Source: a virus | Lineage: Duplodnaviria > Heunggongvirae > Uroviricota > Caudoviricetes | Direction: 5' to 3' (one strand) | DNA: 28,293 bases | IMG/VR virus record: IMGVR_UViG_2667527592_000009 | Span: 1 to 28,293 of that record | Part shown: one piece after another, positions 1 to 28,293 of the stretch | Numbering within the stretch: the first letter of the stretch is position 1 | Layout of the letters: each line of letters begins with the position of its first letter | Made by a program: the position numbers and the translations under genes | Notes under the pieces: generated by a model | Database searches by the model: none | What the model was told of the DNA's origin: nothing | What the model saw: only the letters and a program-made list of their open reading frames with translations

Positions 1-1077
<1,077 letters not shown>

Positions 1078-1507
1078 TTACATATTGTTTTCTTATTGTG
1101 ATCAAAAACAACAAATTAATAACAAATAATGTGAGGGATAAGAATTGGGTTGAAAGGAAATGAATAATTAAAACAATATATTAAGTGTGCTTATACTCTT
1201 TTTCGAACTGGTGGCATTTGTTTAAATGCTATTTAAACTGCTTTTTCAGAGTTCAACTTACTGAGTTCCGTGTCGACTAATGTGAGTAAGATCAATCGCA
1301 TCCAACCTATGTTACTTGATGGAATCGATAACAATATTAATGAATATACAGATTCCGGGAAGGCTGGCTATGGGGGCAAATTATTCTCTTTCTGGCAACG
1401 GGTAAATAACAGTGACCATTTGTCGAGAAGCTGATACTGAGCTGAGGGATACTGTATATGTCTGGACTGTAATTGGATGAATTCTATTCAGGGCGGGTCA
1501 GGACCAA

Positions 1508-1531
1508 TAAAAAAGCCCGCATCAGCGGGCT
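1508..1531 (-). terminator. Rho-independent terminator (minus strand)
   Basis: Hairpin GCCCGC-atca-GCGGGC (1515-1530) followed on the minus strand by a run of 6 T (plus-strand A-run 1509-1514); lies about 130 nt downstream of the tmRNA-like 3' end copy. Confidence 0.5.
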
Positions 1532-1660
1532 TTAATGTCATAGGGAGTCGCGACTCCGTTGCGTATCCTTTTTTGTCTCCTCACCGTCTGGTCGGTGTCC
1601 TGCTGAGACTTATAACTTCCTGTTTTTGTTGGTGTAGTCCTTACACCGTCCAATCATGAT

Positions 1661-1705
1661 TGGTGGAGCTGGCGGGAGTTGAACCCGCGTCCGAAATTCC
1701 TACAT
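1661..1705 (-). other. Prophage attachment-site core: 45-nt copy of the 3' end of tmRNA (ssrA) including CCA; not a complete gene
   Basis: Minus-strand sequence ATGTAGGAATTTCGGACGCGGGTTCAACTCCCGCCAGCTCCACCA matches the recalled T-arm/acceptor 3' end of E. coli tmRNA; sequence 5' of it (higher coordinates) does not continue as tmRNA, so this is a partial att copy adjacent to int. Confidence 0.6.
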
Positions 1706-1820
1706 ACCATTTTCACTATAACAAAAACATTAACTTGCGTTTAAAATCATCAAGTTAGTATTATCTTATGTTTGTCCGTTTTACTCATTTTTAATGCTCT
1801 GTCGCCAATCTGTCGCCACA

Positions 1821-2471
1821 TTATCCGCTGCTTGAGTTGAAATCTGTGGGTTTACGGAGATTAGATCTTATGGTTTTTTCAGCGATACGAATAGTCGAAA
1901 ATTTATGCAGGTTCATCAGTGCTATACAAATCCCAAGTGCAAAAAAGTAGCTGGACATTCCTAATCTTTGCATATCAGTAAGTTTATTAATTTTCTCTAA
2001 AATATGTTGGGTTACTAATCCTTCGTATACAAAAGGTATGGAAGTTATAAAACCGCCAATAAAATAGAATGTTAAGCTTATCAGCTTTATAGATTTTCTA
2101 TATATCCAAAAGCGATATCTTTTTTTTGTCCATTTAAATATTTGTTTTTCACTACTAATAGAAATTAGTTTTTGACACTTGCTATAGTTATCAATGTCAT
2201 TAACTGGATCGTTAACACCTAAAAGAATCTCTCTCTGTTCTGGAGTTAGGTTCTTATCTTTTGTTATTGCAGCAATACCATAATTATATGCAACTTTCTT
2301 GATTTTGGGATCTTCAGTATTCTTATATAGATTGTATGCAAACTCGCTAATGTTTTTGCGCGAGTTGAAAATCTTATCTTTGGGGAAAACCCAGCCGGAT
2401 CTTACCGCGAGCATCTGTATGATCGGGGTAATTATCGCGACAGAATACTTAATTATCTCGTTTATGTTCAT
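1821..2471 (-). CDS. Hypothetical membrane protein (AT-rich moron between att and int)
   Basis: 216-aa ORF, visibly AT-rich; two C-terminal hydrophobic segments (SIKLISLTFYFIGGFITSIPFVY and SSYFFALGICIALMNL); start 14 nt downstream of int stop on the same strand. Confidence 0.5.
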   Translation of the reverse strand: MNINEIIKYSVAIITPIIQMLAVRSGWVFPKDKIFNSRKNISEFAYNLYKNTEDPKIKKVAYNYGIAAITKDKNLTPEQREILLGVNDPVNDIDNYSKCQKLISISSEKQIFKWTKKRYRFWIYRKSIKLISLTFYFIGGFITSIPFVYEGLVTQHILEKINKLTDMQRLGMSSYFFALGICIALMNLHKFSTIRIAEKTIRSNLRKPTDFNSSSG

Positions 2472-2485
2472 GATCCATTGTTTAC

Positions 2486-3502
2486 TTAAATTAAGTTATA
2501 AAGAGGGTTTTTTGTTACTGCATCCTCCAGGTGGTCTGGAGAGAAGTGTGCATAAATCATCGTCATTTTAATATCTGAGTGCCCTAAAATATCACGTAAA
2601 ACGAGTATGTTCCCACCGTTCATCATAAAATGGCTGGCAAATGTATGGCGCAGGACGTGGGTGCATTGGCCTTCCGGTAGTTCAATACCGGCCCGTTTTA
2701 CCGCCCGTTCAAAGGCTTTTCTGCATGGTGTGAATAATTTCCCTCGGTTTTTGGGTAGCTCGTTGTACAGATCCTGAGATATCGGTACGGTACGGTTTTT
2801 TTTACCCTTGGTCTTTGTATAGGTAATCCGGTATTTCGATAGTTGATGGCCCTGCAGGTTTTCAGCTTCACTCCAACGAGCACCGGTTGCTAGGCATATT
2901 TTTGCAATCATTAGCAGACTGGGGCTTTGAGAATCAGCACAGGCATCCAGCAGACGTTTAATTTCCTCCGGGGTTAGGAACGCCAGTTCACCCTCCGTAA
3001 TTTTAAATGTTGGAAGCCCGGCAAGCGGGTTGGGGGCTGACCAGTGGCCCAGCTTTTTCAGTGTACCAAAAACAGATGATAGGTTGCGCTGTTCAAGGTT
3101 TACCGTGCGGGGCTTAACGGGTGACATGAACGAGCCGTCTTCATTTTGGACCTCCCCCTTTAATCTGGCTTCCCGATATTTTGTGAAATCACCTGCTGTC
3201 AGCTCAGAGGCGATGGGATCGCCTAGACCATTACAGATAATTCTAAGTTTCGCCATCAGGCGTTTGGGGTCTGCGAGTGTTTGACCATATAGGGAATACC
3301 ACTGCTCAATCACTTCTGATAATCGCCGCCGATCTTCCTTCTCACCAAGCCATGGCTTTTTGTTTACTTCGTTCATGGTGAAGTTTTCGAATGCTATGGC
3401 TTCGCCTTTCGTGGCAAATTGCTTACGCACGCGCTTGCCATTGCGTCCATTGGGATAGCACTCACACAACCATTTTCCGTTCGGCTGTTTTCTGATGGTC
3501 AT
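2486..3502 (-). CDS. int: Tyrosine site-specific integrase, P2/186 family
   Basis: 338-aa ORF with C-terminal catalytic motifs (GARWSEA, HVLRHTFASHF, LGHS...MIYAHF); sits next to the att core and is transcribed toward it; 1-nt gap to upstream cI. Confidence 0.9.
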   Translation of the reverse strand: MTIRKQPNGKWLCECYPNGRNGKRVRKQFATKGEAIAFENFTMNEVNKKPWLGEKEDRRRLSEVIEQWYSLYGQTLADPKRLMAKLRIICNGLGDPIASELTAGDFTKYREARLKGEVQNEDGSFMSPVKPRTVNLEQRNLSSVFGTLKKLGHWSAPNPLAGLPTFKITEGELAFLTPEEIKRLLDACADSQSPSLLMIAKICLATGARWSEAENLQGHQLSKYRITYTKTKGKKNRTVPISQDLYNELPKNRGKLFTPCRKAFERAVKRAGIELPEGQCTHVLRHTFASHFMMNGGNILVLRDILGHSDIKMTMIYAHFSPDHLEDAVTKNPLYNLI

Positions 3503-3503
3503 A

Positions 3504-4136
3504 TCAAAGGCTCTTAATGATTTTCAGTGCACGGCCTACTACCTCAATGTCATCCAGGCCACACTCAAACGATGAATCATCCTGATGCACTACTAATCTG
3601 TTTCCCGGGAGTCGAGTCAATTTAACAATGCTTTTTATCCCGTCGATATCGACTAACCACATACCATTCACTGGTGGTGTTTGGTTGCGATCTATTAAAT
3701 AAGAATCACCAGAAGTAGTCACCAGCAGTAGGTTGCTTGAGTCTGAGGGGAGTATGCTGCTATCAATGATTGCTTTTCCAGCATCGACCAATAAACCACC
3801 GTTGAGAGTCGCCTTGTCAATTTCAGGAGATACTAGTTCAGAAAGAGGTACAACCTTGCTGGAGTTCACGGAATTGATATTTTTTTGGGGTTCAATGTTT
3901 GGACCTGGCTCCCCCTGTCCGGTGGTTAGCCACAGTAAAGAAACTCCTGTTTCCAAGGCGCACTGAATCACCCACTCTGCAGGAAAACTATCTCTTAAGT
4001 ATCTGTTTGCCATGGTGCTTTTTGATGCGCCTAAGTGATCGCAAAGTTGCTGTCTGGACTTGAAATCATAGGCTGCCATTAGTCTATGGATAGCTTCTCT
4101 TCCCCCTGTATTCTCTCCAGCCTTTACCTGTATCAT
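3504..4136 (-). CDS. cI: CI-type immunity repressor (186-like)
   Basis: 210-aa ORF immediately upstream of int on the same strand and divergent from the apl/cII lytic operon; helix-turn-helix-like N-terminal region; RBS AGGA upstream of ATG at 4136. Confidence 0.7.
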   Translation of the reverse strand: MIQVKAGENTGGREAIHRLMAAYDFKSRQQLCDHLGASKSTMANRYLRDSFPAEWVIQCALETGVSLLWLTTGQGEPGPNIEPQKNINSVNSSKVVPLSELVSPEIDKATLNGGLLVDAGKAIIDSSILPSDSSNLLLVTTSGDSYLIDRNQTPPVNGMWLVDIDGIKSIVKLTRLPGNRLVVHQDDSSFECGLDDIEVVGRALKIIKSL

Positions 4137-4148
4137 TTTTTAATCCTG

Positions 4149-4177
4149 TTGACGCATCAAATATTGGATCGTAGTAT
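4149..4177 (+). promoter_or_regulatory. Putative lytic promoter pR (sigma70): TTGACG-17 nt-TAGTAT
   Basis: -35 TTGACG 4149-4154, 17-nt spacer, -10 TAGTAT 4172-4177, about 80 nt upstream of apl start; overlapped by repeated operator-like 15-mers. Confidence 0.5.
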
Positions 4178-4200
4178 CTCGATGTATCAAATATTGAATC
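4156..4200. promoter_or_regulatory. Operator-like direct repeats ATCAAATATTG(G/A)ATC, two copies 30 bp apart
   Basis: 15-mers at 4156-4170 and 4186-4200 differ at one position, each centred on palindromic AATATT, overlapping the pR spacer and the start region. Confidence 0.4.
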
Positions 4201-4255
4201 AATTAAAACGAGATAAAACGACGTAAACCAAACCTTAATCGGGAGATACTGCACT

Positions 4256-4498
4256 ATGAGCACTGATATTTCAATTCGTGTACCAAAAGAGATGGCTACG
4301 CCTGCAGAGTTCGCGGAATGGGAAGGTATCTCCCGCGGCTCCGTGTATCAAAAAATTCACCATGGTCAGCTTGCTAAATACATGGTCAAGAAAGAAAAAA
4401 ATAAAGGCCGCGTAAACCTTCGTTATCTGATGTACAAAACTGATCAGGTCCGTGAATCCCTCGGTCATTCCAACTTCCGCGTCATTGTTGGTAAGTAA
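4256..4498 (+). CDS. apl: Apl-like excisionase/transcriptional regulator (Cox/Apl functional analogue)
   Basis: 80-aa first gene of the rightward operon, HTH-like segment TPAEFAEWEGISRGSVYQKI; RBS GGGAG upstream. Confidence 0.55.
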   Translation: MSTDISIRVPKEMATPAEFAEWEGISRGSVYQKIHHGQLAKYMVKKEKNKGRVNLRYLMYKTDQVRESLGHSNFRVIVGK

Positions 4499-4530
4499 GT
4501 TCAATTATGGGAACTTTCTAAGGGGGCACC

Positions 4531-5040
4531 ATGTTTGATTACAAGATTTCCAAACATCCGCATTTCGATGAAGCCTGTAGGGCTTTTGCACTGCGTCACA
4601 ACCTGGTGCAACTGGCAGAACGTGCAGGCATGAATGTACAGATTCTGCGGAACAAGCTGAACCCAGCTCAGCCTCATTTATTAACCGCACCAGAAATCTG
4701 GCTGCTTACCGATCTGACTGAAGATTCAACGCTGGTAGATGGTTTTCTGGCACAGATTCATTGTCTGCCATGTGTACCGATTAATGAGGTGGCAAAAGAG
4801 AAACTGCCACATTACGTCATGAGTGCAACCGCAGAGATCGGGCGTGTTGCTGCAGGTGCGGTATCTGGCGATGTAAAAACCTGTGCCGGTCGTCGTGATG
4901 CTATCAGCAGCATTAACTCTGTAACACGACTGATGGCGCTGGCGGCTGTTTCATTGCAGGCCCGTTTACAGGCTAATCCTGCGATGGCGAGTGCAGTTGA
5001 TACCGTGACTGGCCTCGGTGCTTCATTCGGTTTGCTGTGA
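4531..5040 (+). CDS. cII: CII-like lysogeny-establishment regulator (186 CII-like)
   Basis: 169-aa ORF directly after apl, size and position as in phage 186; RBS AAGGGGG upstream. Confidence 0.55.
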
Positions 5041-5047
5041 GGTGCTT

Positions 5048-5344
5048 ATGCTGACGAAAGAACCATCATTTGCATCGCTGCTGGTAAAACAAAGCCCGGC
5101 AATGCACTACGGTCACGGCTGGATCATGGGTGAGGATGGTAAACGCTGGCATCCGTGCCGTTCACAAGATGAATTGCTGTCTGAATTGACCACGGGGAAA
5201 CGGAGAAAGTCAAAATGTATGCAGCGGAAAGTGAAGTGGTTTATCAGTTTCGTTACAGAGGGGAGAGTTATTCAGTACCTGAAGATGATTTGCTCTGTTG
5301 TTATCCGTCGTTGTCGGGCGATGGCAGTTACTTTTTCACGCTAA
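5048..5344 (+). CDS. Hypothetical early protein, possibly Fil-like; 3' part probably not genuine coding
   Basis: ATG at 5048 with RBS GAGGTG; N-terminal about 55 aa look protein-like (HYGHGWIMGEDGKRWHPC), but the frame runs on over the next well-supported ORF with an Arg/Cys-rich atypical tail. Confidence 0.3.
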   Translation: MLTKEPSFASLLVKQSPAMHYGHGWIMGEDGKRWHPCRSQDELLSELTTGKRRKSKCMQRKVKWFISFVTEGRVIQYLKMICSVVIRRCRAMAVTFSR

Positions 5345-5439
5345 AGGATGGGACGTTTTTACGGGGAGAGCAGGTTAAAGAAACGATACGAAAAAATGTA
5401 TCTCCTCTCGAACGTTACCGTAAGAACAAAGAACAATAG
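5215..5439 (+). CDS. Hypothetical early protein
   Basis: 74-aa ORF with strong RBS (GGAGAAAG, about 8 nt before ATG) and balanced composition. Confidence 0.45.
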   Translation: MYAAESEVVYQFRYRGESYSVPEDDLLCCYPSLSGDGSYFFTLKDGTFLRGEQVKETIRKNVSPLERYRKNKEQ

Positions 5440-5461
5440 TTGCGTTTTGGGGATATGAATT

Positions 5462-5803
5462 ATGGCAATTAATGGCGCTGCAGCGACTGTTCCATTAAGC
5501 CCCGGTGAACGCCTGAATGGACTTAATCATATTGCGGAGTTAAGGGCGAAAGTATTTGGCCTTAATATTGAGTCAGAGCTTGAGCGGTTTATTAAAGATA
5601 TGCGTGATCCACGGGATATCAATAATGAACAAAATAAACGGGCACTGGCTGCCATATTCTTTATGGCAAAAATTCCAGCTGAACGTCATAGCATCAGCAT
5701 TAATGAGCTGACCACTGACGAAAAGCGGGAGTTGATTAAAGCAATGAATCATTTTCGTGCAGTGGTGAGCTTATTTCCCAGACGGCTAACCATGCCGAAT
5801 TAA
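5462..5803 (+). CDS. Hypothetical early-operon protein
   Basis: 113-aa ORF in the operon, RBS GGGGA upstream. Confidence 0.5.
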   Translation: MAINGAAATVPLSPGERLNGLNHIAELRAKVFGLNIESELERFIKDMRDPRDINNEQNKRALAAIFFMAKIPAERHSISINELTTDEKRELIKAMNHFRAVVSLFPRRLTMPN

Positions 5804-5870
5804 CCAACTAATGAAATTAATGGCGTAAACCCGCCGGGCATCCCTTTATCTAAATTCAGGAGAATTGATT

Positions 5871-6104
5871 ATGCGTAATATTGAAACCCTCTCGACTAAA
5901 ACCGGACCGGATGACGCAGGGCTTAATATTTTACTGACAGAGGCTCGTCTGGAAGAACGCCGGGCAAGGGCTGAAGCAATGGCAGCTCGCCTTGATAGCC
6001 TGGCGTGTCATATCACATCCCGCCAGCTAAACCACGTCGAAGCGGCAGAACTGCTGCGTGTAACTGCTGAAGCAATCCAGAACGAAGCGCAGGAGATCCA
6101 CTAA
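5871..6104 (+). CDS. Hypothetical early-operon protein
   Basis: ATG at 5871 with RBS AGGAGA 8 nt upstream; stop overlaps the next gene start (TAATG). Confidence 0.5.
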   Translation: MRNIETLSTKTGPDDAGLNILLTEARLEERRARAEAMAARLDSLACHITSRQLNHVEAAELLRVTAEAIQNEAQEIH

Positions 6105-6331
6105 TGGCTGATGCAATGGATCTCGTACAGCAGCGCGTTGAAGAAGAACGCCAGCGCCATATTCGTGCTGCCCGTGCCAAAACACCGGGCGTGTCTCGCG
6201 TGCTTTGTATTGAATGTGAAGCGCCAATTCCGCCAGCACGACGCCGCGCCATTCCGGGAGTGCAGCTTTGCATTACCTGCCAGGAAATCGTAGAGCTGAA
6301 AGGCAAACATTACAACGGAGGTGCTGTATGA
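6104..6331 (+). CDS. TraR/DksA-family C4 zinc-finger protein
   Basis: 75-aa ORF with CIECEAPIP...CITCQ (CxxC-N17-CxxC) typical of phage/plasmid TraR-like proteins; stop overlaps next start (ATGA). Confidence 0.7.
6317..6331 (+). repeat. 15-nt direct repeat GGAGGTGCTGTATGA (copy 1, TraR-like stop / ASCH-like start junction)
   Basis: Exact match to 6616-6630. Confidence 0.8.
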
Positions 6332-6630
6332 CAGGGGCTGTGCGTATCCATCAATTAAAAATTGCACCTAAGTATTTCAATGCTGTGGTTGCAGGTCAAA
6401 AGACGGCTGAACTTCGTAAAGACGATCGTGGCTATAAAGTTGGTGATGTTCTTTCTCTTTGCGAATGGAAGCATGGCGTATTTACGGGTAGGGAATGGGC
6501 CGCGGTTATCTCTCATGTGCTTCCGGTTAATGACGTCATGGCAGTTTCAGAACAATGGGTGATGCTATCAATTCGCTCATTAACCCCATTAGAAGCTTTA
6601 GGATATGTTATTGCAGGAGGTGCTGTATGA
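6328..6630 (+). CDS. ASCH/DUF3850-like small protein (putative RNA-binding fold)
   Basis: 100-aa ORF from ATG 6328 with RBS GGAGG; family assignment from recalled motif resemblance only; flanked by identical 15-nt junction repeats. Confidence 0.4.
6616..6630 (+). repeat. 15-nt direct repeat GGAGGTGCTGTATGA (copy 2, ASCH-like stop / Dam start junction)
   Basis: Exact match to 6317-6331; both upstream proteins end in GGAV*. Confidence 0.8.
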
Positions 6631-7484
6631 GCACCATCCTGAAATGGGCGGGAAATAAAACCGCAATTATGTCTGAACTGAAAAAACACCTTCCTGCTGG
6701 CCCGCGACTGGTTGAACCTTTCGCGGGTTCCTGTGCTGTGATGATGGAGACGGATTATCCAAGCTATCTGGTTGCGGATATTAATCCTGATTTAATCAAC
6801 CTCTATAAAAAGGTTGCCGCTGATTGTGAATCGTTTATATCTCGCGCCAGAGTTTTATTTAAGGAAGCAAACAGGGAGGTGGCTTATTACAACATAAGGC
6901 AGGAGTTTAATTACTCAAATGAAATTACTGATTTCATGAAAGCGGTATATTTCCTGTATCTCAATCGTCACGGTTACCGTGGTTTATGTCGCTATAACAA
7001 GAGCGGGCATTTCAACATTCCCTACGGTAATTATAAAAATCCGTATTTCCCAGAAAAAGAAATTCGCGCATTTGCAGAAAAAGCCCAGCGGGCAACGTTT
7101 ATCTGCGCCAGCTTTGATGAAACGCTGGCGATGTTGAAGGCGGAGGATGTGGTGTATTGCGATCCGCCGTATGACGGCACGTTTTCCGGTTATCACACTG
7201 ACGGCTTCACTGAAGATGACCAGTATCACCTGGCATCCGTTCTTGAACATCGGTCATCAGAAGGACATCCGGTCATTGTTTCTAACAGTGACACATCCCT
7301 GATCCGTTCGCTGTATCGCAATTTTACTCACCACTACATCAAGGCAAAACGCAGCATCGGTGTGGCAGCTGGCGAGGGTAAATCAGCAACAGAAATCATT
7401 GCTGTTTCCGGGCCGCGCTGCTGGGTGGGATTTGATTATTCGCGTGGCGTGGATAGTTCTGCCGTGTACGGAGTACGTGCATGA
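6627..7484 (+). CDS. dam: DNA adenine methyltransferase (Dam-like, GATC-type N6-adenine MTase)
   Basis: 285-aa product with KWAGNK (AdoMet binding) and DPPY catalytic motif, [15 protein letters not shown] block as in E. coli Dam; start overlaps previous stop and stop overlaps gene A start. Confidence 0.85.
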
Positions 7485-9895
7485 GTCATGCCGATATGAA
7501 CAACTGCTGCGGCTTTAACGAAGCTGCCGCATCGTTCTCATGGAACAGCCCGAAAAAGGCCATTAACCCTTATCTGGACCCGGCGGAAGTTGCGCCGGTT
7601 TCTACGCTTTCAAACCTGATCACTCTGTACGCTGCCGATAACGAGCAGGAACAGCTGCGCCGTGAGGCGCTGAGTGATCAGGTCTGGGAGCGTTATTTCT
7701 TTAATGAATCCCGTGATCCTGTCCAGCGCGAAATGGAGCAGGATAAGCTCATTAGTCGGGCAAAGCTGGCGCATGAGCAGCAGCGTTTTAACCCGGACAT
7801 GGTCATTCTGGCAGACGTCAGCGCCCAGCCCTCCCATATCAGCAAGCCGCTGATGCAACGTATTGAATACTTCAGCAGCCTTGGCAGGCCAAAGGCTTAT
7901 TCCCGCTATTTGCGTGAGACGATTAAGCCATGTCTGGAACGGCTGGAGCATGTACGCGACAGTCAGCTATCCACATCTTTTCGCTTTATGGCAAGCCATG
8001 AAGGGCTGGACGGCCTGCTGATTCTGCCTGAAATGAGTCAGGATCAGGTGAAACGCCTGTCCACCCTTGTTGCTGCGCATATGAGCATGTGCCTTGATGC
8101 AGCTTGTGGCGATTTGTATGCCACCGATGACGTTAAGCCAGAAGAAATCCGCAAGACATGGGAAAAGGTGGCAGCAGAAACCCTGCGACTGGATGTCATA
8201 CCGCCTGCGTTTGAGCAACTCCGCCGGAAAAGAAACCGCCGTAAACCCGTGCCATATGAACTCATTCCGGGTTCGCTGGCGCGTATGTTGTGCGCCGATT
8301 GGTGGTACCGGAAATTATGGAAGATGCGTTGCGAATGGCGGGAAGAGCAGTTGCGTGCTGTTTGCCTGGTCAGCAAAAAAGCATCTCCCTATGTCAGCTA
8401 TGAAGCCGTGATGCATAAACGTGAGCAGCGCCGTAAGTCGCTGGAGTTTTTCCGTTCTCATGAACTGGTGAACGAAGACGGCGACACGCTGGACATGGAG
8501 GATGTGGTAAACGCCAGCAGCAGCAACCCTGCGCATCGCCGCAATGAGATGATGGCCTGTGTTAAAGGTCTGGAGCTTATCGCGGAAATGCGCGGTGACT
8601 GCGCCGTTTTCTACACCATCACCTGTCCGTCACGTTTCCATTCCACGCTAAATAACGGCAGGCCCAACCCGACCTGGACAAATACGACGGTAAGACAAAG
8701 CAGTGATTATCTGGTCGGCATGTTTGCTGCATTTCGTAAGGCGATGCACAAAGCCGGATTGCGCTGGTATGGCGTGCGGGTGGCTGAGCCGCATCATGAC
8801 GGTACAGTTCACTGGCACCTGTTGTGTTTTATGAGCAAAAAAGATCGCCGCACCATTACTGCTTTGTTGCGTAAGTTTGCCATTCGTGAAGACCGCGAGG
8901 AGCTGGGTAATAACACGGGACCACGCTTTAAGTCTGAGCTGATAAACCCGCGCAAAGGTACGCCAACAAGCTACATCGCGAAATACATCAGTAAGAACAT
9001 TGACGGGCGTGGTCTGGCTGGCGAGATCAGCAAGGAAACGGGTAAATCCCTGCGTGATAACGCTGAATACGTTAATGCCTGGGCGTCTCTGCATCGTGTT
9101 CAGCAATTCCGCTTCTTTGGCATTCCGGGGCGTCAGGCTTACCGTGAACTGCGATTGCTGGCTGGTCAGGCGGCAAGGCAACAGGGGGACAAAAAAGCAG
9201 GTGCGCCGGTACTGGATAACCCGCGCCTTGATGCAATCCTGGCTGCTGCTGATGCTGGTTGTTTTGCCACCTACATCATGAAGCAGGGCGGCGTACTGGT
9301 TCCCCGCAAATATCACCTCATCAGAACTGCTTATGAAATCAACGAAGAACCGACCGCATATGGCGATCACGGTATTCGTATTTATGGCATCTGGTCACCC
9401 ATTGCAGAGGGCAAGATCTGCACTCATGCGGTGAAGTGGAAAATGGTTCGTAAGGCCGTTGACGTTCAGGAGGCGGCAGCCGACCAGGGCGCTTGCGCCC
9501 CTTGGACTCGTGGCAATAACTGTCCCCTTGCTGAAAATTTGAACCAACAAGGGAAAGACAAATCAGCTGATGGGGATACCAGAACGGACATTACCCGCAT
9601 GGATGACAAGGAGTTGCACGAATACCTGCACAGTATGAGCAAAAAAGAGCGCCGGGAACTGGCTGCAAGGTTACGCCTGGTGAAACCGAAACGGCGTAAA
9701 GACTACAAACAGCGAATTACAGACCATCAGCGACAGCAGCTCGTCTATGAACTGAAGTCCAGAGGATTTGATGGCAGCGAGAAAGAGGTCGATTTACTCC
9801 TTCGCGGCGGCAGTATTCCGTCAGGAGCAGGCCTGCGTATCTTCTATCGGAACCAGCGTTTGCAGGAAGATGATAAGTGGCGGAACCTGTATTAA
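7481..9895 (+). CDS. A: Replication initiation endonuclease, P2 gpA family (rolling-circle initiator)
   Basis: 804-aa ORF with HUH-like TVHWHLLCF and two-tyrosine YIAKYISK motifs; position after the early operon as in P2/186. Confidence 0.85.
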
Positions 9896-9987
9896 TTACG
9901 CGGGTTAACAATTCGTGCTCTTAATAATACCAGGCATTTCAGGCTGATGAACGTAAAAAAACGTTTTACATCAGTAAGATTATTATA

Positions 9988-10007
9988 TACTGTAAATATA
10001 AACAGTG
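9988..10007. promoter_or_regulatory. LexA (SOS) box TACTGTaaatataaACAGTG
   Basis: CTGT-N8-ACAG with AT-rich spacer, about 40 bp upstream of the ATG at 10048; a TTTACA -35-like hexamer lies at 9965-9970. Confidence 0.6.
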
Positions 10008-10047
10008 GTTATATGTACAGTATTTCTTTGGTGTCATAGGAGGAAAG

Positions 10048-10236
10048 ATGCAGGACTATTTTTTGGAGTCTTTGAAGCTCCAGCGCATTGATTTTTTTCT
10101 TAAGCTTGTAGCGGCTAGTGAGTGTAGTGATGAAGAGAAGGGGCTGGCTCTGCAGTGGGTTTCTGAATTGACTGATGAACTCATGGCAAAAATCAGAACC
10201 CACGAATACAACCGCTCAATGGATGTCATCAGCTGA
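10048..10236 (+). CDS. Small SOS-controlled protein (candidate antirepressor, Tum-position analogue)
   Basis: 62-aa ORF with strong RBS (TAGGAGGAAAG) downstream of the LexA box; first gene of a two-gene module with the DinI homologue. Confidence 0.45.
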   Translation: MQDYFLESLKLQRIDFFLKLVAASECSDEEKGLALQWVSELTDELMAKIRTHEYNRSMDVIS

Positions 10237-10246
10237 GGTGACCTTT

Positions 10247-10480
10247 ATGCGCATTGAAATAATGATCGATAAAGAGCAGAAGATTAGCCAGTCTACCCTG
10301 GACGCCCTTGAATCCGAGCTTTACCGCAATCTGCGCCCCCTGTATCCCAAAACGGTAATTCGCATCCGCAAAGGTAGCTCTAACGGTGTGGAACTGACCG
10401 GACTGCAACTGGACGAAGAAAGAAAACAAGTGATGAAGATTATGCAGAAGGTGTGGGAAGACGACAGCTGGCTGCATTAA
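10247..10480 (+). CDS. dinI: DinI-family protein (RecA co-protease modulator)
   Basis: 77-aa ORF MRIEIMIDK...DALESEL...WEDDSWLH aligns by eye with E. coli DinI (MRIEVTIAK...DALAGEL...WESADDW); RBS GAGGTG. Confidence 0.75.
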   Translation: MRIEIMIDKEQKISQSTLDALESELYRNLRPLYPKTVIRIRKGSSNGVELTGLQLDEERKQVMKIMQKVWEDDSWLH

Positions 10481-10639
10481 GAAAAGTTGCTGGCGTCTGA
10501 ACTTGGTTCTGGCGTCAGCAAGGTTGAACAACGAGTACAGTGAGGCGTTAGGTGTGGCGTTTATTTGATGAGTGAACGCCCGTTCTGCGACAGGTTCGGA
10601 GATTAAGGTTGAAACTACGGGCAAAATACCATCTTTTTC

Positions 10640-11065
10640 CTACTTAATTGAGTCCAGTAACAAGTTACAGTTACTCTCATTGTAGAGAGAACGAGCAATT
10701 AGTGTTACCTGCTTTCCATTCATTCCCGGCTTATCCCATAACACAGCTTCTTGCGACGCCACAAATTCAGCATAATCAATTATGCGTTGTTCGTGATCTG
10801 GTTCCTCATAGCCAAAGTATGAGAGCGCATCGTTGTAAGCGTGGTAAGCTGCTTTCTGTAATATCTTGATATCGGCTGTAGGTACTTGCTCCGTGTAGCT
10901 AGGATCTAATTGTGTGCTACTGCCATAGAATGCACATGAAAGGTAAGATATTGATTTCTGTTGAGCTTTAGTTCCTTTCTCATAGTTTTTAGCTGTTACC
11001 GCCTGAACTGGGACGCTAACAAAGCTTGCAACCAGAATTAAAATTAATACGTAAAAGCTTTTCAT
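10640..11065 (-). CDS. Hypothetical exported protein (signal peptide), moron near cos
   Basis: 141-aa ORF with N-terminal signal peptide MKSFYVLILILVASFVSVPVQA; RBS GAGG; opposite strand to neighbours. Confidence 0.55.
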   Translation of the reverse strand: MKSFYVLILILVASFVSVPVQAVTAKNYEKGTKAQQKSISYLSCAFYGSSTQLDPSYTEQVPTADIKILQKAAYHAYNDALSYFGYEEPDHEQRIIDYAEFVASQEAVLWDKPGMNGKQVTLIARSLYNESNCNLLLDSIK

Positions 11066-11338
11066 TTTGACCTCAGCCGAAACGTTAGAGAGACTATCGA
11101 AATTTGTAAAACCCGTGGCGATTCAGTTTGAGATCCTCCCCCTTACATGATTTTTAATCAAATATATGCTTTTGTAAGCATACCTGTTAACCGAATTATT
11201 TATTTTTAGAGATCTTCCGACATACTGATTATGCCCGCTGAGGAGTTCACCTTGCGTAAGGTCCGATTCGCTTTACTCGTCTGTGCATGTCTATGCTGCA
11301 TGAGATTGCATGATCGTTTGAGGATCGTTTTTGCTAAG

Positions 11339-11362
11339 GCCCGCCAGAACTGGCGGGCTTTT
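11339..11362 (+). terminator. Rho-independent terminator (plus strand), no obvious upstream gene
   Basis: GCCCGCCAG-aa-CTGGCGGGC followed by TTTT (11359-11362). Confidence 0.5.
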
Positions 11363-11407
11363 GCGTAGATCATGCACCTGCATGAAAACCACTACATAAA
11401 GCGGGCA

Positions 11408-11426
11408 GGCGTGGCGGGGATACGAG
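11408..11426 (+). other. cos-like cohesive-end site (P2/186 GGCG(A/T)GGCGGGGA motif)
   Basis: GGCGTGGCGGGGA at 11408-11420 followed by GC-rich AGCGCGCGCT, resembling the recalled P2/186 19-nt cohesive end; located between the post-A module and portal gene Q as in P2. Confidence 0.4.
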
Positions 11427-11496
11427 CGCGCGCTCAGTGTAGATATTTGAAATATATTACTGGAAATGAAGACGTTGAAATGGTAGTTTCATTTAT

Positions 11497-11627
11497 GCGC
11501 ATGTAGGCAGATTTGTTGGTTGTGTATCACAACCAGTGATTTTAATGGCAGGTGGAATCGCATCCCTGACATCCTTGTTTCGTCGCTATAGGGCCGTTGT
11601 GCTGTGCGAAGGAGTGCCTACATGCGT
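11497..11627 (+). ncRNA. msr-msd: Retron msr/msd non-coding region (template for msDNA), flanked by a1/a2 inverted repeats
   Basis: 12-bp inverted repeats CGCATGTAGGCA (11498-11509) and TGCCTACATGCG (11615-11626) about 105 nt apart; G at 11510 is a branch-G candidate; internal stem TGGTTGTG-tat-CACAACCA (11517-11535); ends 38 nt before the RT start codon. Confidence 0.55.
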
Positions 11628-11665
11628 TCTTCCTCTCTTACTAACTTCTACGATAAAATATAATT

Positions 11666-13426
11666 ATGGTCGCAACTTCTAAATTACTACTTTTGAAAGT
11701 CGCAGCATCTCGTGCTGACTTGGCAAAATTGCTAGATGTTAAGTTGGTGTTTTTAACGAATATTCTTTACAGAATTGGTACTGATAATCAGTATAAAGAT
11801 TTCTCTATTCCAAAAAAAGGTAAGGGAGTCAGATTGATTTCTGCGCCAGAAGATAGTTTGAAAGATCTCCAAAGACGAATAGCCGATCTTTTAATGGAGT
11901 GTAGAGATGAAACTTTCAAAATTAAAAAAATTAAAAACAATTACTCCTTTGGTTTTGAAAGAAATAAGTCAATAATTTCCAATGCTTTCAGACATCGTGG
12001 GAAAAATATAATACTCAATATTGATCTTAAGGATTTTTTCAAAAGCTTTAATTTTGGGCGAGTGAGAGGGTACTTCCTATCCAATAGGGATTTCTTATTA
12101 AATCCGATTGTCGCCACTACTTTAGCTAAAGCCGCATGCTATAAGGGAAGTTTGCCTCAGGGTAGCCCGTGTTCTCCAGTGATAACAAACTTAATTTGTA
12201 GCATTATGGATATTAGATTAGCTAAATTAGCAAAGAGTTTAGGTTGTTCATATAGTCGTTATGCCGATGACATCACGTTTTCAACTAATAAAAAAGAATT
12301 TCCTACCGATTTGGCAATATCTCTTCCTGAGGGGGTTGTCTTGGGGAGCATTCTTGTCAGTGAAATAAAACGTGCTGGTTTTGATATTAATGATGCTAAA
12401 ACAAGGATCTCGTACAAATCCACGAGACAAGAAGTTACGGGACTTACTATAAATAGATTTGTTAACGTTGATAGGAAATATTCGAATAAAACAAGAGCAT
12501 TAGCTCATTCACTTTATAGTAAGGGAGAATATAAGCTACCTGATGAAGATGGTAAGCTAGTCGTGGGGAGTATCGAAAAACTAGAGGGAAGATTTGGGTT
12601 TATTGACCAGATTGATAAATTTAATAACATACAAGATAAAATAAGTAAACAGCCTGAAAAATATGCGCCTATTCATATTACATTAAAAAACTACAGGTTA
12701 AAGCTGAATGTACGAGAGAAGGCATATAGTAAATTTATTTACTACAAGTTTTTTCATGGACATGCTTCCCCGACAATCTTGACAGAAGGCAAAACTGATC
12801 GAGTATATTTAAAATCAGCTATTCGTTCACTTTCTGCCAAATTTCCTGAGTTGCTCAAGAAAAGCACAGACGGTAAAGGAAATGATATCAACTTGAATAT
12901 TTTTAAATCTGATGAGAAGTCAAGTTATTTTATTAATATGTCTGGAGGTAGCGCAGATCTTAAAAAATTCATCGAAAGATATATGGATGAATATTCAAGC
13001 TACTATGGAAGCATTCCTAAGCACCCGGTTATCATGGTATTGGACAACGATTCTGGTTCTAATGAGATTTTGAATTTCCTTAAAAATAATGTTAAGGGCT
13101 GCCCCGATGATACCAATAAAATGAGAAAAATGAGATTTATCCATGTCTTTAAAAATCTCTATATCATTCTAACGCCTTTAAGTGCTACTGGTGAGCAGAC
13201 TGCGATGGAAGATCTTTTTACTCATGATGTATTATCAACTATTCTTGGTGGTAAAAAATTTAACAAAAAGAACGATGGGGACTCAAAAACTGAATATGGG
13301 AAACATGTTTTCTCTGTGAAAGTAGTTAGGGATAAAAAACGAAAAGTTGATTTTAGTGGTTTTGAAATAATACTCAACACTTTTAAAGATGTTTTTGAAC
13401 ATTATAAAAAAATATGCAGCATATAG
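11666..13426 (+). CDS. ret: Retron reverse transcriptase fused to C-terminal TOPRIM (OLD-like) domain, Retron-Ec67 type
   Basis: 586 aa; RT motifs [25 protein letters not shown] (nt 12260-12271), VTGLTIN; C-terminal TOPRIM signatures ILTEGKTD and VLDNDSGS; AT-rich. Confidence 0.85.
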
Positions 13427-13470
13427 AAAGAAAGCCCTAGTGAAAATGATAATATACTAGGGCCATGATT

Positions 13471-14508
13471 CTAATTATCTGATAAATTGTATGGTTTGAA
13501 TTTTATGGCTTCCTCTTCTAGCCACAAATTAAGCTCTTCTAAACGCCTTTGTAGAGGAATTAATTCATTCCTCACAAATACCATACTCGCTTTCTCCACA
13601 TCCCCAAACCCCCCAACATTATTCGGCATGATCCCTATCATCTGCGGTGGCACGCGGTGCGCAGCCATCATGTCATCCCGGCTCACGTTCTTGATATTCA
13701 GAAACTCATCCTTCGCCGCGACTTCTGACAGAGGAATGATCTGAAGTCCGTCCTTTTTGCCGTTGGGCGAGTACATAAACAGATTACGGAAGTTGCCAGG
13801 GCCTTTGGCGCTTTTCATCGCATTGCGGAGGTTGTTCACGTCCTCCTGGTTCTGCGCGGCATCGGTCATGTACATGATGAAGCCTGCATGGCTGCCGTTG
13901 ATGTAATACTTACGGCGGAACAGCGTGGCGGACTCGTTGAGCAGGGCTGACGGAATGGCAGAAAGATAACCGGGCAGGCCGTAGATCTCCTGGTTGATGT
14001 CCGGTTCCATCAGATGAAAAATGCTGCCTTTCGTGAACTGATACGGCTGCGTAGTCATGCCGTATTGCACAAACCAGTAGGTATCCAGGTCTAATCCGCG
14101 TCGGGTGTATTTTGCCAGCACAGGCTCAAGGGCGATAACTTCACCGAACCGGTTTGTGCGTTTCTCCAGGTAGGCGTTACCAAATACCAGATAGTCCTGC
14201 ACAAAACGTGAAAAATCCTGCTGGCTGAGCAGCGGGTGAGGGATGTAGGTACTGGTCAGAATGTTGCACTTTACTGCAATCGGGGAGCTGTGATGTACGG
14301 CAGCGCGGAAGGTTCGCGCCAGTCCGTCAAAACTCACTGGCGGCTCATACCAGCGATCTGTCTGTACGCATTCCACATAGTCCAGCAGTTCACGGCGGTC
14401 CAGAACCGGAACGGGATCGCCGAAGCTGAATGCTTCGGCTGAAGTCTGGTTTTTATGCTTGAGCTGATTCGTCGCCGCAGCGCGGTTTTTCTTACTCTTT
14501 CCCATCAA
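13471..14508 (-). CDS. Q: Portal protein (P2 gpQ-like)
   Basis: 345-aa ORF divergent from O-N-M-L, overlapping terminase gene by 4 nt (ATGA on minus strand); size and position as P2 Q. Confidence 0.85.
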   Translation of the reverse strand: MMGKSKKNRAAATNQLKHKNQTSAEAFSFGDPVPVLDRRELLDYVECVQTDRWYEPPVSFDGLARTFRAAVHHSSPIAVKCNILTSTYIPHPLLSQQDFSRFVQDYLVFGNAYLEKRTNRFGEVIALEPVLAKYTRRGLDLDTYWFVQYGMTTQPYQFTKGSIFHLMEPDINQEIYGLPGYLSAIPSALLNESATLFRRKYYINGSHAGFIMYMTDAAQNQEDVNNLRNAMKSAKGPGNFRNLFMYSPNGKKDGLQIIPLSEVAAKDEFLNIKNVSRDDMMAAHRVPPQMIGIMPNNVGGFGDVEKASMVFVRNELIPLQRRLEELNLWLEEEAIKFKPYNLSDN

Positions 14509-16271
14509 AAAATCTCCACAATATTGCTGGTATTGGCGGATTCGCCCTGCAGCGGTTCGTTAAACAATGCGTGCATCGTTGCCCAGGCCAGATCGGCGTG
14601 GCTGGCTTCTTCGCTGCGGCTGGCTTCATAGGTCGGGCGGTTGCCGCTGGCGGTGGTGGCGCGACGGATTGCCATGAATGACTGCGCAATGTCGGTGTGC
14701 CCGGCGTCAAACTCCAGACGGCGGTGGCTGATAATGTCGTAGGCCTTGAGTACCAGGGCGTTTTTAACGTTGGGGTTGTAGACAAACTCCCGGACGGCTG
14801 GAAAAAACGCTTTCACGTTCTCGTAAACCCCGTGGCCGACGCCAGTTGAGTCGATACCGATGTATGTCACGTTGTACTGTTCGGTCAGTTTTTTGATGGC
14901 GTCAGCCTGGGCGCGGAAGTCCATCCCGCGCCACTGGTGACGCTCAAGAATGCGGAACTTACCGCCCGGCACGGCTGGCGGTGCCACCACCACGCACCCG
15001 GCGCTGTCGCCGTTTTGCGTACCTTTTGCCGGGTCATAACCGATCCACACTTCGCGCCAGCCAAACGGGCGCAGGGCCAGTGCATGAAAGTCGGTCCAGA
15101 CTTCCCAGCTGTCCACCATGCACGCCTGCAGCTCGCTGAGCGGGAACACGGACGCGAGATCGTCCACGAATTCACACATCAGCAGGTTCTGGTATTCGTC
15201 CGGGCTGTATTCCATGCGCAACTGGTCAAGGTCGAACAGGTTACAGCCGCCGCGCACCGCATCTTCCACGGTGACTATCTGGCGGTATTGCCCGTCTGCA
15301 CACAGCAGGCCTGGAGCCAGATTGCTGTGGGACAGGTCGATGTCCACCTTGTCGGCTTTATTGCGCCCACGGTTGAATAGCGCACCGGACCAGAACGGAT
15401 AAGCACTGTGTGTCAGGCTGGATGGCGTGGAAAAATAGGTTTGTCGCCATTTTTTGTGAATAGCCATACCGGAAGCCACTTTGCGCAGCTCCTGGAATTT
15501 CGGTATCCAGAAATATTCATCCAGATACAGGTTGCCGTGGTAACTCTGGGCCGTGCGGGCATTGGTGCCGAGGAAATACAGTGTGGCCCCGTTGGGAAGC
15601 ACCATCGGATCGCCTTTCAGCTCCACTTCCACTTCTTTGGCGAAGTCGATGATGTACTGCTTAAAGACGTGGGCCTGTGCCTTGCTGGCGGAAAGGAAAA
15701 TCTGGTTACGTCCGGTAAGCAGAGCGTCAATCAGGGCTTCACGGGCAAAGTAAAAGGTCGCGCCGATCTGGCGTGACTTCAGCAGGTTGCGGATGCGGTT
15801 GGTTTTTCCGGCTTCCCACCAGTGGCGCTGGTAGTTGAACATGGAGGAATGGAAGATTTCTTCCAGCTTCTCAATCTGTTCATCGGTGAAAACGTTCTTT
15901 TCCGGCTGACGGCGCGGGCCTTTGTTGCGGTTGGCGACGTTAGGGTTTAAGTCGGCTTCGTTGCCGCCATTGTTAAACTTGCCGATCCGCGCATGGCGCT
16001 CCGACTGGCGCGCCAGCAGGTCAATCTCTTTGAAATCTTTCCCTTCTTTGTGCTCCTTCATAATGAGCTGGCAGTAGCGTGCGGCGGTGGTGAGCTGCAT
16101 CTGATCCAGCGGCCCATAGTCACCCCACTTGTCGCGTTTTTTCCAGCTGTGAACGGTTGCAACTTTCTCGCCCAGCATTTCGGCAATGCGGGCTACGCGG
16201 TATCCCTGAAAGTACAGCAGCATGGCCTGCCGACGGGGATCGAGATCTGCGGGTGTCAGTGTGGTGTTCAT
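14505..16271 (-). CDS. P: Terminase large (ATPase) subunit (P2 gpP-like)
   Basis: 588-aa ORF upstream of Q on the same strand. Confidence 0.85.
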   Translation of the reverse strand: MNTTLTPADLDPRRQAMLLYFQGYRVARIAEMLGEKVATVHSWKKRDKWGDYGPLDQMQLTTAARYCQLIMKEHKEGKDFKEIDLLARQSERHARIGKFNNGGNEADLNPNVANRNKGPRRQPEKNVFTDEQIEKLEEIFHSSMFNYQRHWWEAGKTNRIRNLLKSRQIGATFYFAREALIDALLTGRNQIFLSASKAQAHVFKQYIIDFAKEVEVELKGDPMVLPNGATLYFLGTNARTAQSYHGNLYLDEYFWIPKFQELRKVASGMAIHKKWRQTYFSTPSSLTHSAYPFWSGALFNRGRNKADKVDIDLSHSNLAPGLLCADGQYRQIVTVEDAVRGGCNLFDLDQLRMEYSPDEYQNLLMCEFVDDLASVFPLSELQACMVDSWEVWTDFHALALRPFGWREVWIGYDPAKGTQNGDSAGCVVVAPPAVPGGKFRILERHQWRGMDFRAQADAIKKLTEQYNVTYIGIDSTGVGHGVYENVKAFFPAVREFVYNPNVKNALVLKAYDIISHRRLEFDAGHTDIAQSFMAIRRATTASGNRPTYEASRSEEASHADLAWATMHALFNEPLQGESANTSNIVEIF

Positions 16272-16307
16272 GGCACAAACCTACAGCCTTGAATGAAGGC
16301 TTTCCCC

Positions 16308-16325
16308 GCCTGCGGTTTGTGTGGT
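16308..16325. promoter_or_regulatory. Late-promoter activator dyad TGT-N12-ACA (Ogr/B-type) in the P/O divergent intergenic region
   Basis: TGTgtggttgtcggtACA between divergent P (minus) and O (plus) genes. Confidence 0.4.
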
Positions 16326-16413
16326 TGTCGGTACAAATACCGCGCATTGTTTCACTGCCCCCATCACCGCAACCATAAGGCTCCAGTAAGTTTTTTCTAA
16401 CGGAGCACGGCTC

Positions 16414-17247
16414 ATGACAGTGAAAGCAAAGCGTTTTCGCATCGGGGTGGAAGGTGCCACCACCGACGGACGCGAAATCCAGCGTGAATGGCTGGAACAG
16501 ATGGCAGCCAGCTACAACCCGACGGTGTACACCGCGCTGATTAACCTTGAGCACATCAAGTCTTATCTGCCGGACAGCACCTTTAACCGCTACGGCAAGG
16601 TGACGGCGCTGTTTGCTGAAGAAATCACGGAAGGTCCGCTGGCAGGCAAGATGGCGCTGTATGCCGACGTTGAGCCAACGGAATCCCTGGTGGAACTGGT
16701 GAAAAAAGGCCAGAAATTATTCACCTCTATGGAAGTCAGCCCGAAGTTCGCTGATACGGGCAAAGCCTACCTGGTCGGGCTGGCTGCCACTGATGATCCT
16801 GCCAGTCTGGGTACGGAAATGCTGACATTCAGCGCCAGTGCAGCCCATAACCCGCTGGCAAACCGCAAGCAGAATCCCGCCAATCTCTTTACCGCCGCAG
16901 AGGAAACGGTGATCGAACTGGAAGAAATCCAGGAGGACAAGCCGTCCCTGTTTGCCCGCGTCACGGCGCTGTTCACCAAAAAAGAGCAGTCCGACGATGC
17001 CCGGTTCTCTGATGTGCATAAGGCCGTGGAGCTGGTCGCCACTGAGCAGCAAAACCTGAGTGCGCGCACCGAAAAATCCCTGTCTGAGCAGGAAGAACGC
17101 CTGTCTGAGCTGGAGACTGCCCTGCAGGCACAGCAGACCGCATTTAACGAACTGGTGGACAAGCTGAGCCAAGAAGACAGCCGCCAGGACTACCGCCAGC
17201 GTGCAACAGGCGGTAACGCCCCCGCTGATACTCTGACCAATTGCTGA
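16414..17247 (+). CDS. O: Capsid scaffolding protein (P2 gpO-like)
   Basis: 277-aa acidic, coiled-coil-rich ORF immediately upstream of the major capsid gene. Confidence 0.8.
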   Translation: MTVKAKRFRIGVEGATTDGREIQREWLEQMAASYNPTVYTALINLEHIKSYLPDSTFNRYGKVTALFAEEITEGPLAGKMALYADVEPTESLVELVKKGQKLFTSMEVSPKFADTGKAYLVGLAATDDPASLGTEMLTFSASAAHNPLANRKQNPANLFTAAEETVIELEEIQEDKPSLFARVTALFTKKEQSDDARFSDVHKAVELVATEQQNLSARTEKSLSEQEERLSELETALQAQQTAFNELVDKLSQEDSRQDYRQRATGGNAPADTLTNC

Positions 17248-17263
17248 TGGAGCACAAAACCTG

Positions 17264-18322
17264 ATGAAGAAGAATACCCGCTTTGCTTTTAACGCTTACC
17301 TGCAGCAGCTGGCACGTCTGAACGGTGTGGCAGTTGAAGAACTGTCCAGCAAGTTCACCGTGGAGCCGTCCGTGCAGCAGACGCTGGAAGACCAGATCCA
17401 GCAGTCCGCCGCTTTCCTGACGCTGATTAACGTCACGCCAGTGACTGAGCAGTCCGGTCAGCTGCTGGGGCTGGGTGTTGGCAGCACCATTGCCGGAACC
17501 ACTGATACCACCGCGAAAGAGCGTGAGCCTGTCGATCCGACGCTGATGGTCGATGTGGAATACAAATGCGAGCAGACCAACTTTGACACGGTGCTGACCT
17601 ACGCGAAGCTGGATCTGTGGGCGAAGTTTCAGGATTTCCAGGTGCGCATCCGTGACGCCATCGTGAAACGTCAGGCACTGGACCGCATCATGATCGGTTT
17701 TAACGGCGTGAAGCGTGCGAAAACCTCCAACCGTAGCGAAAACCCGCTGCTGCAGGATGTGAATAAAGGCTGGCTGCAGAAAATCCGTGAGGATGCACCG
17801 GATCACGTCATGGGCAGTACCACAACGGGCGGTGAAACCACACCGGGCGCGGTGAAAGTAGGTAAAGGTGGCGAATATGCCAACCTGGACGCCGTGGTGA
17901 TGGATGCCGTCAATGAGCTTATCGACGTGGTCTACCAGGACGATGACGATCTGGTGGTGATTTGCGGTCGTGAACTGCTGTCTGACAAGTATTTCCCGCT
18001 GGTCAACAAAGAGCAGGAAAACAGTGAAAAACTGGCTGCCGATATGATTATCAGTCAGAAGCGCATGGGTGGCCTGCAGGCCGTACGTGCGCCGTTCTTC
18101 CCGCCGAATGCATTGCTGATCACCCGTCTGGATAACCTGTCCATCTACTGGCAGGAAGACACCCGCCGCCGTTCAGTTATCGACAACCCGAAACGTGACC
18201 GGATTGAAAATTTTGAATCCGTTAACGAAGCCTATGTGGTTGAGGACTACCGCTGTGCCGCACTGGTGGAAAACATCCAGATTGGCGATTTCAGCGCCGC
18301 CGCAGCAGAAGCCGGAGCGTAA
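17264..18322 (+). CDS. N: Major capsid protein (P2 gpN-like)
   Basis: 352-aa ORF in conserved O-N-M order. Confidence 0.85.
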   Translation: MKKNTRFAFNAYLQQLARLNGVAVEELSSKFTVEPSVQQTLEDQIQQSAAFLTLINVTPVTEQSGQLLGLGVGSTIAGTTDTTAKEREPVDPTLMVDVEYKCEQTNFDTVLTYAKLDLWAKFQDFQVRIRDAIVKRQALDRIMIGFNGVKRAKTSNRSENPLLQDVNKGWLQKIREDAPDHVMGSTTTGGETTPGAVKVGKGGEYANLDAVVMDAVNELIDVVYQDDDDLVVICGRELLSDKYFPLVNKEQENSEKLAADMIISQKRMGGLQAVRAPFFPPNALLITRLDNLSIYWQEDTRRRSVIDNPKRDRIENFESVNEAYVVEDYRCAALVENIQIGDFSAAAAEAGA

Positions 18323-18325
18323 TTC

Positions 18326-18976
18326 ATGAGCCTGAGTCCCGCACGGCAGCATCGCCTGCGCGTTCAGGCTGAACAGGCCGCCCGCGAGGGCGGCAGTGTT
18401 CGCCACGCGTCGGGCTATGACCTGATGCTGCTGCAACTGGCGGAAGACCGCCGCCGTCTCAAGGGCGTTCAGTCCACGGTGAAAAAAGCGGAAATCAAAG
18501 TGGAGCTGTTGCCGAAGTACGCCGCCTGGGCGGAGGGTGTCCTGGCTGCCGGAGGCGCTCAACAGGATGACGTGCTGATGTACGTGATGCTGTGGCGCAT
18601 TGATGCCGGAGATTATGCCGGGGCGCTGGAGATCGGGCGTCATGCCCTGCGTCATGGCTGGGTGATGCCGCTGGGTAACCGCAACGTGCAGACCGTGCTG
18701 GCAGAGGAAATGGCAGACGCCGCACAGAGCGCAATGCTTGCCGCCACCGGCTTTGATGTCGATCTGTTGCTGCAGACGCTGGAGCTGACAGACGGTCTGG
18801 ATATGCCGGACCAGTCACGGGCGCGTCTGCATAAAGCGATTGGCGCGGTCTTGAGTGAAAGTAATCCGGCTTCCGCCCTTAATCATCTCAACCATGCGTT
18901 ACAGCTCGATCCCCGCTGTGGCGTGAAAAAAGACAAACAGCAGCTGGAGCGCAGACTGCGCAATGACAGCCGCTGA
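18326..18976 (+). CDS. M: Terminase small/endonuclease subunit (P2 gpM-like)
   Basis: 216-aa ORF following N. Confidence 0.75.
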   Translation: MSLSPARQHRLRVQAEQAAREGGSVRHASGYDLMLLQLAEDRRRLKGVQSTVKKAEIKVELLPKYAAWAEGVLAAGGAQQDDVLMYVMLWRIDAGDYAGALEIGRHALRHGWVMPLGNRNVQTVLAEEMADAAQSAMLAATGFDVDLLLQTLELTDGLDMPDQSRARLHKAIGAVLSESNPASALNHLNHALQLDPRCGVKKDKQQLERRLRNDSR

Positions 18977-19071
18977 CAGAACGTGCCCCCGCGCACGGGC
19001 GGCACGGGGTGGCGAAAGGCACTGCCACATCAAAACCCCGTCCACCGCCCTCTATTTCAGGAGAAAGCAGC

Positions 19072-19536
19072 ATGAAGTTTGTTGCGCCAGAACAGGCACC
19101 GGAACAGGCGGAAATCATCAGGAATACGCCGTTCTGGCCTGATGTGGACCTGTCGGAGTTTCGCAGTGTGATGCGCACTGACGGCACGGTGACGCAGCCG
19201 CGTTTAAAACAGGTTGCCCTGTCGGCAATTTCGGAGGTCAACGCAGAGCTGTATGAGTTTCGCAGACGCCAGCAGATGCTGGGGTATGCCTCGCTGGCAG
19301 AAGTCCCGGCGGAACAACTGGACGGCAAAAGTGAGCGCATTCAGCACTATTTCAACGCGGTTTACTGCTGGGCACGCGCCATGCTCAACGAACGTTACCA
19401 GGACTATGACGCCACGGCATCCGGTGCGAAGCGAGGCGAGGAACTGGCGGAAGCAAGCGGTGATTTATGGCGTGACGCCCGCTGGGCCATCAGCCGGGTG
19501 CAGGATGCGCCGCACTGCACAGTGGAGCTTATCTGA
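19072..19536 (+). CDS. L: Head completion/stabilisation protein (P2 gpL-like)
   Basis: ATG 19072 with RBS AGGAGA; 154 aa; stop overlaps X start. Confidence 0.75.
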   Translation: MKFVAPEQAPEQAEIIRNTPFWPDVDLSEFRSVMRTDGTVTQPRLKQVALSAISEVNAELYEFRRRQQMLGYASLAEVPAEQLDGKSERIQHYFNAVYCWARAMLNERYQDYDATASGAKRGEELAEASGDLWRDARWAISRVQDAPHCTVELI

Positions 19537-19739
19537 TGAAAGTGCGTGCGCATCAGTATGACACGGTGGACGCACTTTGCTGGCGTCATTACGGGCGCAC
19601 GCAGGGTGTCACGGAGCAGGTACTGAAGGCAAATCCGGGGCTTGCCGAATACGGCCCCTTTTTACCTCACGGGCTGCAGGTGGAGCTGCCGGACATTCCG
19701 ACAACCACCACCGTGCAGACCGTCCAGCTATGGGACTGA
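19536..19739 (+). CDS. X: Tail protein X (P2 gpX-like)
   Basis: 67-aa ORF in conserved position between L and the lysis genes. Confidence 0.7.
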   Translation: MKVRAHQYDTVDALCWRHYGRTQGVTEQVLKANPGLAEYGPFLPHGLQVELPDIPTTTTVQTVQLWD

Positions 19740-19742
19740 ATT

Positions 19743-19958
19743 ATGACGCTTGAGCGAATCAGCGCCTTTATCACGTATTGCATCGCCGTCGTGCTGGCCT
19801 GGCTGGGCGATTTGTCCATCAAGGATGCCTCAACGCTGGGCGGCCTGATGATCGGTGTGCTGATGCTGGCTATCAACTGGTACTACAAACACAAAGCCTA
19901 CCAGCTTCTGCGCGACGGGCAGATCTCGCGGGAGGACTATGAATCCATCAATCGTTAA
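19743..19958 (+). CDS. Holin (small, two hydrophobic segments; pinholin-like)
   Basis: 71-aa ORF with hydrophobic segments FITYCIAVVLAWL and LGGLMIGVLMLAINWYY and a charged C-terminus; immediately upstream of the endolysin. Confidence 0.6.
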   Translation: MTLERISAFITYCIAVVLAWLGDLSIKDASTLGGLMIGVLMLAINWYYKHKAYQLLRDGQISREDYESINR

Positions 19959-20451
19959 ACGCTGCCTTGTCGGGGCCGTGCTGGCTATTGCTGCCACGCT
20001 GCCGGGGTTTCAGCAGCTTCACACCTCCGAGGAGGGACTGAAACTGATCGCCGATTATGAAGGCTGTCGTCTGCAGCCGTATCAGTGCAACGCGGGTGTC
20101 TGGACCGACGGCATTGGTAATACGTCGGGCGTCATTCCCGGCAAAATTATTACGGAACGACAGGCAGCTGAAGGGCTGATCTCCAACGTGCTACGAGTGG
20201 AGCGGGCGTTGGAAAGGTGTGTGAAGCAACAGCCGCCGCAGAAGGTGTATGACGCTACGGTGTCGTTTGCCTTCAACGTGGGGACGGGCAATGCCTGTAG
20301 TTCCACGCTGGTGAAATTGCTCAATCAGCGGCGCTGGGTGGATGCATGCCGACAGTTGCCGCGCTGGGTTTATGTGAAAGGTGTTTTTAATCAGGGGCTG
20401 GATAACCGCCGTGCGCGGGAGATGGCCTGGTGTTTACAGGGAGCAAACTGA
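19939..20451 (+). CDS. Endolysin, T4-type lysozyme fold with N-terminal SAR (signal-anchor-release) segment
   Basis: 170-aa ORF; Gly/Ala-rich weakly hydrophobic N-terminus CLVGAVLAIAATLPG followed by the catalytic E...D...T triad region (EGLKLIADYEGC...WTDGIGNT). Confidence 0.75.
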   Translation: MNPSIVKRCLVGAVLAIAATLPGFQQLHTSEEGLKLIADYEGCRLQPYQCNAGVWTDGIGNTSGVIPGKIITERQAAEGLISNVLRVERALERCVKQQPPQKVYDATVSFAFNVGTGNACSSTLVKLLNQRRWVDACRQLPRWVYVKGVFNQGLDNRRAREMAWCLQGAN

Positions 20452-20452
20452 A

Positions 20453-20830
20453 ATGAAAAAGAAATTAATCAGCGGACTGTTTCTGATGTTATGGATGGCG
20501 CTGTTAATCGCAGCAATGGTGTATCCGCAGGGGATTTTTCCGGTACTGGCAGCGTCCGGCGTTTGGGTAGCCTGTTTGCTGACATGGGCGGTAATTCCGG
20601 TAGCACTGGCTGCGTTAATTAAGAATGGCCCGCTCTGGCAGGAGTTAAGGGCATCTTTGCTGAAGACAATTACTCGAAAAGAAAACGTATTTACCAGTTG
20701 GGTGATGCGATTGCTGATTGTTGTAAGTCTCGCCTGGACGGGGTGGGCTATTACCCTGGTCTTTTATCTACTGACCGTTATTGCCTTCTGGATCACCCGT
20801 AATCAGATGGCGCAACAGGTAGCAGCATGA
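20453..20830 (+). CDS. lysA: LysA-like membrane protein (lysis timing)
   Basis: 125-aa ORF from ATG 20453 (RBS GGGAG) with multiple predicted TM segments. Confidence 0.5.
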   Translation: MKKKLISGLFLMLWMALLIAAMVYPQGIFPVLAASGVWVACLLTWAVIPVALAALIKNGPLWQELRASLLKTITRKENVFTSWVMRLLIVVSLAWTGWAITLVFYLLTVIAFWITRNQMAQQVAA

Positions 20831-21255
20831 ACCGGTTGCTGCTGGTTGTGCTGACGTTATTACTGGCGGCGCTGGGCTGGCAGACGTGGCGGCTGGCTGA
20901 TGCCAGCCAGACCATCAGCACGCAGGCAGACGAGCTGCAGAGCAAAAGCCAGGCACTGGCAAAGAGCAATAGCCAGCTTATCAGCCTGTCCATTCTGACT
21001 GAAACCAATAACCGGGAGCAGGCGCGGCTCTATGCCGAAGCAGAACAGACCAGCACGCTGCTGAGACAACGACAACACCGGATCGAGGAACTGAAACGTG
21101 AGAACGAGGATTTACGCCGCTGGGCTGATACTCCTTTGCCTGCTGACATTATCCGGCTGCGGAAACGTCCGGCACTCACCGGAGGTATGGCTTACCGTCA
21201 GTGGTTGTCCGCGAGTGACGCCGTGTCGGCTGGATCAGGCAACGCCGCGCACTAA
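20827..21255 (+). CDS. lysB: LysB, Rz-like inner-membrane spanin
   Basis: 142-aa ORF with N-terminal TM segment and coiled-coil periplasmic region; contains an embedded +1-frame lipoprotein ORF. Confidence 0.65.
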   Translation: MNRLLLVVLTLLLAALGWQTWRLADASQTISTQADELQSKSQALAKSNSQLISLSILTETNNREQARLYAEAEQTSTLLRQRQHRIEELKRENEDLRRWADTPLPADIIRLRKRPALTGGMAYRQWLSASDAVSAGSGNAAH

Positions 21256-21388
21256 CGGTGATCTGAACGCGTTGCTGGATGAAACGGAGGCCGCCTGGGC
21301 GGTCTGTGCAGACAAAGTGGACATGATTATTGCGTGTCAGGAGCGAAACAGTGAACAAACCACAATCCCTGCGCCACGCCCTCAATAA
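21098..21388 (+). CDS. lysC: LysC, Rz1-like outer-membrane lipoprotein spanin
   Basis: 96-aa ORF starting inside lysB in another frame; signal peptide with lipobox LTLSGC; Pro-rich. Confidence 0.6.
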   Translation: MRTRIYAAGLILLCLLTLSGCGNVRHSPEVWLTVSGCPRVTPCRLDQATPRTNGDLNALLDETEAAWAVCADKVDMIIACQERNSEQTTIPAPRPQ

Positions 21389-21782
21389 AGCGGTGCCTTA
21401 TGTCCGCAATAACCCGGACAAACTGCATCTGTTTGTGGATAACGGTTCGCTGGTTGCCACGGGGGCCAGCTCCATGTCGTGGGAGTACCGTTACACACTG
21501 AACGCGGTGATTGAGGATTTCAGCGGCGACCAGAATCTGCTGATGGCCCCGGTTTTGCTGTGGCTGAGGGATAACCAGCCCGATGCCATCAATAACCCGG
21601 CGTTACGGGAAAAGCTATTCACCTTTGAGGTGGATATTCTGCGCAACGATGTCTGTGATATCAGCCTGAACCTGCAACTGACGGAACGTGTGCTGGTCAG
21701 CACTGACGGCAGTGTGTCGAGCGTTGAAGCTATAGCGGAACCTGATGCACCTGAAGAAATGTGGACGGTGAAATGTGGCTGA
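21330..21782 (+). CDS. R: Tail completion protein R (P2 gpR-like); true start may be GTG at 21348
   Basis: About 150-aa ORF in conserved lysis-R-S order. Confidence 0.7.
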   Translation: MRVRSETVNKPQSLRHALNKAVPYVRNNPDKLHLFVDNGSLVATGASSMSWEYRYTLNAVIEDFSGDQNLLMAPVLLWLRDNQPDAINNPALREKLFTFEVDILRNDVCDISLNLQLTERVLVSTDGSVSSVEAIAEPDAPEEMWTVKCG

Positions 21783-22233
21783 ACTGCAGAAGGTGGACGA
21801 CTGGCTGAGTGCCTTGCTGGCGAATCTGGAACCAGCCTCGAGAAGCCGCATGATGCGCCAGCTGGCGCAGGAACTTCGCCGGACACAGCAGCAGAATATC
21901 AGGATGCAGCGCAACCCTGACGGCAGCAGCTATGAACCGCGACGGGTAACAGCACGCAGTAAAAAAGGCCGTATCAAACGTCAGATGTTTGCAAAGCTGC
22001 GCACCACAAAATACCTGAAAACTGCCGCCAGCGCCGACTCTGCCAGCGTGCAGTTTGAAGGTAAGGTACAGCGCATTGCCCGTGTTCACCATTACGGTCT
22101 GCGTGATCGCGTCAGTCGCAAAGGACCGGACGTACGGTATGCAGAGCGGCGTTTGTTGGGTATTAACAATGATATTGAGAACAACGTTAAGAATGTTTTT
22201 TATCAATGGTTAATTAATAACAATAAGCCGTAA
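21775..22233 (+). CDS. S: Tail completion/virion morphogenesis protein S (P2 gpS-like)
   Basis: 152-aa ORF overlapping the R stop. Confidence 0.75.
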   Translation: MAELQKVDDWLSALLANLEPASRSRMMRQLAQELRRTQQQNIRMQRNPDGSSYEPRRVTARSKKGRIKRQMFAKLRTTKYLKTAASADSASVQFEGKVQRIARVHHYGLRDRVSRKGPDVRYAERRLLGINNDIENNVKNVFYQWLINNNKP

Positions 22234-22259
22234 AAATTTTAGATTAAAAATAAGTTATG

Positions 22260-22286
22260 AACGGGTGGCCTAGGAGGCCACCCGTT
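22260..22286. terminator. Bidirectional Rho-independent terminator between S (plus) and the minus-strand insert gene
   Basis: Perfect 12-bp stem AACGGGTGGCCT / AGGCCACCCGTT with 3-nt loop; T-runs on both strands. Confidence 0.6.
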
Positions 22287-22288
22287 AT

Positions 22289-23989
22289 TTATTCAAGGTG
22301 ATTTGAAAGAGTAATTAATGGCTCAATCGGTTGGAACGCTTTTAAGGATGTTAATATGTTTTTAACTTCCTTTGATACGATAGATAACGGGTTGTCTGTT
22401 ACAGATAAGTAGGTGGTTAAATCTTGACCTGAAACACGGATAACATGTGGTAATATCGCAGTTATAACTGGTGTCCAAAGGTCGATTAAATCATCCAGAG
22501 AGTTATTTTTAGATAATGCTGTATCATATTTATATTTTATTTTCTTCTTGTTCAAAGGTTTATCTGTTAATTCTTCAAGTATTTCTCCGATGACGGATAT
22601 TAAAAAGAATCGAGACTTTAAATTTTGGAGGAATAATAAGTTATCCTCATCTACTTTAATTTTATTCTCTTTTGCACGGATTTGAGATTTTACTTTTTCT
22701 ATAGCTTTTGAAATAGTGTAAGCACATAAAATATGCTGGGCTTTCGAATCATGAAAGGCATTGTCATAGGCTGATTTTGTATCGAAAACGTAGTTTTTAC
22801 CTCTATTGGCGCTAACATAATCCCCATGTAACGCTATCAGCGGTTGAGCAACAGACTCAATGCCAAATAAAGAACCAGTATTTTCGAAGCCGCGTTTCAG
22901 TGAATATGTATAACCAAGAGTGGAAAATTCTTCTGCCACCTGTTTTTGTTCTGTGCTGTTAGAGTAGTGATCCCAGGTTGTAATATGATTCTGAGTATTA
23001 TTATACTGGACTATTTTTTTTACTTTGTCCGCATCATTACATTCAATAACCTTACAAAGGACTTTTAGGCCATCTAATTTTTGTATATCTTGAACTGAAC
23101 CAATAGAACCAGTGGTTTGAGCTCCATTTATGATTGAAACTCCTTCCAACAACCCTTTTTCTTTGTTGAATTTTGTTGTTAGGATTGATACACCATTGTT
23201 AAAGACAAAGAAGTCTTTTGGGGATGTTTCTGCGGTATTCTTAATTGATGAGTTTATTTTTCTTCTCTTATTTAATCCCATGAACCCCCTATAATTAGCA
23301 GAAAATAATTCTGCTCCATAATTTTTGTATAAATAATTTAGCCAAGTGCCGTTTGCAAAGCCAACATGTGAAGTCCAGCCATCACCTTGTACAGAATTTA
23401 TAAGTTCGCCATTGAACTTTATATTGTCAGTCACAACAATTTGTTGTGATAGCGCAATATACAATTTTTCAAGACTATTAACACCAAGTTCTCTGTAAGT
23501 TACCTCAATTTCTTTGTCTGCAAATCTACCTGCTAGATAGTCACGACAAGTTTCAAGCTCAGTTTTAACCTGCTCAGATTCGGCACAATTATGGATATAT
23601 AATAATTCAACAGCTTCAATTTCGTTATCATCAATTAATTTTCTAACCTCAGAAATTTTTGCTCTTAATTTTGCATTTGGAGACTCTCCTGAGCCTGCCA
23701 TAATCCACGCTAAAGCAGTGTTTAAGTCAGAAGCTTTATTTGCAGGCGCAACTATTTTAAGTGCTTGCTGATTGCAATAGTAACCCTGAGCAATAAATAA
23801 CGTTGAATTAATTACGGTAATGAAGTCTATTTTCTTATCGTTTCCACCATCAGTAAGTCCATCAGATGCTAGCTTATCAAAATCGGATTCATCTAAGTAA
23901 AGACCTAATGACCATAAAAGATGTGCGTTACTAGTCCCGTACTTTTCTAACAGGGAAGTTTTATTTTGCAGTTGTCTTAAGTGTTCCAT
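22289..23989 (-). CDS. Large AT-rich hypothetical protein, AIPR-like abortive-infection candidate (defence moron)
   Basis: 566-aa minus-strand ORF interrupting the otherwise contiguous S-V late-gene order; markedly AT-rich; own terminator; AIPR-family call is from recalled sequence character and is unverified. Confidence 0.5.
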   Translation of the reverse strand: MEHLRQLQNKTSLLEKYGTSNAHLLWSLGLYLDESDFDKLASDGLTDGGNDKKIDFITVINSTLFIAQGYYCNQQALKIVAPANKASDLNTALAWIMAGSGESPNAKLRAKISEVRKLIDDNEIEAVELLYIHNCAESEQVKTELETCRDYLAGRFADKEIEVTYRELGVNSLEKLYIALSQQIVVTDNIKFNGELINSVQGDGWTSHVGFANGTWLNYLYKNYGAELFSANYRGFMGLNKRRKINSSIKNTAETSPKDFFVFNNGVSILTTKFNKEKGLLEGVSIINGAQTTGSIGSVQDIQKLDGLKVLCKVIECNDADKVKKIVQYNNTQNHITTWDHYSNSTEQKQVAEEFSTLGYTYSLKRGFENTGSLFGIESVAQPLIALHGDYVSANRGKNYVFDTKSAYDNAFHDSKAQHILCAYTISKAIEKVKSQIRAKENKIKVDEDNLLFLQNLKSRFFLISVIGEILEELTDKPLNKKKIKYKYDTALSKNNSLDDLIDLWTPVITAILPHVIRVSGQDLTTYLSVTDNPLSIVSKEVKNILTSLKAFQPIEPLITLSNHLE

Positions 23990-24062
23990 TTACCAAGCTT
24001 CTTTTTTGTTAATGAGATAACTCTCAATAATTTATAGATAGTAGTCGTTTTTTGCCAGTTGT

Positions 24063-24080
24063 TTGTGACAGCCGTGATAC
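24063..24080. promoter_or_regulatory. Late-promoter activator dyad TGT-N12-ACA upstream of V
   Basis: TGTgacagccgtgatACA about 50 bp upstream of the V start codon. Confidence 0.4.
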
Positions 24081-24127
24081 AACTATCAAAGCTACTTCTC
24101 AATTTTGAGATATAGCAGTCTATTTTC

Positions 24128-24706
24128 ATGAACACACAACTAACCGAAATCATGCGCCTTATCACCAACCTGATCCGCACTGGGGTAGTCACCGAAGTGG
24201 ACCGGGAAAACTGGCTTTGTCGGGTGAAAACAGGCGACTTAGAAACCAACTGGATCAGCTGGCTGACCCTGCGTGCCGGGAATGCCCGGACATGGTGGCG
24301 ACCATCGGAAGGTGAGCAGGTGGTGCTGCTGAGTCTGGGCGGCAATCTGGAGACCGCCTTTGCGCTGCCCGCTGTCTATTCGAATCAGTTCGCACCACCG
24401 TCGACGTCGGCGGACGCCTGCGTGACAGAACATCCTGACGGTGGCTGGTTTGAATACGAACCCGCCACCGGGCGCTGGTATGTCAGGGGCATCAAATCCA
24501 TGGTTATTGAGGCTGCCGACAATATCACCCTGAAAACCAGTGAGTTTGTGCTGGAGGCTGACCGCACGCGTATTAATAGTGAAGTAGTGATCAATGGCGG
24601 CGTTACCCAGGGCGGCGGTGCGATGAGTTCTAACGGGATCGTGGTTGATGCGCATCAGCATACTGGCGTCCTGAAAGGCGGCGATACAACCGGAGGCCCG
24701 GTATGA
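24128..24706 (+). CDS. V: Baseplate assembly/spike protein V (P2 gpV-like)
   Basis: 192-aa ORF with Gly-rich C-terminus; conserved V-W-J-I order. Confidence 0.8.
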   Translation: MNTQLTEIMRLITNLIRTGVVTEVDRENWLCRVKTGDLETNWISWLTLRAGNARTWWRPSEGEQVVLLSLGGNLETAFALPAVYSNQFAPPSTSADACVTEHPDGGWFEYEPATGRWYVRGIKSMVIEAADNITLKTSEFVLEADRTRINSEVVINGGVTQGGGAMSSNGIVVDAHQHTGVLKGGDTTGGPV

Positions 24707-25062
24707 CGCTTTATAGCGGGATGAACAATACCAGCGGTAAAGCCATTACTGATATTGACCATCTGCGCCAGTCGGTGCGGGACATTCTGCTGACACCGCA
24801 GGGTAGCCGCATTGCTCGCCGGGAATATGGTTCCCTGCTGTCGGCACTGATAGATCAGCCACAAAATCCGGCATTACGCCTGCAGATCATGTCGGCAGTG
24901 TATGTGGCGCTGAGTCGCTGGGAGCCACGGCTGATGCTGGATTCCATCACCATCAACAGCAATTTTGACGGTTCAATGATGGTGGAGCTGACCGGGCGGC
25001 GGAATAACGGTGTACCTGTGTCCCTTTCCGTATCAACAGGAGCAGAGAATGGCAGTGATTGA
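24703..25062 (+). CDS. W: Baseplate protein W (P2 gpW / gp25-like)
   Basis: 119-aa ORF; RBS GGAGG; overlaps V stop. Confidence 0.8.
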   Translation: MTLYSGMNNTSGKAITDIDHLRQSVRDILLTPQGSRIARREYGSLLSALIDQPQNPALRLQIMSAVYVALSRWEPRLMLDSITINSNFDGSMMVELTGRRNNGVPVSLSVSTGAENGSD

Positions 25063-25957
25063 CCTTTCGCAGTTGCCTGCACCGCAGATTGTGGATGTGC
25101 CGGACTTTGAGACGCTGCTTGCCGAACGCAAGGCAGAATTTGTGGCGCTTCATCCGAAAGATGAGCAGGAAGCAGTGATCCGCACGCTGGAACTGGAATC
25201 TGAACCCGTCACCAAATTGTTGCAGGAGAACGCTTATCGTGAGTTGCTTCTGCGCCAGCGCATTAACGAAGCCGCGCAGGCGGTGATGGCGGCTTATGCC
25301 ATAGGGAGCGATCTGGACCAGCTCGCTGCCAATTACAACGTGAAACGCCTGACGGTGACGCCTGCTGATAATGACGCTGTGCCGCCCGTTGCGGCAGTGA
25401 TGGAAAGTGATGAAGCGTTACGCCTGCGTGTGCCTGCAGCCTTTGAAGGGCTTTCAGTTGCGGGGCCAACTGCAGCTTATGAATTTCATGCCCGAAGCGC
25501 CGACGGTCGGGTGGCGGATGCCAGTGCAACCAGCCCGGCACCTGCAGAGGTGGTGCTGACTGTCCTTAGCCGCGAAGGCGACGGAACAGCAGAAAAAGAC
25601 CTGCTGGATGTGGTGGAGAAAGCCCTGAACAGTGAGAACGTCCGCCCGGTGGCTGACCGTCTTACGGTTCGCAGCGCAGAAATCATCCCGTACCGCGTGG
25701 AAGCCACCATTTTTCTCTATCCGGGGCCCGAAGCAGAGCCGGTAATGGCAGCGGCAAAAGCCAGCCTGCAGAAGTACATCGCCAGTCAGACGCGGCTTGG
25801 TCGGGATATTCGCCGTAGTGCCATTTTTGCCGCGCTGCATGTTGAGGGGGTTCAACGTGTGGAGCTGGCTTCACCGCTGGCTGATGTGGTCCTGAACAAA
25901 ACACAGGCCGCATCATGTACGCAGTGGAGCGTAACCAACGGAGGAACGGATGAATAG
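25049..25957 (+). CDS. J: Baseplate protein J (P2 gpJ-like)
   Basis: ATG 25049 with RBS AGGAG; 302 aa. Confidence 0.85.
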   Translation: MAVIDLSQLPAPQIVDVPDFETLLAERKAEFVALHPKDEQEAVIRTLELESEPVTKLLQENAYRELLLRQRINEAAQAVMAAYAIGSDLDQLAANYNVKRLTVTPADNDAVPPVAAVMESDEALRLRVPAAFEGLSVAGPTAAYEFHARSADGRVADASATSPAPAEVVLTVLSREGDGTAEKDLLDVVEKALNSENVRPVADRLTVRSAEIIPYRVEATIFLYPGPEAEPVMAAAKASLQKYIASQTRLGRDIRRSAIFAALHVEGVQRVELASPLADVVLNKTQAASCTQWSVTNGGTDE

Positions 25958-26555
25958 TCTGCTGCCACCGGGTTCAACTTCACTGGAGCGCCGACTGGCG
26001 CAGACCTGTAGCGGGATTTCTGATCTGCAGGTGCCGCTGCGTGACTTGTGGAATCCGGCAACCTGTCCGGTCAGTTTCCTGCCTTATCTCGCCTGGGCGT
26101 TCTCTGTGGATCGCTGGGATGAGGGCTGGACAGAAAGCGTCAAGCGCCAGGTGGTGAAGGATGCTTTTTATATTCATCAGCATAAAGGGACCACCAGTGC
26201 CGTGCGGCGGGTGGTGGAGCCGTTCGGCTTTCTGATCCGCATTATTGAGTGGTGGCAGACCGGAGAGGCACCGGGCACGTTTCGTCTGGATATCGGCGTG
26301 CAGGACCAGGGCATCACTGAAGATACCTATCTGGAACTTGAGCGACTGATAAGCGATGCCAAACCATGTAGCCGTCACATGATCGGCATGTCCATCAACC
26401 TGCAGACCAGCGGCCCGCATTGGGTGGGAGCCGCCAGCTATCTTGGCGAAGAAATCACGATCTATCCGTATATCAACGAAACAATTATTTCCGGCGGCAC
26501 CGCGCATGAAGGTGGGGCGGTCCATGTTATTGACACAATGAGAGTGAATCCATGA
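25950..26555 (+). CDS. I: Baseplate/tail formation protein I (P2 gpI-like)
   Basis: 201-aa ORF, RBS GGAGG, overlaps J stop. Confidence 0.8.
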   Translation: MNSLLPPGSTSLERRLAQTCSGISDLQVPLRDLWNPATCPVSFLPYLAWAFSVDRWDEGWTESVKRQVVKDAFYIHQHKGTTSAVRRVVEPFGFLIRIIEWWQTGEAPGTFRLDIGVQDQGITEDTYLELERLISDAKPCSRHMIGMSINLQTSGPHWVGAASYLGEEITIYPYINETIISGGTAHEGGAVHVIDTMRVNP

Positions 26556-27958
26556 GCACAAAATTTTATACCCTGCTGACGGATATTGGCGCGGCGAAAC
26601 TTGCCAGCGCCGCCGCGCTCGGTGTGCCTTTAAAAATTACCCATATGGCGGTCGGCGATGGCGGTGGAACATTGCCAACGCCGGACGCAAAGCAGACAGC
26701 ATTGGTAAATGAGAAACGCCGGGCTGCGCTGAATATGCTCTATATCGACCCGCAGAACAGCAGCCAGATTATTGCTGAACAGGTGATCCCTGAAAACGAG
26801 GGCGGTTGGTGGATACGTGAAGTGGGCCTGTTTGATGAGTCCGGGGCATTGATTGCCGTGGGCAACTGCCCGGAAAGTTATAAGCCGCAACTGGCTGAAG
26901 GCAGCGGGCGTACCCAGACCGTGCGTATGGTGTTGATTACCAGCAGCACGGACAAGATCACCCTGAAAATCGACCCTGCCGTAGTGCTGGCAACCCGCAA
27001 GTATGTGGATGATAAGGTACTGGAGCTGAAGGTGTACGCAGATGATCAGATGGCAAAACATCTTGCCGCACCGGACCCGCATTCACAGTATGCACAGAAA
27101 GAAAGTCCTACGTTTACCGGGACACCCAAAGCGCCAACGCCAGCGGCGGGGAATAACACCACGCAGGTTGCGACCACCGAGTTTGTTCAGGCGGCACTGA
27201 CGGCTCTTATTAATGGTGCGCCAGCCACGCTGGATACGCTGAAAGAAATAGCTGTAGCCATTAACAATGATCCGAAATTCAGTACCACCATTAACAATGC
27301 GCTGGCACTGAAAGCGCCGCTATCGAGTCCGGCACTCACCGGAACGCCAACAGCCCCCACGGCGGCGCAGTCGGTCAACAATACACAGATTGCCACTACG
27401 GCTTTTGTGAAATCAGCGATTGCAGCAATGGTGGGTTCTGCACCCGCGGCACTGGATACACTGAACGAACTGGCGGCGGCACTGGGGAATGATCCGAACT
27501 TTGCCACGACAATGCTTAATGCGCTGGCAGGTAAACAACCGCTGGACAATACGCTTACCAATTTGAGTGGAAAGGATGTGGCTGGTCTTCTCGCATACCT
27601 TGGTTTAGGAGAAGCGGCGAAAAGGGATGTGGGCACAGGAGATAATCAGATACCGGATATGGGAGCATTCGCTTCTGGTTCGGGATGGTTCAGGCTACCA
27701 GGTGGATATATTGTTCAGTTTGGCACTTTTTCAGGAAACACGACCCGCTTTATCAGTGGACACTTCCCTATACCATTCCCTAATCAGCCGATGGTTTCAG
27801 TCAGTGTTATGTCTGATGCCGTTCAGTCAGCCCCGTCGAATCCTGCCCCGCAGGTTTTGTCTGTAAATTTTGAACATATCAGTAATTCAGCGTGGCGTGT
27901 GGCAACCAGTGATATCTCACAGCAATACAGATTCAGTTATATTTCGATAGGACGGTAG
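26552..27958 (+). CDS. H: Tail fibre protein H
   Basis: 468-aa ORF with conserved N-terminal tail-fibre region and two tandem diverged repeat units of about 70 aa, Ala/Thr-rich. Confidence 0.8.
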   Translation: MSTKFYTLLTDIGAAKLASAAALGVPLKITHMAVGDGGGTLPTPDAKQTALVNEKRRAALNMLYIDPQNSSQIIAEQVIPENEGGWWIREVGLFDESGALIAVGNCPESYKPQLAEGSGRTQTVRMVLITSSTDKITLKIDPAVVLATRKYVDDKVLELKVYADDQMAKHLAAPDPHSQYAQKESPTFTGTPKAPTPAAGNNTTQVATTEFVQAALTALINGAPATLDTLKEIAVAINNDPKFSTTINNALALKAPLSSPALTGTPTAPTAAQSVNNTQIATTAFVKSAIAAMVGSAPAALDTLNELAAALGNDPNFATTMLNALAGKQPLDNTLTNLSGKDVAGLLAYLGLGEAAKRDVGTGDNQIPDMGAFASGSGWFRLPGGYIVQFGTFSGNTTRFISGHFPIPFPNQPMVSVSVMSDAVQSAPSNPAPQVLSVNFEHISNSAWRVATSDISQQYRFSYISIGR

Positions 27959-27960
27959 AA

Positions 27961-28293
27961 ATGCAGAAATATATTTTCAGTGCCGATAAAAATGCGTTTT
28001 TCCCTGTGGAGCTTAAAATCGCTTATCAGGAATCCGGCGAATGGCCCGGTGATGGAATCGAAATTGACGACACTGTTGCCGCCGAATTTATGAAGGAAGC
28101 ACCAGAAGGAAAATACAGAGGTGTCATCGACGGAATGCCTGCATGGATTGATACTCCACCGCCAACTCATGAGGAACAAATTGCCGCAGCCGAACTGGAA
28201 AAGCAGCAATTGATTAATCAGGTCAACGAATACATAAACAGTAAGCAATGGCCTGGTAAAGCGGCGATTGGTCGCCTGAAAGGTGAGGAACTG
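27961..28293 (+). CDS. G: Tail fibre assembly chaperone (gpG/Tfa-like), 3' end truncated by window
   Basis: ORF MQKYIFSADKNAFFPVELKIAYQESGEWPG... starts 3 nt after H stop and runs to the window edge. Confidence 0.7.
   Translation, partial: MQKYIFSADKNAFFPVELKIAYQESGEWPGDGIEIDDTVAAEFMKEAPEGKYRGVIDGMPAWIDTPPPTHEEQIAAAELEKQQLINQVNEYINSKQWPGKAAIGRLKGEEL

Follow-up and report, generated by a model that had tools for sequence, protein, structure and literature searches.

Between csiD of E. coli and the integrase gene of a P2-like prophage lies a 45-nt sequence that matches the end of ssrA, the gene for tmRNA. This raises the question of whether this sequence is the attachment (att) core at which the prophage integrated, a relic of another element, or an RNA in its own right, and what the sequence between it and csiD represents. 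We examined this in the window, by which we mean the whole stretch of 28,293 nt that was analyzed. The features from csiD to the arm-type integrase (Int) sites of the phage are as follows, with positions given in window coordinates.

1-978, minus strand: csiD/glaH (glutarate dioxygenase), a host gene (Pfam CsiD, E 1.7e-151; annotated as glaH in matching E. coli)
979-1176: upstream region of csiD that is common with K-12 (blastn against the K-12 locus)
1177-1502: host spacer that has no K-12 counterpart and is contiguous at 99.9% in NC101 and many genomes
1503-1660, minus strand: native ssrA 3' trailer of about 155 nt, from just past the CCA to the U-run of a terminator, with four hairpin elements
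1661-1705, minus strand: att core, an exact copy of the ssrA 3' end (T-arm, acceptor 3' strand, and CCA)
1706-1820: phage P arm, the integrase-proximal arm of attP, which aligns with the attP of Cartapus and Fels-2
1800-1807 and 1811-1818, plus strand: two tandem arm-type Int binding sites, TGTCGCCA, predicted from a repeat search and a motif scan

The att core is an exact copy of the 3' end of ssrA

The minus strand of window 1661-1705 reads ATGTAGGAATTTCGGACGCGGGTTCAACTCCCGCCAGCTCCACCA. When aligned with the annotated 363-nt ssrA gene of E. coli, 45/45 nt matched and corresponded to the last 45 nt of the gene. A permissive Rfam search gave a 5'-truncated tmRNA match (43.8 bits against a gathering score of 47, E 3e-16), and the posterior probability in this alignment was high for the last ~45 nt only, comprised of the T-arm, acceptor 3' strand, and ACCA. 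These two comparisons confirm the original prediction that the core reproduces the T-arm and acceptor 3' end of tmRNA together with its CCA. Allowing up to 3 mismatches, the window contained one copy of the core and no second copy, and shuffled sequences (n=100) contained 0. Position T1660 is also common to attP and attB, so that the block of identity is 46 nt long.

It had also been claimed that the core falls short of a complete ssrA gene. In agreement with this, ARAGORN detected no tmRNA or tRNA gene in the window, no part of the window matched Rfam at the gathering score, and the permissive match lacked the 5' portion of the model. A complete tRNA-like domain, a tag reading frame, and pseudoknots, with a score above the gathering threshold, are what identifies a tmRNA gene (Rfam RF00023), and this combination is absent from 1661-1705. 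Thus, 1661-1705 is not a tmRNA gene. A truncated fragment could still act as a tmRNA-derived or tRNA-like RNA, and this one keeps a complete T-arm and the CCA and has a structured trailer next to it. However, the lack of a 5' acceptor strand, tag reading frame, and pseudoknots, the lack of an ARAGORN call, and the Rfam score below gathering all argue against a functional fragment, and the att identity block that it has in common with attP accounts fully for its length and sequence. We therefore give almost no credence to a functional truncated RNA and regard the fragment as an att core.

The junction is very likely a Fels-2-type att site

We compared four forms of the site: attB in NC101, attP in phage Cartapus and in Fels-2, attL in the lysogens SCU-172, S88, and LR-33, and the window. 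The empty site in NC101 is arranged as glaH, 682 bp, intact ssrA, and smpB. This attB is identical to window 1601-1705 and then runs into the body of ssrA where the window turns to phage sequence. Over window 1-1705, NC101 and many other genomes match at 99.9% and have an intact ssrA at this place. The attP of Cartapus and the rejoined ends of the Fels-2 record both contain the same 45-nt core as the window, and the depositors of the Fels-2 GenBank record annotate the core sequence as attP. One side of the attP core is formed by a P arm homologous to window 1706-1830, and the other by a P' arm that contains a terminator. The attL of the three lysogens consists of P' arm, core, and ssrA body, and the window contains the complementary product of host trailer, core, and P arm, the last being 100% identical to the SCU-172 prophage over 1706-1820. 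In the orientation of ssrA this integrase-proximal junction is attR. The check that had been proposed for the junction, a BLAST-type comparison of 1661-1705 and its flanks with ssrA and other genomes, thus gave a match of the core to ssrA and of the flanks to attB and attP. With a left flank identical to the empty site of NC101 and a right flank that is the P arm of a free-phage attP, the sequence is a prophage att site as predicted.

The two arm-type sites in the P arm have a spacing of 11 bp and are as far from the core as the TGCCGCCA pairs are in the attP of Fels-2 and Cartapus. Their sequence fits tgccGCCActt, the consensus for arm sites of the 186 type (PMC3448106). The integrase encoded in the window has 94% identity to Fels-2 Int over 337 aa. 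Both Fels-2 and SopEPhi have been published as phages that integrate at ssrA and leave CGCCAGCTCCACCA intact at the displaced copy of the ssrA end (PMC3448106; PMC10107115 Table 1). The window thus has the core, the correspondence to free-phage attP, the integrase, the arm sites, and the flank of an empty attB that together characterize a Fels-2-type att junction at ssrA. These results make it very likely that a Fels-2-type P2-like prophage with a 186-type Int has integrated in E. coli ssrA and that 1661-1705 forms the core of its integrase-proximal junction. This kind of junction and integrator is already known and is common at the ssrA hotspot.

Fels-2 and SopEPhi are phages of Salmonella enterica (Felsduovirus, Peduoviridae). 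Besides the identical 45-nt core, they resemble the prophage in the window in the order of attP (ogr, P' arm with terminator, core, P arm with two TG(C/T)CGCCA sites, and int), in having the integrase at the end distal to the intact ssrA, and in the intact CGCCAGCTCCACCA at the displaced copy. The prophage studied here differs from them in that its host is E. coli with a B2-type, csiD-proximal ssrA locus, in that a 651-bp cargo gene (orf216) separates int from the arm sites, and in that its backbone is nearer to P2-like phages of E. coli and Klebsiella (~95%) and includes a retron as well as an AIPR gene. Phage 186, which integrates at tRNA-Ile, has the same class of integrase and arm sites and, like the phages at ssrA, a core of sufficient length to reconstitute the 3' end of the RNA gene (PMC3448106), but it differs from the junction here in its target gene and core-binding specificity.

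The K-12 counterpart of this junction is psaA (pseudo-ssrA), at the right end of the cryptic prophage CP4-57. There too, a displaced copy of the ssrA 3' end is found at the distal end of the element and is followed by the same native trailer (90% identity). In contrast to the perfect copy in the window, psaA shares only ~17 nt, which are degenerate (CAGC-CCACCA), and it was made by a P4-type integrase. Excision of CP4-57 from K-12 deletes T357 of ssrA and inactivates trans-translation (PMC10107115).

The example of psaA raises the alternative that the 45-nt copy is a relic of an earlier element that targeted ssrA, for example an island of the P4 or CP4-57 type, and that the P2-like prophage merely adjoins it. 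The ssrA gene is a hotspot for multiple elements, as seen from the CP4-57 relic in K-12, and tandem arrays exist, one example being SCU-172, in which the P2-like phage has a P4-like satellite as its neighbor; complete E. coli genomes have a median of 2 core-containing places each. However, P4-type relics retain only ~14-17 nt of the ssrA end, often in degenerate form (K-12 psaA; PMC10107115 Table 1), whereas in the window the full 45 nt continue unbroken into the P arm, as they do in free-phage attP, and on the other side straight into the native trailer. A relic is extremely improbable on this evidence, and we proceed with 1661-1705 as the att core of the P2-like prophage itself.

csiD adjoins ssrA in many E. 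coli genomes

The distance between csiD and the core (979-1660) is 682 bp, which agrees with the figure of about 680 bp given in the original prediction. Using blastn, we found that window 1-1176 aligns to K-12 at 93% identity, and the csiD allele itself is at 93%. No blastn match to K-12 was found between window positions 1177 and 1509, and in place of this 333-bp spacer K-12 has ~10.6 kb (positions 23638-34286 of the K-12 locus, L010). This K-12 block contains ypjA, pinH, ypjB, ypjC, ileY, and ygaQ and is without an ssrA-type att boundary. The end of ssrA and the start of glaH in K-12 are 33,029 bp apart, a distance made up of CP4-57 (22 kb), which separates ssrA from the relic psaA, and the ypjA-ygaQ block. 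This measurement supports the earlier statement that tens of kb separate ssrA and csiD in K-12. The related proposal that island content at ssrA differs from that of K-12 also held, since csiD, the trailer, and the ssrA core are contiguous in the window, an arrangement also seen in 1,104 of 5,426 complete E. coli genomes, many of them with an intact ssrA there. Thus, the adjacency of ssrA and csiD is a common alternative state of a known hotspot, and the window shows a strain with a B2-type ssrA locus in which csiD is immediately downstream.

This adjacency could be misleading if the assembly had been joined wrongly through the 45-nt repeat, leaving an island hidden between the prophage and the trailer or csiD. 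Short-read assemblers can be misled by a repeat of this length, the assembly is a draft in which the window ends at a contig end, and the exact combination of alleles is absent from finished sequences: among the complete E. coli genomes examined, none had the B2-type csiD flank together with the orf216/int allele of the window over at least 80% of 900-3600. However, 96 of the 5,426 complete E. coli genomes have the architecture of trailer, core, and Fels-2-type P arm, the junction in LR-33 is 96.5% identical over 285 nt, and finished genomes match each of the two halves of the junction at 99-100% identity. We consider an assembly artifact very unlikely and treat the junction between host trailer, core, and P arm as genuine.

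Probable Campbell-type integration and the far end of the prophage

The anatomy of the junction, as read from the sequence comparisons above, fits Campbell-type integration by a tyrosine integrase of the 186 type. In the proposed course of events, Int would catalyze site-specific recombination between the phage attP and the 3' end of the host tmRNA gene, with attP bringing a 45-46-nt copy of the ssrA 3' end that has arm-type Int sites on its flanks. The complete ssrA at the ogr end would then be composed of the host 5' part, the core, and a terminator supplied by the phage. The second copy of the core would be displaced to the integrase end, where it would still be joined to the native trailer and terminator (1503-1660) and to the host DNA that extends to csiD.

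A partial element in LR-33 (L001, NZ_AP027523) bears on where the strands might be exchanged. At 2990-7413 in this locus, a truncated remnant of this same phage containing orf216, int, cI, and a partial cII lies between an intact ssrA and ypjA. The terminal segment of its displaced core is degenerate (CAGCCC--CCA) and the T-arm part is perfect. Because of this pattern, we infer that the strands are exchanged within the core at a point 5' of its terminal CAGCTCCACCA. The displaced copy in the window is perfect, and for this reason excision would be expected to bring back a wild-type ssrA. The native terminator at 1512-1533 may now end transcripts that leave the cI-int-orf216 side and in this way shield the csiD promoter.

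The end of the window at 28293 is also the end of draft contig JXWE01000021.1 (GCA_000948835.1) and falls inside a tail fiber assembly gene, suggesting that the prophage is split across contigs. In S88 and SCU-172 the gene order is junction, int, cI, replication, head, lysis, tail, D, ogr, intact ssrA, and smpB, so that the intact ssrA and smpB are at the ogr end, 34-35 kb from the junction. In related lysogens, a phage-borne terminator starts 9 nt past the CCA of the intact ssrA. By comparison with these strains, an intact ssrA and a second copy of the core likely lie at the far end of the prophage in the window, as had been anticipated. Arrays at ssrA are common, as judged from the median of core-containing places given above, and a further element may therefore be present between the prophage and ssrA in this strain. 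An array of this kind is found in SCU-172 (L005), where the ssrA site occupied by the P2-like prophage also contains a P4-like satellite (666-11062), arranged in tandem on the far side of the displaced core copy of that prophage. The satellite encodes a P4-family primase, Psu, a Delta-like protein, an integrase, and a NACHT-domain cargo gene.

Gene content of the prophage

The features between the P arm and the end of the window are as follows.

1821-2471, minus strand: orf216, a cargo gene (651 bp) between int and the arm sites
2486-3502, minus strand: tyrosine integrase of the Fels-2/186 type (Pfam Int_N and Phage_integrase)
3504-4136, minus strand: CI repressor of the 186 type (Pfam Phage_CI_repr and Phage_CI_C; an identical gene is annotated in SCU-172 and LR-33)
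4256-4498, plus strand: Apl/Cox-like gene (position-for-position annotation in SCU-172, S88, and Fels-2)
4531-5040, plus strand: cII-like gene (position-for-position annotation in SCU-172, S88, and Fels-2)
5041-28293: remainder of the P2-like prophage to the contig end, including capsid, lysis, and baseplate genes (Pfam-labelled gene list)
7481-9895: replication gene A (Pfam-labelled)
13471-16271, minus strand: portal and terminase (Pfam-labelled)
26552-27958: tail fiber (Pfam-labelled)

The Apl/Cox-like and cII-like genes (4256-5040) start the early lytic operon. The remaining prophage sequence from 5041 to 28293 is ~95-98% identical to P2-like phages and prophages of E. coli and Klebsiella. 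The junction thus sets one of the limits of what is probably an intact P2/Fels-2-like prophage, with a retron and an AIPR gene among its contents.

Between int and the arm sites is a slot that has been described as a minor defense hotspot of P2 phages (PMC13586616). Related prophages have various genes there, among them those for GapS1, an HNH endonuclease, and a RES-domain protein. The occupant of this slot in the window, orf216, had no match in Pfam, NCBIfam, or PADLOC. It has 28 homologues, all labelled hypothetical, and those from named organisms are from Enterobacteriaceae. The sequence contains hydrophobic segments and the structural model is all-helical with moderate confidence (pLDDT 72.7); a comparison of the model with the PDB gave no fold match.

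Two regions of low GC content were observed in the prophage. An Ec67-family retron (11498-13426, plus strand; GC ~33%) occupies the hotspot between gpA and gpQ. Its 586-aa RT-Toprim protein matches NCBIfam NF038237 at 685 bits and is classified as type I-C by PADLOC. A perfect 12-nt inverted repeat (11498-11509 and 11615-11626) is found just upstream of the RT-Toprim gene, which is the expected place of msr/msd. A low-GC, AIPR/AbiU-like gene encoding 566 aa (22289-23989, minus strand) is located between tail-completion gene S and baseplate gene V, and S88 has this same gene in the corresponding position.

The ssrA 3' trailer looks like a conserved structured RNA

A minus-strand terminator and a palindrome, GGAGTCGCGACTCC, had been noted between att and csiD, and we found both. 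The elements of the trailer, listed from the CCA outward, are as follows.

1631-1647, minus strand: hairpin H1 (RNAalifold prediction)
1575-1609, minus strand: central two-helix hairpin (RNAalifold prediction)
1544-1557, minus strand: hairpin H2, formed by the palindrome, with a 5-bp stem and a CGCG loop
1512-1533, minus strand: intrinsic terminator of the trailer, AAAGCCCGC-UGAU-GCGGGCUUU, then UUUAUU

The terminator scan predicts a terminator with its stem at 1533-1512 on the minus strand, containing 9 pairs, of which 6 are G-C, and with a U-run (T-run in the DNA) directly after it. An outer 5' pairing in the trailer is also predicted by RNAalifold. The sequence comparisons indicate that the terminator and palindrome are parts of the native ssrA 3' trailer, not isolated features. 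The trailer occurs directly 3' of intact tmRNA genes in NC101, E. albertii, E. ruysiae, E. whittamii, and Pseudenterobacter timonensis, and it occurs behind displaced or degenerate ends of ssrA in K-12, S88, LR-33, and Citrobacter.

The trailer in the window scored 186.5 bits with covariance model R1. A scan of IMG/VR for the trailer gave 74 loci. The first trailer alignment was in part selected by a pattern in the central region; a second IMG/VR scan was anchored on the ssrA end plus 10 nt only, gave 94 loci, and had the trailer block in every sequence of judgeable length. Overall there were 81 distinct trailer haplotypes. Between E. coli and Pseudenterobacter, identity is 56% in the smpB-ssrA spacer, 96% in ssrA, and 86.5% in the trailer, and it is 50% in the next 200 nt.

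We asked whether the changes among trailers follow the predicted pairing. In an alignment of 28 trailer sequences, 99.3% of cells pair. Double-sided changes were seen at 5 pairs (25 cells), compared with 0-2 pairs (0-7 cells) when the partners were slid by 1-3 columns, where the sequences are related and cell counts, here and below, are not counts of independent events. The observed covariation score was reached in 0/500 shuffles. Among the individual changes, the terminator has a compensatory change from G-C to A-U in K-12-type copies (GCCCGC/GCGGGC to GCCCAC/GUGGGC), and H2 has compensatory U-A/C-G and G-C/A-U changes across haplotypes as well as G-U wobbles. In the most divergent copy (L143), inspection of the sequence by eye revealed pair changes on both sides in each of the two central helices. 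G-U/U-G cells numbered 64 and A-C/C-A cells 3. This ratio indicates that the structure is formed by the RNA strand with the sense of ssrA and not by DNA.

Two other causes of conservation were considered. A DNA-level cause, such as an extended attB, is disfavored by the asymmetry between G-U and A-C. A coding function was rejected: the short ATG frame in the trailer is interrupted by a stop at codon 5 in Pseudenterobacter, is frameshifted in Citrobacter, and ends at another stop position in K-12. A search of Rfam found no family for the trailer and gave only weak, terminator-driven matches, and in the literature we found nothing relevant on an RNA downstream of ssrA or on the trailer. The conservation over background, the compensatory changes, and the strand-specific tolerance of G-U are the properties by which conserved structured RNAs are recognized, and on these grounds the trailer (1503-1660) looks like a conserved structured RNA in Escherichia, Citrobacter, and Pseudenterobacter.

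A conserved terminator and some structure are expected 3' of any stable-RNA gene. It is possible, but in our view somewhat doubtful, that the trailer has a function as a structured RNA beyond termination; candidate functions would be a trailer-derived small RNA or a module for processing or insulating pre-tmRNA. The 3' external transcribed spacers of tRNAs, such as 3'ETS-leuZ, act as small RNAs. By analogy, and for the trailer only, 3'ETS-leuZ may serve as an example of how the region 3' of an abundant stable-RNA gene can yield a by-product that is conserved and structured. If the trailer does have such a function, integration of any element at ssrA would cut it off from the ssrA promoter and move it to the end of the island array.

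The trailer is the only part of this locus that is possibly new. In K-12, and in Salmonella with Fels-2 or SopEPhi at ssrA, prophages part the trailer from ssrA, and the trailer may have been overlooked because of this separation in the usual model strains. Strains with an empty site, such as NC101, are suited to asking whether the ssrA transcript, among the most abundant in the cell, gives a second RNA product.

Two trailers deviate from this general pattern in their structure or surroundings. The trailer of the E. albertii type strain (L013, 1861-2019) is remodelled: it lacks ~16 nt before H2 and has a different hairpin (CCGTTC...GGAACGG) in place of the terminator. A Clostridiales-labelled metagenome-assembled genome (SFGJ01000059.1; L016, 4379-4537) contains an E. 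coli B2-type trailer that is almost unchanged. In this case the trailer is joined to ...ACTCCGCCAGC and the CCACCA-ATCATGATTGG part is deleted; the contig is probably enterobacterial contamination of the bin.

What the first reader, a model, noticed from the sequence alone, without database searches (positions are those of the whole stretch)
1706..2485. AT-rich membrane-protein moron between att and int
A 216-aa ORF with a soluble N-terminal domain and two C-terminal transmembrane helices occupies the att-int interval and ends 14 nt downstream of int, so it is likely co-transcribed with cI-int in the lysogen. Its composition is far more AT-rich than neighbouring phage genes. Lysogen-expressed membrane proteins at this position are typical of superinfection exclusion, Abi or toxin functions, and I do not recognise the family.
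Basis: partly seen in the sequence, partly recalled or inferred. Interest (0 to 1): 0.55.

Follow-up and report, generated by a model that had tools for sequence, protein, structure and literature searches.

The report
Unknown membrane-protein cassette behind prophage integrase
A real but uncharacterised three-helix inner-membrane protein gene sits as a swappable, promoter-less cassette directly behind the integrase of a Fels-2/186-like prophage, in a slot where sister prophages carry known anti-phage genes, so it is a reasonable but untested candidate for a new phage-exclusion protein.

Summary
A 216-aa ORF (window 1821-2471, minus strand) starts 14 nt after the int stop and ends 113 nt before a 45-nt ssrA 3' copy (att core, 1663-1707). 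Its GC is 33%, against 47% for int. It is a real gene: dN/dS is 0.07-0.19 and about 55 homologue clusters exist.

It has three hydrophobic helices, not two. The "soluble domain" is a 98-aa basic domain between TM1 and TM2, predicted cytoplasmic.

Homology with related phages breaks inside the last int codons and resumes 2-3 nt past the ORF's stop codon. The ORF is therefore a discrete cassette (about 1819-2490).

In 5,426 complete E. coli genomes this int type occurs in at least 95. The slot is empty in 19 and holds GapS1 in 15, a 401-aa protein in 11, a 353-aa membrane protein in 8, HNH in 4 and this ORF in 2.

Four homologues at 31-82% identity also follow cI or cI-int in 186-like prophages. 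Others are stranded solo copies, one directly beside ssrA.

A 2026 paper already names the P2 int-att interval a minor defence hotspot. The most likely function is lysogen-expressed anti-phage exclusion at the inner membrane. This is unproven.

The parts
1821..2471 (-). ORF216: 216-aa predicted inner-membrane protein. RefSeq annotates a 197-aa form, WP_231253729.1, starting at Met20.
   Evidence: ORF list. 28 close homologue clusters and 55 representative clusters. PHROG 21256, E = 2.7e-69. dN/dS 0.07-0.19. AF2 pLDDT 81. The N-terminus is conserved across the family, which supports the long form.
2385..2459 (-). TM1 (residues about 5-29). The short acidic N-tail is predicted periplasmic.
   Evidence: Hydropathy. 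The segment is conserved in 49 members, with median hydropathy 1.40; the N-tail has median 0 K/R and 2 D/E.
2091..2384 (-). 98-aa basic helical domain (residues 30-127), predicted cytoplasmic. Conserved motifs are G-Y-A-A-L-T-G-D..L-T..Q-R..L-L and F-x-W-K..R....Y-R.
1902..2090 (-). TM2 (residues 128-150), a short 16-19-aa loop predicted periplasmic, and TM3 (residues 170-190).
   Evidence: Hydropathy and family statistics. Helices H122-152 and H166-203 in the model.
1819..2490 (-). Variable cassette: the last int codons after '...VTKNPL', a 14-nt spacer and ORF216 through its stop codon.
   Evidence: blastn against 9 related loci without this ORF. Homology ends 5-18 nt before the int stop and resumes at window 1818-1819. 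Empty slots have 22-28 nt here. Junction sequences.
1708..1818 (.). Conserved phage attP arm. It includes two TCTGTCGCCA direct repeats 11 nt apart (1798-1807 and 1809-1818) that abut the cassette.
   Evidence: 79-94% identity to sister phages whatever the cargo. Repeats. That they are Int arm or Apl sites is inferred from the 186 attP layout (PMC7498355).
1663..1707 (-). att core: a 45-nt copy of the ssrA (tmRNA) 3' end.
   Evidence: Identical to the ssrA 3' end of E. coli LR-33 and divergent immediately after. No full tmRNA in the window.
1512..1533 (-). Native ssrA terminator. It is the first terminator-like site downstream of ORF216 on its strand.
   Evidence: Terminator scan. The host flank is shared with LS4 and LR-33.
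2486..3502 (-). int: tyrosine integrase, about 94% identical to the Fels-2 integrase.
   Evidence: Pfam Int_N and Phage_integrase. tblastn against phages.
3504..4136 (-). cI: 186-type immunity repressor, first gene of the leftward lysogenic operon.
   Evidence: Pfam Phage_CI_repr and Phage_CI_C. In 186, int lies on the leftward transcript downstream of cI (PMC7708051).

Best explanation
ORF216 is a horizontally exchanged, single-gene accessory cassette of a Fels-2/186-like, ssrA-integrating prophage. It is fused without a promoter of its own onto the 3' end of the cI-int lysogenic operon, so it is made in the lysogen together with the repressor.

The product is a small inner-membrane protein. 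The predicted layout is N-terminus out, TM1, a 98-aa basic cytoplasmic domain, a TM2-TM3 hairpin and C-terminus in.

The most likely role is to protect the lysogen, and hence the prophage, from other phages. Almost all non-membrane mass faces the cytoplasm, and the neighbouring cassette types are single-protein sensor-effectors. I therefore favour a single-protein abortive or dormancy mechanism: the cytoplasmic domain senses an infection cue and the TM helices perturb the inner membrane. This is about 0.3 of the 0.5 total. The alternative, a block of genome entry at the inner membrane (classical superinfection exclusion), takes about 0.2.

Shown: gene reality, cassette boundaries, presence/absence polymorphism, linkage to cI operons across genera, and defence genes in the same slot.

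Inferred: expression in the lysogen, topology, and any anti-phage activity or mechanism.
For: 1. Cassette behaviour. There are sharp homology breaks at int codon about 335 and right after the ORF stop. Alternative contents of the slot in E. coli are: empty 19, GapS1 15, 401-aa protein 11, 353-aa membrane protein 8, HNH 4 and ORF216 2, of at least 95 genomes.
2. Defence genes in the same slot. GapS1 is an experimentally validated anti-phage protein, including its E. coli homologues. The HNH cargo hits PADLOC HNH models. PMC13586616 lists int-att of P2 as a minor defence hotspot holding 3% of P2 systems, and reports that 6 of 8 tested unknown-gene loci from P4 satellite defence loci protected against phages.
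3. This prophage is already armed at both classical P2 hotspots, with a retron RT-Toprim at 11666-13426 and AbiU/AIPR at 22289-23989.
4. Linkage to lysogenic operons recurs in different arrangements: cI-int-X in Klebsiella (52% identity) and Cronobacter (82%), cI-X in a metagenomic phage (33%), and cI-156aa-235aa-X in Rahnella (31%).
5. Operon fusion. The gap is 1-14 nt, with no promoter or terminator between int and X. In 186, int is on the leftward lysogenic transcript.
6. A 27%-identical relative lies beside BrxR and a Rosmer system in Tn7-like cargo, a defence-island setting.
7. The gene is retained after prophage decay: a 4-kb remnant in LR-33 and a solo copy 280 nt downstream of intact ssrA in an Orbaceae genome. 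It is under purifying selection.
8. The 3-TM architecture with positive-inside bias is conserved.

Against: Hotspots also carry non-defence cargo. The slot is only a minor hotspot (3% of P2 systems).

Several homologues are solo chromosomal genes among metabolic genes, with no phage or defence neighbours.

The gene is absent from all 50,697 deposited phage genomes and all plasmids searched. Carriage in a viable, packaged phage is therefore shown only for other cassettes, in Cartapus and RE-2010.

Expression is inferred, not measured. AT-rich DNA may be H-NS-silenced.
Confidence: 0.5

Rival explanations
1. Lysogenic-conversion or host-fitness factor unrelated to phages. A small inner-membrane protein would change envelope physiology, for example stress, ion or antimicrobial tolerance or colonisation, and would be kept because it benefits the host.
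For: Solo chromosomal copies sit among metabolic genes without phage or defence neighbours in Klebsiella-like genomes and in Orbaceae. The gene is retained after prophage loss. It is under purifying selection. It has no defence-family signature.
Against: The identifiable alternatives in the same slot are GapS1, a validated anti-phage protein, and an HNH nuclease matching a PADLOC HNH model. The distant homologue lies in a BrxR/Rosmer island. No transporter, enzyme or known envelope-stress domain was detected.
Confidence: 0.2
2. Phage life-cycle accessory. A membrane protein made with cI would tune lysogeny maintenance, induction or integration, for example by modulating the membrane proteases FtsH or RseP that degrade 186 CII, or by acting on Int or excision.
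For: The gene is tightly linked to cI and cI-int operons in four arrangements. Its amino-acid divergence tracks that of cI rather than int: 82% and 52% against cI 66% and 52% and int 94% and 93%. 186 CII is degraded by the membrane proteases FtsH and RseP (abstract of PMC7708051).
Against: Closely related viable phages lack any gene in the slot, or carry unrelated nuclease or other cargo there. The gene is therefore dispensable for the switch and for integration. Solo copies persist without any phage. It lies within a swapping cassette, not the conserved regulatory core.
Confidence: 0.1
3. Membrane toxin or addiction-type selfish cassette, such as a holin-like or small pore-forming protein. 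Its leaky or conditional toxicity would stabilise the element or kill cells under particular conditions, with no dedicated anti-phage sensing.
For: It is a small multi-TM protein on a mobile, AT-rich cassette. In the GAPS screen, three cargo candidates from GMT islands (a different class of mobile element) were toxic on expression.
Against: No partner antitoxin or immunity ORF lies in the cassette. The 113 nt to the att core is conserved attP arm. Constitutive co-expression with cI would be hard to tolerate for an unregulated toxin. Solo copies are stably kept. dN/dS is low.
Confidence: 0.1
4. Non-functional or mis-called ORF: AT-rich junk DNA between int and att.
For: No function is known. 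RefSeq calls a different, shorter start. The Shine-Dalgarno sequence is weak.
Against: The stop-free run is 220 codons against a maximum of 167 in 1000 shuffles. dN/dS is 0.07-0.19. About 55 clusters share length and 3-TM architecture down to about 20% identity. The AF2 domain model is confident, pLDDT 91.9.
Confidence: 0.02

Closest known systems
Int-att defence hotspot of P2-like prophages (PMC13586616, NAR 2026), alongside the classical P2 hotspots (Rousset 2022, PMC9122126; Vassallo 2022, PMC9519451)
   Same: [quoted passage not shown] Contents vary between conserved flanks. Known defence genes, GapS1 and HNH, occupy the slot in sister prophages.
   Different: The paper reports the hotspot statistically, as 3% of P2 systems. 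This particular gene family is not recognised by PADLOC or any library searched, and has not been tested. Here the cassette boundaries are mapped to the base, and the cassette is shown to replace the last int codons.
Prophage superinfection-exclusion membrane proteins (P22 SieA/SieB, T4 Imm, HK97 gp15; K139 Glo in a P2-related Vibrio phage); comparison from general knowledge
   Same: It is a small membrane protein made by the resident prophage from or beside the immunity region. It is a single gene, dispensable for the phage and patchily distributed.
   Different: No sequence or profile similarity was found; Pfam returned no significant hit. Only about 25 residues are predicted to face the periplasm, with the bulk in the cytoplasm. 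Exclusion activity is untested.
Single-protein or membrane-effector abortive-infection systems (lambda RexB, TM effectors of CBASS, retron and other systems in PADLOC; GapS1 as a single-protein sensor-effector)
   Same: It is a stand-alone gene with a putative sensor domain plus TM helices. It shares a slot with GapS1, which senses a capsid protein and induces dormancy.
   Different: No PADLOC model matches; the only hits at E <= 0.01 were single-member and far from significance (Csm5 0.0012, PDC-S49 0.0044, a 4TM 'Effector' model 0.0064, one of 49 members each). No trigger, toxicity or depolarisation data exist.
PD-T7-4 (Vassallo et al. 2022)
   Same: It is a defence gene reported to 'often overlap an integrase gene', that is, tightly appended to int.
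   Different: There is no sequence match; PADLOC, the defence-model library searched, gave no hit.
PHROG family phrog_21256
   Same: Clear sequence membership: E = 2.7e-69 over residues 5-207.
   Different: The PHROG has no annotated function, so membership adds no mechanism.

Membership tests
Cargo of the P2-family int-att hotspot (PMC13586616) | Lies between the integrase gene and the att site of a P2-like prophage | tested here: met
   int 2486-3502, ORF 1821-2471, att core 1663-1707. The prophage is of 186/Fels-2 type.
Cargo of the P2-family int-att hotspot (PMC13586616) | Content varies among related elements between conserved flanks | tested here: met
   Six slot states with sharp homology breaks. 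Counts in 5,426 genomes.
Cargo of the P2-family int-att hotspot (PMC13586616) | The gene itself confers anti-phage protection | not testable with these tools
   Needs plaque and infection assays. No defence-model hit.
Moron (strict sense: autonomous extra gene with its own promoter and terminator, atypical composition) | Present in some but not all close relatives; atypical base composition | tested here: met
   2 of at least 95 genomes. GC 0.33 against 0.47.
Moron (strict sense: autonomous extra gene with its own promoter and terminator, atypical composition) | Own promoter upstream and own terminator downstream | tested here: not met
   No minus-strand promoter-like or terminator-like site between int and the ORF or just after it. 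The next terminator is the host ssrA terminator. This is a consensus scan only.
Known superinfection-exclusion families (SieB, Imm and others in Pfam) | Profile match to the family | tested here: not met
   No Pfam hit above threshold for the query or any of 49 members.
Known superinfection-exclusion families (SieB, Imm and others in Pfam) | Blocks genome entry of superinfecting phage | not testable with these tools
   Requires DNA-entry or potassium-efflux assays.
Known defence or Abi proteins (PADLOC-DB v2) | Profile match to any defence-system component | tested here: not met
   0 families for the query at E <= 1. Only chance-level single hits among 49 members.
Winged-helix (HTH plus beta-hairpin) domains | Structural similarity of the cytoplasmic domain to wHTH proteins | tested here: not met
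PHROG 21256 | HMM match over most of the profile | tested here: met
   E = 2.7e-69, residues 5-207 on profile positions 7-209 of 222.
Type II toxin-antitoxin or holin-antiholin pairs | Adjacent cognate partner gene | tested here: not met
   The cassette holds one ORF, and the flanks are int and the conserved attP arm.

The most novel reading that the evidence does not exclude
ORF216 founds a new family of single-protein, inner-membrane anti-phage proteins. It would combine a cytoplasmic 98-aa domain of unmatched fold with three TM helices. It would spread as a promoter-less cassette that recombines onto the 3' end of the integrase gene of Fels-2/186-like phages, so that defence is hard-wired to the cI lysogenic transcript. 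Hosts would keep it even after the prophage has decayed.
Probability: 0.4. Interest if true: 0.55.

Novelty: new member of a known kind. Interest (0 to 1): 0.4.

Why it matters
If the protein does exclude phages, it adds a new, very compact membrane-based defence family with no detectable relatives. It would also give a clean example of accessory defence genes being expressed by appending them to the repressor-integrase operon rather than by carrying their own regulation.

The base-precise cassette boundaries give a simple rule: everything between '...VTKNPL' of int and the TCTGTCGCCA repeats of attP is cargo. That rule could be used to harvest further candidate defence genes from thousands of Fels-2/186-like prophages. 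At least 36 of the 95 or more E. coli genomes carrying this int were not matched by any of the six junction probes. The 353-aa membrane protein and the 401-aa protein are also uncharacterised.

If it is not a defence gene, it is an ordinary orphan prophage gene.

Tried and rejected
- Sequence and family searches gave nothing informative: Pfam, NCBIfam and PADLOC on the query and on 49 family members, and PDB sequence search with full-length and domain profiles, which returned only designed helical proteins.
- I considered that the domain is a winged helix, from its secondary-structure order, and rejected this for lack of any wHTH hit.
- tblastn against 50,697 phage genomes and 72,556 plasmids found no copy.
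- The profile search of the 5.8-billion-protein set with A2 added essentially nothing new (one further weak hit), because of a candidate cap. The scan of GTDB species representatives found one degraded copy; the A2 alignment was too diverse for that tool.
- hhalign of the family against the other membrane cargo, the 353-aa protein, showed them unrelated (probability 0.25%, reported as Probab=0.25).
- Literature: no mention of WP_231253729. No supplementary files are held for the 2026 hotspot paper. The SopEPhi paper is not held.
- The depositors' 'RES, NAD+ binding' label on the 401-aa cargo could not be confirmed with Pfam or PADLOC.
- Rejected as explanations: a tRNA or tmRNA gene in the interval, a toxin-antitoxin pair (no partner ORF) and a chance ORF.

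Full report
**What is there.** The left end of the window holds csiD/glaH (1-978, minus strand; Pfam CsiD 1.7e-151), about 680 nt of host DNA, and then a prophage end.
- Window 1663-1707 is identical to the last 45 nt of ssrA and diverges immediately afterwards. ARAGORN and Rfam find no complete tmRNA in the window. This is therefore the displaced 3' fragment of ssrA at the int-proximal junction.
- Reading the minus strand leftwards from the switch region gives cI (3504-4136), int (2486-3502), a 14-nt spacer, a 216-aa ORF (1821-2471), 113 nt of phage DNA, the att core, and the native ssrA terminator (1533-1512).
- apl (4256-4498) and cII (4531-5040; its homologues in related loci carry Pfam Phage_CP76) lie on the other strand.
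- The integrase is about 94% identical to that of Fels-2. Fels-2 and SopEPhi are known to integrate into ssrA (PMC3448106). The element is a Fels-2/186-like member of the P2 family.

**Check of the observation.**
- The ORF is not a chance feature. The interval has a 220-codon stop-free run. In 1000 dinucleotide-preserving shuffles the mean was 69, sd 16 and maximum 167.
- GC is 0.33 (GC3 0.33), against 0.47 for int, 0.45 for cI and 0.49 for the window. The same contrast is seen in the Klebsiella and Cronobacter copies.
- dN/dS is 0.07 against the Cronobacter copy and 0.19 between the Cronobacter and Klebsiella copies. Synonymous sites are saturated against Klebsiella.
- One correction is needed. 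Hydropathy shows three hydrophobic segments, at about residues 5-29, 128-150 and 170-190. AlphaFold models all three as long helices (pLDDT 81). RefSeq's 197-aa call (WP_231253729.1) starts at Met20 and would remove TM1. The N-terminal segment is conserved throughout the family.

**The protein.**
- Across 49 family members the layout is constant: a roughly 9-residue acidic N-tail (median 0 K/R), TM1, a 98-residue basic domain (median 19 K/R against 11 D/E), TM2, a 16-residue loop, TM3 and a basic C-tail.
- By the positive-inside rule this predicts N-out and C-in, with almost all soluble mass in the cytoplasm. This is an inference.
- The domain alone folds with high confidence (pLDDT 91.9): a long helical hairpin, two short helices and a beta-hairpin.
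- The one clear hit is PHROG 21256, of unknown function (2.7e-69).

**It is a cassette.**
- blastn of the cI-to-att region against nine related loci without this ORF shows homology running through int and stopping 5-18 nt before its stop codon. Homology resumes at window 1818-1819, that is 2-3 nt past the ORF's stop codon.
- The restart point abuts two TCTGTCGCCA repeats spaced 11 nt apart in the attP arm.
- Each cargo type brings its own last few int codons after '...VTKNPL'.
- The alternative contents are:
  - nothing, 22-28 nt (E. coli LS4; phages MLG42 and SEN8);
  - a 353-aa protein with N-terminal TM helices (sequence);
  - GapS1;
  - an HNH protein (PADLOC and Pfam HNH);
  - a 401-aa protein in the isolated phages Cartapus and RE-2010.
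- The Cartapus and RE-2010 genomes show that cargo in this slot is part of the deposited phage genome, and so presumably packaged.
- Every cargo gene is on the int strand and starts 5-40 nt after int.
- Junction-spanning queries against 5,426 complete E. coli genomes give at least 95 genomes with this int type. Of these, 19 are empty, 15 hold GapS1, 11 the 401-aa gene, 8 the 353-aa gene, 4 HNH and 2 ORF216 (SCU-172 and LR-33). The remainder did not match any of these six junction probes over at least 80% of their length.

**Where relatives live.**
- The family is small: 28 clusters at 90% identity and 55 representative clusters. It is spread over Enterobacterales and Orbales, with more distant, GC-rich members.
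- The Klebsiella (52% identity) and Cronobacter (82%) copies again follow cI-int in 186-like prophages, at different chromosomal sites, with 1-14 nt gaps.
- A 33% relative directly follows a cI gene with no int.
- A 31% Rahnella relative lies in cI-156aa-235aa-X, next to cII and gpA.
- Other copies are stranded:
  - a 4-kb prophage remnant in LR-33;
  - an int fragment plus a 5'-truncated copy in a Buttiauxella MAG;
  - solo genes in Klebsiella-like chromosomes;
  - in an Orbaceae genome, a solo copy 280 nt downstream of, and co-oriented with, an intact tmRNA gene. That is the geometry expected if everything between ssrA and the cargo had been deleted.
- The gene is usually well below its locus in GC.
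- A 27% relative sits next to BrxR, downstream of a Rosmer (RmrT) system in TniQ-associated cargo, followed by three large unknown genes.
- No copy exists in the deposited phage genomes or in plasmids.

**How it most likely works.**
- Expression is inferred to come from the leftward lysogenic transcript. No promoter-like or terminator-like site lies on the minus strand between cI and the ORF's end. The first terminator is the host ssrA terminator.
- In phage 186, int sits downstream of cI on that transcript; an int::lacZ fusion is used as the leftward reporter (PMC7708051).
- The slot is named a minor defence hotspot of P2 elements (3% of P2 systems, PMC13586616). The same paper reports that 6 of 8 unknown-gene loci from P4 satellite defence loci were protective.
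- GapS1, the second most common state of this slot after the empty one, is a validated capsid-triggered dormancy system.
- This prophage also carries a type I-C retron RT-Toprim and an AbiU/AIPR gene in the two classical P2 hotspots.
- Together this makes an anti-phage role the best-supported reading, at about 0.5. I favour a single-protein sensor-effector acting on the inner membrane from the cytoplasmic side over a DNA-entry block, because only about 25 residues are predicted to be periplasmic.
- None of this is demonstrated. The rivals remain open: a host-fitness factor (0.2), a lysogeny or induction accessory (0.1) and a toxin or selfish cassette (0.1). A non-gene is effectively excluded.

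**Comparison and novelty.**
- The kind of thing, variable cargo in a prophage hotspot next to int, is known. This exact location was published in 2026.
- What is new here is modest. One uncharacterised protein family (PHROG 21256), with no relatives and no fold match in the PDB and viral-structure libraries that could be searched, is placed in that slot. The cassette is delimited to the base and shown to be a promoter-less extension of the cI-int operon. The family's repeated linkage to cI operons, and its survival as stranded copies, are documented.
- I rate it a new member of a known kind, with interest 0.4. It is a good candidate for a plaque-assay screen, not a surprise.

Noticed in passing
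window 11666-13426 (+): A 586-aa reverse transcriptase matches the PADLOC retron RT-Toprim type I-C model (E = 1e-212; Pfam RVT_1). It lies in the gpA-gpQ hotspot of the prophage. Rfam found no msr/msd RNA at gathering threshold.
   Followed up: partly
window 22289-23989 (-): A 566-aa AIPR/AbiU-like protein (Pfam AIPR 1.6e-25, PADLOC AbiU 1.7e-24) is inserted among the tail genes, the second classical P2 hotspot. The prophage therefore carries cargo in three hotspots.
   Followed up: partly
window 2486-2500 and junctions in L012-L017: The integrase C-terminus changes with the cargo: ...VTKNPL followed by YNLI, NYIE, YNL, NFIYLSNNM, FNLK or HNLNWHR. Each cassette supplies the last int codons and the stop. 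Empty-slot integrases are 341 aa, against 338 aa here.
   Followed up: partly
L001 4310-4903 and L032 3161-3754 (RefSeq WP_231253729.1): RefSeq annotates the gene as 197 aa starting at Met20. This would delete the conserved N-terminal transmembrane helix and is probably a mis-called start.
   Followed up: yes
L013 1891-2952 (E. coli AR_0017): Another uncharacterised cargo of the same slot is a 353-aa protein with N-terminal TM helices. It has no Pfam or PADLOC hit and is unrelated to ORF216 by hhalign. It is present in 8 complete E. coli genomes.
   Followed up: partly
L017 3527-4732 (phage Cartapus) and L016 (RE-2010): A 401-aa cargo is annotated by depositors as 'putative RES protein, NAD+ binding domain'. 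Pfam and PADLOC gave no hit, so the label is unconfirmed. It is present in 11 complete E. coli genomes, including LF82.
   Followed up: partly
L031 6356-7645 (Orbaceae bacterium ESL0727): An intact tmRNA gene is followed 280 nt later by a 39%-identical homologue of ORF216 on the same strand, with no phage genes nearby. It looks like cargo left behind by a decayed ssrA-integrated element.
   Followed up: partly
L024 1-14609 (metagenome contig SRR30681683_2326): A 27%-identical homologue lies between a divergently transcribed BrxR-type regulator and three large genes (519, 275 and more than 1500 aa) with no Pfam or PADLOC hit. These sit beside a Rosmer (RmrT plus HTH/M78) system and TniQ/AAA_22 genes. 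This may be an unknown BrxR-controlled multi-gene system in Tn7-like cargo.
   Followed up: partly
L030 4807-8303 (Rahnella inusitata): The lysogenic operon of a 186-like prophage reads cI (291 aa, tandem CI_repr) - 156 aa - 235 aa - homologue - 125 aa. No integrase is detectable, and the extra genes have no hits.
   Followed up: no
L032 1-2816 (E. coli SCU-172): Immediately beyond the att end of the ORF216-bearing prophage lies a second integrase-domain gene and a NACHT-domain protein. This suggests tandem islands at ssrA.
   Followed up: no
window 979-1662: csiD/glaH lies only about 680 nt from the ssrA-derived att fragment, as in E. coli LS4. The CP4-57/ypjA region seen next to this att in other strains (LR-33, ETEC4089) is absent here.
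   Followed up: no
L001 7445-7927; L017 5020-5502: A conserved 160-aa gene, 'putative exonuclease' in Cartapus, lies just across attP from the cargo slot on the same strand. In the circular phage the leftward transcript could run across attP into it.
   Followed up: no

Follow-up and report, generated by a model that had tools for sequence, protein, structure and literature searches.

Segments of DNA lying between short direct repeats are subject in bacteria to RecA-independent slipped misalignment or short-homology recombination, as in lacI of Escherichia coli and between plasmid repeats. Phages also carry morons, additional genes that lie between conserved phage genes and are each equipped with a separate promoter and terminator. 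In T4-type phages, PeSLs are intergenic promoter-plus-terminator modules, and the mini-circles that they form have been physically shown (PMC2839356; Comeau et al. 2014, PMC4122927). The minimal efficient pairing segment is 31-34 bp for RecA and 23-27 bp for Red-beta (PMC3945230). Another related system is the early operon of coliphage 186, where, according to the phage record, A is translated only if translation runs to the end of orf84.

The window (i.e., the whole 28,293-nt stretch of viral DNA that was analysed) comes from a P2-like prophage (Peduoviridae) and includes its early operon, which serves replication; all genes considered here are on the + strand. Upstream lies a DUF2732 gene (5871..6104), the homologue of P2 orf80 and 186 orf79, followed by a TraR/DksA-type C4 zinc-finger gene (6104..6331; Pfam zf-dskA_traR, 3.7e-11; PHROG 54), which is the homologue of P2 orf82 and 186 orf80, is annotated in agreement in relatives, and forms the left border of a variable slot. 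The slot is occupied in the window by an optional DUF3850/ASCH gene of 100 codons plus stop (6328..6630; PHROG 986), whose product passed the Pfam gathering cut-offs for both DUF3850 (1.1e-23, 83.6 bits versus a cut-off of 22.9) and ASCH (1.9e-5, 25.7 bits versus 21.2) and matched the PDB entry 3IUW, “activating signal cointegrator” (E=7.8e-10). The right border is dam, a D12-class DNA adenine methyltransferase gene (6627..7484; Pfam MethyltransfD12, 2.7e-77), which by synteny is always directly 3' of this ASCH subfamily, and the operon continues with the 804-aa replication initiator gpA (7481..9895; Pfam Phage_GPA, 2.6e-126). These Pfam, PHROG, and PDB matches agree with every label of the initial annotation (TraR-like, ASCH-like, dam, and P2/186-like). 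Among the publications searched, none dealt with the function of DUF3850 in phages or with the junction described below.

The initial annotation had pointed to a 15-nt repeat spanning a ribosome-binding site (RBS) and a stop/start overlap, and an exact search of the 28-kb window finds GGAGGTGCTGTATGA at two places on the + strand, 6317-6331 and 6616-6630, which gives a repeat period of 299 nt. Identity ends at exactly 15 nt (6316 is C versus A at 6615; 6332 is C versus G at 6631), and no third copy is present in the window with up to 2 mismatches allowed. In each copy, a Shine-Dalgarno (SD) sequence precedes the ATG with which the next gene begins and the TGA with which the gene before it ends. 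In the first copy (6317..6331), the SD GGAGGTG is followed by the spacer CTGT and by an ATGA in which the start of the ASCH-like gene overlaps the stop of the TraR-like gene; in the identical second copy (6616..6630), dam starts at an ATGA that also contains the ASCH-like stop. The copies thus encode the same tail, G-G-A-V-stop, for both upstream proteins (NGGAV-stop in the TraR-like and AGGAV-stop in the ASCH-like ORF), and the boundaries of the ASCH-like ORF coincide with the repeat, as expected of the discrete optional unit that had been proposed. At both copies the SD lies 4 nt upstream of the ATGA and inside the upstream gene, which is the architecture of a coupled junction, and the SD/anti-SD duplexes (-13.2 kcal/mol for the first copy and -14.0 kcal/mol for the second) are the two strongest at the 13 starts in the window that were compared. 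Convergence on a common function could account for much of the 15-nt identity.

How much weight the repeat itself can bear was judged from shuffled sequences and from relatives. Given one copy, a second appeared in 0 of 100 shuffles; at least one exact repeated 15-mer somewhere in the 28-kb window appeared in 20% of shuffles, and two other, unrelated repeated segments are present in the window. Because repeated 15-mers are not rare in 28 kb, the significance of this one rests on its position and on comparative data: raw length alone is insufficient, and what counts is that both copies stand in register at consecutive gene junctions. The first copy is unchanged in 37 of 37 unique ASCH-bearing relatives, and the second carries a single SNP in one relative (L042).

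Comparison with relatives revealed that the predicted form without the gene, in which a single 15-mer joins the TraR-like gene to dam, is the common natural one. It was found in Cartapus (...CATTACAAC-GGAGGTGCTGTATGA-GCACCATCC), Fels-2, SopEphi, and many Klebsiella phages, and appears as a 299-bp gap in an alignment of 43 phage records; the shorter allele of Cartapus, Fels-2, and others has a single repeat copy left and is otherwise unaltered. The locus is present in 1,238 E. coli genomes, of which only 77 carry the ASCH gene and about 94% are empty, so this phage type can do without the ASCH/DUF3850 gene. DNA of the insert was detected in 81 of 5,426 E. coli genomes, never at more than one place in a genome, and a synthetic precise-deletion query (3,015 nt) was at least 80% covered in 1,223 E. 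coli genomes, aligning as one piece in the listed records that lack ASCH. Among 80 IMG/VR loci picked by TraR similarity, 57 were empty, 21 carried ASCH, and one had an ASCH gene interrupted by IS1. The empty allele, too, has a wide distribution and a long history (Fels-2, SopEphi, Gegevirus, and Elveevirus), and with its one 15-mer it is the exact product expected of recombination between junction copies or of replication slippage.

The repeat is not private to the ASCH gene: the 15-mer belongs to a more general type of junction, GGnGGnGCnnnATGA (tail G-G-A-x-stop), found at every gene of the variable slot. This junction ends five unrelated gene families, namely the TraR-like gene, a DnaQ-like exonuclease (Exo), a 61-aa orf (orf61), a 231-aa DUF7415 orf (orf231), and ASCH, and the slot contents seen were empty, ASCH, Exo, Exo+orf61+ASCH, and Exo+orf231. 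In the window, GGnGGnGCnnnATGA occurs at slot junctions only, and none of the six other ATGA junctions matches it; the P2-like loci show the same restriction, except for a third match in the IS1-interrupted loci L075 and L162. Neighbouring junctions of the same operon are built differently, with another type at DUF2732>TraR-like (CAGGAGATCCACTAATGG) and the same architecture in a different sequence at dam>A (GGAGTACGTGCATGA). The motif is matched in phage 186 at TraR>Exo (GGAGGTGCTTTATGA) and Exo>DUF5405 (GGCGGTGCAGCATGA), and P2 itself is without it at TraR>orf83.

We consider it probable that these observations are best explained by copies of a coupled-operon junction, an old optional ASCH gene, and its precise junction-to-junction loss or exchange. 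The two 15-mers would be two copies of one intercistronic junction in a translationally coupled early operon, and the ASCH unit (299 bp) an optional occupant of the variable slot that extends from the TraR/DksA-like gene to dam. As every slot gene carries the junction as its own 3' tail, a junction-to-junction joint, made by loss or by exchange, would regenerate an intact coupled operon. Precise loss, or exchange, between junction copies would then give the empty allele with its single 15-mer, and both alleles would persist while homologous recombination in the flanking genes moved them between backgrounds. Loss rather than gain likely gave rise to the polymorphism, and the repeat may have served as the recombination substrate, presumably by a RecA-independent short-homology mechanism: 15 bp is below the RecA and Red-beta minima, which points to short-homology recombination or slippage and away from ordinary homologous recombination. 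Coupling is documented in this operon type by the 186 record on orf84 and A, and by analogy the junction may mediate translational coupling here.

Within the close population, presence or absence of the gene behaves like a polymorphism of long standing that homologous recombination has reshuffled. The ASCH state requires 13 changes on a tree of the left flank and 19 on a tree of dam, and linkage decays within about 100 nt: r2 between the indel and SNPs was 0.15, 0.10, 0.11, and 0.055 by distance bin, and between SNPs 0.24, 0.13, 0.11, and 0.078 in the same bins. We therefore did not retain recurrent deletion as a reading of the scattered ASCH state, since SNP-SNP linkage decays equally fast; recombination explains the scatter on the flank trees, which thus gives no evidence of recurrence. 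Values of r2 across the junction were about the same as same-side values at 60-250 nt, and the junction is no detectable hotspot of homologous exchange. No near-identical pair with and without ASCH was found in 37 x 55 IMG/VR comparisons, where the closest pair had 24 mismatches in 2 kb, and a search of 5,426 E. coli genomes with the flanks of the window gave no near-identical partner lacking ASCH, the nearest such relative being 97.4% identical. The junction of tandem ASCH-ASCH copies or of an excised circle (ASCH 3' end, 15-mer, ASCH 5' start) gave 0 matches in IMG/VR and metagenome contigs, assemblies being a weak assay for excised circles or reciprocal products.

Deeper comparisons favour a long residence of the ASCH gene in the slot, where it has co-diverged with its neighbours. 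The order DUF2732-TraR-ASCH-dam-gpA is kept in lineages in which ASCH is 58-83% identical as a protein; nucleotide identity to these deep lineages is 70-76% for ASCH and 64-83% for flanking genes, and in the deep ASCH-bearing lineages the two junctions are only 8-11/15 alike. No ASCH allele of 83%-95% identity that might represent an outside donor was found. In the same genomes, ASCH nucleotide diversity is 0.0145 versus 0.031-0.041 for the flanks, and the GC content of ASCH is about 45% versus 56% for the TraR-like gene. Neither was accepted as a sign of recent import, both having equally good alternative explanations: low diversity is also expected of any minority allele that can recombine with its own kind only, and the 5' half of dam shares the low GC.

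The MLG42-type lineage, in which the two repeats are 11/15 alike, offers a further view of the empty allele. Its dam gene starts with ATGAC in 10 of 10 ASCH-bearing loci and with ATGAG in 53 of 53 empty loci, and no product joining the TraR junction to ATGACCACT exists in this lineage; because of these two observations, the MLG42-type empty allele is no recent derivative of the resident ASCH-bearing allele. A scan with a dam-internal marker found 53 of 67 MLG42-type loci to be empty, SopEphi among them. A first scan had suggested that MLG42-type dam is never 3' of the TraR-like gene, which the dam-internal marker overturned.

An alternative, possible though unlikely, is that the repeat is a consequence rather than a cause. 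The junctions would then be alike through selection for one near-optimal RBS and coupling signal, and maybe also homogenised when ASCH-bearing phages recombine with the empty majority, in which homology to either flank stops at the single 15-mer; the repeat would be mechanistically idle, and the polymorphism would stem from an old, unrelated illegitimate event and have spread only by homologous recombination in TraR and dam. Selection could account for much of the motif, as about 11 of its 15 positions are constrained (GGAGGTG is a perfect anti-SD complement and ATGA the overlap), and an unrelated late-gene junction (24689-24703) is already 12/15 identical to the 15-mer. The strength of the two SDs, the rarity of 15-mer variants (3 of 129 copies, versus a flank diversity of 3-4%), the ordinary decay of indel linkage, the retention of the gene in other ASCH-bearing lineages with junctions only 8-11/15 alike, and the finding that the MLG42-type empty alleles do not derive from the resident ASCH-bearing allele are all in keeping with this account. 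However, other junctions of the same operon use different sequences with weaker SDs, so the exact 15-mer is not forced by selection, and position 8 of the motif (C, giving Ala) is outside the anti-SD complement and yet common to five unrelated tails. Nor is homogenisation confirmed. Its simple form, in which junction identity depends on empty partners, is not supported, as MLG42-type dam has such partners (including SopEphi) and its junctions still differ, a comparison weakened by the mosaic nature of dam.

We regard as doubtful a second alternative, in which GGnGGTGCnnnATGA is a dedicated shuffling linker, that is, a conserved boundary for the exchange, loss, and gain of non-essential early Peduoviridae genes through junction-to-junction recombination, with translational coupling restored each time. 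Such a linker would be the coding-embedded, translational-coupling counterpart of the T4-type PeSL cassettes (PMC2839356), and the 15/15 identity in the window would be a by-product of exchange. A tail common to five unrelated gene families and confined to the slot argues for it, as do at least five slot architectures that junction-to-junction joints could interconvert. So do two boundaries seen in relatives: the TraR>ASCH junction of MLG42 consists of the TraR-type 15-mer joined to the start that ASCH has behind orf61 in locus L054, and SopEphi has a mosaic boundary at the junction. The PeSLs themselves are a precedent. On the other hand, recombination across the junction is not in excess in the close population, circles and tandem duplications were not found in IMG/VR or metagenome contigs, 15 bp is under the known pairing minima, and P2 lacks the motif at TraR>orf83; most of the motif, moreover, amounts to an optimal SD with its reading frame fixed, which makes convergence plausible.

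Very improbable is a recent gain, in which an ASCH cassette was inserted into the TraR-dam junction and the 15-mers are a duplication made by insertion (through target-site duplication or Campbell-type integration of a circle carrying one 15-mer): perfect direct repeats exactly at the ends of a single gene, an empty majority form, an ASCH diversity below that of the flanks, as in an insert younger than its surroundings, and the GC difference from the TraR-like gene would fit, but deep lineages share the gene order with diverged junctions, ASCH has diverged as much as its flanks, neither a donor allele nor a circle or tandem junction was found in the searches above, no transposase, integrase, or inverted repeats adjoin the gene, low diversity is expected of any minority allele that can recombine with its own kind only, and the low GC recurs in the 5' half of dam. 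The cassette footprint of the initial annotation therefore stands as an optional unit with an empty allele, and not as a recent gain, given the deep synteny, the diverged junctions, and the lack of mobility genes. Three related classes were also set aside: a transposon, as the unit holds only the 100-codon ASCH ORF, with no transposase and no terminal inverted repeats; a moron, as no promoter-like or terminator-like site on the + strand flanks 6328-6630 and ATGA overlaps lie on both sides; and an integron-type cassette, as the cassette end shows no inverted-repeat structure and the one integrase seen in related loci is the prophage int, which lies upstream of the repressor.

Under the junction-copy explanation that we favour, the locus is a neat, if rather ordinary, example of modular evolution in phages and does not represent a fresh insertion of a cassette. 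It provides a natural example of a tightly coupled phage operon that tolerates gene gain and loss, since precise junction-to-junction joints are always viable when the C-terminal tail of the optional gene carries the RBS and start overlap for the next gene. P2-like prophages, which are usually called homogeneous, are also seen to have a variable slot in their early operon, with an old polymorphism that very frequent homologous recombination has reshuffled. The constant pairing of ASCH/DUF3850 with dam is a lead on what DUF3850 does. If the linker idea were true, the junction might be usable for designed insertions in P2-like operons without disturbing expression.

Among the known systems, the locus resembles the short-repeat deletions of E. 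coli. Exact direct repeats bound the segment, the shorter allele keeps one copy, and a 15-bp repeat at 299-bp spacing is typical and below the RecA pairing minimum; the repeats here differ in being functional RBS and stop/start junctions maintained by selection, and both alleles are old and widespread; no event was observed, and the polarity is inferred. Morons share with ASCH the character of an extra, dispensable gene that is present or absent at one place among relatives, whereas ASCH has no promoter or terminator of its own, is probably coupled in translation to the other genes of an operon, and has diverged in step with the genes beside it. Lambdoid phages likewise exchange gene-sized modules at gene borders, at mosaic boundaries or conserved linkers (De Paepe et al. 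2014, PMC3945230), and heavy homologous recombination among prophages is common to both; P2-like phages, however, are regarded as comparatively homogeneous, and the homologies shown to support Rad52-like recombination (PMC3945230) are much longer than the present junction. With the PeSLs, the slot has in common that one short expression signal is repeated at several unrelated, non-essential genes of a variable (hyperplastic) region, flanking them, and that insertions, deletions, and replacements between close relatives end in that signal. The signal differs in that its 15 nt, made up of an SD and ATGA, lie within the coding end of the upstream gene, and circles, physically shown for PeSLs, were not found here in IMG/VR or metagenome contigs. 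In coliphage 186, the slot holds Exo, DUF5405, and PAPS reductase in place of ASCH and dam, and the early genes (orf79-orf84 and A) otherwise form a homologous operon with homologous gene types, in which ATGA overlaps occur.

The locus lies in a P2-like prophage and forms its early (replication) operon, with a DUF2732 gene (5871-6104), a TraR/DksA-type zinc finger gene (6104-6331), a DUF3850/ASCH gene (6328-6630; 100 aa), a D12-class Dam methyltransferase gene (dam; 6627-7484), and gpA (7481-9895). Two + strand copies of the 15-mer GGAGGTGCTGTATGA lie at 6317-6331 and 6616-6630, with no third site at ≤2 mismatches in the whole window, and the identity is limited to exactly 15 nt, as the flanking bases differ both upstream (C vs A) and downstream (C vs G). 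In both copies, GGAGGTG, which complements the 16S anti-SD core exactly, is followed after a 4-nt spacer by ATGA, an overlap of one gene's stop with the start of the gene after it; the TraR-like and ASCH proteins end in NGGAV and AGGAV, respectively, each followed by the stop. The initial annotation had described these features accurately, including both positions, the RBS with its stop/start overlap, the shared GGAV ends, and the ASCH ORF lying between the repeats. Since 20% of shuffles of the 28 kb held some exact repeated 15-mer, the pair is non-random by its position and not by its length. Two further, unrelated repeated segments are present in the window: an exact 17-mer, GTCCGGCACTCACCGGA, at 21167-21183 and 27327-27343 (~6.2 kb between copies), and an exact 15-mer, TATGAGCAAAAAAGA, at 8830-8844 and 9634-9648 inside gpA (804 nt between copies). 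The ASCH N-terminus of the window group (6331-6345) is also two codons longer (MTGAVR or MTRAVR) than elsewhere (MTMR or MTVH), and the extra stretch, ACAGGGGCTGTG, is similar to the core of the junction, GGTGCTGTA, and may be a slippage remnant.

Relatives in which a single 15-mer links the TraR-like gene straight to dam had been predicted, and this joint exists and predominates. With 97% identity over the region, phage Cartapus (Peduoviridae, Elveevirus) has the gene order of the window (int, repressor, cox/apl, cII, fil, DUF5347, DUF2732, TraR-like, dam, gpA) without the ASCH gene, the joint being CATTACAAC-GGAGGTGCTGTATGA-GCACCATCC. Two-piece alignments with the pieces 299 bp closer than in the window were found for 43 phage records, and an artificial query lacking these 299 bp aligned in one piece with the ASCH-lacking records among the matches listed. 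The locus was found in 1,238 of 5,426 complete E. coli genomes and the ASCH gene in only 77, while at least 80% of the deleted query was covered in 1,223. Among 80 IMG/VR loci picked solely by TraR similarity (IMG/VR samples were chosen by ASCH or TraR similarity and are hence non-random), 57 were empty, 21 carried ASCH, and one carried ASCH with an IS1 interruption. IS1 lies inside a window-type ASCH gene in two P2-like loci, L075 (3001-4080) and L162 (IMGVR_UViG_643348545_000015), with a 167-aa ORF matching Pfam DDE_Tnp_IS1 (1.3e-74), and is a second, independent natural route of ASCH inactivation.

Within 92 unique close relatives (37 with ASCH and 55 without), the 15-mer was nearly invariant, with only 3 variant copies in 129. 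ASCH presence was scattered on flank trees, requiring 13 and 19 parsimony changes on trees that rest on short, recombining segments, but this scatter is not evidence of recurrent events because linkage between SNPs decays equally fast: mean r2 was 0.24, 0.13, 0.11, and 0.078 for SNP-SNP pairs and 0.15, 0.10, 0.11, and 0.055 for indel-SNP pairs at <30, 30-60, 60-120, and 120-250 nt, respectively. Junction-spanning linkage at 60-250 nt was no lower than intragenic linkage, and the junction is therefore no detectable hotspot for homologous exchange. No pair with and without ASCH that was near-identical on both flanks was found among the close relatives or the E. coli genomes compared. Nucleotide diversity in the same genomes was 2-3 times lower in ASCH (0.0145) than in adjacent genes (0.031-0.041), which would fit a younger insert and equally a minority allele recombining only with its own kind. 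The data depict an old presence/absence polymorphism among prophages that recombine very freely. The dam gene is itself mosaic, with an internal segment (6790-6960; dam nt ~165-330) of at least three allelic types (L002, L047, L050, L135, and L138 among the compared loci) that assort independently of the dam 5' end and of ASCH presence.

A lineage with imperfect repeats, typified by Yersinia phage vB_YpM_MLG42, offers a comparison. Of 67 such loci gathered in IMG/VR by a dam-internal marker for the MLG42-type 5' end, 53 were empty, 10 carried ASCH, two a DnaQ-like exonuclease gene (Exo), and two a 231-aa ORF. The dam gene started with ATGAC in all 10 ASCH-carrying loci and with ATGAG in all 53 empty ones, and the product predicted for a direct deletion (TraR tail, junction, ATGACCACT) was not found in IMG/VR or metagenome contigs; thus, the empty allele at this 11/15 repeat is no recent derivative of the resident ASCH-carrying allele. 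This is compatible with loss needing perfect repeats and, equally, with the repeat being irrelevant to the origin of the polymorphism. In the GenBank record of MLG42 (PP599993; 2771-4136 of our locus), dam is unannotated and a minus-strand ORF is called over the TraR-like gene, a mere annotation gap.

A recent cassette insertion is opposed by several lines of evidence. Many distinct lineages with ASCH proteins only 58-83% identical to that of the window share the order DUF2732-TraR-ASCH-dam-gpA, and nucleotide identity to these lineages is 70-76% for ASCH and 64-83% for its flanks, an equal divergence that matches the prediction of vertical co-residence. No candidate donor ASCH allele of intermediate similarity was found in another context. 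Between the two junctions of the deep ASCH-carrying lineages, only 8-11 of 15 positions agree (GGAGGTGCAGTATGA and GGGGGAGCTATATGA in the MLG42 type), so the arrangement predates the perfect identity of the window repeats. A transposase, terminal inverted repeats, an own promoter, and an own terminator were looked for in the ASCH unit, and none was found. The cassette reading of the initial annotation is supported for a unit removable at its junction but not for an insertion footprint. The empty allele, which may or may not derive from the ASCH-carrying form, is likewise widespread (Fels-2, SopEphi, a Klebsiella Gegevirus, Cartapus). Most likely, ASCH has long been an optional occupant of a variable slot, and the junction flanking it in two copies is a coupling signal under strong selection; slot genes would be lost or exchanged at this junction and the alleles afterwards shuffled by homologous recombination. 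We infer all such steps of deletion and coupling from sequence.

The slot between the TraR-like gene and dam holds ASCH in the window and the MLG42 type, Exo in SEN8, Exo with a 61-aa ORF and ASCH in loci L054 and L086, and Exo with a 231-aa DUF7415 ORF in L254 (650-1345) and L258 (5108-5803). The first ~50 residues of the 231-aa ORF are common to the 61-aa ORF (L054 2813-2998) and a 52-aa ORF of L059, the ORFs being either a short and a long form of one family or the result of a truncation. ESSI2 phages have DUF2732-Exo-ASCH-dam; the corresponding order is TraR-Exo-DUF5405-PAPS reductase-A in phage 186 and TraR-DUF5405-A in P2, where a distant DUF3850 gene follows A (orf91, 4917-5246 of the P2 locus; ~46% identical, without the G-G-A-x tail). 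In all P2-like loci examined, the window ASCH subfamily has dam immediately downstream, a hint of a functional link with adenine methylation. All these unrelated slot genes terminate in GGnGGnGCnnnATGA, i.e., G-G-A-x-stop, with the tails NGGAV (TraR), [AST]GGA[VIKL] (ASCH), [KQE]GGA[KEA] (Exo), KGGAV (61-aa ORF), and KGGAK (231-aa ORF). The degenerate motif is confined to slot junctions in the 28-kb window (0/6 at its other ATGA junctions) and in P2-like loci, bar a third match in the IS1-interrupted L075 and L162; conservation is also seen at the DUF2732>TraR and dam>A junctions, but of a different sequence. Each optional gene thus brings the RBS and overlap for the next, and any junction-to-junction joint would leave an intact operon, and longer architectures could yield all shorter ones in this manner. 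Gene content also varies at a second position, between dam and gpA (L022/L023 4160-4981; L050/L053 4133-5143), with a 273-aa ORF without Pfam match in some relatives and a PAPS-reductase gene like 186 orf84 in others. In L013 (3300-4343), a relative with a large deletion and presumably a defective prophage, dam aa 1-212 is fused to the gpA C-terminal part (aa 662-804).

GGAGGTG is the best possible SD, and the predicted SD/anti-SD duplexes of the two 15-mer copies (-13.2 and -14.0 kcal/mol) are the strongest among 13 window starts tested (the others, -3.9 to -11.1 kcal/mol). As the ATGA overlap fixes the reading frame, G-G-(A/V/D/E/G)-x-stop is automatic, and a late-gene stop/start junction at 24689-24703, GGAGGCCCGGTATGA, between unrelated genes is 12/15 identical to the 15-mer, which shows the reach of functional convergence alone. 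A large share of the junction similarity may therefore be functional. Beyond SD and frame, freedom remains at position 8 (C) and in the spacer alone. Pure convergence is opposed by other junctions of the same operon, which function with weaker, different signals, and by the non-SD C common to five unrelated tails. That the tails share ancestry through recombination has, in our view, about an even chance. Overall, the optional slot gene is a neat but unsurprising case of phage modular evolution, and its slot-wide G-G-A-x-stop junction most deserves follow-up.

Among known systems, a moron was rejected (no own promoter or terminator in the ASCH gene), as were a transposon (no transposase or terminal inverted repeats in the unit) and an integron cassette, whose defining features were looked for and not found. 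The minimal efficient pairing segment is 31-34 bp for RecA and 23-27 bp for Red-beta (PMC3945230), and the 15-bp repeat is shorter than both. Should the repeat have been the substrate, the event would have been rare, by short homology or replication slippage, and kept owing to its viable product. The reciprocal excised product (ASCH 3' end, one 15-mer, ASCH 5' end) was absent from IMG/VR and metagenome contigs, although assemblies assay such products only weakly. In mechanism, the allele pair has its nearest parallel in deletions that short direct repeats bring about. The PeSL cassettes of T4-type phages (PMC2839356) carry repeated intergenic promoter-plus-terminator modules; the repeated signal here would be a translational junction embedded in coding sequence.

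Follow-up and report, generated by a model that had tools for sequence, protein, structure and literature searches.

The region directly downstream of replication gene A in the prophage sequence analysed here is very probably the SOS-induction operon of a Fels-2-type prophage, in which a p95-like promoter would drive the bicistronic transcription of two small genes, tumA and tumB. The window, i.e. the whole stretch of 28,293 nt that was analysed, is a 186/P2-like (Peduoviridae) prophage. Its module is of the tumA-tumB or "split tum" type known from Fels-2 and PSP3 and represents an ordinary case of an arrangement that has already been described.

Gene A (7481-9895, plus strand; Pfam Phage_GPA at 2.6e-126) follows a Dam methylase gene (6627-7484, plus strand), and tumA, which starts at 10048, lies directly 3' of it after a spacer of 152 nt. 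This gene order is shared with 186, PSP3, Fels-2 and DuoHS. On its other side, tumB is followed by a minus-strand gene of unknown nature (141 aa) and by a retron of type I-C; searches against Rfam gave no family anywhere in the window, the sequence upstream of the retron RT included. The immunity repressor gene cI is situated on the minus strand at 3507-4136 and encodes a 186-type CI of 210 aa, the putative target of TumA. It matches the Pfam families Phage_CI_repr (5.5e-31) and Phage_CI_C (9.1e-28), no S24 peptidase domain was detected in it with Pfam, and it belongs to the non-cleavable 186 CI type. Since CI has no S24 autoprotease domain, RecA cannot inactivate it directly and an antirepressor is required. 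The module would decide on the DNA-damage inducibility of a very common enterobacterial prophage class, which is present in approximately one fifth of the complete E. coli genomes; the 681-nt module was found in 1,126 of 5,426 such genomes and in 67 phage records. The practical value is mostly one of annotation, namely that naming the 62-aa ORF tumA would allow better predictions of prophage inducibility, while our side observations bear on the tightness of induction gating and on the cross-talk between co-resident prophages.

Operator and putative promoter upstream of tumA

An earlier note on this DNA, made from the letters alone, had proposed a near-consensus SOS box about 40 bp in front of the 62-aa ORF. 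The box TACTGTAAATATAAACAGTG is indeed found to the base at 9988-10007 (no strand assigned), and 40 nt separate its 3' end from the ATG of tumA. We scored it with a position weight matrix (PWM) of 25 E. coli LexA sites, which range from 13.5 to 26.7 bits with a median of 20.4 bits. With 22.7 bits, this box 1 is the top LexA site of the 28.3-kb window, the next unrelated site scoring 8.3 bits, and 200 first-order Markov shuffles of the window all stayed below this value (best shuffle 19.3 bits). Moreover, it is the sole match in the window to TACTGT-N8-ACAGTR with at most one mismatch, for which 0.15 matches are expected by chance. Box 1 contains the CTG-N10-CAG core, is near to TACTG(TA)5CAGTA and scores within the range of known sites, as an SOS box of the E. 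coli type does. Hence, the near-consensus character stood up to the PWM check, and the LexA box is confirmed as a real observation that is not due to chance. Identical copies of box 1 exist in DuoHS of E. coli HS and in Fels-2, and a LexA box of 21-29 bits is located 18-48 nt upstream of tum or tumA in all 12 loci that we compared, which include fused, split and TumA-only forms.

The putative promoter was assigned only by analogy with the annotated p95 of phage 186. It consists of the -35 hexamer TTTACA (9965-9970, plus strand) and, 17 nt further downstream, the -10 hexamer TACTGT (9988-9993, plus strand), which is at the same time the left half-site of box 1. In p95 the annotated -10 hexamer is likewise TACTGT and coincides with the start of the LexA box, and TTTACA is placed relative to the box in the same way as the annotated -35 hexamer of p95 (TTCACA, 18-nt spacer). 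Nine of the 12 loci keep TTTACA or TTCACA at the same distance from the box; in PSP3 the hexamer reads TTCCCA, in ESSI-2 TTTACA is shifted 1 nt upstream, and in Yen 06.16-2 none is evident. A scan with the strict sigma-70 consensus between 9850 and 10700 called no promoter. The transcription start of tumA-tumB would, by the same analogy with p95, be expected at the corresponding place.

Two potential RNA structures flank the operon. Between the stop codon of gene A and the SOS promoter, an imperfect hairpin was predicted by RNA folding at 9943-9975 (plus strand; dG -12 kcal/mol, z -3.8 against shuffles), the 3' arm of which harbors the -35 hexamer. It has no canonical U-tract and was not called by a terminator scan of 9850-10700; it may act as a terminator or as an insulator against read-through from the early operon. 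Just 3' of tumB, a stem-loop at 10487-10521 (plus strand) is formed by a 16-nt inverted repeat with 81% complementarity. Its centroid energy is -21 kcal/mol for the stem-loop alone, the minimum free energy of the surrounding 83-nt stretch is -25.5 kcal/mol with a z of only -1.9, and a U-tract was not seen. These values point weakly to a possible, and weak, transcript end.

A second LexA-like box, CAGTGGTTATATGTACAGTA, was detected at 10003-10022 (again no strand). Its 13.9 bits make it the second-best PWM site of the whole window, a score close to the lowest ones among real sites, and its inner half-site reads GTG, not CTG. Box 2 is offset by +15 and shares 5 nt (CAGTG) with box 1, and the two boxes together form a 37-nt palindrome (9987-10023) whose arms are 89% complementary. 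A second box at +15, with 12-19 bits, is present in all seven Fels-2-type loci; it is absent in 186, PSP3, ESSI-2 and Yersinia 06.16-2, where instead a single, stronger box is found closer to the start.

As a side observation, the operator of tumA-tumB has the sequence layout of the colicin-type double overlapping SOS box, i.e. two boxes with the fixed +15 offset, and this feature may be under-described. The 45-nt operator matches approximately 1,200 plasmid records, mostly of small mobilizable Col plasmids. The operators of cea in ColE1 and of cna in ColN also comprise two LexA boxes with +15 offset that share CAGTG, and the 23-nt run CAGTGGTTATATGTACAGTATTT is identical between the window operator and these colicin E1 and colicin N double operators, whereas flanks and leader are unrelated. 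In the ColN plasmid the operator is found upstream of the annotated cna gene, and the ORF downstream of the ColE1 operator begins with what we take to be the N-terminus of colicin E1. The colicin operators drive a bacteriocin, whereas the window operator drives a prophage antirepressor. The colicin double operator binds two LexA dimers, by which expression becomes especially tight or is delayed, and it permits no detectable basal expression (PMC2994835). By analogy, the window operator could hold two LexA dimers at once, and a colicin-like avoidance of accidental, lethal expression would suit the promoter of an antirepressor.

The two genes and their relation to Tum of phage 186

The gene tumA (10048-10236, plus strand; stop codon TGA at 10234-10236) encodes a protein of 62 aa, which we predict to be an antirepressor of the prophage CI. 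The strong ribosome binding site claimed in front of the ORF is there as a Shine-Dalgarno sequence AGGAGG at 10038-10043 (plus strand), read directly from the sequence and conserved in relatives. Set against relatives whose proteins share 84-90% identity with TumA (SopEPhi, Klebsiella phi4.1, Yersinia MLG42), tumA shows dN/dS values of 0.06-0.12 at dS 0.5-1.3, which is as low as in the DinI gene next to it (0.03-0.10); both genes are thus under strong purifying selection. Furthermore, the tumA frame (+1) is the only one without stops across six relatives. Because of the low dN/dS and this sole open frame, the ORF is a real protein-coding gene; a leader peptide or a chance ORF was considered and is ruled out by the same two analyses. 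In a search of IMG/VR, TumA was 100% identical in all 80 loci of this biased set, which nevertheless comprise 19 nucleotide alleles with 14 of the 16 variable sites at third codon positions.

TumA is an acidic protein with 12 D and E compared to 7 K and R residues. Its homologues form 66 clusters among 1.84 billion representative proteins, nearly all of them stand-alone proteins of 50-100 aa. In almost all records TumA is labelled "hypothetical protein" or, wrongly, "levan regulatory protein". No family was found for it in PADLOC, Pfam or NCBIfam. AlphaFold2 (AF2), applied to a 28-sequence alignment, predicted a two-helix hairpin with pLDDT 88, in which helices 2-23 and 28-61 are joined by a loop with the conserved Cys26. 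A Foldseek comparison of this model with the PDB retrieved nothing beyond generic helical hairpins (best E 0.5), which is uninformative regarding the mechanism, and a sequence search of solved structures gave no match.

The second gene, tumB (10247-10480, plus strand), encodes the 77-aa DinI-family protein that had been noticed before as a DinI homologue downstream of the small ORF. It matches the Pfam family DinI (PF06183) with 81.3 bits (gathering cut-off 24.2) and E 6.6e-23 over profile positions 1-63 of 63, and the solved DinI structure 1GHH at 2.7e-6. A mechanical 101-aa ORF would begin at an upstream ATG (10175); this start was rejected in favor of the ATG at 10247 (MRIEI...). The start is preceded by a Shine-Dalgarno-like GAGGTG (10235-10240, plus strand), again read from the sequence. 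Since this motif overlaps the stop codon of tumA and the gap between both genes is 10 nt, translational coupling of tumA and tumB is plausible; Fels-2-type loci have gaps of 10-12 nt, PSP3 one of 3 nt. TumB is 100% identical to STM2726.1 of Fels-2, 78% to TumB of PSP3 and 42% to residues 71-146 of 186 Tum. Its identity to E. coli DinI is 30%, and against the NCBIfam equivalog of the host DinI orthologue (NF007893) it scored 42.7 bits, below the cut-off of 111. TumB is accordingly a phage DinI-like paralogue of the TumB type and not host DinI.

The record of phage 186 annotates p95, a LexA site starting at the -10 hexamer TACTGT, and the tum gene (146 aa), within which further in-frame starts are nested. 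The smallest of its products, initiated at GTG and 76 aa in length, is described as truncated Tum modulating SOS induction. TumB aligns to residues 71-145 of 186 Tum with 41% identity; hence it is the counterpart of the C-terminal half of Tum and of its nested GTG-initiated product. The earlier note had placed a DinI-like orf97 downstream of 186 tum. This has to be corrected, as the DinI-like part is Tum 71-145 itself, while orf97 is a separate 243-aa gene after tum without DinI similarity.

The relation of TumA to Tum becomes visible with profiles. The 28-sequence TumA family aligned to 186 Tum with an hhalign probability of 94.9% (E 4.5e-8), residues 3-44 on residues 3-44. Residues 1-71 of 186 Tum match phrog_698, to which TumA of the window belongs, at 6.1e-6 and phrog_8554 at 3.5e-12; TumA itself matches phrog_8554 at 2.4e-8 and phrog_1993, the group of PSP3 TumA, at 2.2e-3. 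Compared directly by profile, the window TumA and PSP3 TumA match weakly (E 0.0039, probability 8.6%), and pairwise BLASTP gave no alignment between TumA and 186 Tum, between TumA and PSP3 TumA, or between PSP3 TumA and 186 Tum. Thus, judged from profiles, TumA is homologous to the N-terminal, non-DinI half of 186 Tum. Because TumA matches the N-terminus of Tum and the DinI gene its C-terminal half, both genes together are best described as Tum split into two cistrons. The suggestion that the short ORF is a different antirepressor solution is therefore not upheld, given the homology to the N-terminal part of Tum and the split form known from PSP3, Fels-2 and HS. In contrast, the proposal of a LexA-controlled antirepressor cassette downstream of gene A that corresponds to the 186 tum locus agrees with position, box geometry and Tum homology.

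Proposed induction mechanism and alternative explanations

In phage 186, Tum is expressed from the LexA-regulated p95 and sequesters CI during induction (PMC7708051); it binds CI and blocks its operator binding (Shearwin et al., 1998, as cited in PMC3121763 and PMC7708051). A similar sequence of events can be proposed here. In the undamaged lysogen, LexA bound to the double operator (9988-10022) would mask the -10 hexamer together with the start region and hold the operon off. After DNA damage, RecA would become active and LexA would cleave itself, the promoter would fire and a bicistronic tumA-tumB mRNA would be made. TumA would then bind the non-cleavable 186-type CI stoichiometrically and prevent it from binding its operators, which would derepress pR and start the lytic cycle. 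TumB would be an accessory modulator, probably acting via RecA filaments or the strength of induction, and not the trigger; an action on RecA filaments or co-protease activity is suggested by its membership in the DinI family only.

Genetic evidence comes from prophage DuoHS. TumA is identical in 61 of 62 residues to ECHS_RS04495 of E. coli HS, a 189-bp gene annotated as "hypothetical protein" just upstream of the DinI-like ECHS_RS04500. According to the Phollow study of 2025, an in-frame deletion of this gene, which is called "tum" there, abolishes the mitomycin C induction of DuoHS, and lexA(Ind-) likewise does so (PMC12055606). It is conceivable that this deletion, because of translational coupling, has a polar effect on tumB.

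In one alternative, the real effector is TumB, or a Tum reconstituted from TumA and TumB, and TumA would be insufficient alone; it would only be an adaptor, or an upstream ORF through which tumB is translated. We consider this unlikely. It would agree with the presence of both halves in one polypeptide in 186, with the probable coupling given by the tumB Shine-Dalgarno sequence over the tumA stop codon, and with the conservation of tumB, which is as strong as that of tumA; moreover, the HS tum deletion is not described as non-polar on tumB in the accessible part of the study (PMC12055606). However, the antirepressor activity of PSP3 is reported to reside in the upstream gene (PMC3121763; PSP3 annotation). 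Our preferred view of TumB as an accessory protein is further based on three observations: LexA-boxed TumA-like ORFs without a following DinI gene exist in ESSI-2, ESSI2_ev040 and Yersinia phage 06.16-2; according to the annotation of 186, its nested DinI-only product modulates induction but does not cause it; and non-polar dinI deletions in Gifsy prophages left induction unaffected (PMC3121763).

Even less probable is the assumption that the cassette is mainly a host-directed "moron" which modulates the SOS response by tuning RecA or LexA activity for the benefit of the lysogen and which does not trigger induction. The DinI family does act on RecA filaments (PMC3121763), and TumB has the match to the DinI structure 1GHH mentioned above. 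The module also shows hardly any variation across its very wide distribution (1,126 of 5,426 E. coli genomes), and the same TumA allele occurs beside very different CI alleles. Nevertheless, such a role is difficult to reconcile with the E. coli HS data, in which the 98%-identical gene is needed for mitomycin C induction and in which its deletion is reported to abolish inducibility while the response of a host SOS reporter is unchanged (PMC12055606). Because of Fels-2, Salmonella LT2 does not survive lexA null mutations (PMC8072944), which also argues against a moron, as does the homology of TumA to the antirepressor half of 186 Tum. That the SOS box or the 62-aa ORF arose by chance, or that the ORF is an untranslated leader of the DinI gene, is hardly conceivable: the ORF is short, has no Pfam or NCBIfam family and is annotated as hypothetical almost everywhere, but the box score and the shuffles, the low dN/dS with the sole open frame (a conservation pattern that already refutes it), the 66 clusters of small homologues, the confident helical-hairpin model and the genetic phenotype reported for the HS orthologue (PMC12055606) all contradict it.

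If TumA is taken as the antirepressor, the question of its partner arises. The window CI is 96% identical to CI of Klebsiella phage Kp4845-2 and 85% to that of SopEPhi, compared to 58% for Fels-2 and 46-47% for DuoHS. Because the TumA allele was tested with the DuoHS CI, which is only 47% identical to the window CI, we infer the TumA-CI pairing in the window prophage by analogy.

The repressors that accompany TumA are a second side observation that may be under-described. TumA alleles of at least 98% identity pair with CIs that are only 40-58% identical to the window CI. Among seven such CIs the N-terminal HTH domains are 58-80% identical and the C-terminal domains only 23-57%, the latter divergence being about as large as that to the CI of 186 or PSP3; the N-terminal domains of the 186 and PSP3 CIs are 38-47% identical to this group. 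As the TumA type tracks the N-terminal domain of CI, these data, from a small sample that is not phylogenetically independent, suggest that TumA recognises this domain. It is a tentative and rather doubtful idea that the Fels-2-type TumA serves as a "master" antirepressor of divergent CIs and that its promoter acquired, or shares ancestry with, a colicin-type operator. If true, TumA would read the N-terminal HTH domain of CI and not the divergent C-terminal oligomerisation domain, one TumA allele would inactivate many divergent CIs and cross-induce co-resident P2-like prophages, and the double operator would demand more DNA damage than usual before induction sets in. Neither the "master" TumA nor the colicin-type operator was found stated in the searchable literature, and a search for TumA and TumB retrieved irrelevant papers only.

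Comparison with known systems

Lemire et al. (2011) described that Tum resembles an antirepressor fused to DinI (PMC3121763), and, as reported there, the tum genes of Fels-2 and PSP3 are split by a stop codon; the primary source for Fels-2 is Bunny, Liu & Roth (2002). The closest relatives of the window module are those of Fels-2 and DuoHS. They share the position after dam and gene A, TumA is 98% identical (STM2728 in Fels-2) and TumB 100%, and no difference occurs in the promoter or in either SOS box, apart from two bases in the spacer of the HS box 2. They differ in the downstream cargo, which is an orf97-like gene in Fels-2, a 225-aa hypothetical gene in HS and the 141-aa gene with the retron in the window.

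Phage 186 resembles the window in genomic position, promoter layout, type of the CI target and in the 44 N-terminal residues of Tum, which are homologous to TumA; the TumA-type identity is only about 21%. However, 186 makes one fused polypeptide with nested internal starts and has a single LexA box, whereas the window has two cistrons and a double box. In PSP3, tum is likewise split into two cistrons, which share one LexA-boxed promoter. Its record annotates tumA (60 aa) as "similar to 5' end 186 tum; UV induction of prophage" and tumB as "similar to dinI and 3' end of 186 tum". Yet PSP3 TumA is only about 22% identical to the window TumA, a homology seen through profiles only, and PSP3 has one near-consensus LexA box (28.7 bits) at 20 nt from the start instead of the double box. 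Finally, the gfoA/gftA operons of Gifsy-1, -2 and -3 likewise bring together, behind a LexA box, a DinI homologue and a small antirepressor that counters a non-cleavable repressor (PMC3121763), but they have the reversed order with dinI first, reside in lambdoid prophages and are directed against another repressor family.

TumA and its repressor partners

TumA, the 62-aa predicted antirepressor of the prophage (window 10048-10236), has no model in Pfam or NCBIfam, and it is labelled "hypothetical protein" in RefSeq and in most phage records, while the label "levan regulatory (domain) protein" appears in a single phage record and a single UniRef entry. There is an annotation gap for TumA, although a deletion phenotype has been published.

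The CI repressor gene of the window (3507-4136, minus strand) was compared with those of the loci L006, L002 and L096-L099. The CI partners of TumA alleles with at least 98% identity share only 40-58% identity with the window CI. This divergence is unevenly distributed, since the N-terminal HTH domains of these repressors are 58-80% identical, whereas their C-terminal domains reach only 23-57%. The combination of conserved N-terminal and divergent C-terminal CI domains under near-identical TumA suggests that TumA targets the N-terminal domain of CI, or else that recombination moves the module separately from the immunity genes.

TumA-like ORFs in other phages

LexA-boxed TumA-like ORFs without a DinI gene downstream were found in ESSI2_ev040 (locus L091, 601-813), ESSI-2 (L092, 601-~820) and Yersinia phage 06.16-2 (L093, 577-759). 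Because of these three phages, the antirepressor half is seen to occur not only fused, as in 186, or split, as in PSP3 and Fels-2, but also alone. The tumA of Escherichia phage 500465-1 (L090, 601-789) reads ...EERGWLCSGVSELT... in place of the ...EEKGLALQWVSELT... of other tumA genes, which looks like a compensated frameshift pair or a sequencing error, the rest of the gene being identical. In the same record the annotation of tumB, the DinI-family gene, is also longer (318 bp).

Genes downstream of the module and in the tail region

Between tumB and the retron, on the strand opposite to both, lies a 141-aa ORF (orf141; 10640-11065, minus strand) with a hydrophobic, signal-peptide-like N-terminus (MKSFYVLILILVASFVSVPVQA). 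Its sole match was phrog_7437, a family of unknown function, and neither Pfam nor PADLOC gave a hit. At this position Fels-2 has an orf97-like gene, and in E. coli HS a hypothetical gene of 225 aa is present. A hairpin rich in GC (GCCCGCCAG..CTGGCGGGC) with TTTT after it (11333-11364, plus strand) separates orf141 from the retron region and resembles an intrinsic terminator.

The retron region (11498-13426, plus strand) encodes a 586-aa reverse transcriptase (11666-13426, plus strand), assigned by PADLOC to the Ec67-like retron type I-C RT-Toprim (E 1e-212). Just 5' of it, a perfect 12-nt inverted repeat (11498-11509/11615-11626, 105 nt between the arms) resembles the a1/a2 repeats flanking msr-msd; Rfam found no family in this stretch. 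The prophage probably carries a second gene of defence cargo within the tail-gene region, a 566-aa ORF (22292-23989, minus strand) for which PADLOC gave a match to the abortive-infection protein AbiU (E 1.7e-24).

The tumA operator

Judged by its sequence, the tumA operator (9987-10023) consists of two overlapping SOS boxes, a double box of the colicin type. The putative second LexA-like site (10003-10022, offset +15) is kept in all seven Fels-2-type loci. The 45-nt operator has matches in approximately 1,200 plasmid records, and the operators of the colicins ColE1 and ColN share with it an identical run of 23 nt.

Follow-up and report, generated by a model that had tools for sequence, protein, structure and literature searches.

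We report an analysis of the IMG/VR virus record IMGVR_UViG_2667527592_000009 (Caudoviricetes), the whole 28,293-nucleotide stretch of which is referred to here as the window. From gene A on the left, the window passes through a DinI/Tum-like gene, a cos site, a retron and the portal gene to the two terminase genes, and its end falls inside tail genes (Table 1). The DinI/Tum gene is of the 186 type, which makes induction through the SOS response plausible. The start of the portal gene was taken from the RefSeq annotation of the prophage of E. coli GF4-3, and the amino acid identity of the portal body to its relatives is 85-98%.

Table 1. Positions of genes, sites and RNA elements in the window
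Feature	Position	Strand	Details
Gene A	7481-9895
DinI/Tum-like gene	10175-10480
Left variable slot	10481-11282	.	between DinI/Tum-like gene and cos island
141-aa ORF	10640-11065	-	signal-peptide-like N-terminus; in left variable slot
cos island, 151 bp, conserved	11283-11433	.	five TGCAT, terminator hairpin and cos core
TGCAT motifs in cos island	11284, 11297, 11307, 11379; 11372		11372 on minus strand
Strong terminator hairpin	11338-11361		followed by TTTT; inside cos island; equivalent of 186 t95b (186 annotation)
cos core, 55 bp	11379-11433	+	29-bp left arm, 19-nt cohesive-end homologue, CGCGCGC
Predicted cohesive end GGCGTGGCGGGGATACGAG	11408-11426	+	in register with annotated cosL/cosR of P2 and cos of 186
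Proposed exchangeable AT-rich module	11434-13585	.	promoter region, msr-msd, RT-TOPRIM, terminator hairpin, last 38 portal codons
Putative retron promoter	11461-11489	+	-35 TGGAAA 11461-11466; 17-nt spacer; -10 TAGTTT 11484-11489
msr-msd ncRNA gene	11496-11627	+	directly upstream of RT gene
Parts of msr-msd	11497-11509; 11517-11535; 11547-11613; 11615-11627		a1; msr stem-loop; 67-nt msd template; a2
Predicted branching G	11510		inside CAGA, after a1
RT-TOPRIM fusion, 586 aa	11666-13426	+	Ec67 family, type I-C; Pfam, NCBIfam, PADLOC, Eco2 structures
Hairpin in 44-bp RT-Q gap	13431-13465	-	minus strand: hairpin, then UUUCUUUCU
Portal gene 3' end, last 38 codons and stop	13471-13585	-	GC 0.32
Portal gene body, conserved (P2 Q / 186 W homologue)	13586-14505	-	Pfam Phage_portal 1.5e-18
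Large terminase subunit (P2 P homologue)	14505-16271	-	Terminase_6N 3e-65, Terminase_6C 1.7e-49, Terminase_5 3e-27
Small terminase subunit (M homologue)	18326-18976	+	Phage_term_smal 2.6e-40

The cos site and the retron beside it

An initial annotation of this DNA had likened a 13-nt motif, GGCGTGGCGGGGA, to the cohesive ends of P2 and 186. The motif is found at 11408-11420 on the plus strand, where it opens a 19-nt homologue, GGCGTGGCGGGGATACGAG, which on alignment agrees with the cohesive end of 186 at 15 of 19 positions and with that of P2 at 14 of 19. The flanking context is also the same as in these phages, with ...TGCATGAAAACC...AAAGCGGGCA to the left and CGCGCGC to the right. Within the 55-bp core, the left arm matches 186 at 24 and P2 at 20 of its 29 positions, and the right arm, which is identical to that of P4, matches both at 6 of 7. 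The core is identical in Fels-2 and two E. coli prophages, other relatives having one to three differences in the left arm, and the 19-nt end together with the right arm is identical in Fels-2, Cartapus and others. A 64-nt query spanning the core matched 45 phage records at 90-100% identity, and the complete P2/P4-type core is common to Fels-2, SopEPhi, Cartapus and about 40 other phage records. The variant present here reads ATACGAG rather than AAAGCAT/C, and Cartapus annotates its own cos only as 'putative'.

The core is part of a conserved island. Amongst 116 distinct relatives, per-position conservation is 0.8-1.0 over 11283-11397, a segment which lay outside the search pattern used to collect these relatives, and is at background on either side of the island. 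The hairpin inside the island folds with -23.4 kcal/mol (z = -4.1). On the basis of these alignments, the core is a cos of the P2/186/P4 type with a predicted cohesive end.

To the right of cos, the RT-TOPRIM gene is the sole ORF of at least 60 aa in 11434-13470, with no separate effector gene, and the presence of a retron, as first annotated, is borne out by its protein, by its RNA gene and by alignment to Retron-Eco2. The protein matches Pfam RVT_1 (4e-27), NCBIfam NF038237 retron_Ec67_fus (685.4 bits against a cut-off of 450) and PADLOC RT-Toprim_I-C (1e-212), and residues 1-583 align with the solved structures of Eco2, 9lm3 and 9i2f, without a single gap (E = 1e-287) and at 70% identity, or 75% in the RT half and 65% in the TOPRIM half. 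The catalytic residues are all kept, namely YADD199-202 and E374, D378, D460 and D462, the last four being those mutated in the Eco2 dTOPRIM variant (PMC12916289). RefSeq already names this protein as an Ec67-family lineage (WP_069891469.1).

Since Rfam returned no RNA family in 10500-14000, even at permissive E-value thresholds, the msr-msd gene was defined by alignment with Ec67-family loci. It aligns with three others, 5 pairs showing compensatory changes, and three lineages of the Ec67 family that occupy this slot keep the pairing by such changes. The a1 and a2 arms form a perfect inverted repeat of 12-13 nt and the RNA folds with -53.2 kcal/mol (z = -3.3). CAGA is the reported priming context of Ec67 (PMC6868368), and Eco2 has its branch point at G15 and a 67-nt product (PMC12916289). 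Folded alone as DNA, the predicted 67-nt msDNA has no stability above that of shuffled sequences (z = 0.2-0.8), a result that says little, since the msDNA of Eco2 forms an intermolecular branched scaffold. In a generic sigma-70 scan, numbers stayed at background and the retron promoter was not called; its putative assignment in Table 1 follows from positional conservation only, its hexamers coinciding in the alignment with TGGAAA/TATTTT of canonical Ec67 loci. Judged by its sequence, the locus is a type I-C retron of the Ec67 (Retron-Eco2) family, complete and with a single gene.

It resembles Retron-Eco2 (Ec67) itself in occupying the same slot of a 186-related prophage, directly right of cos and before the portal stop, in the order of msr-msd and a single 586-aa RT-TOPRIM gene, and in the 67-nt msd, the CAGA branch context and all catalytic residues. 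However, the proteins are 70% and the DNA about 73% identical, the msd differs at many positions, and the portal tail and terminator hairpin differ too; the retron of the window is a distinct lineage within the Ec67 family. Retron-Eco1 (Ec86) occupies the same cos-terminator site in other E. coli strains (PMC6868368) and has a homologous RT (E = 2e-35), but it is a type II-A retron with a separate effector gene, no TOPRIM fusion and an unrelated msr-msd.

A variable slot and its edges

The retron occupies one of two variable slots that are divided by the cos island, the transitions from conserved to variable DNA being sharp at 11283, 11434 and about 13585. The insert had been described as some 2 kb of AT-rich DNA, and its GC content is indeed 0.34-0.40, against 0.53-0.55 in the flanks. 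From the cohesive end to the portal stop there are 2044 nt (11427-13470), in comparison to 167 nt to the Q stop in P2 and 176 nt to the W stop in 186. The gap of 44 bp noted earlier between the RT and Q genes is exact (13427-13470, the RT ORF ending at 13426 and the portal stop codon starting at 13471), but the cassette does not end there. On the left it begins abruptly at 11434, with 7 bp between it and the cohesive end, and on the right it runs about 115 nt into the portal gene, to about codon 307/308, where the GC content changes from 0.32 to 0.55 and nucleotide identity amongst relatives drops.

The 44-bp gap holds a hairpin which, as minus-strand RNA, folds with -18.1 kcal/mol (z = -4.3), none of 200 shuffles being as good. 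The hairpin is followed on this strand by UUUCUUUCU, which makes it a terminator that the module itself brings for the P-Q late operon. Relatives each have a different hairpin in the same place, and terminators are annotated as tQ in P2 and tW in 186; the hairpin of the window replaces these.

Across 93 loci with the same cos core, the slot between cos and the portal gene has 64 different occupants and ranges from 131 to 3521 nt, so that retron-free relatives do not share the spacing found here; about ten of the slots are 'empty' (131-154 nt), like those of P2 and 186. Left of 11283 conservation is likewise at background in the 116 relatives, and different genes lie in the left slot of relatives. 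The 141-aa ORF found there hits phrog_7437 (function unknown); Pfam, NCBIfam and PADLOC gave no match for it. It is the positional equivalent of the accessory exclusion genes adjoining cos in P2 (tin/old) and 186 (orf97), which also lie on the left side of cos and not, like the retron, on the right.

Acquisition of cargo at a genome-end hotspot, as the initial annotation proposed, agrees with the published reading and with the varying content of the slot. As cited in PMC6868368 and PMC7826664, Dodd & Egan (1996) described how, in a 186-related prophage, Ec67 and Ec86 take the place of about 180 bp that otherwise lead from cos to the terminator of the packaging genes. Rousset et al. (2022, PMC9122126) present the cos-proximal gpA-gpQ region as a defence hotspot and list retrons amongst its occupants, and exchange by recombination is proposed for this region there and in PMC13586616. 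The retron of the window sits in this gpA-gpQ hotspot of P2-like phages; its arrangement next to cos has been known since 1996, and the hotspot since 2006 and 2022. As in this hotspot and the psu-int hotspot of P4, the subject of the same two papers, the slot adjoins cos and is filled with highly diverse AT-rich defence cargo. Their hotspot descriptions are at gene level, and the text available contains neither the two slots split by the 151-bp cos island nor the reach of the right slot 38 codons into the portal gene.

At the 3' end of the portal gene, 38 codons vary with the cargo. Their amino acid pattern, VFVRNEL.PLQ.R..E.N.WL, is kept while the DNA differs between cargo types, and in 78 distinct tails the GC content of the tail tracks that of the cargo (Spearman 0.73, p = 2.5e-14). 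Local drift was rejected as the main cause of the AT-rich portal tail, because loci with the same cargo often have 100% identical tails although the adjacent portal DNA is just 91-96% identical. We tentatively suggest that the unit of exchange may be a block that brings its own terminator for the late operon and its own version of the final 38 codons of the portal gene, rather than an intergenic cassette, and that each defence cargo might travel with a private, compositionally matched portal C-terminus.

Packaging and the arrival of the cassette

The reading developed here starts from the identity of cos, and a 13-nt motif, on which alone the initial suggestion was based, could be a chance match with the true cos elsewhere. 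This is extremely improbable: with one mismatch allowed, a mean of 0.06 matches to GGCGTGGCGGGGA is expected in shuffled sequence, whereas the motif occurs once in the window, nothing comparable to cos maps anywhere else within it, and the similarity continues over a 55-bp core and a conserved block of 151 bp, placed, as is canonical, with the A/DinI side to the left and the portal gene to the right. Genes and site follow in the order A, DinI, cos, Q, P and then M, with the cognate terminase genes nearby. With cos so placed, the insertion may have displaced packaging signals to its right, leaving a packaging-defective or cryptic prophage. In lambda, cosB is a packaging signal of the kind that such a view invokes, and about 160 bp of GC-rich DNA found right of cos in P2 and 186 is missing from the window. 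Comparison answers the earlier question of whether such signals are intact. Conservation collapses exactly at 11434 and, position by position in the 116 distinct relatives, no conserved sequence is found in any of them more than 7 bp right of the cohesive end; P4, which is packaged by the P2 terminase, shares with P2 only the same 7 bp. The worry over lost signals is thus unfounded, and we regard a packaging defect of this origin as very unlikely. The conserved sequence, including the TGCAT repeats, is left of cos, the portal and both terminase subunits are full-length, and Fels-2, SopEPhi, RE2010, Yersinia MLG42, Cartapus and Klebsiella KP12, all deposited as phage genomes, carry this core with unrelated cargo behind it. 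As far as sequence comparison can tell, packaging should be unaffected, all group-conserved cos-proximal bases being inside or left of the intact 55-bp core.

How the cassette came to lie beside cos is a separate question. An early view held the 34-kb 'retron Ec67' to be a potential transposable element, mobility having been proposed by Hsu et al. (1990, as cited in PMC7826664), and a retron able to bring itself to cos, through retrotransposition, transposition or site-specific activity, would account for the presence, at one and the same junction, of three different lineages of the Ec67 family and of further cargos with an RT. Dozens of unrelated cargos that lack an RT use junction 11434 as well, however, and the old '34-kb retron' has 26-bp repeats that are prophage att sites. 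A repeat search found no direct or inverted repeats bracketing 11434 and 13585, which is evidence against transposition, and with unrelated cargos sharing these boundaries the cassette does not qualify as an autonomous mobile element; retron RTs are without known mobility function (PMC6868368). Over 10026-13623 the window differs from the E. coli GF4-3 prophage at one position, and the flanks differ by 4-7%. This near-identical 3.6-kb block, common to the window and a diverged E. coli prophage, points to homologous recombination, and it extends well past the retron on both sides, portal codons included. Self-mobility of the retron is slightly less probable still than a packaging defect. We favour a course in which the cassette did not transpose: the whole block of cargo, own terminator and last 38 portal codons would have been swapped between P2-like phages by homologous recombination, with crossovers in conserved flanking phage DNA, the right-hand one in the portal body and the left-hand one in the cos island or in gene A. 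It is, on this evidence, very probable that the window represents a P2/186-like (Peduoviridae) prophage with cos at 11379-11433, which carries a complete Ec67-family retron as cos-portal cargo in a block gained by homologous recombination and with packaging unaffected.

Proposed action of the retron and relevance of the locus

The action proposed for the retron is drawn by homology to Eco2, the mechanism of which is described in PMC12916289; the promoter, msDNA production, trigger and tRNA target, like the cleavage at cos, are here inferred only. The msr-msd RNA would be transcribed from its own promoter, and the RT would prime on the 2'-OH of G11510 and copy the msd template of 67 nt to give msDNA. 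This would then assemble RT-TOPRIM trimers and cage the TOPRIM nuclease until, on degradation of the msDNA by a nuclease of the infecting phage (of DenB/A1 type), the freed TOPRIM domain would cut tRNAs, stop translation and abort the infection. By this analogy the retron is most likely accessory anti-phage cargo, and at 70% identity its trigger and target specificity could differ from those of Eco2.

As a discovery the locus carries little weight, Ec67 and Ec86 having long been known beside cos and the protein being already named; its value is practical, as a clean case with full annotation. The part of cos that has to be kept is narrowed to the 55-bp core and the 151-bp island, and 2 kb of foreign DNA are seen to follow cos+7 with no conserved packaging sequence touched, a help in engineering P2/P4 cosmids and phage cargo. 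The locus also offers a natural variant of Eco2, 70% identical, on which structure-function studies or work on retron editors could draw. What the cargo-linked portal tail adds to the picture of hotspot turnover is small but can be checked. If the exchange unit is as tentatively suggested, breakpoints would concentrate in one short conserved stretch of the portal gene (codons about 290-307) to the right and in the 151-bp cos island to the left, and a long circulation of cargo modules amongst AT-richer P2-like phages would be suggested; were this general and previously undescribed, it would provide a concrete, testable mechanism for the turnover of the hotspot in P2-like phages.

A retron of the Ec67 family next to cos

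The DNA that separates cos from the portal gene (the homologue of Q in P2 and W in 186) was initially described as AT-rich, with 44 bp remaining between the RT stop and the portal stop. Its GC content is indeed 0.34-0.40 over 11434-13470, as compared to 0.53-0.55 in the flanks, and exactly 44 nt lie between the end of the RT ORF at 13426 and the start of the portal stop codon at 13471. The 586-aa ORF is an RT-TOPRIM fusion of the Ec67 family: it matches RVT_1 in Pfam (4e-27), retron_Ec67_fus in NCBIfam (685 bits, cut-off 450) and RT-Toprim_I-C in PADLOC (1e-212), and it aligns without gaps to the solved structures (9lm3 and 9i2f, E = 1e-287) of Eco2 (Ec67), a type I-C retron to which it is 70% identical. 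YADD199-202, E374, D378, D460 and D462 are all retained, and Eco2 loses its defence when the matching residues are mutated (PMC12916289).

The upstream msr-msd gene can be aligned with three further loci of the Ec67 family, found in E. coli genomes, with compensatory changes keeping five base pairs; no Rfam model detects it. By homology to Eco2, at 70% identity, msDNA would assemble and cage RT-TOPRIM trimers and would be degraded by a phage nuclease, and the freed TOPRIM would cut tRNAs (PMC12916289).

Features of the prophage and its retron region
Feature	Coordinates	Strand	Remarks
Host glaH	1-978	minus	
216-aa ORF	1821-2471	minus	sole match phrog_21256, function unknown
Integrase	2486-3502	minus	
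CI repressor	3504-4136	minus	
Dam-type methylase, D12 class	6555-7484		directly before gene A; PF02086, 3e-77
Replication protein A	7481-9895		
DinI/Tum-like gene	10175-10480		
141-aa ORF	10640-11065	minus	signal-peptide-like N-terminus; sole match phrog_7437, unknown function
Terminator hairpin	11338-11361		strong, left of cos core; -23.4 kcal/mol; equivalent of 186 t95b
msr-msd a1 and a2	11497-11509, 11615-11627		perfect inverted repeat
G after a1	11510		within CAGA, which PMC6868368 reports as an unusual context for priming in Ec67
msr stem-loop	11517-11535		
msd template	11547-11613		67 nt
RT-TOPRIM	11666-13426		
Module hairpin	13431-13465	minus	-18.1 kcal/mol, then UUUCUUUCU; takes place of tQ (P2), tW (186)
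Portal	13471-14505	minus	
Large terminase	14505-16271	minus	
Small terminase	18326-18976		scaffold, capsid, lysis and tail genes in same right-hand part
Second AT-rich island	22289-23989	minus	GC ~0.33; between tail genes S and V (P2 orf30 position); 566-aa AIPR / AbiU / Abi-alpha-like protein

The cos site and its packaging signals

The motif GGCGTGGCGGGGA, singled out in the initial annotation for its likeness to the P2/186 cohesive end, occurs once in the window, at 11408-11420, where 0.06 chance matches are expected with one mismatch allowed. Alignment of the window with the joined ends of the P2, 186 and P4 records reveals it as the start of a 19-nt cohesive-end homologue, GGCGTGGCGGGGATACGAG (11408-11426), identical at 15/19 positions to 186 and 14/19 to P2, with conserved flanks, TGCATGAAAACCACTACATAAAGCGGGCA to its left and CGCGCGC to its right. 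P2 and P4 are homologous at cos over exactly the same extent, 29 + 19 + 7 = 55 bp, which we term the cos core (11379-11433). Fels-2, Cartapus, the circular E. coli element CP019275 and E. coli prophages carry the cohesive-end variant and its right arm unchanged; the entire core is identical in Fels-2 and two of the E. coli prophages, the others having 1-3 left-arm differences. A 64-nt query across the core matches 45 phage records at 90-100% identity, RE2010, SopEPhi and a Yersinia phage among them.

Per-position conservation was assessed in 116 distinct sequences, taken from 120 viral contigs carrying the 36-nt centre of the core and from the loci of our other comparisons. It reaches 0.8-1.0 over 11283-11397, a stretch outside the search pattern, and falls to background from 11282 leftward and from 11434 rightward, thereby delimiting a conserved 'cos island' of 151 bp (11283-11433). 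Conserved sequence beyond the core itself is found only on the left, and the strong terminator hairpin at 11338-11361 is part of it. Just left of the core, the stretch 11283-11397 holds five TGCAT motifs inside 100 bp, the whole 28.3-kb window having 58; they occupy highly conserved columns, and P2, P4 and 186 have comparable repeats to the left of cos. The five motifs are candidates for terminase recognition and lie entirely on the side that the retron leaves untouched.

Rightward from the cohesive end, past 7 bp, nothing is conserved in any relative among the 116 sequences. P4, which is packaged by the P2 terminase, likewise shares with P2 no more than the same 7 bp on this side. On the question, raised initially, of whether packaging signals right of cos are intact, these comparisons therefore point to no recognisable signal having been displaced by the retron.

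Slot occupants, module boundaries and route of acquisition

The slot, running from cos+7 to the portal stop, was clustered across 93 loci that share the cos core and in which a portal gene can be recognised. Since these yield 64 sequence clusters of 131-3521 nt and ten of the loci are 'empty' (131-154 nt, GC-rich; 160 nt in P2 by the same measure, 169 nt in 186), the retron is one among many alternative cargos. The cos-portal spacing first remarked on is not shared by retron-free relatives. None of the 60 records in the phage collection that match the flanks matches the retron; their slots contain AIPR, Abi-alpha-like, Hypoth_Ymh, DUF4145 and unannotated genes. Among complete E. coli genomes, 1274/5426 match some part of the region and only 14 match at least 80% of it. 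One of these, strain GF4-3 (NZ_CP053258), is near-100% identical, with a single difference over 2351 bp, and its gene is named "retron Ec67 family RNA-directed DNA polymerase/endonuclease" in RefSeq; the remaining 13, at about 73% identity, are canonical Ec67. A third Ec67-family lineage (55% protein identity) occupies the same slot in other strains. The present retron is a distinct, already catalogued lineage of the family.

The exchangeable AT-rich module (11434-13585) has a sharp left boundary at 11434. At the other end, the final 38 codons of the portal gene (13471-13585, minus strand) have a GC content of 0.32, against 0.53 in the rest of the gene; the amino-acid pattern VFVRNEL.PLQ.R..E.N.WL is kept and the DNA differs between every cargo type. 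Tail GC rises and falls with cargo GC (Spearman 0.73, p = 2.5e-14, 78 distinct tails), at 0.54 (GC-rich) in empty and 0.37 in occupied slots, whilst the 100 codons ahead of the tail are constant at 0.526 ± 0.015. Loci sharing a cargo often have 100% identical tails beside portal DNA just 91-96% identical; between loci with different cargos, mean identity is 61% in the tail versus 85% upstream. Each module carries its own hairpin directly after the portal stop. Judged from these sequences, the unit exchanged on the right takes in these 38 codons along with a terminator of its own; the right boundary of the cassette is not in the 44-bp gap.

Over 10026-13623 a single position separates the window from the GF4-3 prophage, with 4-7% divergence either side, resuming at 13624 within the portal gene. 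Such a 3.6-kb block is the mark of homologous recombination that took place recently in the phage genes on its flanks, and it gives evidence of a swap of the A-end/DinI/cos/retron/portal-tail module. Self-insertion of the retron next to cos is very unlikely, given that a repeat search found no direct repeats bracketing the cassette and that the junction also serves unrelated cargos that lack an RT. Recombinational exchange also agrees with models discussed for the cos-proximal hotspot in PMC9122126 and PMC13586616.

Prophage context and known arrangements

The window is a P2/186-like prophage. The host glaH/csiD gene at its edge shares just 90-95% identity with the gene found in most complete E. 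coli genomes, so the host may be a divergent Escherichia lineage. The prophage occupies another chromosomal site than the GF4-3 prophage, whose cargo differs in both the integrase and the tail slot. A Dam-type methylase gene is likewise reported for the original 34-kb 'retron Ec67' element. A third AT-rich stretch (1000-2480, GC 0.32-0.44), containing the 216-aa ORF, lies between glaH and the integrase, where GF4-3 has a DUF4041 gene. The 141-aa ORF, without a match in Pfam, NCBIfam or PADLOC, occupies a second variable slot left of cos, the place of orf97 in 186 and tin/old in P2. The island between the tail genes is probably a further defence cargo slot; E. coli S88, MS7163 and BEN5202 carry it with 100% identity, and in GF4-3 a different gene takes its place.

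According to Dodd & Egan 1996, as cited in PMC6868368 and PMC7826664, Ec67 and Ec86 stand in place of about 180 bp that would otherwise link cos to the packaging-gene terminator of a 186-related prophage, the very arrangement seen here. The retron also sits within the gpA-gpQ cos-proximal hotspot of Rousset et al. 2022, whose survey describes 1650 arrangements in 18,150 loci, retrons included (PMC9122126). The initial reading, cargo acquisition at a genome-end hotspot, is correct and already published (PMC6868368, PMC7826664, PMC9122126); the retron next to cos is a real finding that was rightly interpreted and is not new. There are two small additions, of which the accessible literature holds no mention and which Dodd & Egan 1996 and Odegrip et al. 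2006 may note: the hotspot is divided into two slots by the 151-bp cos island, and the unit exchanged on the right extends over the portal gene's final 38 codons and a terminator of its own.

Follow-up and report, generated by a model that had tools for sequence, protein, structure and literature searches.

An AIPR/AbiU-family gene as candidate anti-phage cargo at the orf30 site of a P2/186-like prophage

Described AIPR proteins and the orf30 site

The founder of the AIPR family is AbiU (AbiUi/AbiU1), which is encoded on the Lactococcus lactis plasmid pND001 beside the HEPN protein AbiUii. According to the account of Dai et al. 2001 in PMC13064643, lactococcal AbiU delays phage transcription and lowers the plating efficiency 10- to 100-fold (the contents of this paper and of Christie & Calendar 2016 are cited second-hand here, as relayed by PMC13064643, PMC13586616, and PMC3091744). 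AIPR proteins were described in 2013 as part of the ParB superfamily, and their core has been called a “ParB superfamily nuclease domain” (PMC3632139). They have also been said to possess an N-terminal HEPN domain (PMC3506569). AIPR/AbiU proteins are widespread, with 3,583 clusters at 50% identity in bacteria and archaea, and their mechanism is still undescribed 25 years after AbiU. Other systems that serve for comparison are MzaE, an AIPR protein that belongs to the MZA system of five genes; GmrSD, BrxU, and SspE, in which DUF262 (a ParB-like NTPase) is fused to a DUF1524 HNH-type nuclease; and the single-protein PD-(D/E)xK defence nucleases Upx, Shedu SduA, HamA, and Can2, which have kept the canonical E-x-K motif, carry other partner domains, and all lack an AIPR/ParB-like core.

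In P2-like phages, the orf30 region between the tail genes S and V is one of three classical variable regions and a site of horizontal transfer (PMC3091744). As a defence hotspot, it has received far less attention than the TO locus (PMC9122126, bioRxiv 10.1101/2024.10.15.618418). A previous sequence-only reading of the DNA analyzed here had placed the S–V site outside two canonical P2 cargo hotspots (tin/old near cos, Z/fun after G); this view has to be corrected, since the orf30 region is already the third variable region besides TO (old/tin) and Z/fun.

The gene and its exchangeable cassette

The window, i.e. the whole 28,293-nt stretch of Caudoviricetes DNA that was analyzed (IMG/VR record IMGVR_UViG_2667527592_000009), contains between S and V a minus-strand ORF with an ATG start codon, which encodes a protein of 566 aa (Table 1). 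The GC content of this gene is about 0.33 compared to 0.55, and a GC profile gave 0.33–0.36 over positions 22501–24000 and 0.52–0.60 in the flanking late genes. Since a 566-codon ORF in DNA of 33% GC also has a curated Pfam match far above the threshold (see below), it is not a chance ORF. The initial description as an AT-rich, opposite-strand 566-aa gene between S and V was thus confirmed, although the span given for it (22234–24062) is the intergenic span and the ORF itself is shorter. The protein is identical to RefSeq WP_000400690.1 (“AIPR family protein”). In four E. coli genomes whose DNA is 99.9–100% identical, RefSeq names the products of S and V “phage virion morphogenesis protein” and “phage baseplate assembly protein V”, respectively. 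S shares 37% identity with S of P2 and 84–96% with S of close relatives, and V is 97–100% identical across 80 IMG/VR loci.

Table 1 Features of the S–V junction in the analyzed window.
Feature	Position	Strand	Evidence
Tail-completion gene S, left flank	21775..22233	+	ORF, RefSeq annotation
Exchangeable AT-rich cassette (S 3′ tail, terminator, cargo gene, own pV promoter version)	22155..24127	.	Junction alignments, GC
Perfect, G+C-rich 12-bp hairpin where the S and AIPR genes converge	22260..22286	.	Folding, shuffles, P2 equivalent
AIPR/AbiU-family gene, 566 aa	22289..23989	-	ORF; Pfam, PADLOC, PHROG, RefSeq
Predicted C-terminal all-helical domain, aa 421–566	22292..22729	-	Secondary structure, pLDDT 85–97
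Predicted central region, aa 183–420 (beta-hairpin module and AIPR core, ParB/Srx-like fold)	22730..23443	-	Predicted model, invariant residues
Predicted N-terminal domain, aa 1 to ~182 (PD-(D/E)xK-like nuclease fold)	23444..23989	-	Predicted model, invariant residues
Region presumed to hold the AIPR promoter and leader (candidate only)	23990..24063	-	By-eye reading
TGT-N12-ACA dyad, Ogr/Delta-type activator site of the V late promoter	24064..24081	+	Sequence, P2 annotation, cassette comparison
Baseplate gene V, right flank	24128..24706	+	ORF, RefSeq annotation

The stem of the hairpin downstream of the AIPR gene has 12 perfect pairs, eight of which are G-C, and the loop has 3 nt. The hairpin folds with −24.4 kcal/mol on one strand (z = −5.2) and −22.6 kcal/mol on the other (z = −6.0), energies that none of 200 shuffles equalled. 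The P2 record has the rho-independent O-operon terminator annotated at the equivalent position, and in a Pantoea homologue a different perfect hairpin follows the stop codon at the corresponding place. The structure is the terminator of the late operon that ends in S, and it probably terminates the AIPR transcript as well. Its previous designation as a perfect-hairpin bidirectional terminator was right on position and pairing, and bidirectionality is plausible but supported for one half: the terminator scan called the hairpin on the plus strand only, and the minus-strand T-run begins approximately 9 nt past the stem.

On the other side of the gene, the halves of the activator dyad (TGT at 24064–24066, ACA at 24079–24081) lie one base to the right of the coordinates first given for it (24063–24080). 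Their distance to the V start codon is the same in the empty junction and in each of six different cassettes, apart from a single-base gap in one of the six, whereas the surrounding sequences differ. At the same distance from V, the P2 record lists an “activator binding site; activation of pV promoter”. A consensus scan upstream of the AIPR gene found no minus-strand sigma-70 promoter; by eye, a −35-like CTGGCA (24058–24053) and a −10-like TATAAA (24036–24031) were picked as candidate boxes within the presumed promoter and leader region. A search of the window against Rfam yielded no match, and hence neither a retron msr/msd nor a riboswitch or leader in the vicinity of the gene.

When six or seven junction types were aligned, the homology common to all of them stopped ~75 nt before the S stop codon and restarted exactly at the V ATG, so that the last ~25 codons of S are cassette-specific. 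The arrangement is that of the orf30 site in P2, where S, the O-operon terminator, a minus-strand, AT-rich, non-essential gene, the pV activator site, and V follow each other and the GC content (0.35 in P2, 0.34 here) is nearly the same. Direct comparison with the annotated P2 record and with 25 occupied junctions identifies the present gene as a moron cassette of the orf30 type, namely a non-essential, AT-rich, opposite-strand gene flanked by the O-operon terminator and the pV activator site. The cargo itself is unrelated, as P2 Orf30 has 261 aa and matches neither Pfam nor PADLOC.

To compare junctions, the 80 best V matches in IMG/VR were sampled, of which 78 loci entered the occupancy count. 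A gene lies between S and V in 25 of these 78 loci and, in a sample of 52 E. coli loci, in 22. The earlier statement that S and V are normally adjacent thus holds for about two thirds of the phages, but neither for the occupied junctions nor for P2 with its orf30. The gene studied here is absent from 53 of the 78 close relatives, and among 1,046 E. coli records with these S and V flanks it occurs in only four. These numbers agree with the initial view of the gene as acquired cargo and not as a structural component carried by all homologous prophages. Its position between two tail genes is all that speaks for a function in the tail module, be it structural or in the lytic cycle. The gene is encoded opposite to the late operon with a terminator in between, its GC content is foreign, it is missing from two thirds of the phages with a 97–100% identical V, and its homologues also occur in chromosomes, plasmids, and archaea. 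In light of the junction census, which refutes it, we regard a structural function as extremely improbable.

Family membership and predicted architecture

Judged by its sequence, the protein clearly belongs to the AIPR family. It matches Pfam AIPR (PF10592) with 90.9 bits against a cut-off of 25 (E = 1.6e-25; aa 229–498, profile positions 1–289 of 308), a domain carried by all 120 homologues listed. It also matches the PADLOC profile for AbiU (PDLC02357; E = 1.7e-24; aa 115–511, profile positions 138–513 of 537, ~70% of both) and, over the full length, PHROG 1841 (E = 4e-146). The sequence-only reading had seen a merely loose resemblance to AIPR proteins and had proposed a profile search against AIPR and other defence HMMs; these scores, together with the RefSeq name, demonstrate a strong resemblance and assign the protein to an abortive-infection/defence family. 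Calling the protein poorly characterized was fair with respect to mechanism only, since the phenotype of the founder AbiU has been published and the ParB nature of the family was described in 2013. Full-length relatives with 40–85% identity exist in many phyla. In the species-representative genomes, a scan with the single protein recovered no relative, and a profile had to be used; phmmer against the PDB sequences returned nothing relevant. The AIPR core (aa 213–349, ~135 residues) is also matched by the MzaE profiles of NCBIfam (1.3e-13) and PADLOC (5e-9). Identity with MzaE was rejected, because the score of 50.3 bits compares to an equivalog cut-off of 1050 and no MZA partner genes (MzaA–D) are located nearby, where the neighbours are S and V.

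The protein resembles AbiU in matching both the Pfam AIPR and the PADLOC AbiU profile, in being a single protein of similar size (AbiU has 568 aa according to a review figure), and in that FokI is the best PDB match, over ~145 residues, of the AlphaFold models of both. However, the N-terminal 114 aa, which include D51, D55, Q68, and K85, lie outside the AbiU profile match and are not covered by this homology. Furthermore, AbiU resides on a plasmid of a Gram-positive host beside AbiUii, whereas the present gene stands alone in a coliphage.

The predicted full-length model and the homologue alignments suggest a protein of three parts, in which a PD-(D/E)xK-like fold at the N-terminus is followed by an AIPR core resembling ParB/Srx and by a tail of helices (Table 1). 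The structural neighbours of the N-terminal domain are restriction-type nucleases. This result and the lack of a conserved R-x(4-6)-H motif in the alignments led us to reject an N-terminal HEPN domain for this protein. Invariant residues are D51, D55, Q68, K85, H133, and N134 in the N-terminal domain, and N232, R234, N246, N265-G266, G283, N288-G289-x-Q291, G294, and N331-x-Q333-N334 in the central region. The C-terminal domain is weakly conserved in sequence, and no invariant column follows aa 334 in the alignment. The structure prediction and structural-similarity search that had been called for in the sequence-only reading thus produced a nuclease-like N-terminus with FokI as best match, but not the canonical catalytic motif D...(D/E)-x-K: the strand after D51/D55 reads Q68-G-Y70, and the invariant K85 is located on the following helix. 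Because the canonical (D/E)xK triad is absent, the catalytic role of this domain is only putative. By analogy with the Q-S-K of a P4-satellite AIPR protein (see below), Q-x-Y together with K85 may be an active variant of the PD-(D/E)xK site.

The conserved core adopts a ParB/Srx fold in the predicted model. Its sequence I-N288-G-A-Q291-T-T contains no Arg or His at the place of the nucleotide-binding arginine of the GxxR and DGQQR motifs, and HMMER searches of 21 core fragments against Pfam yielded no ParB (ParBc), DUF262, or DndB match at E values up to 10. As this arginine is absent and ParB and DUF262 matches are lacking, nucleotide binding by the core is proposed by analogy only; the invariant R234 of the N-Y-R-G-F motif could substitute for the missing residue. 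The core is weakly similar in structure to BrxU and SspE, but the putative nuclease is N-terminal here, so that the domain order is reversed, and it is PD-(D/E)xK-like and not of the HNH type. With neither a DUF262 nor a DUF1524 match in Pfam and without the DGQQR arginine, the relation to GmrSD, BrxU, and SspE is best used as a working analogy and not as a membership.

The roles of the two domains might also be reversed, with the ParB-like core as catalytic part (nuclease or NTPase) and the N-terminal fold as a degenerate module for DNA binding or target recognition, which would leave the defence role of the protein the same. The Q68-G-Y70 strand in place of a canonical (D/E)xK, the larger number of invariant residues in the core (13 versus 6 in the N-terminal domain), and the name given to the AIPR core in the literature (PMC3632139) are in favor of this assignment. 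We nevertheless consider it unlikely. At 23–44% identity among homologues, the six N-terminal residues remain invariant, which is more than a binding module usually needs, and the core itself lacks the conserved arginine of ParB/Srx nucleotide sites. Moreover, an AIPR protein encoded by a P4 satellite has a D...Q-S-K motif at the equivalent N-terminal place, so that Q-x-K looks like a family variant of the active site.

Distribution and inferred role in phage defence

The gene is a single-gene unit with no conserved partner gene, as had been supposed from its sequence. Its neighbours are unrelated across four homologue contexts, and the commonest neighbour family in other bacterial and archaeal species occurred in only 4 of 80 loci, with varying sides and strands. 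One relative adjoins an nSTAND conflict system. Among 5,426 complete E. coli genomes, four contain the exact gene.

Based on the family matches, the foreign GC content, the patchy presence, and a slot that elsewhere holds other defence systems, we interpret the gene as defence cargo. Specifically, a P2/186-like prophage has probably acquired by horizontal transfer a stand-alone AIPR/AbiU anti-phage gene with a putative nuclease mechanism, which it carries in its orf30 site as a moron cassette. In the lysogen, the gene would be transcribed from its own promoter against silent late operons, with the hairpin as an insulator. Upon infection by another phage, the ParB/Srx-like core, possibly together with the helical tail, would act as a sensing or nucleotide-dependent switch that permits DNA cleavage by the N-terminal nuclease domain. 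Early phage gene expression would then stall, comparable to the transcription delay reported for lactococcal AbiU, and the infected cell might either survive (direct immunity) or die (abortive infection).

Alternatively, the gene could be a passenger without anti-phage function in E. coli, either as a moron that is inert or in decay, or with another purpose such as plasmid or satellite exclusion or prophage stabilization. Such a role would fit its rarity, the lack of a known phenotype for this subfamily, and the modest protection conferred by lactococcal AbiU. In addition, the only tested E. coli AIPR protein that we found, the P4-satellite protein mentioned above (construct pFR77), is among the constructs without reported protection. 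As a negative result for the present protein, pFR77 is weak evidence, as the two have only the core in common (30% identity over 158 aa). We rate a mere passenger as quite improbable, given that the reading frame is intact and that full-length relatives of 40–85% identity retain strictly invariant polar residues in two domains, which implies purifying selection on an enzyme. The gene content of other occupied S–V junctions and the location of one relative beside the nSTAND system also argue against a passenger and for the anti-phage function that we favor.

As a type of finding this is familiar, since both the defence family and the variable site have been catalogued before and the gene is a rare allele of the former. 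It provides an AIPR/AbiU copy in an E. coli prophage, and thus in a tractable host, and its invariant residues make up a short mutagenesis list for the family. We also entertain, tentatively, the further-reaching possibility that the S–V junction is a distinct, under-described defence hotspot that swaps whole cassettes, each with an S C-terminal tail, a terminator, and a pV promoter version of its own, and that this AIPR subfamily is an immune nuclease with an undescribed switching mechanism. The subfamily would then combine a D...Q-x-Y/K variant nuclease with an arginine-less ParB-like core.

The slot complements the well-mined gpA–gpQ hotspot and, as a compact site with many unannotated single genes, may serve as a source of candidate defence genes. 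Alternative AT-rich cassettes, which occupy the junction in about a third of the close relatives, carry AriA and AriB (PARIS), an OLD-like AriAB fusion, ApeA-like proteins, PDC-S59, and TIR-domain proteins. Altogether, at least 14 cargo families were detected there, more than half of which encode proteins without a recognizable domain.

The AIPR gene and its flanking signals

The AT-rich minus-strand ORF of 566 aa between the late genes S and V has a GC content of 0.33–0.36 across positions 22501–24000, compared with 0.52–0.60 in the adjoining late genes. This region is 99.9–100% identical at the DNA level in Escherichia coli S88, MS7163, BEN5202 and N53 (100% across the S-V region in BEN5202), where the RefSeq gene order is “phage virion morphogenesis protein”, “AIPR family protein” and “phage baseplate assembly protein V”. 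Hence, the gene already bears this family name, and its kind is not new. The sequence-only reading had rightly picked out a foreign, opposite-strand gene of defence type together with its flanking signals, but underrated how closely it fits an established family and how familiar its insertion site already was. The likeness to AIPR proteins, described there as loose, reached 90.9 bits against the Pfam profile PF10592 (cut-off 25), and the profile search proposed in the same place also matched PADLOC AbiU (1.7e-24 over aa 115–511). With a further full-length match to PHROG 1841 (4e-146), AIPR family membership is unambiguous. MzaE was rejected as an assignment, as its models cover only ~135 core residues and score far under the equivalog cut-off.

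Coordinates of features in the window
Feature	Position	Strand	Remark
csiD (host gene)	1–978	-	flanks the 216-aa ORF
216-aa ORF	1821–2471	-	AT-rich block, GC 0.32–0.41
Prophage integrase	2486–3502		flanks the 216-aa ORF on the other side
Replication gene A	7481–9895	+	intact, 804 codons
586-aa ORF	11666–13426	+	AT-rich, second defence cargo
S, tail-completion gene	21775–22233	+	left flank of the AIPR gene
Hairpin	22260–22286		12 perfect pairs, 3-nt loop
AIPR gene	22289–23989	-	ATG start, 566 aa
TGT-N12-ACA dyad	24064–24081		read from sequence
V, baseplate gene	24128–24706	+	right flank of the AIPR gene

The perfect hairpin lies exactly where it had been reported, with folding z-scores of −5.2 and −6.0 for the two strands and no shuffled sequence folding equally well. 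The terminator scan called it in the plus-strand orientation alone, and the T-run of the other strand is ~9 nt away from the hairpin; its description as a bidirectional terminator is plausible but half supported. The dyad, the activator site of the V promoter pV, was likewise present, albeit one base from the position first assigned to it (24063–24080). The AIPR gene and pV share a divergent region of 138 bp. A promoter scan upstream of the AIPR gene yielded no match, and a −35-like CTGGCA and a −10-like TATAAA were picked there by eye. We infer that a promoter in this divergent region would drive the gene during lysogeny, and that the hairpin may end both the late transcript finishing in S and the AIPR transcript. 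A different perfect hairpin occupies the same position 3′ of the stop codon of the Pantoea AIPR gene, which makes the terminator part of the AIPR gene unit.

Full-length relatives of ~570 aa are numerous and scattered across taxa. A collection clustered at 90% contained >1,000 matches, and at 50% identity 3,583 clusters matched with E ≤ 1e-3, 198 of them at E ≤ 1e-30. Copies occur in at least 175 species representatives of bacteria and methanogenic archaea, the phyla including cyanobacteria, Bacteroidota, Firmicutes, Acidobacteriota, Planctomycetota, Chloroflexota and Actinomycetota. The AIPR gene is a single-gene unit. Among 80 loci, each taken from another species, the commonest neighbour family recurred in four, with varying side and strand. 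In Aeromonas, the gene is inserted on its own between thrC and an acetyltransferase gene, the Burkholderia copies are plasmid-borne and adjoin integrases and IS110, and a metagenomic copy adjoins an nSTAND NTPase system. The Pantoea gene (80% identical) sits at the margin of P2-like prophages in positions other than S-V. As it adjoins other phage modules, the same defence gene occupies distinct P2-like slots from one genus to another. In two Pantoea ananatis loci (L085 and L086, 6001–7701), it is accompanied by two small downstream ORFs at the prophage border, and the neighbours differ by strain (ogr/D/U in one, gpA/CI in the other).

The S-V junction as a variable site

In phage P2 itself, the non-essential minus-strand gene orf30 lies between S and V, preceded by an annotated “putative rho-independent terminator for O operon” and followed by an “activator binding site; activation of pV promoter”, the same layout as at the AIPR gene. 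Contrary to the earlier view that the site lies outside the canonical P2 hotspots, orf30 has been named in older comparative work, with TO (old/tin) and Z (Z/fun), as one of three foreign-gene regions of P2-like phages (PMC3091744), and another cargo at this place has been described (PMC6823313). Recent defence-hotspot work centred on the gpA-gpQ locus (PMC9122126), and elsewhere TO, Z/fun and a tail-to-CI site are listed (bioRxiv 10.1101/2024.10.15.618418).

Among the best 80 IMG/VR loci by V match (V 97–100% identical), 78 contained both S and V. In 53 of these the genes are separated by 65–159 bp, in keeping with the expectation that they are normally adjacent; that expectation does not extend to P2 with its orf30, nor to the other 25 junctions, which hold inserts of 0.55–2.2 kb. 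These inserts represent ~14 unrelated cargo families, all with a GC content of 0.31–0.35 and on the minus strand in every type but one. An evenly spaced sample of 52 E. coli junctions, drawn from 1,046 records with these S/V flanks, comprised 30 empty and 22 filled sites, the cargoes being annotated as TIR-domain, DUF6216, DUF2971, FRG-domain, hypothetical or IS1. PADLOC recognized AriA+AriB (PARIS), a fused AriAB/OLD-like ATPase-Toprim protein, ApeA-like proteins and PDC-S59 among the IMG/VR cargo, and none of the remaining families. Based on this occupancy and the PADLOC-recognized cargo, the junction acts as a variable slot enriched in defence genes. It is rarely filled by the AIPR gene, which was found in 1/78 IMG/VR loci, and is thus not universal among these relatives, and in 4 of 5,426 complete E. 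coli genomes.

Several aligned junction types share sequence up to a point ~75 nt short of the S stop codon and again exactly from the V ATG, with TGT and ACA at a constant distance from this ATG in all cassettes (one has a single-base gap). Hence, each cassette encodes its own last ~25 S residues and brings its own pV promoter region. The last ~25 S codons (22155–22233 in the window, with counterparts in loci L005, L008, L022 and L035) are an exchangeable cassette part, each cargo type having an AT-rich S C-terminus of its own. This explains why S is only 84–96% identical while V is 97–100% identical.

Seven PADLOC-negative families at the junction are candidate undescribed defence or exclusion genes, given their slot neighbours PARIS, OLD-like, ApeA-like and TIR: those of 393 aa (L008/L011/L021), 304 aa (L054), 314 aa (L024/L057), 250 aa (L052), 189 aa (L053), 253 aa (L081) and 146 aa (L009). 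Membrane-spanning stretches are predicted in several of them. No Pfam match above threshold was obtained for the 393-, 314-, 304- and 189-aa cargoes (four of the seven families); among the six scanned cargo families that PADLOC did not recognize, only DUF6216 (260-aa type) exceeded it. The sole plus-strand type, co-oriented with the late genes (L002 from Klebsiella phage Kp4865-2, L012, L039 and L064), encodes 503 aa and includes GRKGTGKT, a motif of Walker-A-like form; for this protein, Pfam gave only sub-threshold AAA_7 and ORC-CDC6-like matches and PADLOC none. The slot merits attention as a place to look for candidate defence genes that lack annotation.

Architecture and proposed action of the AIPR protein

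Structure prediction and a structural-similarity search had been suggested in the sequence-only reading: the AlphaFold model (pLDDT 83.4) has three parts, with a nuclease-like N-terminal fold, a ParB/Srx-like AIPR core and a helical domain (aa 421–566) in the predicted structure, but Foldseek returned no significant match. HMMER detected no ParB or DUF262 similarity in the protein. This architecture is not new in principle. Makarova et al. provide an earlier precedent for the AIPR domain reading, the FokI match of the model has a parallel in lactococcal AbiUi, as given in a 2026 review (PMC13064643), and AbiU-1 has been placed next to Upx in the PD-(D/E)XK superfamily (2026; PMC13099982). In an alignment of members 23–44% identical, D51, D55, Q68, K85, H133 and N134 are invariant in the first domain, as are N232, R234, N246, N265-G266, G283, N288-G289-x-Q291, G294 and N331-x-Q333-N334 in the core. 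The textbook superfamily motif is absent from both: the strand expected to hold (D/E)-x-K has Q-G-Y, and N-G-A-Q-T stands at the position of the ParB/DUF262 “DGQQR”.

The gene is very probably defence cargo of the AIPR/AbiU family that fills the orf30 slot. When another phage infects, the ParB/Srx-like core may act as a sensor or nucleotide-dependent switch, possibly together with the helical tail, after which the nuclease-like domain would cut DNA, leading to either abortive or direct immunity. In PMC13064643, AbiU is described as delaying phage transcription and lowering plating 10- to 100-fold, with which the proposed cutting is consistent. GmrSD/BrxU/SspE, whose ParB-like NTPase controls a fused nuclease, offer the closest working analogy, although their nuclease is another one and their domain order is opposite; the AIPR protein fell outside these families in tests for membership. 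We consider the chances of the specific division of labour proposed for the domains of the AIPR protein evenly balanced, and lean modestly toward the defence role and the domain roles combined. That the gene might have no defence role is suggested by pFR77, carrying the AIPR gene of a P4 satellite, the sole tested E. coli AIPR construct found, which is listed without reported protection; its protein shares 30% identity with that of the window over 158 residues only. This counter-evidence is thin but real. The AIPR gene offers a tractable entry to the AIPR/AbiU mechanism.

Other cargo of the prophage

The 586-aa ORF lies in the classical TO hotspot, flanked by the A/DinI genes and the portal gene Q. 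PADLOC profiles of retron RT-Toprim type I-C are matched over the entire length of the profiles (E = 1e-212), as is Pfam RVT_1 with no such length given, and an Rfam search of the window revealed no msr/msd RNA. In S88, which has the same AIPR gene, the TO cargo differs and is a “putative HEPN” gene, cloned as pFR103 (Rousset et al. 2022). The 216-aa ORF, without Pfam or PADLOC match, lies in the att-integrase interval, a minor P2 defence hotspot (PMC13586616). The S88 prophage has the same AIPR cassette and a gene A that is frameshifted according to RefSeq (L004, 6467–8907), and the left half of the window is unlike S88 in length; from these two differences, the window represents a prophage related, but not identical, to that of S88.
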